A DNA stretch of 58,860 nt, the filler included, from Sphacelaria rigidula (Eukaryota): assembly GCA_964200075.2 (NCBI GenBank). It is 7 parts of 7 records of this genome, joined end to end, with 100 filler letters (N's around TTAATTAATTAA, not from the genome) between each part and the next. Parts side by side here need not be neighbours in the genome. Positions count along the whole stretch, not along the records: positions 33,694 to 42,016 come from CAXNAA020011523.1; 6 more parts are not named here. The stretch is one strand, 5' to 3'. The position numbers and the translations under genes were made by a program. Positions 1-58,860 of the stretch are shown one piece after another (positions within the stretch are counted from its first letter, which is position 1; each line of letters begins with the position of its first letter). Under the pieces are notes generated by a model. It was not told where the DNA came from, ran no database searches, and worked only from the letters and a program-made list of their open reading frames with translations.

Positions 1-959
1 GTGTTTGGGGGGGCGGGGACGACCAGCAAAAAACTACGGCGTGGCTCATGAGAATGCTCCCCCCCCCCCCCCCCCCTCACCTTCCCCAGGGTGGGAAAAA
101 GCTCGTTACGGTATGGGGGGGTATACCCCTGTTGTGAAGGTTGGGTACCCCTTAGATACCACAGATGATGACAGTATTAATAGTAGGAAATGTTCAGTGA
201 CAGTGGACCCGCCACAGTGCGGGGTCTCGTGATAGTGCGGCCATACGAGGTTGGCAACCCTCCTCACAACACTACGATGTGCGCCCCACTGCTCTCATGT
301 CCTGCATTGACTTGCAGTACACACTGTAGTACGGTAGGCGTCGGGAGTACGTTGAGAGGACGGATCGTACCTTGGGGCAATGAACTTATCCACCGGAATG
401 TGTTCGTACAGCGGGTGATAATCGATTGTAGCCTGGTTCCGCCGCGTCCGCTTCTCCTGATTCGCGGCGCGACAAGAAAGTCATCCAGCGGCCAAAACGC
501 TCGGCCACCGGCCCCGGAAAAAACGGAGATATGAAAACTCTTCGCAGTTGAACTGCTCGCATACAGATAAAACCCTAGAGATGACGTTTCACAGTTTCGC
601 ATGCTGATGAAACAGGAAATGCAAGGTTCCTGCCTGGCGTTTCCTTCACACTCCAGAGTCCACCGCATCTGAGGTGCAGCGGTGATTCGCAGTTTGGTAG
701 AGCTCCTTGCTCTGAAACGTTTTCGATACACGGATGAATGCGATATTCCAAACCCAATGATTGGAATTCCTTGAGATCATGAGGTTGGTTGGCATCGGGG
801 ACACCTCCATGTTGGAGTTGATCCCGGTCATATATATATGTTTATTTATTTATTTTTGTCGGGACTGTTTTCTTTCTTGGTTCGTTCGGGTTTTTTTTTC
901 GGTCAGGTTACTCAGCCTGTTCCACCTGTTTGCTTGTTGGACGTTTCGTCTTCGTTACC

Positions 960-1060
960 AAGCGTTTCCGTTTTCTTCAACGTAAGTACGTTTCCCTTGT
1001 GACCTCTGCTGGATCCCTTGGGGATCACTTCATTTCGACCGTCAATCGATCGATCAATCA
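960..1060 (+). repeat. Dispersed retroposon-like 3' end with (CAAT)n tail; related copies at ~3340-3440 (-) and ~33300-33410 (+)
   Basis: All three sites share tacgt...gtgacc...gatccct(t)gggg followed by a caatc-repeat tail. Confidence 0.5.
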
Positions 1061-1357
1061 CGGGGAATATACAGAAAACCGTATACCCTGTGCTTTTGGG
1101 AGCGGAACAGGGTAGTGCACTTGTAGGGTGCTGCACTTTTTGGTTTGGGGCCACGATGCTGCATGCGGGCCGAGGACCTGGGAAGCACGTTCCAGCGCCT
1201 CTGCCCCACCGCCGAGGTACCTGGACAGCATGTCTCACCTTTTAAAATTTATGATGCGTGACACTAGCCTTGACTGCGGCGCGGAAAAGGAGAGCCCGTT
1301 AGAGCACCCTCTTTTGCCAACATACCAACAGGGTACACCTGACCCTGAGGAAAAATA

Positions 1358-3028
1358 CAAGGGTCTACACGTTGCACGTGTCAAGAAGTAACTGTAAATT
1401 TCGAATTAAACGTCAACGTGAACGTTATATTGGTCAAACGTTGACAATAAAACCCGTGATATGAAACGTTTCGTGAAACGTGTAACGTCTATTACGCATT
1501 ACACGTGCGTTAGACGTTTCACGTTAAACGTTACATAAAACGTCATAAACACGTGACATGGAGCTGTGCACACTTCAAGTTTTCAATGAATTTTGAAATC
1601 CTAGAAAGATGAACTACTATACAGCGGTACAAGTACAGGCTGTGTATTTCGCCAACAGTACGAGGTTCCAAGTACAGGCTGTACTTTGCAAACACAGTAC
1701 GTCGTACAATTGTAGGCTGTACTTGTAACGTTGTACTACTGTGTTCCCGACGACAGGCTGTACTCTGCAAGTACAGTAGTGCAAGGTTGCAAGTATAGCC
1801 TGTACTATGCAAGCCTAGTAGTGCAAGGTTACAAGTACAGGCTATACTTGCGAACACAGTACGAGGTAGTTGCTGTACTTCGCAAATACAACGGACAGTA
1901 GTGGTACAAGGATACAAACAGCCCGTACACTGCACACACGGTATTAGAGTACGAGGTGGTCAATCATTTGTTCGCGACACGGGAGGCAGGCTCGCATTTA
2001 GCAGCGGTAATGTCGGCAACGTCTTGAGTTCTACACCATCTTGACTGCGAGGTTCAAGGCTACACGCAGATGCACGTACATGGTCGTGCACGCACATGTA
2101 CAGAATATGACTTCTACCTGCACTGCGGTACACGTGCAGGCTCTACTTTGTTTGCAAACACTCGTAACGGTCTCAGATTGAAAAAAAGTGGGCTCTCGAA
2201 TTAAAAGAAAACGACGCAAGAAGGGTGGATTTTCATGTTCCCCACATGAGGGGATATAATTTTTCCTCTAGATGAATGCATTGATTGCCTGGATCGCGGT
2301 GTAAACCTGTCATACATACGTGCATACATACGTACGCCTGCCTTTGACGGCCGTGATGAACTATCTTATTTTTCCATGTATACATGTATGTATACACCTA
2401 GAAAAGTACAAATATATTTCTCGTTAGTTACTATGATATATAAATGGTTGAATTGGGGTTGGGTTGGGTTGGGCGTTGGATTATTCTGTGAAAAAAAAAA
2501 ATCGAAATGTCGGGACGACTCAAGCCGGCGTCCAATCATGTTTGTGATCTGTTGTGTACACAGTGTGTGCTGCCGTGCGAATGACCACGCATTGAAATTA
2601 AAAATTGAACAAAAAGATGAAAAGAAAAGAGGAGATACTGAAAATACTACGGTCGAAAACGAATAAACGATACACTGTAGAGAAGCTAACGTTACATGAT
2701 CAGATAATGCGCGTACGCTCAAACATATGACGGACCATCGTCAGCTTCACGTACTCGGCAACGTCACGCGTTACACGACACGTTACAATTCCTTCAACAC
2801 TGGTGAATGAGCCGCGACATGCATGAAGTGAAACGCTACATTCGAGCGTTACACGTGTCAACAAAAAGTTATATATGTGACGTTTACACGTTTAATAAAA
2901 CGTTTCATATTACGTTACATGTAACGAAACGTGACGTTGAATTGTTTGCACGTGATGAACGTAACGTGAACGCAACGTTGAATTTGGAAACGAAACGTAA
3001 CGTGTGACGTGTTACGTGTAAACCCCTG
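1358..3028. mobile_element. Non-autonomous hAT-like TIR element with ACGT-rich subterminal arrays, inserted in the left arm of the inverted repeat
   Basis: Ends are caagggtctacacgt and acgtgtaaacccctg. AACGT/CACGT motifs are dense at ~1365-1560 and ~2745-3020. The host repeat resumes colinearly on both sides. No clear TSD. Confidence 0.65.
1625..1935. repeat. Degenerate GTAC-rich tandem repeat inside the hAT-like element
   Basis: Recurring caagtacaggctgtact, aacacagtacgagg and tagtgcaaggtt units. Confidence 0.7.
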
Positions 3029-6000
3029 AAGAAAGGTCATATTATGCTCTTTTTTGTTCATCTGCGTAACTGTTTTTGTTCAGTGGTGACCCTTACCGCG
3101 GGCTCTGCATAAAACCCGACGGCCAAGAAATTGTAGCCTGCTGTTGGTTCCCCCGCGGATCCCCAAGATCCGACGATGCACGCAGGGCGCGAATGCTGCT
3201 GTTCGGGAGATCAAAAAGACCCAAACATGTGTGTGTGTGACAAGGTTTGCCGATACACACACACTCGAACGTCATCATCATCACCGCCGAAGGAGTGCAA
3301 TACAAAGTTTCGGATTCTCGGTGAGAAGTATAACGATGTCAGATGATTGATTCGATTCATTGCTGGACCTTGAGTGACTCCCCAGGGATCACTCGGGGTC
3401 ATATGATGGACGTACAGTAGACGTACGCGAGAAACAAACAATCCTCCCCACGAACGGTGTTATTTAGCAGGGCGGCAGTGGCGGCGGCCCTTTATCACAC
3501 CGCACATTAATCACCTCGGTCTACCTCCACAAAAACGATGAGCGAGTGGCGACTGGCATCTACTTCGTAGGGCATCTCCAAGTGGTGATATGTTATGCAT
3601 CGGGTTCGAAGCCGTGGATGAAGGAAATAATCTGGTTGTGATCGCACTGGGCGTCGCGTCCTGCTAACAGAGCAAACTTGACTATATCGTCGTACATCCG
3701 TGTTTTGCGACCGGGTTCACGCTGTGCGCATGCTGTCCAACCTGCTGACAACAGCAACCGAAGACATACTGAGAACTCTCGGGCAAGGGGGGTGCGAAGA
3801 GTGCCTTACGCGAAGTGTGCGTTGGTAGGCCTCAAACCAGTGCCCATGGCGCAGGTTTCGACAAGGACATGTAATGCGGACTTCACGAAGCACTTGGGAC
3901 TGTCAGCCCGACTAAAATCCCAAATCTCGGTGTCTACACTCAAATCGAGTAATTATGCATGGACAGAATATATCCAAACTGGGACAAACTATACTGAAAT
4001 AGGACCAAATAAAGGCGACCAAGCAAAATCCATGCGTGCAGCTGGCGGGCGGGTATGTCCTCCTTCATCTTCGAGGATCTACCTCGCAGCTATCCAGGAG
4101 AGAGTCTATTGCGCGTCAAAAATCTGATTTTCTCGTGTTAAAAATCCTCGGCTATGTGTGTGCGTTCTCATCACATCTATTCTGCATGCCAGACTACACC
4201 TTTCGGAATGTGTGGGCGCATCAGTCCGAATTGCAGCAGCACATCCGATGATGCGTAATCCGACTCGTACGTTACTGCAATCCGGTCGATAGCTGTCGTC
4301 CCGATCGACAAACCGCTCCCGCAGCGCTCCAATCTGCGACGTGGTGACGCGATATCGTGACGATCGGGTGTGTGTTTGCCGGCAAGACTTGTCACGCACA
4401 CATGTTTGGATCTTTGTAATCTCCCGCACAGAAGCGTTCGCGCCCTACGTGCATCACCGGACCTTCCGTGTCTGAGAGGAAACCAGCGGGCGACAATTTT
4501 TTGGCCGTTGGGTTCTGGCCTTTTGAGAGACGTGTAATTTGACAAAATAGAAAATGCTTGTGAGTGTTCGGCGTAACTTCTGCGGAGCCCGCGGTAGGGT
4601 CACTTTTAAACAAAAAAGAGTATGTACATTTGCATAAAAGAGTACGCAGATGAACAAAAAAAGGCATGCGACACCTCTTTTTTCCTGGGAGTCGGGTGTA
4701 CCCTATTCGTTTGTTGACGAAAAAGGATGCTCTAACAAGCCCTCCTTTTCCTCGCCGCAGTTATGCATGCTGCCTAGGCACCTTACATGGGACTGAGGCG
4801 CTGGGACGTGTTTTCGAGTTGCTTTTTTTTCTGTTTTTGAGTTGCTCGGCCCGCATGCAGCGTCGCACCTCCAACCCGAAAAGTGCACTACCCTGTTTTG
4901 CTCCTAAACCACAGGGTATAGCATTCTTTATATATTCCCCAGCAGATCATCCCGCAATCTCCGGGGCGAGTATTTGCTGTTTATTGACTGTATTATCTGT
5001 ACGCCACTGTTCTGCATCGCAATGCTACAACAGCGGAAGCGGCGGTAAAGATGGAGTATAGCTTCACATCTTGCGCCTACTTCCAGAGAATATTCCACCC
5101 TCAGCTCGCAACGTGTCCGCGGGAACACAAATTGGACCCGGCCGCACGTGCTAGAGGTTCACTGTACGCGGGCGCAAACTCGCCGCGCCCCAGTGATGTA
5201 ATTGGTTCATCTGACACTAATTAGTGCACAACAACAGCAGCTCTGTACCAGCAGGTACATGTCTGATGAATATCTGGTTTGTGTCCTTGGGCACGTGAGG
5301 ACGTTGGTCGAATAGAGATATATTTTGACAACCGTTGACGCGGTGCGGAAGTGGTGATCCAAGTAGCGGTACCAAATGCGAGGGGTGTACCGGGAGAGAG
5401 GTGCGCCGGCTTCGTTGAATCTACGGACTCCTCCCAAGTATAGGTGGACTTTAAAGTCGTTGGGGAGGGAAGAAAGAGCACCACGGGGCGCCCCGAAACT
5501 ATCTCTCGAGTTCTACATGAAAAAAGCGGGTCCGCGTACCGCACATCAGGAACTAAGTTGGGTTTATTTTCGGCTGAAGTTCACAGTTTCTAACCTAAAT
5601 CGAAAAACTAGCGGTCGTGCGTATCACTCCATCTTTGCTAGGGTCGGACGAATCATCGGTAGTCCGGATGACGAAATGCACCGTTCTGAGGCCTAATTGC
5701 TCAAACGAGACAGCGCAAAACGTTGACCGCGGGCCAAAGAACGAATACTGTAGGCACACCAGCACGACCCATGTCACGCGGCGTAGTGTGAGGCTGGTAG
5801 AGCGGCCCATGCTGGCGTATAACCGGCAATCTGACTACGAACGATGACTGAAGCGGCGTGAGATGTCTTGACTGTGCGCAAAAGATGCAAGCAGTCGGAT
5901 GAATCATGATTCGTCTGAGGATGTGTTGTTTTTAGTCTTGCTGATTCGTGCAAATCCTTGAGCTTCATTTCTGGCGTTCCACTCCAGGTACGCGTTTCCC

Positions 6001-8324
6001 ACGAACGCGGAATAGCGACAACTTACGGTTGAGATCCAATCTCGCGTTGTCACACTGAACGATCACCGGAGGGTACATCTCTAGTTTTGCGACGGCGAAG
6101 GCCACGCAACCAACCCCTCCTCTAACACCACGCCGTCTTCTGTAACATGAGTGATGGTACCATGTCAACGATTCAGGTCTAGAACAGGTTTGAAAGCATC
6201 CGCGGCGGCGTGCAGAACCGCCTCCTTCCTGCGAATCTCCCGGGCAACGTATGTGGTCGTTCACGATGTCCGTGTGGGTTGCGCATTGGAATTCTATGTT
6301 GGGGCCGGGGGAAAAGTGTGACTCAGGGACAGGATATCGTGCGTGGAGAGGCCTCAGAGCTGCATCTGACCATGGAGCACTCTACATAATAATGTAGCCC
6401 TGCGACAACACAGTACAGCACCGTGGAGAAGTGAAGTGCGAGTGCAGCGCAAAGACGGTAAAGCACATCACCCTCAAGTGCAGTTCATCTTCATACTCAT
6501 TGTTGTGAGGCAGGGCACCACCCGCCATTTTCATCGACCGCACGCAAATCATAATCTCCCTGCCCAATATACCTGCGGTGATACCTGGCGCATGTACGAT
6601 CTGTACTGTCAGGAGATTGGCGGCTGCTTTCGCGCGGGTGGGTTCGAAAGGCTTAACGCCTCCTACCATATCACGGTATGTCACCTGACGTGCGTCTCGT
6701 GTACACATCTGTGGGGTCAATAATTCTCATAAACCTGTCGGTAAATACAGTGATGGGTGCGCCTGACCCCCCAAAGTAGGCAAAAAAAGCGTTACCGACC
6801 AAAATTACGAACATACACGAACAGACCGACTTCTGGGACTTATCTAGGCTCGTGGGGTAAAATGTGCCTTATTACGTCGTCGGAACAGAACGGCAAGGGT
6901 CCAAAATTGATGTCGAAAAAAAGTGGGCTGCATTCTAAAATCAGAACCCTACCGTTATTCCGTTGTCGTTCCTCATATATTACATGCCATTGCGTCGCTT
7001 TTCGTCCGCGCTTGCGATACGCTGGAATACAAGGAGGGTAGTTGGGTTGACACAACCCAACGCACACCGAGAACCCTCGGGCAAAGGCGGTATATCGATT
7101 TCCCTTAATAAAGTGAGGCCTTGGTAGACCCCAAATCGGCGCCTGTGGCGCCGATGTCAACGAAAATGCGTTCTGCGCACCCGAGGAGCACACGGGACTG
7201 TCAGCCCTACTAAAATTCTGATTCTCGTTGTACACACTGAAGTCAAGTAATATCAACCAAGAACATTTGTAGCCCAACGCCGGTAACTGAAATCAGGACG
7301 CTGAACCATTTCTTGGGGGATGCGGTTCGAAATTGGGCGAGCATAATGTGCTCAACATGCGACAGAGCCATATACACCGATTACTTTCAACGAGGACGGC
7401 CCTTATTACTTTCAACGAGGACGGCCCTTACACAGACAAGTGGAGTACAAATAGTCACCGGGTGTGTGATGTGAGCTGGGCGGGTGTTGGTCGACCACCT
7501 CGTCATGTTTTGAGGAGCTTGATTTATCGGATGCCATCGTTCCACAATTTATGGCGGATGAATGGCTCGCCGTGTGCAAGTGTATTTGTTAGTCCGTGGG
7601 CATGGCTTTTCATTCCATGAACATGATATTACCCCTTCGACCGCGAGGGTTGTGTCACCCTCTGAATCGGCATCAATTTTCACTTGAAAAAAGTATGCAT
7701 GGTCCAGATGGACAGGTCTAGGGGTAAATCGGACTCCAAAGGTATTGTGTTCCAAGAGGGAATGAAAACAAACCGTCAGCCGTCACCCACCCGTGCCGAT
7801 ACAAGAGACGCGTATCTTAGGACGGGTGGGTAAGACATGACTAGGGCTTTGGTGCCATGAGGCTTCAGCGAAAGTGGGCCGACGACTTTATGCTGTCTTT
7901 TGTGTCGTCTGGATGCAGTATACTTCACCGTTCGGGAGGGTAAGTTGGTCCATCTTGAGCTTGGTGTGGAAGCCGAAATCCGGATCTTTCCTGAGGGCTG
8001 TGCTCTTTTTATGCTCCTAGCGTGCGCAGAACGCGTTCTTGTCTGAATCGTCGCCTGGGGCGCCGATTTCATGTCTGGCAACGCACCCTTCGCCTAGGGA
8101 ACACGTTGCACCCCCTTGCTCGAGGGTTCTTGGTATGCCTTCGTTGTGGTTAGAGTTAGTGTGATAATGTGTTCTCTTCGCTGCTGCGAGGTCGCGAAGA
8201 TAATTCTTACTTCTGGGGGGCCGGTCGAAGGTTCGAATTCTACACCTGTCGAACATTCCACATATAACAGTGTTTTCGTGAGATTGAGAGTAGATGGTCC
8301 GATTGAGAGTGGCTTTGATCATTC

Positions 8325-8424
8325 NNNNNNNNNNNNNNNNNNNNNNNNNNNNNNNNNNNNNNNNNNNNTTAATTAATTAANNNNNNNNNNNNNNNNNNNN
8401 NNNNNNNNNNNNNNNNNNNNNNNN
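8325..8424. other. Artificial 100-nt contig spacer (N44-TTAATTAATTAA-N44)
   Basis: Identical spacers occur at 8325-8424, 16748-16847, 25171-25270, 33594-33693, 42017-42116 and 50439-50538. The intervening segments are 8322-8324 bp in decreasing order, as expected for length-sorted contigs. Confidence 0.97.
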
Positions 8425-11400
8425 CACGAGTCAACTTATTATACTAAAACCAAGTAATTTCCTGACGGATCATTATTTGTCCTAACCGTGCTATGTTTTA
8501 TTAGTCCTCCGTCTGAGTGTGGAGAGCTTTTCAATTTTGGGCCAGTGCCGAGTTTGAACCCTCGGCCATAGTCGCGCTTCTTTCGATTTACTTCGGGTTA
8601 CTCCAATCTGTGTGTGGGAGCTTTGGCTTGTGATACGGGCGTCGCCCGCTGATTTAATTAAGCAGATCCCGTCCCGGTACATATTCATTTTGCCAACAAT
8701 AACGCTGACCCTATATACAACCGCAAACCCGAACCCTCTACTGGTTGTACAAGTCAAATCGAGGGCGCGGCGGCAGTAATGCGGGAATTCATGCCTACGA
8801 TACTCGTAGCCATCTTGGGAGGGAGTTGTACTGCCGGCTTAGACTGCGGCACCGCACGATGCGAAATAAAAGTGTTAACAGACAACAGTGGGTACAGGAC
8901 TGCTGTACAAAAAAACCTGCGATCGCGGAACTACAGGCGCAAATACAATATGATTGGTACGCACTTGAATGAAAATAAAAAAGTGCTTGTTGTAATTCAT
9001 ACTACTGATGACTGTTTATTGTGCGTACTGTTGTCGCTCACTTTTTTGTTTAACTTCCACAACGCCACAACAGACAGTCGTTGTGCACTAGACTAGAAAA
9101 GGTATACCTCATCTTGAAATCAACTGATCGGTGTATGGAAACAAGTGGAACACAGACTGAGACAGTCAGTACGCGGGTTGGCGAAAGGCTGGCTCCATCA
9201 CTTGAATATGGAGTACTCGTAGCAATAGTCAGTCTGGATCTTGCATGACAGGCACAGCGGTCCGCCTGCATCAAACTGCATGACTCAAGTACTGTATAAT
9301 TGAAGACCAAATTCCTTGGTTTTAGTGCCAAAAACACACAAACTACTCGGGTTTAGAACAGGCCATACAGTTGTGGTACTACAGTACCACTGTTCTGTGA
9401 GATGTACTGGTTCGGAAGGACATGCGCGATTTCCACCAGTCGGCAATGCCCTTGCAACAAGGGAGACATACATTTTCATTTGGTGCGCATTTCTTGCGCG
9501 ACCCGACGCATGTCTCCGATGGAAACGACTCTGGCTGCATGTAGACAGTCTAGGATACCACCGACCATCGTCATGCTCAAGGGCGCGGGCAAATCACAAG
9601 TAGATCGCACATACCGGATTGCGCTGTCGACACAACGGTCATCACCAAAAAGCATACATCAGCATACACACACCCTACCGCACGAAGATGACCGTCACCA
9701 GACTGACAGCTAAAATAGACTCGTTAGTCAGTCGGAGCCGTATTTCGCCATTTCAGTACAGTACTGTCGGTACGGCACCGCACTGTCTGTACTGCACTGT
9801 TGTACTCGCAAACAACGTTTTCAAAATAAGGTCGGAAACGGACTACAATAGCATTAGAGTGCAGCGCGATAGTCTACGATACGGTAGTACCGTTGCCGTG
9901 TCATCACGAGTACATGTGATCCAGCCGAGGGTCTCCACACCGCCATATTCCCCATGATACTAATAATGAGTGAAAGTACATACCGTACAGACATCCCGCC
10001 ACGTTTCCATGACAGGGCATCCCGTGCCTTTTAGATCATTTTTTGTGGCACAAATGAAGGAAGCGGAGACGAGACACATTGCGCGTGCTGCAACTGGCCG
10101 GGAAAAAAAAAACAGTTGAAGCACGTATTCGCCGCCTCTTCACGTGAAGAGCAGACTACGTTGTCCACACCTTCGAGTGCGTTTTCTGCTGCCACTGGAA
10201 CCGTGTTAGTACTGCACTTGTTGTACGAGTATGACCTGACACTCACCTACAGGAGTATAGTATCCATCAAAACCTAGTGTTTGTTCAAAAAACATCCCCT
10301 ACTCTTGAATAGTGGGTGATCCGTCCTGGTAGGGGTGTGTACAATCAATCAACGAGCGCGCAGCGGTGAACGCTTGGTAGAATGATCGGATCATTGCGAC
10401 TGAAGGTCACAAGATGGAGCTGCTGTGGCGCCTGCATGTTTGCGTTGAAAGCGGGTTAACTGCTTTCGCGCTTGTATGATATATACACCGAAGACTGAAC
10501 GGTACTTCTCCCTCAGACGAACTGAACTGCATCGTGCAAGCAGATTATATTCAAAATAAATGAATATATGTCCCCCCTTCATGCGGCCTTCCCGCAGTTT
10601 CACTGACCGGCCCTGATTGTGCGACGTGTCGGGTGTGACGAAAAGATCGTAGTTTCAGCTGGCTACCCCTCACGGAAGCGCTGAAGGTTATCGTGCATTT
10701 CATCACGGGAAAAAAAAAAACACCAGCCCCTCCCGCTTCTGCCCCTCTCGACCCGAACATGGACGAAAAGGAACTGATGCGCAACGCTTTTCAGCGAAAC
10801 ATCCAGCTCGCAAAAAAGAAAAAACAACGGTTACCGATCTACCGGTAAATCTCACATCGGTGCACTAGATAACACCCTTCCTCAACCCCCAATATATATG
10901 ACAGATAGAATAGTGTGGGTGGCGACATGAAGCGCATACACGCATCATTTCAAAAAGGAAGTTCATATTGAGGGATAAATGAAACTCTCAAAACTCTTTG
11001 AAGTGCAGACAAGTGCACGAGCAGTGCGTTACGAAACGCATGCTGGGTGGGTTGTAGGGTAGATACATTGGCTGCCCTGGATGATTTATGGGTGATGCTC
11101 GGCAACGGACATGCGGATGGTCTGTCAGGTAGAATCCAGTTTCCCCTCAGGAAGCGACAACAGTACAGTCAGTGTCCTGTTATGTGACAACAGTTGAACA
11201 GCACGTATCGAAGAAAGTGTAGGGAACTATCTTGACATGCACGCAAGGCCGCCAGACCTTTGAGGCTTGTAAAGCGCCCGGGCTTTTTCGATGCTTGCGT
11301 CGATGGTACTCCGTGTGTTATCATCAGCAGTGTACGGCAGGAAGGACGAATGTTCTCTAGTCGTTATGCTTATCTTCGGGCAGAGGGGGGGAGGGGGGGG

Positions 11401-14108
11401 GGGGGGAAGGCGGGAGGCCGTACTGTAATGTGCTATCGGACATATGAAACCGTCTCCATGTCTGGATAGCTCACCTGTCTACAAACAACACACACGATCA
11501 GGAATAGCGTGTACATTAGTATGATAGTTGTGACATAAACAAACAAGAGACGTTGAGAGATTTTATGTACACATACCATCGAACCGCGTATCATATGTTG
11601 GCCGGCGACGCAAGAGTCACAGGCTCTCTGCGGTACTTCGTTCATAGCACGACACGTCATCCACCACTGCGTAGTCATTTCCCCCTTTTGGTCCGCCTGA
11701 ATGCGAAGAAAGCCTTGGGAGGAGGCTCAACGCGCACATGGTGCAGGCACAGCACGGAGCTTGCAACGGCACCCGAATAACTTGAATTTAGAGTACCACC
11801 TGCCACATCATTGATTCGTCGACTCAAGGGAACAAAATCATTTTTCTTTCTGTAGTCAAAAAGTGTAGGCACCCGGCCACAAACACGAACTCAATCATCA
11901 CCTGCTGCAGCGTCCGCACTTCATGGTCGATAGCGCCTGGATTCATCCGCATGGGCACCGCAGGGGGCATCGTCACTCAGCTGATATCCACCTCTACTGC
12001 CGTGATCGTTGACGGTCGCCGATGACATTATCAATGACTTAGTCCGTTTTTGAATTTGTCGTCGTGATATTAGACCGTATATCATGTCAGCCCCCGTTGG
12101 TCGTTCAATTATTGGGTACTGAAACGATCTGTGCTGGGGTTCCGAAAATAAATGTAAACTAGTTGTTAGTGTTCCAAGCTATAAATTTCTTGGAACTTCA
12201 GGCATTATAGCGTGCCAACAGCTGTCCATTTCTGCTATTGAAACTCGTGCTACGTGCTTCACTCCTGTATATAGAAGATTTCCCGATTATTGTTGCAAGA
12301 TCTTCCCGAAATAATCGAAATTTAGACGATCTTTTTGTGAGATACTAATGTATCTTCTGTATAGTTAGACATGTTAATCTTAATATATATACATCCAGAG
12401 GGGTTGCGTTCTCTGGCCCGTCTTTCTCCCGACACCATGGTACGGAAAGTTATGGTTGACTAGATAATCGATATTGCGGGTTATCTAATCCAAAATCATC
12501 ACGCATAGGCATCATGGGATATCAGATTGTTGATTGCCCAAGTGAGGTAAACTGACGACGACTCTATTTATTTCACACAACAGTAGTATCGTAGTGACAA
12601 ACATATGTGCGCGGGGGGTGGGGTACCCCTTATGTTGTCATGGGGATACAATGGAAAAAGCAGGGTAGATGCGGTGCTGAGTGCTGCGGAGGTTTCGATC
12701 TTTGGACGATCCTTGAGATTATGCCTGGGGTGCTTGGGGGTGCGATGAGCCCTGGAGGGGGGGTGGGATGAACGAATCAAGGAACAGTAGACGCAGCTAC
12801 CGGTATTGACTGAGCCGTTCCTTAGTATTTCTGCTTTGCGAGTTGGGTGTCAAGGTATGTTGCAGTTGTTTGTCATGGAAGGTCCCGCGCGATCTCCGCA
12901 GGTTTTTGCACGATACCTCTGCGGTGTAATCGTTTGCCCACAACCACGACAGTAGTCGCTGTGGGTACTCGTTCGCGGCCGACCCCGCACCTGACCGTCC
13001 TTTGCAGGTGCCTACCAAGACTATCCGTGTACCGTGGTGTTTCACGCTTGCCGCCAGATTCCCCTGGCGATTGAGACCGAATAGTTTTTGAGTCTACGGT
13101 ACCCAATGGACAATTGAGAGAGTCTTGTTCCCCTGATATCTATCTTGTGCAACAACTGCCACACCACCAGGCTATGTGGCATACCCTCCAAGTGCACTGA
13201 CTGACCGTAAACGCATCCCCTCTACCGGTACGGTTGGGTACCGCGCTTTTCACGCATGGTAATATTTCATATCCTCACAGGTTTGTTCTGTCCGCCAACA
13301 CTGATGACAGACCGCCGTGACTTCGTCCTGTGCGATTCACGTGTATACAAACACATTTGTGTGCTGCCAACACTCATACAACAACCAGTTGCACACAGCG
13401 GTATAAGGGGTATACTGTGTATTTGCAACGTTCCACACTTCTGTGGAGCAATCCATGTGTTTCGAAGTCTTGGTTCTGTAAGTTATGCACACGTTGGGCA
13501 ACCTCATGTGGATGTCCTTTAGTACGCTGTATACATGTTAGCGACTCAAGTAAAGTGTGGGATATTGCCATGTATGTACCCTCACAGTACCCTTCTCTGA
13601 GGTGAAGGGAGAATAAGGCTTTATCACACACCCGACAAACACCACTGGCGGGAGACGAAAACGGCTGCAATACAAAGTGTACTTACTGTGTGCATGCACG
13701 CATCGCATAACCAACCGCCGCCTGCTGAGCCGGCGTAATGGGCTGTAGTGGGAACAGGATCACGGGAGTAGATCTACGGCATGGATCCACTACTTTTTGC
13801 TTTCCACTGCGGTGCCATCTAATGCTTGGACCACAGCTGTGTTTCTCTCGCATTTTCCCGCTACACAAGGATATTTAGTAGGCCTCTGGTCGGTCAATTG
13901 ACCAGACCTTTCGGCCGCCGCCATTGGCGTCAAAGAAAAGACGACCCCATACGGGGACAATCGGAGACCCTCCACTGCGGGGCCTCCTCCGGGGTGGAGA
14001 TGTTGCTGATAAAACTCCACCATGTTGCTTCACCTCGTTGTCTGCATCGACGACTACGGAGACGAAGGTGTTCAACGAGGGGACGGTGGAGAACATCATG
14101 GACAATAA

Positions 14109-15767
14109 TAGTGTTCGATATCGAACCACTTACTTGTTATCACTTCGATACCATATCGAACTTTTAAGCGTTCGATTATTAGTGTTTGTTGGGATATGGT
14201 TTTTATTTTTGGTTGGGAGTGGTTGGGGTTGGATGATTATTTTCTGGATTGGATTATTATTTTTTGGAAAAAGGGAACACGATACCGACATATATTCCGG
14301 TACGTTTCGGCGAAGCCAAAGTGCGAGAGCGAGCGGGCGAACGTAGCCGAGTCGGTTCGCTGCGCGAGTCCCTAACCCCCCCCCCCTCCCCCCCCGGCTG
14401 GCGAAGGGGCTCCGCGCGAGGCGCGGCCGGAGGCGAGAAAATTTCGTTAGCTGTATTTTTGGTTTCATTTCCCATTAAAATTGGTCTACGGTAGTCAAGG
14501 CTGCCCGGCCCAGGTTACAAAACATGCCAGGGTTTGACGAAACCTAATGGTCACGAGGTTTCGAGATTGGCTGCTGAACGAAAAATTCGCGTGCAAAAAT
14601 CTGTGCTTGCCGACTCCCGCCAGGCTGCCCAATAATCTATGGAGATCGCCGTAGATTTTATTGCACACGGATAATTGTTCAGCGGCCGCTCTCGAAACCT
14701 TGGAGCCAAGCGAACCTGAAAAGTGGGCTAGGCTCCTCTCTGTGGGGTGATGCAACGTGTCCAGGACGTGTGTTGGCGATTTCCCCTGTTTGGGAGGTCA
14801 AAAAGTGGCTTTAACGTCCCAAGTGAGCAATCCGTGGGCCAAAAATCCGTGTGCCATAACATCTGGCCTGACAGGGAATTCTGAAAAATGCGTGGGAATG
14901 GTTTTGTGTAAGGGAATAGACGGATAGGTCGAAATCGTTCGTAATATATATACGAGGTTTCACGAATTGCGAAGATTTTTCAAGTGAGCGAGGCCGCACA
15001 TCACGGCCGGAGAATACATTTGGATTTTCAACCAAAAGTATTTCGATGCTCGCTTGTGAACATCCCCCAAGGCTCATCCTGAAAATTCCATCCGTAATGC
15101 ATGAAATCCTGTGTTAAAACGGCACCAAACGAGGACATACATGCCACCACATGCCCTTCCATTGAGAGCAGAAGGTTAACACAACAGGTCAATGAAGGGC
15201 GTGAAGGCACCCCGAGTACCTCCGCCTTGAATTGACCTTGCTGCTACTGTGCCCATATTCTTGACATTTAGGTGGAAAGAGATTGTTTCAAGCGTGCAAT
15301 ACGCAAACCCGGAGACGTCAGAGAAAAATTGAGAGCGCAAGAGAAAAGCACGCATACATGGAGACGAAAAGTCGAGGGGGAAAAGAGAAGAGGCATTATA
15401 TAATCGGCACATATCAACGAGCAGACGTGTGAGAATTTTATGCCGAAAAAAGGAGTGTGACCAGCGACGAGAAATGACTATCTCCTTGAAGCATATTCTT
15501 GCCCGAAGATAAGAGCAGAGATCGCCAAAATGAAATGCAGAATGGATAAGAAGCTACCGATCACACCTTACCAGCTATATTTATATGTGTTGAATAATAC
15601 CTCGGTATTCAAGATAAAATACAGCACTCATCGTGTCGTATCATATCGCATCGAAATTATCGATATCGTCGTCATCATCGTTTTATCGAACTGTTTTCGA
15701 TACGATAGCAATAATAACCATATTCCAACACGATGTATCTATCCTTTCGATACGATACCCAACACTA
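14109..15767. mobile_element. Possible non-autonomous TIR element (TAGTGTT termini, CGATA-rich subterminal repeats)
   Basis: Left end tagtgttcgatatcg (14109); right end cgatacccaacacta (15767). CGATA/TATCG motifs cluster at 14110-14290 and 15600-15870. No TSD match. Confidence 0.4.
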
Positions 15768-16995
15768 ATACGCAACGCATAGTAGTTGCTATTGCGACCA
15801 AAAGGACATGGAAGCCTGTATCATACGAGTATCGTTTTTTTTTCTGGTACTACTAATAGCAACTGTATCGAACTTTCACACCAAGCCATGGAGGTTATTC
15901 TTTATGTCCCACTTTGAATAACACCCCCACCCCTTCCTCAGGACGAGTCCTTGATCTCAAGGGGTCAGCCCATCTGTTCCAGTTACAGGCCGTGCATTTT
16001 CGTCTCGCGGATTGGATCATGACTATCATCAGCACTCCCGTACCGCGTCAACTCACACTCTCGACGTTGGAAACAAGATATTTCGGAGGGAAAATGCAAC
16101 ATATCGGCAATCCAACCCACTTTTCTCTCCACCCTCATGGTGATAGTTGAGCCATTTCAATTTACATCACCGGGGTGGGGCGGTTTTCGTGCAATACAGT
16201 TCAGAATTACTGTTGCTACCGAAGCTTGGGTTTGTGCTCGAGTCATGCTACGATAGGGGGAGGGGGCGGGGGGGGGCGTTCTCATGTGTTGCTTGCCTTA
16301 GTCGTCTGACCATTGACCACGCATCCCTTCCGAGACGGAGCACGGGGGGCGGGGGGGGGGGTCGATTCTACGAAAAAGTTGGCTCATAGGTGCGTCAGAC
16401 GACCCAACACACTGGCGGTGCGCTTGCATTTGGGTAAAAGCGATGTCAAACAGTATAAATGCGCGTTATCTGTTGGAAGCAAGCGGGTTCGAAGAACCGC
16501 CGCTGCTATCAACGACGATTGCAAGTAGAATTTCGTGGAAGAAAACAACCCAATATACCCCCCGCCCCCTATCGTAGACCAGCAGTAACATGAGCGAGCC
16601 ATGCTACGATAGGGGAGGGGGGGAATATTGGCTAAGGCGAGCAACAAATGAGTACGCCCCCCCCCCCCCCCCTCCCCCCCCCCCCACCCCCCACCCACCC
16701 CACCCCCCACTCTCCGCTCGCCACCCCTCCTCTCCTCCCTGCGTTCGNNNNNNNNNNNNNNNNNNNNNNNNNNNNNNNNNNNNNNNNNNNNTTAATTAAT
16801 TAANNNNNNNNNNNNNNNNNNNNNNNNNNNNNNNNNNNNNNNNNNNNCTAAAAAGGCGTGTGCCCCCAGTAGATTTGTACTGCAAGCACTAGATCGGGTA
16901 TACCTCAAATAACAGAACTGTAGCTCTTATTCGTATTCCCCCCGTACGTCATGATCCAGTCTTGATATCCGATCCTGGAGCGTAAGTATAATTGC

Positions 16996-18623
16996 TTAGC
17001 AGCCGCCTACGGCTTCGAAGCTTGCGTCCGAGAGGTAGTGTCGGTGGGCAGGTCGCTTTACTATGGAGTAGCAGCGTGCACTCAGAGACTCACCACGCTG
17101 CAGGTCGGCGTGAAATTCTTCTCCTACCTCTACTGTGCGGCTCTGGTTGTCTCTCGCTCTAGAATCGTGGAGACTCGCAAGGCGCAGAGTCCTCCATACG
17201 AAAAACGTTCCTGGTCTCGCATTGCGTATGTGAGGTTCCACAGCTTTCCTGCCAGGCTCAATATTTATCTAGCAGTCGCTGAACGTCGAGTGGGGGGCCA
17301 CTCGGTTAGCAACGTCTGTCGGAGCGCTTCGACCTTCTCGCGGGATACGGAAACCCGCATAGTGTGCGAGTTGATGGTCAGGCCCAACGCCTCTATCTCG
17401 GTATCCCAACCTGTACTCTTTTGGGGGGCTAGAATAGGTATCTCGCCTTCTTCTCCGTTGCCGAAGAGTCTGACGTGGTCGGATGCGAGGGACGCGGACG
17501 CGATCAAGGCGCTCGTGTCGTCATCGGAGTGCTGTACGCGAATCTGCAGGTAGTCGTCTACGTACACTGACGTGAAGAAATTATCATGTAAGCCTCCTGC
17601 TGGGTGTGGGGTGGTCGTAGAATCTTTTGGAATTGGTGTGGGGTCCCCCGTTTCCCACCGATCGACTACCTTTACATGAGCTGTCATCTCCTTGCCTTCT
17701 GGCAGTAAAACCGCGTTGTCAATGTTCGTGTTGTAGTGGGCGTGTTCTGCCACCGATGCCAACACTCCCCAGAAACCTGGCGAGCCTGACCAGCCGAACG
17801 TGAGCCGGAAGTCACACACGACTAGGTTGACCACAACGTAGCCGAATTGATGGTCGTGGTCTGGATCTATCCTCACATTACGGAACGCATCCGATACATC
17901 GGCCTTTGCCATTAGTATGCGTTTTTTGGGGTATTTTTTTCGCATCGAAATGAGCTTTGAGGAACTTCTGCAGCGCTTCTCCGTATAAACAGGCCGGCAC
18001 GTCTTGAGGGTTTGTGTCACCCTTCAGCCTTCCTTTTCTTTTCCGAGTGCGTTGCGCGTCGAAAGACAAATCGTTGATTATGCGGATTTTGTGTGTGGTT
18101 ACTGCTCCCAGGGGGTACAACCGCAGGTTCGGGGTTTTTTGGACGACCGACTTTTCGACTATCAGACACTTTCCCCTGCGTACATAATTTCCCAGTTTCC
18201 CCCCAAATTCTCGGTAGTTGATCGTGGGCGCTACTGTGGTTGCCGTACTGTAGTGCGCAGTAGAGGTTCTCTTGTGTGGGGGATGCAGTGACTGTCGCAC
18301 CAACGGGAACACCTGTGGTTACGATAGTAACGAGTCCGTCTGTCTGCGGGAAAACCTTGTTCTCCCCGAAATACTTCCTGATCTCGTGCGGGTCTACCGG
18401 CGGCATGACTAGCGGTCCCCCGAATAGACCTCGCGACATCCCCAATGCGTCCACCGTGTTTTTCCGTGATGCACATGCAAATATTTGCGAGTCTGTACAG
18501 TATGTCTTCCTTTTTCTTGGCTGTGATACCTGATTTTTCCAAATCTCCTTTTTCTGAGAACCACAGTGCTACTAGTTCAGCGTCAGACTGTCCCGACTCA
18601 TCTTCACCGTTAGGAGGCGGCAC
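16996..18623 (-). pseudogene. DIRS-type reverse transcriptase-RNase H, frameshifted
   Basis: Motifs YGNHSSA, PLGAVTTHKIRIINDLSF, KADVSDAFRNVRI, RLTFGWSGSPGFW, catalytic YVDDYL and LGLTINS, then SLAGKLWNLT and the RNase H motif LSDASFEAVGG. These are spread over ORFs 18231-18623, 18017-18454, 17878-18312, 17265-18020 and 16996-17241. Confidence 0.9.
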
Positions 18624-18744
18624 CGCCGCCGACCCGCTAGACTGAAAACCAGCACATGATATACCTGTTTTCTGTCCGACACCGGACGCGGAACTACTGG
18701 CCCCTTGATCCGTTGAGGAACTTGATCCGTTGAGGAACTACTAG

Positions 18745-19245
18745 CGGGTTAACTGGCCCCTGGTTCGCCGGAAGGGTAACTGGCCGTGTGTTCACTGAGG
18801 TGGCAACTGATCCTACGATCACTGGTGGAATACCTGTCGTCGTGTTCACTGGAGGGGTAACTGGCCCCATGTTCAGTGAAGGGGTAACTGGCCCCATGAT
18901 CACTTAAAGGGTAACTGGCCCCACGGTCACTACTGGGGTAACTGGCCCCACGGTCAGTGAAGGGGTAACTGGCCCCATGATCACTTAAGGGGTAACTGGC
19001 CCCACGATCGCTGCTGGGGTAACTGGCCCCATGATCACTTAATGGGTAACTGGCCCCATGATTGCTCAAGGGGTAACTGGTCCCACGGTCACTGAAGGGG
19101 TAACTGGCCCCATGGTCACTCAAGAGGTAACTGGCCCCACGGTCACTGAAGAGGTAACTGGCCCCATGGTCACTGAAGAGGTAACTGGCCCCATGGTCAC
19201 TGAAGAGGTAACTGGCCCCACATTCATGAGTGGCGTAACTGGTCC
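18745..19245. repeat. 27-bp tandem array, ~14 conserved plus ~5 degenerate units
   Basis: Unit is approximately ggggtaactggccccatggtcactgaa at an exact 27-nt period (18857, 18884 ... 19208). It is open on the minus strand as (DHGASYPxS)n in ORF 18749-19582. Confidence 0.95.
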
Positions 19246-20245
19246 CTGCCGCATGCAAAATTGGCGTGGCTTGTTCTAATGTGCCAGGGGTTACTCTTGT
19301 CGGCGGCGCTACGCCGACCGCCTGTGAGAGCGACACTGAATGGGTTTTTGCTATCTGGTGGGTTACGCGATCGTGTCCTGAGTTAACTGACGTGACAAAC
19401 TGCTGAGGACACACTGATACCCCGTTTCCTTTGTAACCCTGATTCCCCATGTGTTCACAACCCCGGTCGCAAGGCACCGCTACCTCTGTCTGCTCTACAT
19501 CTCTCACCATGAAACACGGTCGCTGGGACCGACCCAGGTGAAGGTGCCCCGATAAGCCCCACGGGCCTAGAGGCGTCCGCAAACATCGTGCTTACGTCGC
19601 TACCCGCTTCTCCTGTCAATGTCGGCCCTGCCGGTGGGCAGAGCCCGCGCCCTCATCCGCTCCCGTTTCCTCTCCCGCCGGCGGCGCTACCCTCCCGTCC
19701 CCCGCCGCGCCCTCCGTAGCTGTGTGAATACCGTGCTACCGGTGCCGGGGCGGGCGCCGATTACTGGTGCTGGTGAGCAGGTAGTTGTTGCACCTGAGTT
19801 CGTGCCTGCTGTGCCGGGGTTGGCGGAGGCTGCGGGGGCGGGGGCGGTGGTGGTGTCTGGGCTGGCGCCGGCGCTGTCGGCGTCGGCGTAGACTGCGCCT
19901 GCCCGGATGCCGGTGGGGACACGATATCGTGTGAAAACCTGCAGTTGTTGCGCGTGCAGGGTTAGTTCTGCCAGTGGTGAACGAAACATCCCTCGGAGTC
20001 TGCCACTGGGCCTTTCTCTGCACGAAGGTCGACGGGGGTCCCACCGGCGTGGAGTTCCTCGAAAAGGGGGGAACTGGGGGGCCTGCCTGCGACGTCGCTT
20101 TCCGTTTTTTGTTTGGTTTTGCCTCGCCGACCGGCCAGAATGCGGACTTCTCGACGACGATGGCTTTTAGTTTTGTACAAGCCGGCGCCGCTACCGGCTC
20201 CCTCGTCATCGACGGCGAAACTACGGCCGGGCATGTCCTCCGGAG

Positions 20246-21133
20246 CTATGGTGCCTGAAGTGCCACCCGGTAGAAGAACTCCTCTATGCCGGTGTCCATG
20301 GCTGTTAGAAGCTTGTCGCGGACCGTCGTTTTACGTGGGTACAGTGATGTGTAGTGATAATCTATATACTCCCTTACTTGGTTAGCTACCCATTCGAACT
20401 TCGACTGAAGGGCGCGCGTGCGTGTCTTGCATAACTCGGGAGCGTACTCCATGGGGGTGAGCAAAATCGTGAACAGGGACGCGACAAACGTGTGAAAATG
20501 CACATCAGCCGGCATGTCCACGGGGGTCGAGCCTGGTGGCACCGTTTTTTTCAAGTATATTGTCTTGAAATTGGCCAGGGTTTGCAGCTGGTTGGCGGAC
20601 GCGTACGTAATGTGAGCCACCTTCTTGAGCGTGATTTGTCGTAGGTGGAAAGTGATATCTTCGCTCACATCAACGCCCCCCCTCAGGAGGAAAAACATGG
20701 GCCCAGTGGTGGCCCGCCACGAGTCGACGGCACGTTTGGCATTTTCTTTTACATCAGCCTGTTCAGCTGCGGTCCGTTGTGCCGCCGCCTGCGCGCCAGC
20801 TGCTGAAACCTGCGGTTGTGGTGGTTGTTGCCACCCGTTCCCAACCTGTAGCGGTGGTTGCTGCGGGGGTACCTGCGGGAGTTGTAGCGGCTGCGGCTGC
20901 TGGTTATTGTCGACAGCCTGCAGGCGATTGGTCAACTGGGCCAATGCAGCCAGTACGTGTTGCTGGAATACCTGCTGTGACATGACGGGTGCTTGCAGTA
21001 CGCCCTGAGGTTGGTCGACTGCCGCTGCTGCTACCGCGTGTGGGTTATTATGCCCTGCCATCCCCTCGCCGCCTTGGTGTGCTTGGCTCCCGCCGCCGGC
21101 TATGGGAGGTCCACCGGCCCCCACCCCAGCCAT
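20246..21133 (-). CDS. Putative Gag/ORF1 of the DIRS-like element
   Basis: 295-aa ATG-started ORF with a G/A/Q/P-rich N-terminus and a helical C-terminal half, upstream of and co-oriented with the RT. Confidence 0.6.
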   Translation of the reverse strand: MAGVGAGGPPIAGGGSQAHQGGEGMAGHNNPHAVAAAAVDQPQGVLQAPVMSQQVFQQHVLAALAQLTNRLQAVDNNQQPQPLQLPQVPPQQPPLQVGNGWQQPPQPQVSAAGAQAAAQRTAAEQADVKENAKRAVDSWRATTGPMFFLLRGGVDVSEDITFHLRQITLKKVAHITYASANQLQTLANFKTIYLKKTVPPGSTPVDMPADVHFHTFVASLFTILLTPMEYAPELCKTRTRALQSKFEWVANQVREYIDYHYTSLYPRKTTVRDKLLTAMDTGIEEFFYRVALQAP

Positions 21134-21489
21134 GCCGTCTTCATGTAGTGCCAGATTTTCATCTCCGCCTGCTTGAGCCGCGCCCCCGCCAATGCCAGAT
21201 ATGATGTAAAAGCCGATTGATCCTCTGCGAAGCGCGCTAGTTCTTGCGTACTTCGCCTTACTTGTGCTGCTTATACCAGTCGGCTGCTGCTAGATGAAGG
21301 CTACTCGTTGCTGGTGATGGTATCTGTACTCGTGTGTGCGGCAACCTAGCTGCGATGGCCAACTTTTCTACTGGCAGCGGCACTGCAGCTGAGAAACAAG
21401 GACAGACACCGTACCGTTTTTCTGTACGTACGTCCCACATTGTCAGAATTCGTACACGCCTCCGCAAACACCGCTTTCATACTGAACGC

Positions 21490-21710
21490 TACATTTTCCT
21501 CCAGAGGGATTGAACGCCTCTGGAGGCTTGTTTTTGCCTCTTGAGGACCGCGCATCTCTGCGAAGGCATTTTGCTACCCCCAAATTCCTCCGGAGGGATG
21601 CGCGGCCGTTCAGGTCGGTAGTGTTTGGTTTCTTCCCTCCAGAGAGATTGAAGGCCTCCGGAGGCTTGTTTGTCTCTGGAGGGCCACGCGCCCCTTCGGA
21701 GACATTTTGG
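21490..21710. repeat. Short repeat element with duplicated palindromic CCTC(C/T)GGAGG units
   Basis: ctccagagggattgaacgcctctggaggcttgttt (~21500) recurs as ctccagagagattgaaggcctccggaggcttgttt (~21640). Confidence 0.55.
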
Positions 21711-22881
21711 GGGCAGCCAAAACACAGATTTCAGCTCTAAAAGCGATATCTCATCGACATGGACGAGTTGGCCCATGATCCGCATATCGTATTAATCGTT
21801 TAGAGGTAAATGTACCAATAAAGGTACGCTTAAGGCACCTGACGGGGGAACTCTGGTTCGTAGGAACCACGACACGTAGAACAATGACCAGAGTATCCGG
21901 AGAAAGACACTTCAATCCTCTATCACCCAAGCTTCTCAAAATTGAAAAATAATCAAACCACGTTGCAGGAGTAGATGTGGAGTATGGCTCTATTGACATA
22001 CAAATGCGGCCAAAACACCCTCTGTTTCCATTACGGTACACTTTACGCAGCAGTTGATTCCTCGCGGCCTTAGACGTCTCAGATCTTCTCCTTTGGTACA
22101 AATGTTTATGATATTAACTCAATCCTGGAAAATGGGGTTGATCTCTAAAATGATGTTCAAGTGGCATATTTGTTTTGCAGGGATGATGCCAAACAGTTAC
22201 ACAGAGCGAAAACATATTTCCCCCCAAAACTCTGCAGCAGTGAAGCAGTTGTTGCTAAGTGCACCCAACGAATGCGGTGTACACGCGTGTCGATGACGGT
22301 ATAGTATCACCAGAGAGAGAAGCAACGACAGAGAGGAAGCTCCTCGCCCGTGTCCTTTGTGTGTCCTCGCTCGGCGATCACCAATCGCTCGAGAGACTGA
22401 CATCATGCATGTCACCAGCATGTACCCAATTCATCATGTACCGGTAGGCATGTTATTATGTTGCTGCGCACAGCCCCTCACACAACATCGAGGTGCGGAG
22501 GGATCGCGTCTCTTCATGTCTGTGGAGCTCACCAATGCGAGTATCGGTTTCTCTCTGCCTCTCGTTTTGGACAGAACGACAGGACACGCCTCTGTGCGCT
22601 GAAAAACATGTTGGTAAACAGGGCAATGTTCCCGTCACCGCTACTACTGTCAGACACATGCCAGCAAGCACGGTGCTGCTGCGGCGAAAACAACAGACCC
22701 AAGGGGTGTTATTCATCGTTAATTTTACCCGACATGTGACCATCTATTACAGGTGCCCGACTACAAGAGCGTGCCACAGGCCAGTTGGGGGTGGTGTATG
22801 AGAGATCAAACACTTGTGGCGACCTTCATGACATGCAGGGTGAAAAAAGATACCTTTGGTAGTGACCTAACTCTTGCTAGC

Positions 22882-23132
22882 TGTAGAGTAGTCCACTTAC
22901 AGTATACATGCAACATGTAGATATGCGGTGGATCCTGGATTGATTGGTTAGAGGATGATTATTGGATGCGTAACATATCGTGTTCGTGAGCAAAACCCAT
23001 GAAGCTTACTTCCAGTTTAATGAAGACAACTGTTTGTATAACTGCTCTGTCTTGGAGCCTCTGAAGCCCTGCTGGGGAGGAAGCCTGTGGAGCAAGCATT
23101 TAGACCTTGTTCTGATTCCAGACAAGTCTATA
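22882..23132 (+). repeat. 5' LTR of Gypsy element A
   Basis: Starts tgtagagtagtccac, identical to 55133, and shares cttggagcct...ggaggaagcc...ggagca with that LTR. Ends gtctata and lies upstream of gag. Confidence 0.7.
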
Positions 23133-25170
23133 GTAAACGTTTACTCAAGAAACTTGTGGTTTCTGAACGGTGTCGTTGAACCCTAAAAAAGGCGAGGACG
23201 CTCGTTGAATAACACGGGGGTAGATACGACGGAGCACGGAGCGCAGGAAGCGTTTGAAAGATGGCGTAAACGAAAGTGAGCAAGGAGTCTACATCTGACA
23301 AGGAGGGGGACGACGAAGAGGTGAAGTTCAATTTGACGGATTTGATTACGGGGGGATCGCTCAACGCGCCTGAGTATGGGTGCTTGTTTAGTGAGCAAGC
23401 ACCGCGACGGTTTTTGCAGTAATATCAGGAATACGAACAGGCTGTTCTGCGACGAAACAAGACTCCAACTGTAAAGAGCGCACTATCGACCATGAAGGCG
23501 CTAGTGCCTCGGCATGTACAACACTATTTGTCGGACACTATTTTTGATGCACTTAGCTCTCTAACGCCCGGAGTAGGGAAGGGATCGCACGGCATGCGAA
23601 ATGCTCGGTAGGAATGGAAATTGATTCAACTGAGGCCACAGCCGGTGTAAAAAAGGCACTTGCTGCACGATCCGATTCAACTGCCCTGCGTCGAGTGAAA
23701 GGACAGTGGAGTGCCTTACAAGAATATTTCAAGGAAAATGAGGGTGCAGAGCGTGTTTTCCGCGAAATGGACCGTTTCTATAAACCAGGCCCGGCAGATA
23801 TCATCACTAGAGCCATGATTGCCGTCTGACCCCTCCAGAATTCAAAACTAAAGTCCAAAACAAACTGAAAATGACGGGGGGGGGGGTGGAAAAAGCAACC
23901 GAAACTTGTATACGATATCGCTCGTGAGGTGGCGAAACTGTGACGAACTGTCGAGGAGGTTGATCAGCAGCGCCGATCCGCTCCACAGCTCAAGAACAAG
24001 GAGGTGGGTTCGCAAGGACAGAAGAAACTGTTGACGGCAGCTAGCGCCGCAGCCGCGACTGTTGTATCAAGTGATAGCGGATCGGAATCCAGAAAATCTC
24101 GCAGACCCGGCCCCTGATTACGCAGGATGTTCCGAGTGTGGGGACAAAAATTGTTTTAGAAAACACTGTCAGAAGAAAAACAAGCTTGCAGCTAGCGGAG
24201 GTGGGGATGGCGGACACGTACAGCCGCGGCAACAACAGCAAACGGCGTAAGCTCCGCGGGGCGGGAGCCTGGGTCCTACCCCTACCCGGGCTGTTTTTCC
24301 AGGAGATGGTCGTCAAGGGGGCACCAACGTGCTGATAGTACGTTGCAGCCCCCGAGCCGACTCTTCCGGTTTCTACAGTACAGCCTCCGCCGTCGACAGA
24401 AACAGTTCAGCAGTGGACATCGGCGGCAGTGCCAGCGTCGCGGGGCTTACACATTGCTTCCGAGGTGGCAGAGCTGGATGCCGAGGGTTTGGACGTGGAA
24501 AATAGGCAGCAATGCTGCCGAGCTGATCTGTCTGTCCTAGGTTCCGTCGTACAGACAGTCTGTCCGGTCAAGGCTGTTTTGGACTCTGAGGCTAGACTAA
24601 CCATTGTGTCTGAACGGGTGGCGACCCAGTTGGAAAACCCGTTTCCTGGAGTGTCAATTGTGATATCAATGGCACGTGGACACCCGGTAAGACTGGCTGA
24701 CGGTATCGTGAAAACACCATGCACTCGAAAACCTGTCTGGTTCGTACGGCACTCCACACGAGCTGGGAGCCGGTGGTGCTTGAGCCCTGCCGGTATGTGG
24801 TTATGCCCGGCGCTGATAATGTGGTTATTGTCGGGAGCAAAACTCTGGCGAAAATCGGCATCAATATCTACAGAATGATCTGGGTGCATGCGCGCAAGCA
24901 GAATGCCCTCATTTTTCGAGGTATCGAGACGCCTGAGTTCCGCGAGTGCAGGCGCGTGAGTCTCGCGGTGGAGGAGCTCCAGGAGACGACCGGTCACGAG
25001 GAACCGGTGAATTCATCCGTCGAGCGACTGGTGTCACGGGGTCCGGATAAGTTTATGCCACCAGAGCAAGAGCTTGTTGAGCGCAAAGTGGCGCTGCAGC
25101 GGGGGGGGGGGGGGGGGGGGTGCATCTGTTGTCTGGCTGCTTCCGTAAACGCCCGGGGGAGCTGCGCAGC
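22882..25170 (+). mobile_element. Ty3/Gypsy retrotransposon A (LTR, decayed gag, protease), cut at the contig end
   Basis: Degenerate zinc knuckle GCSECGDKNCFRKHC, protease VKAVLDSEA, and LHTSWEPVVLEPCRYVVMPGADNVVIVGS, all homologous to the element at 55133-58860. Confidence 0.85.
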
Positions 25171-25270
25171 NNNNNNNNNNNNNNNNNNNNNNNNNNNNNN
25201 NNNNNNNNNNNNNNTTAATTAATTAANNNNNNNNNNNNNNNNNNNNNNNNNNNNNNNNNNNNNNNNNNNN

Positions 25271-25329
25271 CCCAAACTCGACGATCAGAAGGTTACGAGG
25301 TTACCAACTGAGCCACCGGGGCGACCGGT
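25271..25329 (-). mobile_element. tRNA-derived SINE-like 5' head, cut by the contig start
   Basis: The minus strand reads gccccggtggctcagttggtaacc, a Pol III A-box in a tRNA-like 5' arm. The B-box is lost at the gap. Confidence 0.55.
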
Positions 25330-25440
25330 CGGTGGAAAACAAAAATCCTGATCTGATAGGTCATGATTTCAACCATCGTCGTATATTTTGAAGATGGTTG
25401 AAATCATGACCTATCAGATCAGGACTTTTGTTTTCCACCG
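25330..25440. repeat. Near-perfect hairpin (51-bp arms, 2 mismatches, 9-nt loop); MITE or pre-miRNA-like
   Basis: Left arm cggtggaaaacaaaaatcctgatctgataggtcatgatttcaaccatcgtc; its reverse complement lies at 25390-25440. Confidence 0.9.
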
Positions 25441-26430
25441 CATTTTTCGATCGAAAACCCATGAGCTAAGACAAGGCCTCAACCCTGTGTCAGTGAAATA
25501 ATTAAATTGAGTCTTCGAGCGACCTGTCTAATCAGCGAGGCGACATTTTTAATGACCAACCTCGAACGATCAGCGCGGGGTTTGTCGGCGAGTGTGATGC
25601 CACTACAAAGATCTATCCCTGGCCCAGATAAGCCTTCCCAGGCTTCCGAGTGCAGGGCGGTCGGAACTTGGTTATTATATGATATTACTTGCACTGAGTA
25701 CAGCGTTCCCGAGTTTTCCGGGGGGGGGGGGTTGTCACAATTTTTATACAAAAACGTAGTGACTACACCAACATAGGGTCGGCCGGGAAAACCGGGAAAT
25801 AGTGTCCGTGCTACAATGTGGTCATTCATTTCAAGAGGCACAAAACCCAGGTGGGCCACGGAAAGACAAAAGGAGCTACCGTCATGAATTCTGCTCATCC
25901 CTCTGCCGATTACTTGCAGTGTGTACTTAACATGTATGTAGTGGGCGGGGATGAAGAAGCAGTATATAGGTAGTTGATCTCGGTAGCTGAGAGTTGGCCA
26001 GAACGTGCAAGGGAGTATGCAGCGGTAGCTGCTGCTTCAGTGGAAGAGGCGTACTACACTGTACTGTCTGTTGTACTAAACTGTTTTTTGCGTGCGCGCC
26101 GCGACGGTGATGATACCCTTCGAAGGGATTTTGCCGCATTCAACAAAGGGCCGTGTGGCCAGGTGATGAGGACAAAAGTATCATCGAAAGCCACAAGTGG
26201 CGGACGGCCCGCCGGTCGCCGCATCTTATTGGAAGCTCTCTACCGCGACCCATATTGCTCGCTACATCAGATGCACACCACCTAATGCGCACGCTGCACC
26301 TGAAAATAGATTGGACGAACTTTCGGTCTTCGTCATAACCCTGCGGTTATTACATACGCGGCTTTTCAGCAACAACACGCCACTGTTTCGTGTAGACGCC
26401 AGACACGTCATTCCTGACCAGCCTCATTGA

Positions 26431-27152
26431 ACAGTGGATTCTCGAAAATGGGGCTAAAAAAAAAAATGGAGTTCAACTCAAAAGCCGTGCTTTCCCTGAT
26501 TTAAATTCATGACACATATATATATTATTATATGACTTTCACATGGACGAACTCATCCGTCCCGACTTCCGACTGCTGCCGAGATAGCCCCCCCCCAAAA
26601 CCGGCCAAAAACGTGCACGGAGGCGATGATCATAACTGCCGTTAAAGCTGGTTTCGTGCTACATACACGGCGCAATTGATTTGGGCGTTATACAATAGTA
26701 GCTGATTTCGGACTGCTACACGCCTCTCATGCGGGCGACATTGCTGCAAACGAGCCCAATAGTGGGATCGCAGCCGGTTCGTTGGATGGTGCCGGTGCAC
26801 TTTTTGTGGGGGGGCTATCTCGGCATTATTAGTCCTCCCTGAAACTATTTCGGGGGATTGCCGGCCTTCCGTTCCCCCACAGCGTTTCTGTGAAAGCATG
26901 ATTTTTGGGCCAAAAAAGCGGGGTTTTTTTCACCCTGAAATCGAGGCAAAAGTGTGCTTTCGCACACATCCTTCGGGGGAATGGAAGGCTGGAAATCCCC
27001 CGAAAGAGTGCGAGGGCGGTCGGGAGGGATGGAGTCGTTCATATGAAAGCGATTTTCTATGAATTTTGGTCAGGCAAAGCACGGCTTTTGAGTTATTGAA
27101 CCCCATTCTGCATTATTATTTGTTTTCAACCCCATTTTCGAGAATTCACTCT
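26431..27152. mobile_element. MITE with ~130-bp TIRs, carrying a nested MITE
   Basis: agtggattctcgaaaatgggg...actcaaaagccgtgcttt pairs with aaagcacggcttttgagt...ccccattttcgagaattcact. Flanks cattga and tattga are a possible TSD. Confidence 0.75.
26571..26834. mobile_element. GAC-ended MITE, related to the GACAC family
   Basis: TIRs gact...tgccgagatagcccccc and ggggggctatctcggca...agtc. Flanks ttcc and ctcc fit a 4-bp TSD with one mismatch. Confidence 0.65.
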
Positions 27153-27701
27153 TATTGATCGTTCTGAACAGATACATCTTCGTAATCCCCTTTTTTTGAC
27201 AGGGGATTGGCCCCACAACGACCAGTCCCGAGTCCTATCGACAGGCAGTTTCGTCCAGACTGGAACCCAGATCTGCACGCAGGTTGAGAAATGCGGCGGA
27301 TCTGGAAGTGGTCGTTAATCCATGTAGGTCAAACGTCTGTAGTATAATGCCGACATCACACAACAAGGCAACACGACACCTACTTCTCACTCATCAGACC
27401 CGAAAAAAACGGACACACACCCACTACTCACGCGCATTAGTTTCACTGCTAGCCCTTGCTAATCTACACACGGGAGTCTTTGTTTGCCGGAAATCCGTTC
27501 TGTATTGGACGAATGGCGGCCGCATGCGTGTCGAAAACAACCGAAAACGTGTCGTTGCTGACCGTTTTGTGAGCGTGTGCTAGGCGCGCGTTTCACATAA
27601 ATCATCATTTTTCAATGAATTCTCCACAGATTTGAACAAGGTCACGCACAACGGGCACAGCTGATGAGCAGCTACGACTTGAGCTGTATTTTTTTGTTTG
27701 C

Positions 27702-28250
27702 GGTGTTAGATATACAACATATCCACTGAGCTAACAGTCGGCTAAAAAATACAACCGGGGTTTGATCCCTCCGAGGACCATCTTGACGCATTTTTCTGCA
27801 GAATGGACAATCTGAGAAAAAGCCTGGTACACACCAGTGGTCAAAATGAAGGCACATGTTCCCGCCTGTAAGCCGGCGAACCGCTTGGGGCAGCGCTGAT
27901 TAGGGGGAGTACAACCCACGGGTAAAACCGGAGTCCAACTGTCCGACTGTTAGCTCAGTGGATATTATGTTGTATATCTAACACAAGTACAACCGGGGTC
28001 CGAACAGTTGGTTAGACTGTTGGACTCCGGTTTTACCCGTGGGTTGTAATCCCTCCAACCAGCGCTGCTCCAAGCGGTTCGTCGGCTTACAGGCGGGAAC
28101 ATGTGTCTTCATTTTGACCACTGGTGTGTACCAGACTTTTTCTCAGATTGTCCATTCTGCAGAAAAAGGAGTCAAGATGGTCCTCGGAGGGATCGAACCC
28201 CGGTTGTATTTTTGTTAGATGTACAACACATCAACTGAGCTAACAGTCAG
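27702..28250. repeat. Fold-back of tRNA-derived SINE-like units (~199-bp arms at 27745-27943 and 28015-28213)
   Basis: The arms are high-identity reverse complements. The minus-strand unit begins gctgactgttagctcagttg (A-box) and continues to ggttcgatccc (B-box) then acca. The head segment is repeated at 27702-27740 (-) and 27944-27984 (+). Confidence 0.85.
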
Positions 28251-28675
28251 CGACATGCGGGTCCACCAAGTTCCTCAGATCCAGCTGTGATTGTGTTGGC
28301 TTGTGTGCGAAGCCTTTGCGCGTGCCCCTGTCAACGGGACATAAATGTTCCCCTTCGAGGTCCACAGAAATCCCCTGTGGAAGAGGGCATTTCAGGAAGA
28401 AGTGCAAATAAATGCACTTCCCGAAATCCCCTCTGGAGAGAGGATTTCTGTGCACGTTGAGGGCATTATTTTTTGGAGGGGGCTGGTATCGCAGCAAGCA
28501 ATCACGGGTTGCTTTTCAAAAAGGGGATTTTGAGACAGGGGATATCCCCTTAGTTAACCCTTCGACAGCGAGGAGAGTAGGCCATGTGTTGAATCGGCAT
28601 CATCGACGTAACCTTAAAAAATAAGGCACGATCCTGATGGACTACCTCTTTCGCTGTCTGACGGTTTCTGCGAGC

Positions 28676-28715
28676 TGTAGCCAAATGATACCAAGCCGTA
28701 GAGGCAGAGGCTACA
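28676..28715 (+). mobile_element. 40-bp internally collapsed solo LTR with GAGC target-site duplication
   Basis: Sequence is gagc|tgtagccaaatgataccaagccgtagaggcagaggctaca|gagc. The first 26 nt and last 10 nt match the two ends of the LTR at 53624-53881 (-). Confidence 0.85.
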
Positions 28716-29659
28716 GAGCGTAATGCACCTGGATTATGTACACTTTCGCCGAGTGATTTCGATGCCGGCTCAATAGATGGTCGACTCTCGCTGTCCGTCT
28801 ACGAGTAAGGGCTCTTCTTAACGGAAGGGGATAATCCAGAGTTGTGAACGGGTTTCGCTAATCAGTTACTGGTTGCAGAAAATTACAAGCTGTTACACAG
28901 TTACCATCTAAAAGTGGATAACTGGCGGCGAAGCCGCCTCGCGACTTCGCCAGGGTTGCCTGGTAAGGTAACGCGGCGGAGTCGCGCCCCTGGCTGGTGA
29001 GGAGGCCCCGCCGGAGGCGTCGCCGGAGGCGTCGCCGGAGGCAAGAAACTTACACCATTTGGCTTCACATCTCTTCAAAATCGCGGTAAATTCTAGCTCC
29101 CTAACGCCAGCAATTCGAGCACATAATAATCAGTGCACAAAAGTATACATACTGTATGTCACTGAACATTGCGACGTGAATAAAAAAGTAGCGGTGAGAC
29201 AGTAGTGCACCATACATAGCGTCTAGGTGAAGGCCACTTTGTATAACAACCAAATCCGTATTATTTGCACAAATATGAGGATTTCAGCCCGTTTAAATCC
29301 GATTTTTTCCCGAGGATTGATTTTTCGGACCCCAGTCCGTTGGGTAATCTTTTCCGTCTAGCTCTGAAACTGCTGCCCCGAATCCCTCGAAATAAATATT
29401 TTCCCCCACTTTTTGTCCAGACAAAAACGTGACGTAATTTTTGTTCGACCACTTCTTACAGCAACTAAAAAAAGAAACACAGAGTTGCGGCGTCTTGGAC
29501 AGGCGTTTTTAGCTAAGATTCAAATCTGAATTATGTCATCCGCTGCACGATGAAGCAAGCGACTACAGCTTGCCGCACACACGCTCATTCACAACCGCCG
29601 ACGCACACCACAGCCCACAGCAGCTCATCCACAAGCAAGCACCACCACTACCAAGGAAT

Positions 29660-30370
29660 ACATGGCGGCCGCAATCATCCTACCCTACCCGAGTATGGTT
29701 CAGTGGGCATACGACAGGGTACATGTGTACCACAGCAACACGATCAGCCCCAACGTCCTCAATGCGCACCAGGGCATCGCGATCACCTACAGCGCGCTGG
29801 CTGTGAAAAACAGCGCACGATGAGTGCAGCCGATCGCAATGATCATATGACGAGTACATTTTTGAACTGTGCAGCGGAGGGCTAAATCAAGTGGCTCGAT
29901 AGCAACGACGTTCAAAAGCCGTGTGGGCTTCACGTGGAGGCACTGCGCCATGCCACGCTCAGCTCAGGTGAGGGTTTGGATTTGTGCCCCCACACGCATG
30001 TTGGTTGTTGAATGCCGATTGCAATCGCCTGCTACGCTACAACACAATGCGAGTACGCACGATCGTGAAGACGGTCGTGCTGGTAGGGCATTCTGCCGGG
30101 GAGGTGACCGTGCTGCACTCGTGACACTACAGAGTGTCTTATAAATTGCACCGCAACAGTAGGATTTAAAATATGCGGAGGATCTCGGATATTACTTGAG
30201 TACAATATAGAGGTCTCCGTAGTCGCCGCACAAGTCAGTAACGGTAACTGGTAAAGGATAGTATGAGGCGCACACTTCGAGTGGAACCCAGCGCCAATGA
30301 AATGCGACCTTGGTGTGAACTATGCAGTAAAACACGCTGGTGATTGGCTCGCAGACTCCAGTCACACCTA
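29660..30370 (+). pseudogene. Highly decayed PIF/Harbinger (DDE_Tnp_4-type) nuclease, probably intron-containing
   Basis: Frameshifted motifs in the expected order: GF-VDGT-like (ggcttc..gtgga-ggcact, ~29925-29944), KTVVL.(D)GI (~30070-30095), G-DLGY (~30177-30192), R..EW (~30270-30285) and L.IGSQTPV (~30340-30363). Confidence 0.5.
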
Positions 30371-31349
30371 TAGCCTACGTTCTACAGTACAGGAGTGAAC
30401 AATACAGTAGAGCCGGGGCAAATACAACAGCAGCATAGAAACGAAGCGACAAGCAGACCAGCAGACAGCGAGGGTTACAATGCCACCCCAGGGGGTCATT
30501 GCGATGCTCGTGTTTCTGTATACTCCCATCTTAGTGTGGCTGGTTGTGTCTTCCCGCCGCCGCTACTGCTGCCGCCGATGCCAGCTGCAGCGGCCCCCAC
30601 GCTGACGGGTGCAAGCAGCACCACGGCTTTCCCCCCCTAGTTCTTCGCCTTATTAAAAACGGATCCTTAGTGTTTGCCGGGTGCCGATCTTGAACGCTCG
30701 GCCATAATCGCCCTTCGCGCAAAAAGAAATCATTCACTACAGAATCATCCTAGTATTACCCGTCAGGTTGGGCCGATCTCACCAGATCGCGGTTGGGGGA
30801 GAAAACACCTACGCAATGATCGAAATCGCCGTGCAAGCGATGGCATCCTGAACTCTCGTCCCTCGCGCATCCACGTATACAGGCAAGGAACGGCAGACCA
30901 AGACTTTTACCGACACAGCTTCTGCCGTCTAGAATCGGTGGGAAACCATCAAGAAGGAGGTCAAACAAGACCTAGTCGCCGTTATTGGCAGGTGAGGATC
31001 TGCGATGTTTTCGTGGGATCGGGAGTAAAGGATAAGAGAGTGAGAAGCGGTGAATCAACGAATGAATCGTTTCGGTTCCGAAATGTACCGCGAGGCCCGA
31101 TTCGCTTTTTGTAGTAGCTTCTCACTGAAGCCCTTGATATCCCTCAGTAGGACATCGACATGTAGCTATACGCACACGCCAGTATTACAGGCAAAGACAA
31201 GCACGAACAGAATGAAAAATTGGTCAACAAAAGTGGATGATAAAACCCACTCTCAATCAACGCTCTACTCTTAATCTCAAAACATATTATTGATCGCGAG
31301 TTCGCAAATTCGAAGTTTATTCGGTGGGCGTAGGTGGACAACTCTAGTA

Positions 31350-32798
31350 TGTTTGCACCTTACGCTGGAGGGTGGAGTTCAGCGGCGATGCTGTCGTCAG
31401 AATGTACGCAGGAAGGAGCGGTTTGCGTAGGGGCTTTTGTGTGCAAGACGTCATGAACGGTGTATCCGAGGGCCGTTTCGTTGCGGACGATACACCGCAG
31501 CACAGGACGATCAGGGGACCACGATTGGGCTGCGCGGGAACACCAATCACCAGCGGGGAGCGCTGACGGGATCCGACCGCACCGCCGCAGTTTATTTCCG
31601 ATTTTATTTTGTCACGGTGCCGCTCGGTGCGCTTTTATTTCCGTGAAGCACAGATGTGCTGCTACCTTCCCGACCTATTGCATATACACTTGACCGCTAA
31701 TTGTGCGTTTGACTGACGCCGCTGCCGTTGTTGTATTTTCTCATGCAGCAAAGTAAAGGTTGGCGACAAACTTCCCTCCGGTTAACAAATGCCGGATCTC
31801 ATGGGGCGTCTTATGGTGCATGTCTGGACTGTTACGCAGAGAAAAACGATGGAGGATTGGAAGAAGCGGCAATCGCAGAAGACGGTGAGGAAAAAGTGTG
31901 ACTCGACAGACATGTCGTTGAAGGGCGGCGAGGACGTGAGTCAGGGTGGGACAACCGACGGCGGGGCACGTGCGATGCCCAAGGACTGGGTTCCCCCTCA
32001 TCTACTCGTCTATGCCTTCTGGGGTCCGCAGAGTGCGGTTCCTGAGCAGGAATTCGACCTGCTGACCTCCAGTGGGCTGGATAGGAAGAAGCGGCGAGTT
32101 TCCACCTAGACCGAAGCTGGCACCCCCGCGGACGGAGACAGCGCCGACGATCCGCCGGTGAATGCCGTTGAGTCGCCGAAGGCAATGAAGAAGCTCGACG
32201 ACGACGGCGGCATGATGAGCCGCCGAAGCCTGTTGAAGGAGAAGAAGGAGAAAAGCGCGGAGGAAAAAAACGCGTCGCCATTTTCGCCGCACAGCGCGAT
32301 AAAACCATAACCGCAATGCAGGGAGCCGTGAAACAAGCGTCGCAACTTCGGGCAGAGGTTGCCAGGGTGGCGGAGGTGTAGGAGCACCACCAAGAGGTGC
32401 GCATGCTGCAGAGCAGCGTATCTGTTTTGAAGGAGCTAGGGAGAGCCGTCGAGGCGAAGGAGAAGCTGGCCGAGCTGCTGCAGATTCTGAACGGCACCTC
32501 GGTCGAGAACTCTGCAGCCGCTTGTACCGAGACCGTTGAAGTTCCAGCAAAATCAAAGCTCGAATCGCCCGGCCTACCTACCGACACCGACGTGACGGAG
32601 ACCCAACCAACCTCGGATGCGAGCGAATATCTGATTGAGGGCGACGGCTGTGGAGAGTATCAGTGTCCGCGCGGAGCTAGTCCGAGCAGCCACGTCGGGG
32701 TTGGAGAGGGGGAGGGAGGGCAAGAGCGTGCGCAGGAGAGGGCCGCAACAGATGTCCGCCATCGGAGGGACAATGCAGACCTCATCGACGTTGCCTGA
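31350..32798 (+). pseudogene. Decayed charged/coiled-coil protein, possibly the Harbinger accessory (DNA-binding) ORF
   Basis: Protein-like segments 31789-32109 (MPKDWVPPHLLVYAFWGP...RKKRR), a continuation with stops and a frameshift, and 32397-32798 (LKELGRAVEAKEKLAELLQIL). It lies next to the nuclease relic. Confidence 0.4.
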
Positions 32799-34351
32799 CT
32801 TTTGCCACACGGAGGGGTGCGGTTGTACGTCATTTGACTCCGTTTGTTTGTTCACGCATATATTTCCCTTCAAGTTTTTGTTTTTGATCTTGTCTCGGTG
32901 CTGGCTACGTTTGTTTGCGAGTCCGTTCCTTTATCCATGTTTTCTTTTGTAATGGTTTCATATTTTCCTCTACCTCTCTGTTTTGTCGACTAAAAAGCGA
33001 CTGAGCGAGGATGGGTGTGGTCTTCGGGGGTCGGTCGATGTGCGACAAAATCGCAGAAAAAGAGGAAGATGCATATTGTGTTTGTACGAGAGATCGGCGA
33101 AGCATTTGTTCCTTCGATTTTGTTCCACGGGAGTTCGTGGCCGGATTTTTATTCCCCTTTTTTGTTTTTGAAGTTTGGTCTGAGACGATTTCTTTTGTGT
33201 TCTATTTTCTATATTCATTTTTATCAAGCACACCCATTTTGTTGACCGCGTCAACATCGATGTAGCGGAGATGGGTGGGGCCTGTTTTTCTTTTCACAGC
33301 GAGTATTTCAATTTTGGTCTGTCTGGGGTACGTCTATCGTGTGACCACGGCTGGATCATGATCCCTGGGGTCCGTCAAAGCACGACAATCAATTAAATAA
33401 ATCAATTTCTATTTGATTCCTCACGAGCACTAGCCCGGATTGCTGCACCCTCTCCTGAAACCTGTCGGTTGAACTGTCTCGCCGGATTTTCGGCCATATA
33501 ACGGCCGATGCCATAAGATATGTCGCGGCTATACACGGCAATTGGTCTACGTGCGAAGGAAAGGAAGGTGGAGAAGGAATGGTGCTTGGGGGGNNNNNNN
33601 NNNNNNNNNNNNNNNNNNNNNNNNNNNNNNNNNNNNNTTAATTAATTAANNNNNNNNNNNNNNNNNNNNNNNNNNNNNNNNNNNNNNNNNNNNCCCCCCC
33701 CCCCCCCCCGAGGGGGGGGCTGGCGTAGACGGAAAAAAAGCACAAAAACAAAAAAAGAACCCCCCCCCCCCCCCCCCCCCCCCCCTATGGCCGGCATGAC
33801 CCACTCGTCATCCTCCGCCACATCCCACCCCTTCTCTTCAACACTACCTATCTCGTCATCGCCACCTTCTCCATCCACCACGGTCTACCTGAGGTTCGGG
33901 TTGGGGCTGAGCAGCTTCCAAGCTTGCCAACCATGGGCGTCTTGAACAAAAACTCGCGTGAAGGCGCCTTCGCCACTACTACTCGCATGTGTCCGGTGCA
34001 CTCTTTTTTACGGGGGTACAGCTACACTCTTTCTGGGGCAGTCCGATCCGCTCCTACATTTCGTTCGTCGTACAGTACAATAATACTTGCTGAGAAAGTC
34101 ATCTCATCTTGAAAACCCGAAATGAAGTAACGCGGGAGATATGGACTAAAACCTGCACGAAGATTTCCAGTTCTTCGGAAACCTGACCAAGACATTTTTG
34201 CGCACGATGAAAAAAACATAGGCGATGACTGACGTACCACCCCCCCCTTCTTTTATGTGAGCTGTTTGAAGCAAGCTCGCTCACCTGCATGCAGCAGTGT
34301 GCGGACGCGCAGGTGGCCACTGTATCGCGAGGCGTCGTTGCCGTTAGTTAG

Positions 34352-34460
34352 CCCTTTGACTGCGAGCGGTGGTCGCTTGGTCAATCGGCATTACTTTTAT
34401 TCCTTTGTCGAGTGAAAGGTTATGACGAGTCACGAATGAACCACGCTCACAGTCAGAGGG
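34352..34460. mobile_element. 109-bp piggyBac-like MITE
   Basis: ttag|ccctttgactgcgagcg ... cgctcacagtcagaggg|ttaa: CCC/GGG termini with a TTAA-type TSD (left copy TTAG). Confidence 0.7.
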
Positions 34461-34818
34461 TTAACATATCCGTAATAGGGCACAAGAAAAGACATCGGTA
34501 CGCTACAAGGTACTCGACAACCATGACCACTCGGTAGTCGACGGAACTTCTTTTGAGCCGCCCGCGAACCGCCACTGCGTATCTCACGCGGCAACAATTT
34601 GAACGGACGAAGGCCCATTGTTTCCTGCCCAGCCCACTACAAGGTGGATGCTACAGGCAGATTTTCACCCTGTCGTGGCCAGAACGAGGGAACAAAGAAT
34701 GGTGCAGCAATCGTTCACCCAGCATTGACCTTGCACCAGGGATGTGCTCGATCCGACCGCTGCTGTTGCTCCCGCGACAGAACCGCACCTTGTGCTGACA
34801 GAATAAAATACCGTACGG

Positions 34819-35763
34819 TCATAGACCGAAACGTTTTGAGAACGTTATCACGTTCCTGCCTCGCCTATAAGACACTTGCATACCCTCTCCTTGCCACGCC
34901 CAGCTCTTCCCCGGGCGACTCGCTGCGTCCCATTCAAACTTGCTTATACTGTGCAGGATCCTCCACGACTTTGCGTCTCCCTTCGAGTCCAGTGCGGTCA
35001 TGACGACGACTCCGGTCCGGCCATTCGGAGAGCCTTCGCGTAGTTTCTCTAGAAGAAGCTGGCCGTGTGGACCCCTGCATCCGCTCGGGATATCAGTAGC
35101 GGGGTTGTTGGGTAGTAGGTTACAGCTGAATAAGGTAACGGTAATCCGGCGTCCATCGACGATAGAGTACTGCGTGCCCTTCCCTCGCCAAGCCCAACTT
35201 TTATCTAGACCCGTTGCTAACCGTTCGGCCTTGGGCCGATCAAATATACTCCAATCGGCACCTGTACGTCTCATTCCCCACACGTAACCTACTCCGTTTC
35301 GACCGTTTGGATACGTTCGTTTCAGCGCCTCGAGGAGACACGTACCCTGAGGGCTCAGGCAGCCACTCGGCACGGGCGGGTCGACGGACGGACGAGCTGA
35401 TCGTGCTGCACGAGGTTTCGACATGTGTGTAAAGGTAACGGTGTTCCTTCCCCCTTCACGAGACACCTCCATACCCTCGCCTTGCCACGCCCAATTCTTC
35501 CCCTCCTCCGATGCGTTCCATTCGATCTTGGTCCTACTATAAACAATCGTCCACCTCTTGCTACCACTACGCTTTGGAGAGTTTGTGTTCATCATGACAG
35601 CCACTCCGTTTCGGCCGTCCGGGTAGCGTTGTCGTAACTTTTCCAGCAGAAGCGGGCCGCGCGGGCCCTTGCTACCGCAGGAAATGAGGGCGTCCGGTGG
35701 GTCGTCATCGGGGCATTTCGTGGACTCTGGCGAAGAGGAACTGCTTGGTGATAGGGTATTCAT
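34819..35763 (-). CDS. Hypothetical protein with three tandem copies of an unrecognised ~85-aa domain
   Basis: Open frame of 327 codons, with the first ATG at 35763; it could instead be a large exon. Repeat consensus is G..(G/S)P.G..LLE.L....P(N/D)GR.GV ... W.I ... K(S/N)WAW.G.G...S...GR...(V/I)T. Confidence 0.8.
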   Translation of the reverse strand: MNTLSPSSSSSPESTKCPDDDPPDALISCGSKGPRGPLLLEKLRQRYPDGRNGVAVMMNTNSPKRSGSKRWTIVYSRTKIEWNASEEGKNWAWQGEGMEVSREGGRNTVTFTHMSKPRAARSARPSVDPPVPSGCLSPQGTCLLEALKRTYPNGRNGVGYVWGMRRTGADWSIFDRPKAERLATGLDKSWAWRGKGTQYSIVDGRRITVTLFSCNLLPNNPATDIPSGCRGPHGQLLLEKLREGSPNGRTGVVVMTALDSKGDAKSWRILHSISKFEWDAASRPGKSWAWQGEGMQVSYRRGRNVITFSKRFGL

Positions 35764-36192
35764 AGCGGGTCTTGACACGGAAGTTATTTTCACTGGCGGC
35801 ACGACGTAAGGAGAGCAGCACAGTGGACGTGAAGCACGGGCAGATGTTTGTTAACTGTGCAACGGAAAGATTGAAATCTGGTTCAGTGTCAGCATGCACG
35901 GTGATTTTCACAACAACGAAATGCGCCGGGTGTGGAGCATCCTGCACAATAATCGGTGACAGCGGCTGTGAAAGTCTAAAGAAAAGGGAATACAGAAAAT
36001 AGATAAAGCAAGCTAGTACAGTAACCTTTACGCATATACTGGCGTATGTAGTTAGGTAGGGTCACGTTTGCTATTAAACAAACCGAAAAAAAACCTGCAG
36101 TCCTGAACGGGTCAAAGAGAAAATACACAGACAGCGACCAGTACAACATCGAATAATATTCACTCCCATGTGCTGCTCATAGTAAAGGTAAA

Positions 36193-36744
36193 ATGGAAGT
36201 TGAAACATTGTTCTACACACAGCTAGGCAAGAATGAGGACACGGGGAAGGCCGCGCCTTGTGCTACGGAAACAATCAGTGTAAAAAAAACCTTCTTGATC
36301 ATTTCGGGACAGATGTCTCGAACACTTTTTCTTGCGGGACGTTTCTCCGAAATCTGCCGTTTTGAAAATGAGAAATTTCTCATCAAAAGCCATTTCTCGG
36401 CTATCGTTTTGGAAATGCCTCAACTTTTCAAACGGTATGCCAAACACGCCTCCATATGCACGCTGCAGGTCAGGAATATGGAGTGTGAAGACCCTCTGTG
36501 TAGATCTGACGACATCATAGCAGTTGGGTTGGCCATGGTACATCACATTTACAACAACATGGCGATCGCGATGAATCAGATGGCCGTCGACGACCACATC
36601 ACATTGTTGACGTTTTTTCGGCGACAAATTGCTGATTACTTCGACACCGCTTTGTCCCTGCGATGGAGGCTTCGTGGCTGCGCCACAGATCTTCTGCGTG
36701 ACACGACGTGTATGCCATTCTGCCTACTGTACTGTCGTCCATGA
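36193..36744 (+). CDS. Hypothetical ORF (183 aa)
   Basis: ATG-started open frame with no recognisable motif; it may be spurious or a TE fragment. Confidence 0.2.
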   Translation: MEVETLFYTQLGKNEDTGKAAPCATETISVKKTFLIISGQMSRTLFLAGRFSEICRFENEKFLIKSHFSAIVLEMPQLFKRYAKHASICTLQVRNMECEDPLCRSDDIIAVGLAMVHHIYNNMAIAMNQMAVDDHITLLTFFRRQIADYFDTALSLRWRLRGCATDLLRDTTCMPFCLLYCRP

Positions 36745-38150
36745 CCAACTACAACCCCGCCTCTGAATACTCGTGCCTGCCAGTTGGCGCGCAAGATTTG
36801 AACCCAACGATATGAGAAGCGGTGTGCGAAGAAATCGCGTGAAAACAGAGCGTAAAAAATATATAACTATTCCTTCCTAACTATTTGCATGTCTCTTCAT
36901 ATTCCTCGAACTTCCAAAGGGTCTACCGGAGAGACCACGTGTCCCGGTCACCGTTCATAGATAAATAAGCATTTGTCGGTACTGCCGTTCACGTTTAGTT
37001 GATTATACCCGTGTGCCGATGCTTGGACATGTGCTGTAGAAGCACAGCTCTTGTAACCCGTACATTACTGGTTTCTCGTTCCATTCAACCCGTGCCATCC
37101 TCTTGATGTCGTATGATAAATCTGTGTATCACTGACCCGTAGTATCTACACAAAATACAAAACACATGACCTGAGCAACAGGTGAGTAATGTTGCGGGGA
37201 AGTGAGGGGTCAACGCATTTACTGCACCGCATGTCGCACACGTGTAGGTTCTTCGGCACGAGCGAAGCCCCATTACTGGCCCGAAGAGCTATTATACTAT
37301 GCTCTTGAAATCTTTGTCAGTTCAAAACTGGAAACCTAAACTATCGCGTGGAACTAAATTTCAGCTGATCCACCCACCGAGGCAAAAGGGCTGACTCATT
37401 CATCGTCAATCAACGCGTGACACCTTTCGGGAACTGCAGACCTGAGGCGCAGCGTCGGCTACACCCGCCTGCTACAACCACACATAATCAACCAGCTGCT
37501 AGAGAACTGAATTTACCCTGTCTTGCTCTACGATCTTGTGTCGCATTTGTCGGACTGGAGGAGACGTATATCCCTCTCGCCAGTAATTAATTAAACGAGA
37601 GGCTATGACGCCCTTTTCAGTAAAATATTTTGTAAAATCAGTCGCTGGAGTTTCAGACGTTGGCCGCATGGCAACAGTTTTGATTTTTTTGGTGTACTGG
37701 ACGTCAAGGGTTCGTTGATACGCGAAGAGTTTGTGCGGTTAGCACATGTTGGATGAGCTTCGCACAGTTGACAAATGTTCCCTTCATGCCGAAGAATTGA
37801 ACTTTTCATATTTCAAGATGAGGGCAAACATTCTGTATATTTTGTTTGAGATAATTTGTGGGGTATTGTTTAGAAACCACGTACAGCTGAGTTTTGTCAT
37901 GCGCACAGAGGAAATTAATGTGTTTCGTTGCCACTGTCAAGGAACACCGCGACATAAGATGAAGACACATTCGAACTCCATCTAGACCATCTTTCTTCTG
38001 CTTCATCAGTGCGATTTTCGTCATGATCTGAGGCAGCTCATCACACAGCTCCGGCGTCGTTGTACACCTCCAACTGTCTAGTGTTCATCGCTAGTGTGCA
38101 CACTGCGCCACTCTATTTAGCATTTTCACATACCCATAGCCAAAAAAATC

Positions 38151-40849
38151 CAGGGCTCTTTACGTTGCACGTTACACGTTACGTCACAAATGTGACGTAT
38201 GAAAATTATACGTCATGTCACATCACGTCACATTTTTTCACCCGTACGTCACGTCACGTCACACTGGTGACGTCTTGAAAAGTTATACGTTACGTCACGT
38301 CACAGTAACGTATTTTGAAACGTTTATGGTGACGTGTAACGAATAATATACGTTACGTTTGTGACGTGTAACGTATTTTCGAACGTCATTGTGACGTGTA
38401 ACGAATAACATACGCTACGTTTGTGACGTGCAGCGCAAAATGAAACGTTACACTTCGACCATGTTGAGGGCAAGTGAACGCTACATACGACGTTGTAAGG
38501 TTTCATGTAGCGTACCTTGGTACGAGAGGTTCACGGTGGCTGCCTTGTTCGTGCATGAGGCGCGTTCTGCTCTCTATTTTGACGTGTAAGAATGCGTTTC
38601 AGCTAGTGTATCGCTGATACGTCTCTGACTCACACGTTGCAAATTCAAATAAATACCTGTACCCTGTACATGAGTACGTCATCGATGCACGATAATCAGA
38701 TAGTGAGATACCAAGATGCGCGCAGGCCATGATGTGCACATGCAAACGCAAGTATTACACAGATCACGTTGGGGATACCTGGTGGTCGGTTGGCATTTCG
38801 TAGAACACCCAACACATAGCAATCCGATTCTATAATGTTATGACTAATTGCTCACTTAGCAGAGGGTGTATGCTGAAGATCTGTTTCTATATATTACACA
38901 TAATAAACTGATGATCCGGTGCGAATCCAGCCGCATTCGCAGGGCGGACATCATGAAGGTACTGTAGAATCACATGATGACTCATCGTGCCAAGAAGAGA
39001 GACAAAAGCTTACACAAAACCGTTCAAATAGAGAAAGACAGCAGAAAAAGAGAAAAACAAAACAACACCAACAACGTAAGAAAACGGAGCAAAACCAACT
39101 AAACAAAAAACAAAACTACAGAACAGCAGTGGAGTCACCGAATTTGTCCACGAGGTCACAAGCTCCTGTCGCCCTTCGCATCTCTTCGAAGTCACAAGGT
39201 CTCTGATTACTTCGTAGTTCTTATTTTGCCGTGTCATACTCTGAAGGGGAACCCTGGGCCGCGCTCATCGTTACGTTACACGTCGCTCCCGCCCCGTCTG
39301 TACTTTCGAAGTTGGTTGAAAATTTGAAATTCGGAAATTCGGAACTCGTATTTTCAACAGCCTGGATTCGTTTTTAAGGTTCAACATTTGGGTGGGGTTC
39401 AACGGACCATCGAAATTCCATTTGTTTTGTTCAAAAAGCTCGAGATTCGCAAACGGTTTCGACCATGTAACCCTAACCCAGAAGTTTCTGCACGGCAGCG
39501 CAAGCATGATAATGAGCAGTCCAACAGAAAAACCGCCGTCATTCATTGTCCTGCATGTTTTTAGCAGGACCTGCGTCTAAGCGCTATGGAACACGTAGCA
39601 AAGCATGCTGAAAACATACTTCTTTGGACTAGTCATCGAGTTTTCGAGCGCCTCTTGTTTTCGAGCGCCTCTTGTTGAGTATCTGAGAGAGACTTCATAC
39701 TGTTGCGCTGGCGACGACCGCCGTCAGCGAAACGATCCAATGCGGGGACAGACTCCAGCGATCTTTGAAACACAGCATCATTCAACAGTCTGCTGAGATA
39801 TGCCATCACCAGAGTACAGCATTACCACTACAGTACAGTCGATAAAATGGATGCCCCACAATAAAGCTGCAGACACACACAACGGGGGTAAGGGGTAGTC
39901 CCACCCTTGGGGTTGTTTCGTCAGTAGTGCCCATGCGAGGCGCTTCATCCAGTCTGAACTAGCTAATACGCCTTGTATGGCCACCTCCGCCGTGGCTGTG
40001 TTGAGAACCGGTTTCGCGGTGAGGCTTTCGAACAAAACTACTGTAGTTCAACGCGCTTGCAAAATCCGAGCCGTTTCTTTTAATTTAGAACCTGCATCAG
40101 CTGTAGTTTGAATATCCCTCCTGACGATCCCAATCGGGGTCTGATCCAGGGGCGGGGAGCGCTGGCACCCTCCCCCTCAAATAGGATTTGTGAACTACTG
40201 TGGGGGTATTTGGGAAAGATCGCTCGGGATGAAACATGTAGAATTGTATTCAGGGGTATCGTGGTACATACTTCCCTATCCAAAATCGAAATTTCCTTCC
40301 TTGAACGCTTTATACCCGTTACAATGAACGACTGCTTTCCAAAAAAACCATCCGTAATTTTAGGACTTCCCCTGGGGTCGAATCCTAACGCTGAACTTGC
40401 GCTTACATCGCGTGCGTATTAATATTATGATGACGTATGCAAACTCTTCTTGAACCCATGTATCATATCATACGAGTATCACATATGCTAATCTCACACT
40501 AATTGTGGTACAAGTTGAGCGTGTGACGGTTGTGACGTTTATACAGACGTCACAAACGTGTAATGTGACATGTAAATCGTATTGTGACGTGTAACGTATA
40601 AAATACGTGAGACGTTACAATAAACGTTTCAAAATACGTTAATGCGAGGTATATAGAAAAAACTCACGCGTTACATTCGTGACGTCTTGAAATTTTTTAC
40701 GTCACGTCACGTCACATTTCTTCACCGGTACGTTACGTCACGTCACACCCTTGTGACATCTTCGAAAAATACGTAAGTCACGTCACACCCTTGTGATGTA
40801 ACGTTTGTGACGTGTAACGTACGTGTGAGGTATACCGTGAAGAGCCCTG
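38151..40849. mobile_element. hAT-type DNA transposon derivative (2.7 kb)
   Basis: TIRs cagggctctttacg and cgtgaagagccctg. 8-bp flanks aaaaaatc and aaaaattc (one mismatch) fit a hAT TSD. ACGT/GTCAC-rich subterminal arrays lie at 38160-38500 and 40520-40830. No intact transposase. Confidence 0.85.
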
Positions 40850-42254
40850 AAAAATTCGAGGACTCTAACGAAAAATTCCGACAGACGCATACCACGGTGG
40901 GGGGTGCACAAAATATGTCTTAGGTTTAAATTGTTAGGAGCCTGTCACCTCATGAAAAAAACGACCTATGAAAAAACCACATGAAATATGTGAGAGCACA
41001 TCACGATTAGCCTCACAATTGGCTACGGAGATCACGAGGGAATTTTAGAACGAAATTATTATTACCCATATTCTTGTGTGCGGCTCCTAACTTCAGGAGC
41101 CCCTCAATGAGAAACATCTGGGCCCAAATGTGCAACCCCTACCGTGTCGTGCATCAACAACAGGTAGCTCTACAGTATGTGAGAGTACGCTAGGATTACT
41201 ATCCCAATGTGCTAGGGATGTCCCGAATAAATTTGCAAACGGGGGTGCTCTGGTCCATATTCTTGTGAATCTAGAACCTTCAGGAGCCTCTGACCCAAAC
41301 AAGATTTCGCGCAAAAAGTGCACCTCTACCGTAGCATTGCTCGTTGGTGCATAGCGTTCACCTTGGTGAACCGCCTAGTTATGGCATACGTAGACAAGTA
41401 GGGAAACATGCGCCGTGCTACTGTAGGGTCAAGAGGCTACGGTTGCGCTTAGCACTGGGTCGGAGCTAGTCATGGTTAAGGCGCATCTAACCGGGGTCGA
41501 AAACATAGTGAGCAAATCAACCGTACGAAAGCAGCATGCTGCTTGGTTGCTGCAATATCGCCCCGTCGGGTGTGTCGCGACGGATCAATATCCTGCTTTT
41601 GGGCGCTTTTTTGCTCTCGATTTTTTTTTTTGGTCCCGTGAAGATGCGCCTTTACTGGGGTTACGATCAAGGATATATCTGCGGTCTGCACGACACACGA
41701 GCGACGATGCTAGGCGGACGGAGATTATCTTACACTGAGAGTACGCAGTCACAACGTTTCTCACGGAAGCAAGTGTACTCATCATCCAAGAACAGAGGAT
41801 TCTATCAAATGAGGTTCATCAATGAAATGAGGTTCGAGCTCAAAACAGTATTTTCTCCACGCTTTCAGCGATGGTGCCCAATAACTTTCTTGTCGGCCTA
41901 ATGCCCCTCGATCGCGTAGATACTTCTTAATTAAGCGCATTTTATCGACTCTGTGAGCTTACAGCGCTGTCCGAAACCACCATTTCTACTTATTTTTTAG
42001 GGGGGGGGGGGGGGAANNNNNNNNNNNNNNNNNNNNNNNNNNNNNNNNNNNNNNNNNNNNTTAATTAATTAANNNNNNNNNNNNNNNNNNNNNNNNNNNN
42101 NNNNNNNNNNNNNNNNAAACGTGGGGTACTTGTGCCGAAGGTGTTGAACTTGGCTTCATGCTACGAGCCTGTGTTTGAGGCATTCCAATGACACGAAGTG
42201 AAGTTGGTTTCTGCTGCGGGTAAAAATTCGACTAACTGGTTTTGTGCGACTCCG

Positions 42255-42350
42255 TTTTCGCGTCAGGATTCTTGCGACCTGATTCTTGCGATCGAATTCT
42301 TACGATGGTTTTTTTGCGTCAGGATTCTTGCGATCGGATTCTTGCGATAG
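42255..42350. repeat. Short tandem repeat of attcttgcga units
   Basis: Five attctt(g/a)cga units, including two copies of gcgtcaggattcttgcga. Confidence 0.75.
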
Positions 42351-44214
42351 TCTTTTTGCACTCTTTTTGCACTCTAAAACCCCTATCGATTTCGGTTATT
42401 TGGGAATAAGTTGGTCAAACGAAAACCAAACGCATCCTGCTCCAAGGGGGACCTGGACAAACAGCAGTTGCTACTGCCATGTAGTATCATCCTCCAAATC
42501 GAAGTCTTGAGTAAGAACCCCTAGCGTTTGTTGTCCATGTACAAGGATGATCTACATCGAGTATCATGCTCCAAAACGTACCTGACAGTAGCAATGCTAG
42601 CGGATCCTACGTCCTGACAGTCAGTGACAGTCTGGCAGCCGGCAAGGTGGTTATGGTAGTTTCCTTTTAGCGATACCAACTTACAGTGCACTGGAGCAGA
42701 GCTTGTAGGTGAATATTTCGGCGATTGCCTCACCCGCAATTCGCCCTGATGTTGCCCCTGCATTATATAGGGAAAATTTACCCAACCGTGGACAAAACAA
42801 ATGTACAGACAGTACAAACACGGTGTAGAAAGTGTACTGCGTAAGGTCGAGTGTGCTGTGTGTGTTGTCGTCCCATAAATTCTCGACGCCGGTCTCCACC
42901 TTTTGGTATGTGTGGGCGCACCAGCCGCGGTTGTGTTACCATATAGCTTCGCCCAAGATACAGGCAGCCATTACAGCGGCGGAGTCGACCGTTCACTCCT
43001 GCGTGCGCCACCTGGGGCAAACGTACGCTGTAGCTGCAACACGGACAACTTTACGAAATGCGATGTGGCAATATAGCGCGTGGGAAGGAGGTTTATATCC
43101 TGCGTACACCTCGGCTGCGATACAACGGCTGCACTCGCGATGTGGCGAACTAGTATACCGTACCAGTTCAAAATCAGATGTGCATGAAATAAACGCCACC
43201 GACATGCTCTGGTTATTATGAACTGTACTGTGTACGAGGCGCGGGGACCGTAGTTTTTGCCAAGAAATGCAAGGACGCAACCATACTGCAGTACAGGTAG
43301 TTCTTCATGCAACGCGTGGTTCGGACGAGACATAAAACACAGTAATTGCATGATGATACCTGGGCGTTTTGGTACTGAAACGAGCCCACCAGTCCCTCCA
43401 CTGCCTACCGTAAGGAGATAAATACCACGTCAAAATACAAAATAAGTTACGGACAGACCTTCATTTTCGAGTAGAGGACTCAGCCGAGATTACTCCGGGT
43501 TCACCGCCGAAATCCGAGACGGTAACGTCCCAAACACCGGAATAAATTGAAATTCGAAGCGCCCTGGACGCAGGGCAATCTATTTTCTAGTGTCGGTGAG
43601 CCAGCAAAAGAACTGAAAGACACTAGACCCCCAACGAGTACAATGATTGGGATGTCCCAGTACGCTGACTACATCCCACCAATACAATTGAAACCAACAA
43701 GCTGGAGATTAATTCGAAAGAGATCGAGAGAGAGAAATGGAATGGAAGGGCAGATGGACGGGTGAAGTACTAGTAGTGCTGGCATTTGGAGTTCGTAGCG
43801 ATATGACAAGAATAGAGGTTAAAATTAAATGCAACGGAGCTGGACTAAACTGTTTGGCAAGAGGAAATATATAAAGGAAGGGGGAACACTTCCAAGTCAC
43901 GCGAAAACAGAGCGCGAGCAAGGAGTGGGAAAGGATAGAGACAAGGCGTCGGCATGGGTTAGAAGAATAGGGTGGAGAGTGTGCACAGCTAATGGAACAA
44001 CAAATCTAGGACGTAGTTCACGGGTTAACGGAGGAGGAGAGAGGCAAGAACAGGTACGTATCCGGAAGTGGAAGGGGAGACATAGCGACCCGAAGCAAAA
44101 ATGCAAATATTAACGCAGAAACGGGAAGAACAACCAAGCGAGGGCAAGCAAAAGTAAAAGAGACGGGGAGAGAACAGGAGACAACACGAGGGCAGATAGT
44201 GATTCGGAGAATAA

Positions 44215-44640
44215 GTTGAAAATAGGCTTGTGTAAGGTGTGTGGGTTCGTCACAGACAAGCGCAAAAGAAAAGAGATGGTGCAATAAGTGAGTAAACAAG
44301 ACCTAGATATAGTAGGAGCCCAACATTCATGGGATAAAGAGGGGGCGGAAATAGGATGCAAAGTTGCAGAGTACGCATGGATAGGGGAGAAGCAGAGGGG
44401 ACAGAAGTCCAAGAGCAGGGGAGCGGAGGTAGTAAGATCCTTGGTCAAGGAATATCTGTGTGACAGTATAGAAGTGATCGACGACACGAAATTGCCGAGA
44501 GCATATGACTAAGGGTACCAGGAGAGCGGGGAACGAAGGACTTCTTCGTGGGTAATATTTGCATGCCCCCAGAATCGAAGAGTAGGGTGAAAGACATACA
44601 ACGGAGGTTTGGAGAGATATCAGTAGTTGTACATAGGTAC
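44215..44640 (+). pseudogene. LINE ORF2 AP-endonuclease fragment
   Basis: QDLDIVGAQHSW (a DIxxxQExW-like motif), YAWIGEKQRG and FVGNICMPPES, on a purine-rich strand co-oriented with the downstream RT. Confidence 0.65.
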
Positions 44641-46689
44641 TAGCCCGAAAAGAGGACCCCTCCCACTCCCACTGGGCGGGGGGGGGCAGAAAATATGGAC
44701 GTGAAGTGTGGCTGATGTGATGATGAACGAATGGGGTTAAGATGGTACAGGATGGCAGGAAGAGGAATAGATCCGGATGTGAGGTGATGTGCACGCATTG
44801 CAGATAAAGTGTGGTGTAGGACTAACAATATTCTGCGAGGGCGTGGGCCGACGATGGAGGGGGATTGCAGTAAAGGAGAAATACCGCCGCGGTGTTGTGA
44901 AAATAATCTGTTGTAATTAACGAGGAGGCCCAAAACCGGACGCAAGGGAAAACCGAGAGTATGGGAAGAAAACCCTTCGCGCAGCAACTGACACTACAGT
45001 AAAGAACCATACAAATAAGTCATCGCACACAATCTGCATGGAGAAGTCCCTTGCGGCAAAAAATATTTTTTCTACAATGACATGGCAACCACGATCGAAG
45101 TCGGAAATTTGCATGCTAAAGGACAAGAATACGAAAGAAAAATATATGCGTGCGACGGTAGGACCCATTTGCGATACATGTGTCGACAAGAAAACGAATA
45201 TGTGAAGGAAGAAGAAAAAAGAAACATGACTAATGACAGTCAACAGCGGTGTGCCGCATGTGATGGACCCAACAAGAGAGGTGGATGGACAAGCAAAGAT
45301 GGTACGGGTGCTACGTTGACGGCTATTTATACGACATGCAATCTCCGATGAAACGTCGTCCAGGGCAAAAAACTTACGATTAGGTATGCCCAAATGACAA
45401 TGAAGCGCGGAAGCGAATTTTGCATAATACGAAAAGAAGACGAGAATGCTAAAGAACAACATGGTCGTTGCTGCCTCATCCTCATAGTCTACACATAAGA
45501 GGAAAACGCGACATATATCGACAGTAGTAGGAAGAAGGCAACGTGAACAACTGTGTACTATCTACGACGGACTGTAGGGGTACGTCACAACGTGTGCGCT
45601 GAAGACTGAAGATACTGAACAATGCACGGAAACGCAGAAGGGGAACGCCGCACTATGTACGCCGTGCACCCGAAGCGTGTTGATGTTGGCAGGAGTCGCT
45701 CATAGTGGTTTTGGTGTATTTCGTGTACCGTCTCTCGTGTTGGGGGTTGTGTGTGGCCGAGCTCCCCACCTGTTACGCTCATTTTTTTCTGTCTGGATAC
45801 GAGACGAAAAATTGGTCCAGAATATAACGAGAAAAATCCTACGTAACCGGCGCGCGTTGTACTTTGTGGCAAATGCAAGGTATTCACTTATGAAAATGCG
45901 TTTGACGATCACGTCATAGATATACATACGTCGAAGTGTGGGGTATTGAGGACCCACAGATCATCGTGCATGATGTCTGCTTCACAGGGATGTGTACATA
46001 TGCGACATATCGTGGTCTACGACGTCTGCGTCGCAGGATGTGTAGCTATGGGATCTGCACATTTGTTGCGGACAGATCGGCCTGCGTGTGTGTCGTGTGT
46101 AGTCTGCACTCTTGACTCACTTCTCTCTTGCACGTTGCGCACACCAGACCGCGAGCTCGAACAAACGTTCCCGACACTGCGTGTGTGTCTCGATGGCTAC
46201 AGCAGCGGGATCCTCTCCCTTGTCTAGTTTGGTTAGGTGAAAAAACATCCCGACACACCAGTTCCGCTGGCAAAAGTGTACCACGCGCGCGTGTGTGAGT
46301 GTGTCGCCTTCCACAGCCGTGCTGGTCTGTCCACCGCACAAAGCAGCAGGTAGGTCCAGAGTTGAAACGAGCGCAGCCGACGATAACCACTATGCGCGTC
46401 TCTTCGTTCCTCAGTTGTCTACAGCAGCGGGGATCTCTGTCTCGCATACATTGGGCGAGAAGTGAATCACATCCGACCGTTGCCTCCTTGCGTTTCCTTC
46501 GGTATGCATCCTTCACATGTTCCTCATGACCACACACCCAAATAGCTCACAGCACCACAACCAAGCACCAGGGGGATGCTGTGAGTGGTTTTTCTCTCTG
46601 TCTTGGCTGGGCTTCATCGGAGTAGGGTGTACGTGAAAAGGAGTGTGTATGTACGTGCGCAGGATCTACAAGGGCAGTGCAAAAAACAA

Positions 46690-47903
46690 AAAAAACGTCC
46701 ATGCATTTTGCTAGAAAAACGACAGACGACCATATGGAAGAAAAGAGGCAAGAGTTCCAAAAAGAGATGGCCAAAACTGCAGTGAACTATTGCGAGATGT
46801 TGGAACACGTAGGTACCGCTGATACCGAAATGGAACGAAATCGGGCAGGAGCGAAGATCATAGAAGGATGGGAGCAGATGGTGCAGAACACAGCGAGTAA
46901 AGTCAAAGGGAGGAAACTGATCGTGTGCAACAGAGCCGTGAAATGGTGGCATGAGGAAGTGAAATAAGCTATCAGAATAAGGAGGCCCACGCGAGGTGGA
47001 TGTCGAGAAAAATTACGGGAGGGTGGGAGGAGTATACTAAACCTTGGAAGGAAGTAAAAAATATGGTACAGATGAGGAAGAAGGAAGTTTGGGAAGGTGT
47101 AGTAAAAAACCCCTGAAGATTTCGACCGCGGGATAAAACAGATGTGGGCAGGGATAAAAGCGATAACGAGAAACCAGGCAGGAAAGAGGGACAAGAGATA
47201 ACCACACTACGGGCACAGAACAGTAAAATGGTCAGTAGTTGGAAGGGAAAGAAAAAAGTGCTAGTCGAGCACTACCGTGAACTAGAAACACTAGAAACAA
47301 CCACGGAGTTCGACATAGAATTCGAAAAAGAAATCAACGCGTGGGCAGAGGCCAACGTAGAGACGTCGAAACGGGAGGATAGTGGCTCGAAAGAATTACA
47401 GAGAGGGTTTACTAGAGATGAAGTAAAGGAGTACGTAGCTGAACTCAAGAACAGAAAGACAGCAGGGACAGACGAAATAGTGAATGAGTTTCTGAAGTAC
47501 GGGAGTGAAGGAATGGTTACCATGATGATTATGCTGTACAACTGGATCTGGGAAAACGAGTACACACCCAAGAGGTGGAGAGAAGGGGTACTCGTCAACC
47601 TTTTCAAAAATGGAGACAAGGCTGACCCAGGAAACTTTAGAGGGATAACGCTACTAAGCACCGTAGGGAAAATATTCTGTAAGATTCTGAACGATAGAGT
47701 AGGAAATATACTAGAAAAGGAAGAGAAAGTCAGCGAGGCACAAACAGGATTTAGACCAAACCGTAGTTGCGTAGACCATGGGTATCCACTGAATAAGGTC
47801 ATTCAGGGTAGGAAAGACACCGGACGGACGACGTACTATTTCTTCCTGGACGTACAGAAGACTTATGACACAATATGGAGAAATGGGTTGTGGAAAACGT
47901 TGT
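46690..47903 (+). pseudogene. LINE (non-LTR) reverse transcriptase, 3'-truncated
   Basis: KWWHEEV, KTAGTDEIVNEFLK, WREGVLVNLFKNGDKADPGNFRGITLLSTVGKIF, QTGFRPNRSCVDH and FFLDVQKTYDTIWR. Homology ends after GLWKTL, before the QG and YADD motifs. Confidence 0.92.
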
Positions 47904-48984
47904 GCACGATTTGGCCGACTAAACTCGTGATTCAACTCATAGAATCATTTCAACGAATAGATCATACTATTCGTACATCATTTGCCATTTATATATCTTC
48001 TCAGCTCGTGCGTCGTGCAGTACGTGTCAAAGGTACCTGCGCCCTACCTTCCGTGAATACCGGGGTAAATAAAGGGCATACCGTCAACCTCTGCGGTGCA
48101 AATTTGAATGCATCGATTGTACATGCCACCCACTTCTCACCATCATGAATCAGGAACGTCATGTACAACTTGCTTGACCGAGTCGTTCGAGATGACCGCC
48201 AGTATATCTTTCCCACCTTCGGGTTATTTCGGGACCAACAATTGTGATGGTAAATGACTGTGTCTGAATTAGAAGTAGTTTGGGATTTGCGGATGCCCAA
48301 AAACGACCGACGAGTATGGAAAGATTCTAGTCGAATGTGTGTTGTGGTAAGGCAGGATTTGGATTGTTTTTTATTGTTGACGCAGCTGGTTGAAGGTAGA
48401 TAGATTGTACCCGATCAGCCGCGTGTACCTGCTGCTACTACAGCGTTGTTTGGCTAAAGGCACAGCACGGTGATTTTGTATTATGACGAAGTTGTGAGCG
48501 GGGCAGACGGACGTACCGATAGAACAGCTGCCCCCAGCTGTTCTACCCACCTGTCTTCACTCGACACATCGACCTCAGTCTGCAGGCATTATTGGATATA
48601 AAGAAGAGCTTTTACTCGTCATCTACCCATCGATCTCCTGTCGTCAGTGTCGCGAGTCCACAGCCTTACTGACGTGAGTCTTAGCTGTGCTGTATTTCTA
48701 CCCTCATCCACAATTGTTACTTGTTTTCTGGCTTTGAGGCTGTGTGGTTTCCCCCTTTGACAGCTGGGTTATTGTATTGAAAAAATGGAACAACAGTTTG
48801 AGTGTAGCAAGTCAATCCAGGACCGCTTGCAGACACCTCACAAGGGTGTGGCTTGGTTGCGTTCGGCGTATACGGTTTTACTGCTTGCGGTATTGCCTAT
48901 ACTACCACACAATTTGTACAGGTTTCATTTCTTCATTTCATGGGGAGTCAACATAACACCATGCACACCCGGCCATTTGGCTCG

Positions 48985-49320
48985 CCCCAAATTCCCTCTA
49001 GAGGGGAATTTCCCCCTCTAGAGGAGGAAAACACCCTCTACAGGATCCCTGGAGTGACAAAAAGTGGTGGAGGGGTCTATTTTCTACCATTCTAGAGGCT
49101 GTGACCAATAGCCCACTGGGGTCGCTCTGGAGGGAGGACATTGAGCCCCCCCTAGAGGGGTTGCGTGCACTCTGCCCCAGAGATCATTCTCGTTTCTCGC
49201 ATTCCTGTTCGTTGTTTCACCCTCTAGACGTGTCGCATTTTGTTTTTCCCCCCAAAAGTGCGGTCGATTTTTTTTGCCGATTTGATAGGTTCACCGCATT
49301 TATGTTCCTAGAGGGCTTTC
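48985..49320. repeat. Cluster of palindromic CCCTCTAGAGGG motifs, likely a TE subterminal region
   Basis: ccctctagagggg, ccctctagagg, ttctagagg, ccctagagggg, ccctctaga and cctagaggg all fall within ~330 bp. Confidence 0.55.
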
Positions 49321-50538
49321 ACTCAAAGTTATCATTAGCGGCGCGCGAGGAAGAATTACTCGAGGTAAAAAACAACCGTTTTCAACCGCAAACATGCGGT
49401 CGAAAGAGACGAAGCGGCACTTATTGACTTCGATCTTGCAGACCACCGCAAGCTCAATCCAACTCATTCTCAGCTACCACCGCAACCCTGCAACATAGAG
49501 CACGCGTTGAGCCCAGGGATAAAAACACCCCAGTAGTCGGGTGTGCCTTCTTTATTTTTTGTTGGCGAAAACTTGCTCATCTTCTCTGATGGTAGGGAGC
49601 AGCGACGGAATTGCGCGGTGCGCTGGACATCGGAGTTGGGTGCACGTACAGAGCTGCACGTTGCTCAAGTCCTTTTCACGTCGCTTTGTAAGCAGAGAGA
49701 ACTGATAGTCCTAGGCTGTCTGCACTGCACTTTGCTCGCTTCTCTTTTATATCCTTTTGTACGAAACACGCACACACGCAGTCAAGACACTGCTCGCAAG
49801 CAGTGCAGACGGTACAGACTACTGTCTATACTGTACACGTTCGACCATGTATCGTTTCACGAATCAAGAGTGGGCAACGTGCTACTGCAAGGAAGCTTGT
49901 CATTTTCCATACCTTTTTCGTTGTCTTACACAAACAGAAAAGGTACATGACAAAGAGCCGCCGGTTCAATGTCACGCTTTTCTCAAGCTGCAAGGAAGCT
50001 GAACAATCACGAGCCCGATGACCCCAACTATGCTTGCTGGTGCTGTTCGGGGCATCTCTCCCAAGCCGGGACGGAGCACGCCGGGTTTTCGCTGGACCAG
50101 CCTCGCAATTAATCATCAAGCACGAAGCCCCGTGATGTACGTTTCGCACATCGCATAAACTGTGAGTTCCATCTTGCTTAGTTCTGCCCAGAGCCTTGTG
50201 AACACCTCACGTATAATTTTGGTGACACGCAGCCACAGTGTGTAATTCGTGAGACGACCGCATACTTAGAGCACCGCATCGGAATTTGAACATCCCTATA
50301 ATTGGGTTTAGGGTTCGGGGAGGGGGGCGGAGACACCGCTGGAACGTGTACGTAGAGCGGTGTGGGGAATGCGGTATGCCGACGATGCCGGCATCATCTC
50401 GAGATCCCCCAACGGACTGGCGAGGATGATGGACATCANNNNNNNNNNNNNNNNNNNNNNNNNNNNNNNNNNNNNNNNNNNNTTAATTAATTAANNNNNN
50501 NNNNNNNNNNNNNNNNNNNNNNNNNNNNNNNNNNNNNN

Positions 50539-50685
50539 GGAATTCCCACGCTTGGGTTCGTTCCAGCCAATGTCACCAATATGAGGCGCTTTATGCAGCC
50601 TGAACCCGAAAATCAGGCGCTGTATGGCCATTATTTTCGTGACACTTGTAGCTGGTTTTTTGGGGGGGCTATCGTAGAAAGTGTC
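50539..50685 (-). mobile_element. GACAC-family MITE, partial copy inserted in Gypsy B pol
   Basis: Reverse-complement match to 57992-58140. It interrupts the reading frame at NWLRTSLPRMAE. Confidence 0.9.
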
Positions 50686-50916
50686 TTCCGCCATGCGCGG
50701 GAGCGAAGTCCGCAACCAATTCACCGCCTGTAGAAACTGCATCAGCTAATTACCGTTTTGAGGACGTCGCATATTGCTCAAACGTTGAATACGGACGGGA
50801 TCATGCGAAACAGTACCGTTGGAGTACACCTTACCACACCAAACCACTTCGCGTGCGAAAAAAGTACACTTATGCGTAGCGACAAACAAGCCAACACTCT
50901 CCAAGCGGCCAAGAAT

Positions 50917-51669
50917 TTAGTCAAGCAAAGCTAAAAGTGCTTCTTCGGTTTCAGCAAAAGAGAAAACTTTGTCCACCCACACTTTACAATCTAGACCTCG
51001 CGAGATGTCAGTCGGCACACTTTGGAAATACGCCGTGGCGTTCAACACGCCCTGCGGGACACGAGTAGGCGTAAACAAACCGTCCGGCGTGACGATCGTG
51101 AGGATGTCCTGAGCCTCCGGCGCTAGAGGCACCTGCCAATACCCCTGTAGCAGGTCCAACTTGCCGAAGCATTGGGCTACCAGCAACTCCCGCACGTCTT
51201 CTTGGCTTGGCATCACCCCCAGAGACTGTTCCACTTGCGCGTTCACCGCCTGATAGTCGCTGACCAAATGGAATGTGTCACTTTTCGGCACCGCCATCGC
51301 CGGGCTCGCCCACTCAGCTTGGATGTTCCTCACCACTAAACCAAACGCCACCAAAGCTGCGATGCATGAGGCACACCACCCGGTCTTCACCGGATCGTAC
51401 CGTCTGGTCTTGGCCTTCACCGCATTTGCCTGGGGCTTAAGCTGCACCCTCATGGGCTCAACGCGCGCTGGCGGATCACCACGCAGCGCACGGCGAAATG
51501 TATCTATGCGACGAGCCAAAATATCGCGCAGACAATGTGCGCCATCGGTGCTCAGACCCTTCTGCTCGGCCTGCCGCATACTATCCTCAAGCGCACGTGT
51601 CCGTGAACATATCCGGCCTCCGATCAACCAAGCGCTCCACCGCTTCATCAGCAGGATCCTCGTCCTCAT
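50917..51669 (-). pseudogene. Gypsy reverse transcriptase fragment
   Basis: Canonical Gypsy RT motifs with the catalytic motif mutated, followed by a stop. Confidence 0.9.
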
Positions 51670-53623
51670 TTTCGCTCTGGAATGACCGTATGGATACGAT
51701 CACACGCCTTGCAGCAAGGCAACTGGGCTTTTCCACGCCGGTTTGCACCGGCACAGCACGCGGACGTAACTTCTCCAACGCCAGCGGATATAAATCAATC
51801 CCAAGCTCCTTGATTGTCACCATCCCAAATAGAACCACGTTTTCCCTACCGGGCATGACAGCGAAAGTAATGGGCTGCAACTGCACAGCCCCCCACGACG
51901 TACCCACGCGAACAGTAATTAATTGGTACCTTTTCGTGTGTAACCGTCACGGGAGCACCCGTGGCGGTCTGCGTCGTTTGCGGTCCGTTTTCAAAGGGAA
52001 TCTGAAGCTGAGCGCCGCCAAACTGCGAAGAAATTTGCTCAAGCAACCCCACACCGATCGATGTGAGAACGAACCCAAAATCCAGAATAACGCGGGCCAT
52101 GAACGAACCTACAGAACCAGGCAAGGCTAAATCTGCGCGTAAGCATGCAGCCTTGCGATCGACAGGTACCAAGCCTGCCGGAGAACCCTGTTCTGTCCCA
52201 AGAGTCACCTGATGTCAGGGCTGCCCTCCAGCACTTGGCATCGGTAGCTGCGAATCGTCGGTCCAACCAGACCAAGTCGCCGAATATGCAGACGGTGCTA
52301 TTACAGCTGTCGCAGCCGTAGGGAATGCACCAGACACGGATCATGCCTGGCCGAGGGGTTGTGAGCTATTCGCTCCAGCACTCCCCACCGGAGTATTTGC
52401 ATTTCCCACGTGCACTATTCGCCCTGCTACGGGCGAACCATAAGATTCAGAGTCACCACCTGACGGCGAGTTGGAAGAAACAGCAGCGGAGGAACCACCA
52501 TCCACCGCCGATTGCTTGCTACCGCGGCGCGCGCCCGCGTCCCTGATTGGCAAGGCCCCGTCCACCGTGACAACCGCCCCGAGATCCTGATAAACCTCGT
52601 GCATTGCCCTGTGCCGCGCCTTGAGCACGAGATTTGAGGCAGTCCTTGATCATATGTCCGGTGTTGCCGCAGTTGTAACCCGCGCGAGTGGACGACTCTC
52701 GCGAAGACGGCCGCTGTCTCTGTTTCTGTTGCTGTTTGCGACGCATACCACCTGCACCTGTTGCAGAGTTGCGCCGGCCATGTGCTTCAATAAACTTCCA
52801 CTGGTCGACCGCCTCGAATATGTTTTTGAACGCCACCGTCGGGTTTGTTTCCAGCCGTCAACATACGATAGTACACTTCTGATATACGCCTTGGATTCCG
52901 GGGGCGAAATCCCCTCCACGAAAGCTATGGAAACCGACTCGGCCGGGCCAGGCAACCACTCCTGTCCTCCGCACGGCACCTTGCTTGCACCATCAGACTC
53001 TGTGCAAAACACCATTCCATATCTGAGCTAACCATCACAGCACGATCCTTCACGGACTTTCCATCGCTTTGCTTCATTGTAAGTACCTTACGCAGGTCTG
53101 CTGCAGCCCGCGTAGCGTCATGCTTTCCACCGGTTGTAGTACCCCCGGCATGCTGCTTGACAGCATCAAGCAATTCATCGGGGGTCAAAGCTCGACCGTC
53201 CTTGTACATGTCTTCGAAGCAGCGGTGAATGTAGACAGGAATGAGTTGCCTATGCTTACTCTTTCATGCCGTATAATTCCTTCTGCTTTCGCTAGACTCC
53301 ACCGCTGTATGTATTCAATGTATCTTGCAATTAGGACCCGTAATGCTTCCTCGGTCCACACTTCACCATACTTTGGCGGCTGTAGTGACTCACCCTACAC
53401 CAGCGGCGCTGCCGCCGCTTGAGCCACGTCGTCTATGCTTCAAACACTTCACGGAGAGACTCTTGCCTGACTTGTGCGTCCTCCAGCTCACGGAGCGTCC
53501 CCCTCTGCTGTGCGCTTCAAGCTGGTCTCCTCCTGTCTGCGGGCTGAACTGGCTCTAAGCTGCAGCCCACTTTTCCCCGCCTAAATTCTCCAACAGAGTG
53601 CCGGAAGAATAAAATCTAGTTAT

Positions 53624-53881
53624 TGTAGCCTCTACCAGACGATCTGGACAAGTGGACTATTCACGAGGGATTCCTCCAGTAGCACTGGCCGCGTGCTCGA
53701 CAAGTCCTTTCTTCTCACTTGTTATTATCACGGAGTGATCCAGAAACAGACCACATCACGACCTAACAGCAAGGGGCCACACAGATAAGGGTAATCAATC
53801 CTGGATCCCCTGTCCTCTACTACTGCTCTAATCATGTGTACGATTATACTGAAACCTACGGCTTGGTATCATTTGGCTACA
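53624..53881 (-). repeat. 5' LTR of Gypsy B (258 bp)
   Basis: Bounded by the 7-bp inverted termini tgtagcc and ggctaca, upstream of gag. The same ends occur at 28676-28715. Confidence 0.85.
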
Positions 53882-55132
53882 CTTTATGAGTCAAGAAAAA
53901 CCATAGTTTTCGCTGCTTTGAGGATAGATTCTTGCAGCTGTAATACAGGTTTGTCTGGGTGGGTTAGTGTCATGAGAACGCATATTAGCCTGTTGCCATG
54001 CCGCCTCAGATCCGTTGATGATTCCGGCTTTATATTGCATTTCTGGTTATTAATAAGACTGCAGGTCTGTTCAGAGTTGGTCAGGTACGAGTGTGAAGTT
54101 GTATATGTCAGAGATGATCATGGCTTCGGTGTGCCTTTGCACAGCCGAGCCACCCTACCATCACGACCGCATCTACACCCCTCTCCCAGCAAAGAAGTCT
54201 AACACCGGTGAGACTGATTGACTGAGCGTGAGATTGGATTGGTTGATTGGATACTAGAAGGTTGAGACCAAGAAATAAAGAAGAGATATTGCCTACGCGT
54301 GACACTTTGGTATCCTGGACACGTCTGTGTGAGGATGGTATACAGTGTGAGAGTACACTGAACAGTACCTTGTGGCTTGGCCGTACGGTCTATTGGCTGT
54401 TCACTTGCCTTGCCTAGTGAGCCTGTGCTTGCCATAAACAGCATCGTCACCCCATTACAGGTGCCTTCCCTGTGGTGTAAATCTGACGTCGGCAACCCAA
54501 AGTGAGGCATGTGGGGTCTACTGTTGTTGCTGCTGCTGCTGTGTGCTGCTGTGTGTTGCTGTCTCTCCCTTTCTCTCTCTCTCCTGACTTCCCTCTTGTA
54601 AGCCAACAGCCAAGTGTGTGTATTGTGTGCTGAGTGTGCTCTCCCACTATGTGTGTGTCCATTAAAACACCAAGGAGAAGCCGGTCATAGTGTACTGTAC
54701 TATCTGTACTGTACTGCACTGTCTGTACGTTCCATCTAAATAATCATGAAAGCCAAGCGACAACTGTTTCTTTTTTTCCTCCGTCGACCGAAACAATAAT
54801 GTAAATCTGGTCATGCATTATCGGAGTCGTACTTAACTGCAATCCAGCTGGCTAAAAGTTGCATATTGTAGAGGTTCGTCCCGATCCACAACCCTCATGT
54901 CTCACCACGCTCTGATCCTCCACTATGCTCCTCTTGTGAAAATGGAACACTTCTACTTCTCGAAGTATTCAATTTCCGCGATGGCAGGCAGATATGTAAA
55001 GCACAGCGTAGATGCGAACACACATGCACTGACTATGGAAAAGGTCTACACCTTTCCACGTCCGGAGCATTTCTCCACCCTGGAAGCACACCGCAAGCAA
55101 ATATAACAAACGATGCAATCCACTCTCAGGGT

Positions 55133-55422
55133 TGTAGAGTAGTCCACCTCTAGTACACGTACAGATGCATGAGGAGCTGCAGGTTGATGCATGAAGGTTT
55201 GGGTATGAACTTTGCATCATGATATTAGGTCAGGAGATATTCTCTGGAGTATGACTATAACCGCTTGACAGTATATGTGTTCAAGGAAGTGTGAGGTTAC
55301 TTCCGATAACGAAGACTGTGTGCTTGTGAACAACATCTGTCTTGGAGCCTCCAAGCCCAAGTGAGGGAGGAAGCCCTTGGAGCAGTCTTGCGACCATTTT
55401 TTGAGTTCAGGAGGGGTCTATA
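55133..55422 (+). repeat. 5' LTR of Gypsy C
   Basis: Starts tgtagagtagtccac and ends gtctata; homologous to 22882-23132. Confidence 0.7.
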
Positions 55423-57991
55423 ATGCACGTTTTTTCAGGGAACCCGCTGATTTCTGGTAAAGGTTTTTTCCGCTGCGGATAGTCTCTGCAACACAGTTTT
55501 TGTATTGTACACAGACAGGTGTGCAGTCTGTAACGCGAGGCAGCTCGTTGAAGCTCGTTGAACAGAGGGACGGCTATGTTGGCTGGAAGCATTGCGTGCA
55601 GCTAGAGAAGATTGGCAGCGCGCAAGAAAGGAGGTGGGAGCGATGCAGACGATGAGGTGACATTTAAATTTACTGAGCTTATGCCAGGTGGATCGCTAAA
55701 AGTACCGGAGTACGGACGGTATTTCAGAGAAGATGCCTCCAGTCAGTTTGGTTTTAAATATACGGATTACGAAGAAGCTCTTCAATTGAGCAATAAGAGA
55801 CGTACAGTACAGGCCGCTTTATTGACCGTGACAGAGCTCGTGCCTAAGCACATTCGCGCGTGTTTGTCACGTACAATATTTGATGGATCGGTATTCGATG
55901 ATGAACATCTGAAGGAAGCACTAGGCCGACATGCAAAATCTTGGATTGATACAAACATCGATCCTTCAGTTGCTCCAGCGGGTGTACGGAAGGCGTTGGT
56001 CGCTCGCAACGAGCCGACTGCCATGGGTAAAATCGAGGAACAGTAGGGTGCCCTCGAGGAGTTTTTTGCCGAAAATGCGAGCATCGAGCGCGCGTTCCGC
56101 GAGGACAAGACGTTCAAAGCAAGATCCGCTCAAATAATTACGCGGGAATTGCTCGCCGGCATTTCCCCCCCTGGATTCAAGACAATAGTGCTCAACATGC
56201 TTCACATGAAGGGTGGGTGGAAAGGGAACCCTAGGCTCCGGTATGATACGGCTCGGGAAGCAGCAGAGGCATGGAAGACGGTAGAAGCGGCTGATAAACA
56301 CCACCGTCATCAGCCGCAGCTGAAACCGAAGAGCGGCAGCGGGACCTCCGGGTCCAAGCACGAACAGAATGGTGGAAAAATAGCGACCACTGGCAGCGAG
56401 ACTGCTAGTTCCGGGAAATCTCGGAAACCGGGCTCAAGCTATGCAGGTTGTTTCTTATGTGGAGACAAGGGCCGCTTCGTGAAGGATTGTAAGCAGCTAA
56501 GCCAAGCTGCTGCTCCACAACATACTGCAGGTGGGTAGTCGAAGGTCGGCGACACGCAGCAACAACAGCAGCAGCTGTCGCAGGGCCCTGGACCGGTGCC
56601 TCGAGGAGGGAGGAAGAGTCCTGCCGCTACAAGGGCTGTATTTTCAACCGATGGAGGGGGTGCTCCCAGCAGCAGTGGAGCGATGCTGCAGCCAGAACCG
56701 GTCATTTCTACTGGTGGCGTACAGCAGACCGTATCGGGGGGGAAAGGGGAAACAGTCCCGCGCTGGACATCTGAGTCGATGTCGTCGTGGAGATTGCTCA
56801 AATCGGGTGAGGTATTAGGTTTTCAATCTGAGGGTATACGCGTAGAAAGCGAGGAGAGATGGTGTCTCGCCGACTTGTTTGTACCGAGTGCAGGGGCACA
56901 GAGTGTTTCTCCGGTCAAGGCCATTTTGGACTCGGGATCTGGAATTACGATCATGTCAGTGGGTGTGGCGGCGAAATTACAAGCTATGGTTCCAGATGTT
57001 CAAGTGGTCCCACCGATGGTTGGTGAACAGCTGGTGAAAATGGTTAACGGTAATGTTGAGCGCGTGAAGCAGAAAACTTGTCCTGTCCTAACCGCTTCAC
57101 ACACCAGCTGGGGACCCGTTGTGCTGGACCCATGCTCATATGCGGTCATGCCGGGTACAGATGATGTGATAATTATGGGGAGCCCTACGCTGGAGGCGCT
57201 GGGAATTGACGTGTACAGTAGTCTAGGTGATTGTGCACGTGCAAGAAACACTTCGGTGCGAGGGGTAAAGACGCCTGATTTTACGGACTATCCGCGTGAC
57301 AGTATCGCAGTTGACGCTTTATAGCAACCAGGAGGTCGGGTGGAGCCCGTCAATTCCTCAGTCGAGCGGCTGTTGTCGAGAAGTCCGGCGATAAGCATAT
57401 CCTCGGAACAAGAGCTTGCTGAGCTTGATGTTGCGCCGGAGGAGGCGGTACAAGCCGATGCGGATAATGGCATATCGGAGACCGACGTGAGCCAGATTCG
57501 TGAGCCTGCACGGAACAGAACGAGCATTTTTTGGCGAGTGCTGCATGGTTATCCGCCTGCTCGCGTCGAGCCCTTGAAGGTGAAATGCAAACCTGTTGCT
57601 GTGGAGGCAAAGGCTCGGCCGAGGGCGTACTTTCCGGTCAGAATGGCGTGGTTGGCACGCTGCATCGCAACATTGGTGGCGCTCGGACTCGTGTTCTGCA
57701 GTTTGCAGGTAGTGTGGGCGAGAGTGGCGATTGCAACGCCCGAGAAGTCCTGTTTCCGCTGGATGAGTGCATACAAGGCGGAGGAGGAAGTTCCCCCATC
57801 TCCACAAGGAGGTGGTGCATGGTGCTCGCCCAGGGAAGGTTCTTCATTTCAATTTTCTCAGTGTTGGCAAGGGTGGTTCGCTGAGAGATAATCGCTTGGA
57901 CGAAGGAGATCCATTCAAGTACATATTAGTTAGGATGGCTGACCCAGGCGACTTCGTGCGGTTGGAGCCCGCGGAGTCTTGTACAGCGGCG

Positions 57992-58240
57992 GACACCTTC
58001 TACGATAGCCCCCCCCAAAAACCAGCTAAAAGTGTCACGAAACTCATGGCCATACAGCGCCTGATGGTCGGGTTCAGGCTGCATGAAGCGCCTCATATTG
58101 GTGACATTGGCTAGAACGTACTCAAGCGTGGGAATTCCCAGCTTCTCGTTGTGCTTGGCTTTTCCCATCTGGATTTACGTGAAGGTTTTGCCTCCCCAAA
58201 CCATGCACCTTTTGGGGGGGGGGCTATCGTAGAAAGTGTC
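57992..58240. mobile_element. GACAC-family MITE (249 bp) with 4-bp TSD GGCG
   Basis: TIR gacac(c/t)ttctacgatagcccccccc at both ends, flanked by ggcg on each side. Removing the element plus one GGCG restores the integrase frame (C-T-A-A-T-T-M). Confidence 0.93.
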
Positions 58241-58860
58241 GGCGACGACGATGAAGCATCTGTTGACACGGTGCAAAGCGCTGGGGCCGCAGGAGGGGTG
58301 GGTCAGCGATAGGGTATCCCAATATGAGAGTCGTGTGGTGAGAGTGCTCGAGAAGGCGCTGATGGATCGCAGATTCGTGGTGGCCAACTCGCGGTTGTCA
58401 CATCGTGATTGTGAGCGAACGATGCGTGACATTATTCGTACCCTTCAAGGTCAAAATGCAGGAAGGAAGACGCGAGGCTCATGCCTAGGTTGATTTGGCA
58501 CCTGCCGTGCAGCGGGAATTGAACACTGATTTCCGGGAAAGCTATGAGAGCTGTAGTTGTATCCCTATGATGCGAGTAGCGACTCTTCGAGTGGAAGTGC
58601 CGCTCTACGGTGTGGACAAGATAGTAGCCGGAGTGCTGCTGTTCCTCAGGAGGAGCGCAGGAGAAGTAGAAGGAAGGCATTAAACAGCAAATTGTGCGAA
58701 TTGAGGTTTAACTTCGAGATGAGGTTCAAGTGGGCAACCCGACTTGTGAACGTTTTGTAGTAGAAGTACCGAGGACAAGCTTACTCGGAAGAAGTTACTT
58801 GTGGAGGTGAACCCGTGATGCGTCATTTTCAGTATGTCCAAGAATCGATATGAGTTAATC

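Follow-up and report, generated by a model that had tools for sequence, protein, structure and literature searches.

The minus strand of one segment of the Sphacelaria rigidula genome assembly GCA_964200075.2 carries what is, with high likelihood, a real and functional gene encoding a new domain family. The account that we favor overall, as probably correct, is that of a nuclear gene, with expression and splicing very probable, in an organism resembling a brown alga; its product contains three copies of the domain and would bind polyanions multivalently. The window analyzed (the whole stretch of DNA, 58,860 nucleotides with filler) consists of seven unconnected segments of 8.3 kb with N spacers between them, and the real context of the open reading frame (ORF) is therefore only the segment at 33694-42016.

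RESULTS

An intact reading frame containing three divergent copies of one domain

The ORF at 34819..35802 on the minus strand (327 aa; ORF listing, translation table 11) is free of stop codons, as originally predicted, and the frame runs from stop to stop over 343 codons (34819..35850, minus strand). In first-order Markov simulations of the 8323-nt segment holding the ORF, a frame of at least 343 codons appeared in 1 of 500 sequences (mean, 158; SD, 30). The predicted extent of 327 codons stands as regards the frame but not as regards its start, as the shorter version opens at GTG, which is not a eukaryotic start codon, and the coding sequence appears to begin in an upstream exon. The earliest in-frame ATG, at 35763, reads ATA in DNA data set X9. 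Scans for Rfam families, tRNAs, and Pfam domains across the remainder of the segment returned no matches.

The features of the locus are collected in Table 1. Three repeats of about 85 aa (R1, R2, and R3), in which the LLE.L, P.GR.GV, and WAW.G.G motifs are kept, were recovered by BLASTP with pairwise E values of roughly 2e-14 to 2e-29: R1 and R3 are 53.6% identical over 84 aa (E 2.4e-29), R1 and R2 41.0% over 83 aa (E 2.6e-15), and R2 and R3 41.3% over 80 aa (E 1.8e-14). These motifs are among 27 columns that are invariant in the three repeats, and the Pro/Ser linkers anticipated between the repeats are present. R1 scores a domain i-Evalue of 7e-39 against a five-sequence HMM that includes R1 itself, and a 61-nt direct repeat common to R3 and R1 is 79% identical at the DNA level. 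The acidic stretch that precedes R1 has a pI of 4.4, with 9 Ser and 8 Pro in 40 aa. The protein as a whole is basic and aromatic, in agreement with the original prediction (pI 10.1, 12 Trp), and single repeats have pI values of 9.9-10.6 and 4 Trp each. In the five known copies of the domain (the three repeats and two outside relatives described below), cysteine is not conserved in any column, each repeat having at most one semi-conserved Cys. Neither tblastn nor an hmmsearch scan of 1348 six-frame ORFs revealed further copies of the domain in the window.

Table 1. Features of the three-repeat locus, 5' to 3' on the minus strand
Feature	Position	Strand	Evidence	Description
Putative 3' splice site	35793..35830	-		Pyrimidine-rich tract ending CAG, …CTGTGCTGCTCTCCTTACGTCGTGCCGCCAG/TG…
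Terminal exon	33847..35796	-	X4 contig	Coding 34822-35796, stop, and about 970 nt of 3' UTR; 3' limit is the contig end only
N-terminal acidic stretch	35683..35796	-		Ser/Pro/Asp-rich, low complexity; precedes repeat 1, in frame with upstream exon
Repeat 1 (R1)	35425..35682	-	BLASTP, HMM, AF2 model	86 aa, aa 41-126
Linker 1	35371..35424	-		18 aa, basic, Pro/Ser/Arg-rich, MSKPRAARSARPSVDPPV
Repeat 2 (R2)	35116..35370	-	BLASTP, HMM	85 aa, aa 145-229; most diverged copy
Linker 2	35089..35115	-		9 aa, LPNNPATDI
Repeat 3 (R3)	34822..35088	-	BLASTP, HMM	89 aa, aa 239-327; reaches C-terminus
Stop codon	34819..34821	-	Sequence	TGA

Constraint on the domain and variation between data sets

Between the repeats, the proportion of differing synonymous sites (pS, 0.56-0.75) is close to saturation and exceeds that of differing non-synonymous sites (pN, 0.29-0.42). 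The dN/dS ratio is 0.25 for R1 and R3 and 0.54 for R1 and R2, while dS is saturated for R2 and R3. The domain is thus apparently constrained at the protein level, as seen from its sequence and only between the internal repeats. The suggestion of selection on a folded domain gains support from these ratios, and the key residues are also kept in the two outside homologs.

Variation between data sets carries no sign of strong constraint, and the SNP counts involved are tiny and partly confounded by a paralog. X9 differs from the window at 13 or more positions in the ORF among those listed, with at least 8 non-synonymous and at least 4 synonymous codon changes. Differences number about 13 in the 981 nt of the ORF, about 22 in 2298 nt of upstream flank, and 5-6 in 972 nt of 3' UTR. 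At least one paralog-like sequence is present in the DNA runs of this organism, in contigs of X1 and X9 that match parts of R3, R2, and the end of R1 at about 85% identity. Seven of the 13 differing positions in X9 coincide with a paralog-like contig, and conversion or mixing during assembly, instead of allelic change, may explain them.

These observations bear on the idea that the locus is transcribed but selection has ceased to act on its ORF, or does not act on it yet. The ORF would then be a decaying duplicate of a functional paralog elsewhere that has stayed intact by chance. The ratio of 8 non-synonymous to 4 synonymous codons among the differences listed, a difference density in the ORF no lower than in its flanks, and the existence of the paralog-like sequence are all compatible with such decay. 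However, a 343-codon frame has remained open, an outcome as rare as the simulations above indicate, despite repeat duplications old enough to have saturated synonymous sites, and the depth of 87 of the X4 contig in a small run suggests substantial expression, contig depth being a poor measure of it. The small and confounded SNP counts also weaken the case for decay, which we regard as improbable.

A transcript-like contig leaves the window at a putative splice site

A 2079-nt contig from X4, a probable RNA run, matches the window at 33847-35796 with 0 differences and a depth of 87.3, and its remaining 129 letters beyond 35796 are unlike the window. X4 depth is zero at 35816-36391 and 36824-38100. 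The DNA runs X1 and X9, by contrast, cover these intervals without a break and follow the window through 35796. Across two studies, five runs (X4, X5, X6, X7, and X8) contain 0.73-0.74 of the words of 34300-36300, which equals the fraction of that interval lying below 35796; the contig itself was examined for X4 only. The RNA status of X4-type runs is a guess, none being recorded as RNA, and the contigs indicate neither strand nor expression level.

The contig leaves the genome at a polypyrimidine tract ending in CAG, and the position of the junction is uncertain by as much as 4 nt (35796/35797 to 35793/35792). Since GT is absent on the plus strand at the break, a donor on that strand is not a fit. 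Upstream, the 30 letters that can be seen are in frame and stop-free and contain an ATG (SQDMGYQRHA-PVKITS…). Because the contig breaks at an acceptor-like sequence and continues in frame outside the window, the gene would contain at least one intron, assuming that X4 is RNA, and the earlier description of the ORF as intronless is not supported. The upstream exon has no match in the window at up to 3 mismatches and does not share with it any word of at least 11 nt, and the full N-terminus is therefore unseen. There is good support for transcription of the locus with an intron directly upstream of 35793-35796, and likewise for a start codon located in an upstream exon outside the window.

The break at 35796 might instead not be a splice junction at all, with X4 being DNA from a strain carrying a rearrangement or insertion. 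The kind of run is only guessed, and the letters that literally precede the break are CG rather than AG, such that an AG acceptor requires an overlap of 3-4 nt. The consensus for exon ends at splice sites, however, predicts just such a CAG overlap. Absence of the flanks at 35816-36391 and 36824-38100 alongside deep coverage of 33847-35796 is the pattern of a transcript and not of a genome. The collinearity of X1 and X9 across the break, the fraction shared by the runs of two studies, and the upstream letters, which keep the reading frame, also count against this reading. We consider a rearrangement very improbable, the least likely of the alternatives weighed here.

No sign of a mobile element or virus around the ORF

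The original prediction also raised the possibility that the ORF is transposable-element cargo, a relic of a giant virus (phaeovirus), or a retrocopy. Some features of the window would suit such an origin: fragments matching RVT_1 at 47117-48148 and 50917-51699, a gag-protease-like ORF at 56539-57324, short multi-copy repeats in the 3' UTR and at 36439-36763, the paralog-like copy, and the placement of all three repeats within one exon. The retroelement ORFs, however, lie in other segments, beyond N spacers, and 33694-42016 contains no transposase, integrase, or viral hallmark, the 8 other ORFs scanned there being without a Pfam domain. No pair of long terminal or terminal inverted repeats brackets the ORF in 30000-41000. 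A transcript-like contig spliced at the 5' end of the ORF argues against both a retrocopy and simple intronless cargo. In viral collections, 0 of 32 pattern matches in IMG/VR were confirmed by tblastn, the best E value in PHROGs was 0.2, and the best in a BFVD fold search with the best repeat model was 0.24. A mobile or viral origin is thus unsupported by the surrounding sequence and by these general viral collections, and we judge it highly unlikely.

Two relatives outside the genome and none in described families

A profile built from the three repeats, a search proposed with the original prediction, gave four matches at E ≤ 0.001 among 1.84 billion representative proteins, two of which span the full domain: P0001 (E 8.5e-12) and P0003 (E 2.2e-7). 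Both are small, unnamed, single-domain proteins, singletons encoded on 2-3 kb contigs of other assemblies. All five domain copies share 15 invariant columns (G, G, LL..L, P.GR..V, W, WAW.G, and T), and P0003 is hydrophobic close to the N-terminus, over about residues 12-30 as read from its sequence. The other two matches were rejected as relatives. P0002, an adhesin-like repetitive protein of 4994 aa, had 0 matched stretches. P0004, a repeat protein rich in Gly, aligned seven times but to profile positions 38-80 alone, and it has no match above cut-off in Pfam. A five-sequence profile run against 5.8 billion protein clusters again recovered only P0001 and P0003, of 1982 candidates, and 0 of 1647 candidates scored when the whole ORF was the query. 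With two outside members, the family is tiny.

The impression that the family was unrecognised held up in Pfam, PDB sequence, and fold searches. Against Pfam-A, the whole ORF gave a sole row, Acb1, at 12.4 bits versus a cut-off of 27, and R1, R2, R3, P0001, and P0003 searched singly at E ≤ 10 reached at best 14.7 bits for Acb1 versus 27, other families not being near their cut-offs. A profile search of PDB sequences returned 0 matches at E ≤ 10. The ESM Atlas gave no usable match with the ORF, and with the P0001 domain a best score of 0.87 with 98 shared features, below the level of a lead. The full texts covered on brown-algal orphan genes, novel domains, and EsV-1-7 or Ectocarpus repeats describe no such domain, and the supplementary gene-family tables of 10.1101/2024.02.19.579948 might list it as an unnamed orthogroup. 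On sequence evidence, the domain has no detectable relative in any described family, a novelty that concerns the protein family only.

Predicted fold

Structural modeling of one repeat, another check put forward earlier, succeeded in yielding an AF2 model (pLDDT 72, pTM 0.60; one strand, one helix, and six strands), but the ensuing Foldseek search against the PDB produced no match, with a best E value of 0.75. The five repeat models scatter (pLDDT 72, 66, 42, 41, and 41) at an alignment depth of five sequences. The single-sequence model of the whole protein is unusable (pLDDT 34), with a helix at the equivalent position in each repeat. The models weakly suggest that a repeat would comprise a short strand, one amphipathic helix (LLxxL), and a six-stranded antiparallel sheet carrying the invariant Trp residues (W44, WAWQG), which may merely form the hydrophobic core. 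VIA-align of the pLDDT-72 model against 48,161 chains gave a best Z of 3.2, with none at 5 or above. A weak or absent fold match is no proof of a new fold. A complex prediction for packing of R1, R2, and R3 scored 0.02 and gave no verdict.

DISCUSSION

The domain can be compared with several known systems. PAN/apple modules are similar in size (about 80-90 residues), place one helix on an antiparallel sheet, often occur in tandem, and are used for binding. VIA-align of the pLDDT-72 model to PAN/apple chains reached only noise level (6o1g, Z 2.6; 7qox, Z 2.5; 2msx, Z 2.2; 1hky, Z 2.2). PAN/apple modules are held together by disulfide-forming cysteines, and these have no counterpart in the domain described here, nor is there a sequence match. 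YkuI_C (PF10388), a bacterial signaling domain that follows EAL, shares a local motif, W.I..S.EW……GKNWAW(Q/R)G. The motif was met in a scan of 241 million metagenome records, where 1 of 253 pattern matches was confirmed, in a bacterial EAL-YkuI_C protein (L001). The hhalign probability against this protein is 58.7% over 35 columns, less than half of the domain, and its significance is inflated, as the protein was picked by scanning for the matched motif itself. The bacterial protein continues differently after the motif. Kinship with YkuI_C was rejected: PF10388 is unlisted at E ≤ 10 for the ORF, the repeats, P0001, and P0003, and the match covers 35 versus 166 positions.

In its layout, the protein resembles the general class of carbohydrate- or nucleic-acid-binding arrays in which small, aromatic-rich, non-catalytic modules are joined by flexible Pro/Ser/Thr-rich linkers, a resemblance that conveys neither family membership nor a ligand. 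Because this layout is shared, the protein may be read as a non-enzymatic, multivalent "beads-on-a-string" binder, a proposal by analogy to which we give an even chance, and in which each of the three basic, Trp-rich modules would touch a polyanionic polymer. Inside the cell, RNA or DNA would be the likeliest ligand. No signal peptide shows in the part of the N-terminus that can be read, and the domain lacks a conserved cysteine pair. Nucleic acid as the ligand is somewhat likelier than wall polysaccharide, and the assignment is tentative.

The same gene could encode a secreted or wall-attached protein, with modules that are lectin-like or otherwise bind carbohydrates, namely the anionic polymers of brown-algal walls (alginate and sulfated fucans), and with linkers serving as extended spacers. 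Basic pI, four Trp per repeat, and Pro/Ser-rich linkers would suit this role, the genome is brown-alga-like, and extracellular binding arrays typically have a tandem modular build. The true N-terminus lies in the unseen exon and might include a signal peptide, and the hydrophobic stretch of P0003 would accord with secretion more than with a role inside the cell. Against secretion, the 10 readable upstream residues and the 40 that open the exon are polar or acidic, with no hydrophobic core, the absence of a conserved cysteine pair is again unfavorable, and no carbohydrate-binding family matches by Pfam or by fold. Secretion is accordingly the less likely arrangement, though the strongest of the alternatives, and a spliced nuclear gene for an intracellular multivalent binder remains our preferred reading.

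Among named sequences, those most similar to a reverse transcriptase ORF in a different segment of the window come from Ectocarpus sp. (44-70% identity). One run that shares the sequence is labeled "algae metagenome". For a large fraction of brown-algal genes the function is not known, and orphan families occur commonly in this group. A parallel is EsV-1-7 (PF19114), the best-known family of repeated domains restricted to the brown-algal lineage. According to 10.1101/2024.02.19.579948, it is a short motif rich in cysteine, a presumed zinc finger, encoded by tens to hundreds of genes per genome; lineage-specific families, EsV-1-7 among them, are there said to include developmental regulators. 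Both EsV-1-7 and the present family consist of non-enzymatic tandem-domain proteins that are essentially confined to brown algae and close relatives, and neither has an assigned biochemical role. They differ in that the unit described here is about 85 aa long, Trp/Gly-rich, and without a conserved Cys pattern, with two outside relatives, and PF19114 is absent from the Pfam rows of the ORF, the repeats, P0001, and P0003.

No new kind of mechanism follows from these results, and orphan families are unsurprising in a poorly sampled eukaryotic lineage. The locus offers a compact domain, expression evidence, and both single- and three-domain forms, and is therefore a tractable target. A bolder and rather doubtful proposal is that the "LLxxL-YPxGRNGV-W-WAWQG" unit of about 85 residues could be the founder of a new fold in a narrow brown-algal branch and a new multivalent reader of polyanions, whether RNA and DNA or alginate and fucan. 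If this were true, the family would constitute a lineage-specific brown-algal binding module with a standing comparable to that of the EsV-1-7 family.

A frame of three diverged repeats

The domain described here represents a new protein family, and the gene that carries it is lineage-restricted and probably expressed. Listing of the ORFs recovered exactly the frame of the original prediction, at 34819..35802 on the minus strand (327 aa), and this lies in a stop-to-stop frame of 343 codons (34819..35850). The start at 327 codons is a GTG, which is permitted by table 11 only. When the 8323-nt segment was simulated 500 times under a first-order Markov model, the mean length of the longest frame was 158 codons (sd 30), and a frame of at least 343 codons arose in 1 of 500. 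The division of the protein into three tandem repeats (R1, R2, and R3) is equally clear, with protein identities in pairwise comparison of 41.0% for R1-R2 (E 2.6e-15), 53.6% for R1-R3 (E 2.4e-29), and 41.3% for R2-R3 (E 1.8e-14), and with 27 invariant columns that include every motif listed in the original prediction.

DNA identity between the repeats is just 50-63%, with pS of 0.56-0.75 versus pN of 0.29-0.42 between repeats and dN/dS of 0.25 for R1-R3 and 0.54 for R1-R2 (dS is saturated for R2-R3). This divergence, together with the relation of pS to pN, suggests that the duplications are old and that the protein sequence has been kept since then. In DNA runs of the same organism, parts of R3, R2, and the end of R1 have counterparts in contigs of ~85% identity, so that one or more multi-repeat paralogues, or else a strongly diverged allele, must be present. 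Against strong constraint stands the variation between X9, one of these DNA runs, and the window, which among the rows listed amounts to at least 13 positions inside the ORF (at least 8 codons non-synonymous and at least 4 synonymous), at a density not below that of the flanks. However, the paralogue-like contig coincides with 7 of the 13 positions, and the comparison of X9 with the window is thus confounded. A further point on the negative side is the tiny size of the family, with two members outside this genome.

Coordinates of the repeats, joining spacers, and retroelement fragments
Feature	Coordinates	Strand	Remarks
R1	35425-35682	minus	repeat 1 of ORF
R2	35116-35370	minus	repeat 2 of ORF
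R3	34822-35088	minus	repeat 3 of ORF
Spacers	8325-8424, 16748-16847, 25171-25270, 33594-33693, 42017-42116, 50439-50538		N44-TTAATTAATTAA-N44
RVT_1 fragment	47117-48148	plus	E 3.8e-12; other segment
RVT_1 fragment	50917-51699	minus	E 1.2e-6; other segment
Gag-aspartyl-protease-like ORF	56539-57324	plus	weak match, E 0.0013; other segment

Relatives and predicted fold of the domain

The whole ORF had no match among 5.8 billion protein clusters. An HMM of the three repeats, as the original prediction had proposed, gave four matches at E<=0.001 among 1.84 billion representatives. Two of these, P0001 (188 aa) and P0003 (150 aa), are convincing full-domain relatives with a single C-terminal copy each; both are singletons, and their contigs are 2.9 and 2.0 kb long. 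The remaining two (P0002 and P0004) are long, repetitive bacterial-type proteins whose scores are only sums of partial matches, and they were discarded. Across the five copies of the domain, 15 columns are invariant. A second, word-indexed search with the five-sequence profile found no members beyond those already known, and the window holds no additional copies. Among pattern matches in viral contigs, 0 of 32 were confirmed, and in metagenomes 1 of 253, a bacterial EAL-YkuI_C protein that was rejected as kin because it has only the stretch W…EW…GKNWAW(Q/R)G in common and had been chosen by that same motif. In the database searched with the whole ORF and with the five-sequence profile, no Ectocarpus protein matched the domain, which suggests that the family either covers only part of the brown algae or is unannotated in Ectocarpus.

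For the ORF, each repeat, P0001, and P0003, nothing in Pfam came near the cut-off; a PHROGs search gave no match, a PDB sequence profile search 0 matches, and the ESM Atlas no usable match. With no described family matched and with the dN/dS found between repeats, the claim of an unrecognised, conserved domain is upheld. AlphaFold2, run on R1 with the five-sequence alignment, gave a best model of pLDDT 72 and pTM 0.60, with scatter among the models (72, 66, 42, 41, and 41). In the predicted fold, a short strand comes first, followed by a helix (residues 9-19) that carries the LLxxL motif and then by six antiparallel strands that bear W44, W55, and W64-A-W66. Searches with the pLDDT-72 model returned no confident match, with a best E of 0.75 by Foldseek against the PDB, a best E of 0.24 against BFVD, and a best Z of 3.2 (none >=5) by VIA-align against 48,161 chains, where the weak matches were to cupin-like, AraC N-terminal, PAN/apple, and beta-gamma-crystallin domains. 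As modeled, R1 appears to match no known fold, and a model of this moderate quality does not establish a new one.

Probable transcription and splicing

Of the 12 public runs listed for the stretch 34300-36300, 10 contain all or part of it; none is recorded as RNA, and where a run is called RNA below, this is a guess. Four runs were compared along 33800-38100. Two of them, X1 and X9, are DNA runs; they span this whole interval, with contigs collinear with the window across 35796. In X4, a small run guessed to be RNA, a 2079-nt contig (depth 87) matches 33847-35796 with zero differences and then continues for a further 129 letters unlike the window. X4 depth is zero at 35816-36391 and 36824-38100, an internal control for the absence of neighboring unique DNA. 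By far the most economical reading of this coverage is that X4 is RNA, and the gene is probably expressed. The word share of 0.73-0.74 in X4, X5, X6, and X8 (one study) and in X7 (another) is the fraction of 34300-36300 below 35796, and from this share we infer that X5, X6, X7, and X8 stop at the same break as X4.

Directly upstream of the break, the minus-strand genome has a pyrimidine-rich tract that ends in CAG (…CTCTCCTTACGTCGTGCCGCCAG, with TG following the break), and there is no GT on the plus strand at 35796. The position of the junction has an uncertainty of up to 4 nt, which an upstream exon ending in CAG would produce. Joined to the exon, the 30 visible upstream letters keep the frame of the ORF with no stop and one ATG (SQDMGYQRHA-PVKITS…). 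These letters occur nowhere in the window, which suggests an intron that would be longer than 6.2 kb or extend past the end of the segment. The sole candidate start in the window, the ATG at 35763, is ATA in X9. Assuming that X4 is RNA, we conclude that the mRNA would be spliced, with the ORF as its terminal exon, a 3' UTR of ~970 nt, and the true N-terminus outside the window. The gene had been described as intronless, a view at odds with a contig that leaves the genome beside a polypyrimidine-CAG acceptor and continues in frame; the spliced, transcript-like contig and the failure to confirm any viral-contig match likewise give no indication of the viral, TE, or retrocopy origin that had been suggested.

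At the segment start, just past the end of the X4 contig at 33847, lie homopolymer C runs of 16 nt (33694-33709) and 26 nt (33760-33785), which may cause that end, rather than a true poly(A) site. Another run guessed to be RNA, X10 (labelled as a different organism, B), has one 152-nt contig (depth 3.4) identical to 35223-35374 in R2; this contig may stem from a close relative, from differences in labelling, or from carry-over.

Genomic surroundings

Six joining spacers with a period of 8423 nt divide the window into seven segments of ~8323 nt, with stops in all six frames at the joins, and the true genomic context of the ORF is 33694-42016 only. A 'palindrome' returned by the repeat search (I1, 33588-33699) is one of these spacers. 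Within the ORF's segment, the 8 ORFs scanned had no other Pfam domains, and no Rfam families or tRNAs were found. The original prediction had also contrasted the ORF with broken coding sequences in the window; these are mostly retroelement fragments that lie in other segments. For the plus-strand RVT_1 ORF, the closest named relatives are Ectocarpus sp. proteins (44-70% identity), and one of the runs that contain the stretch around the ORF bears the label 'algae metagenome'; both observations agree with the brown-algal source supposed in the original prediction.

Short repeats of the ACGTCAC/GTGACGTGTAACG type form two clusters, at 38217-38448 and 40581-40830, with 2.2-2.5 kb between them. The clusters are partly inverted (60-nt arms, 83% complementary, with 2234 nt between) and include a 62-nt tandem unit; ORFs between them had no Pfam matches. 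The two clusters may mark the termini of a DNA-transposon-like element in the presumed intron or upstream region. The stretches 34352-34398, within the 3' UTR, and 36439-36763 are on many different loose-ended contigs in X1 and X9, which marks them as dispersed multi-copy repeats. Elsewhere, a GC-rich segment (0.55-0.57) at 17265-21289 on the minus strand holds several long frames (347, 280, 252, and 183 aa), of which the three longest were scanned with no Pfam match; this segment may represent a further unannotated gene or an uncharacterised repeat.

Proposed function

The protein has a pI of 10.1, and the individual repeats, at pI 9.9-10.6, contain four Trp each. The linkers are rich in Pro and Ser, the N-terminal part of the exon is an acidic Ser/Pro tail, and neither a catalytic signature nor a conserved Cys pair was seen in the domain. 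Judged from sequence, the most economical mechanism is that the protein would act as a multivalent, non-enzymatic binder of polyanions. We tentatively favor nucleic acid as a possible ligand, as no hydrophobic, signal-like core is seen in the N-terminal residues that can be read and as disulfides are usually retained in extracellular modules, whereas this domain has no conserved Cys pair. The same two features count against the main rival, a secreted form that binds anionic wall polysaccharide, which we consider rather unlikely even though the true N-terminus of the gene lies outside the window and P0003 has a hydrophobic N-terminal stretch. In the favored nucleic acid binder, as in any other, the invariant Trp may be core residues, not ligand contacts. 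A new orphan family in a brown-alga-like genome is not in itself surprising; a binding role for the domain is plausible, and the gene that carries it is worth structural and binding study.
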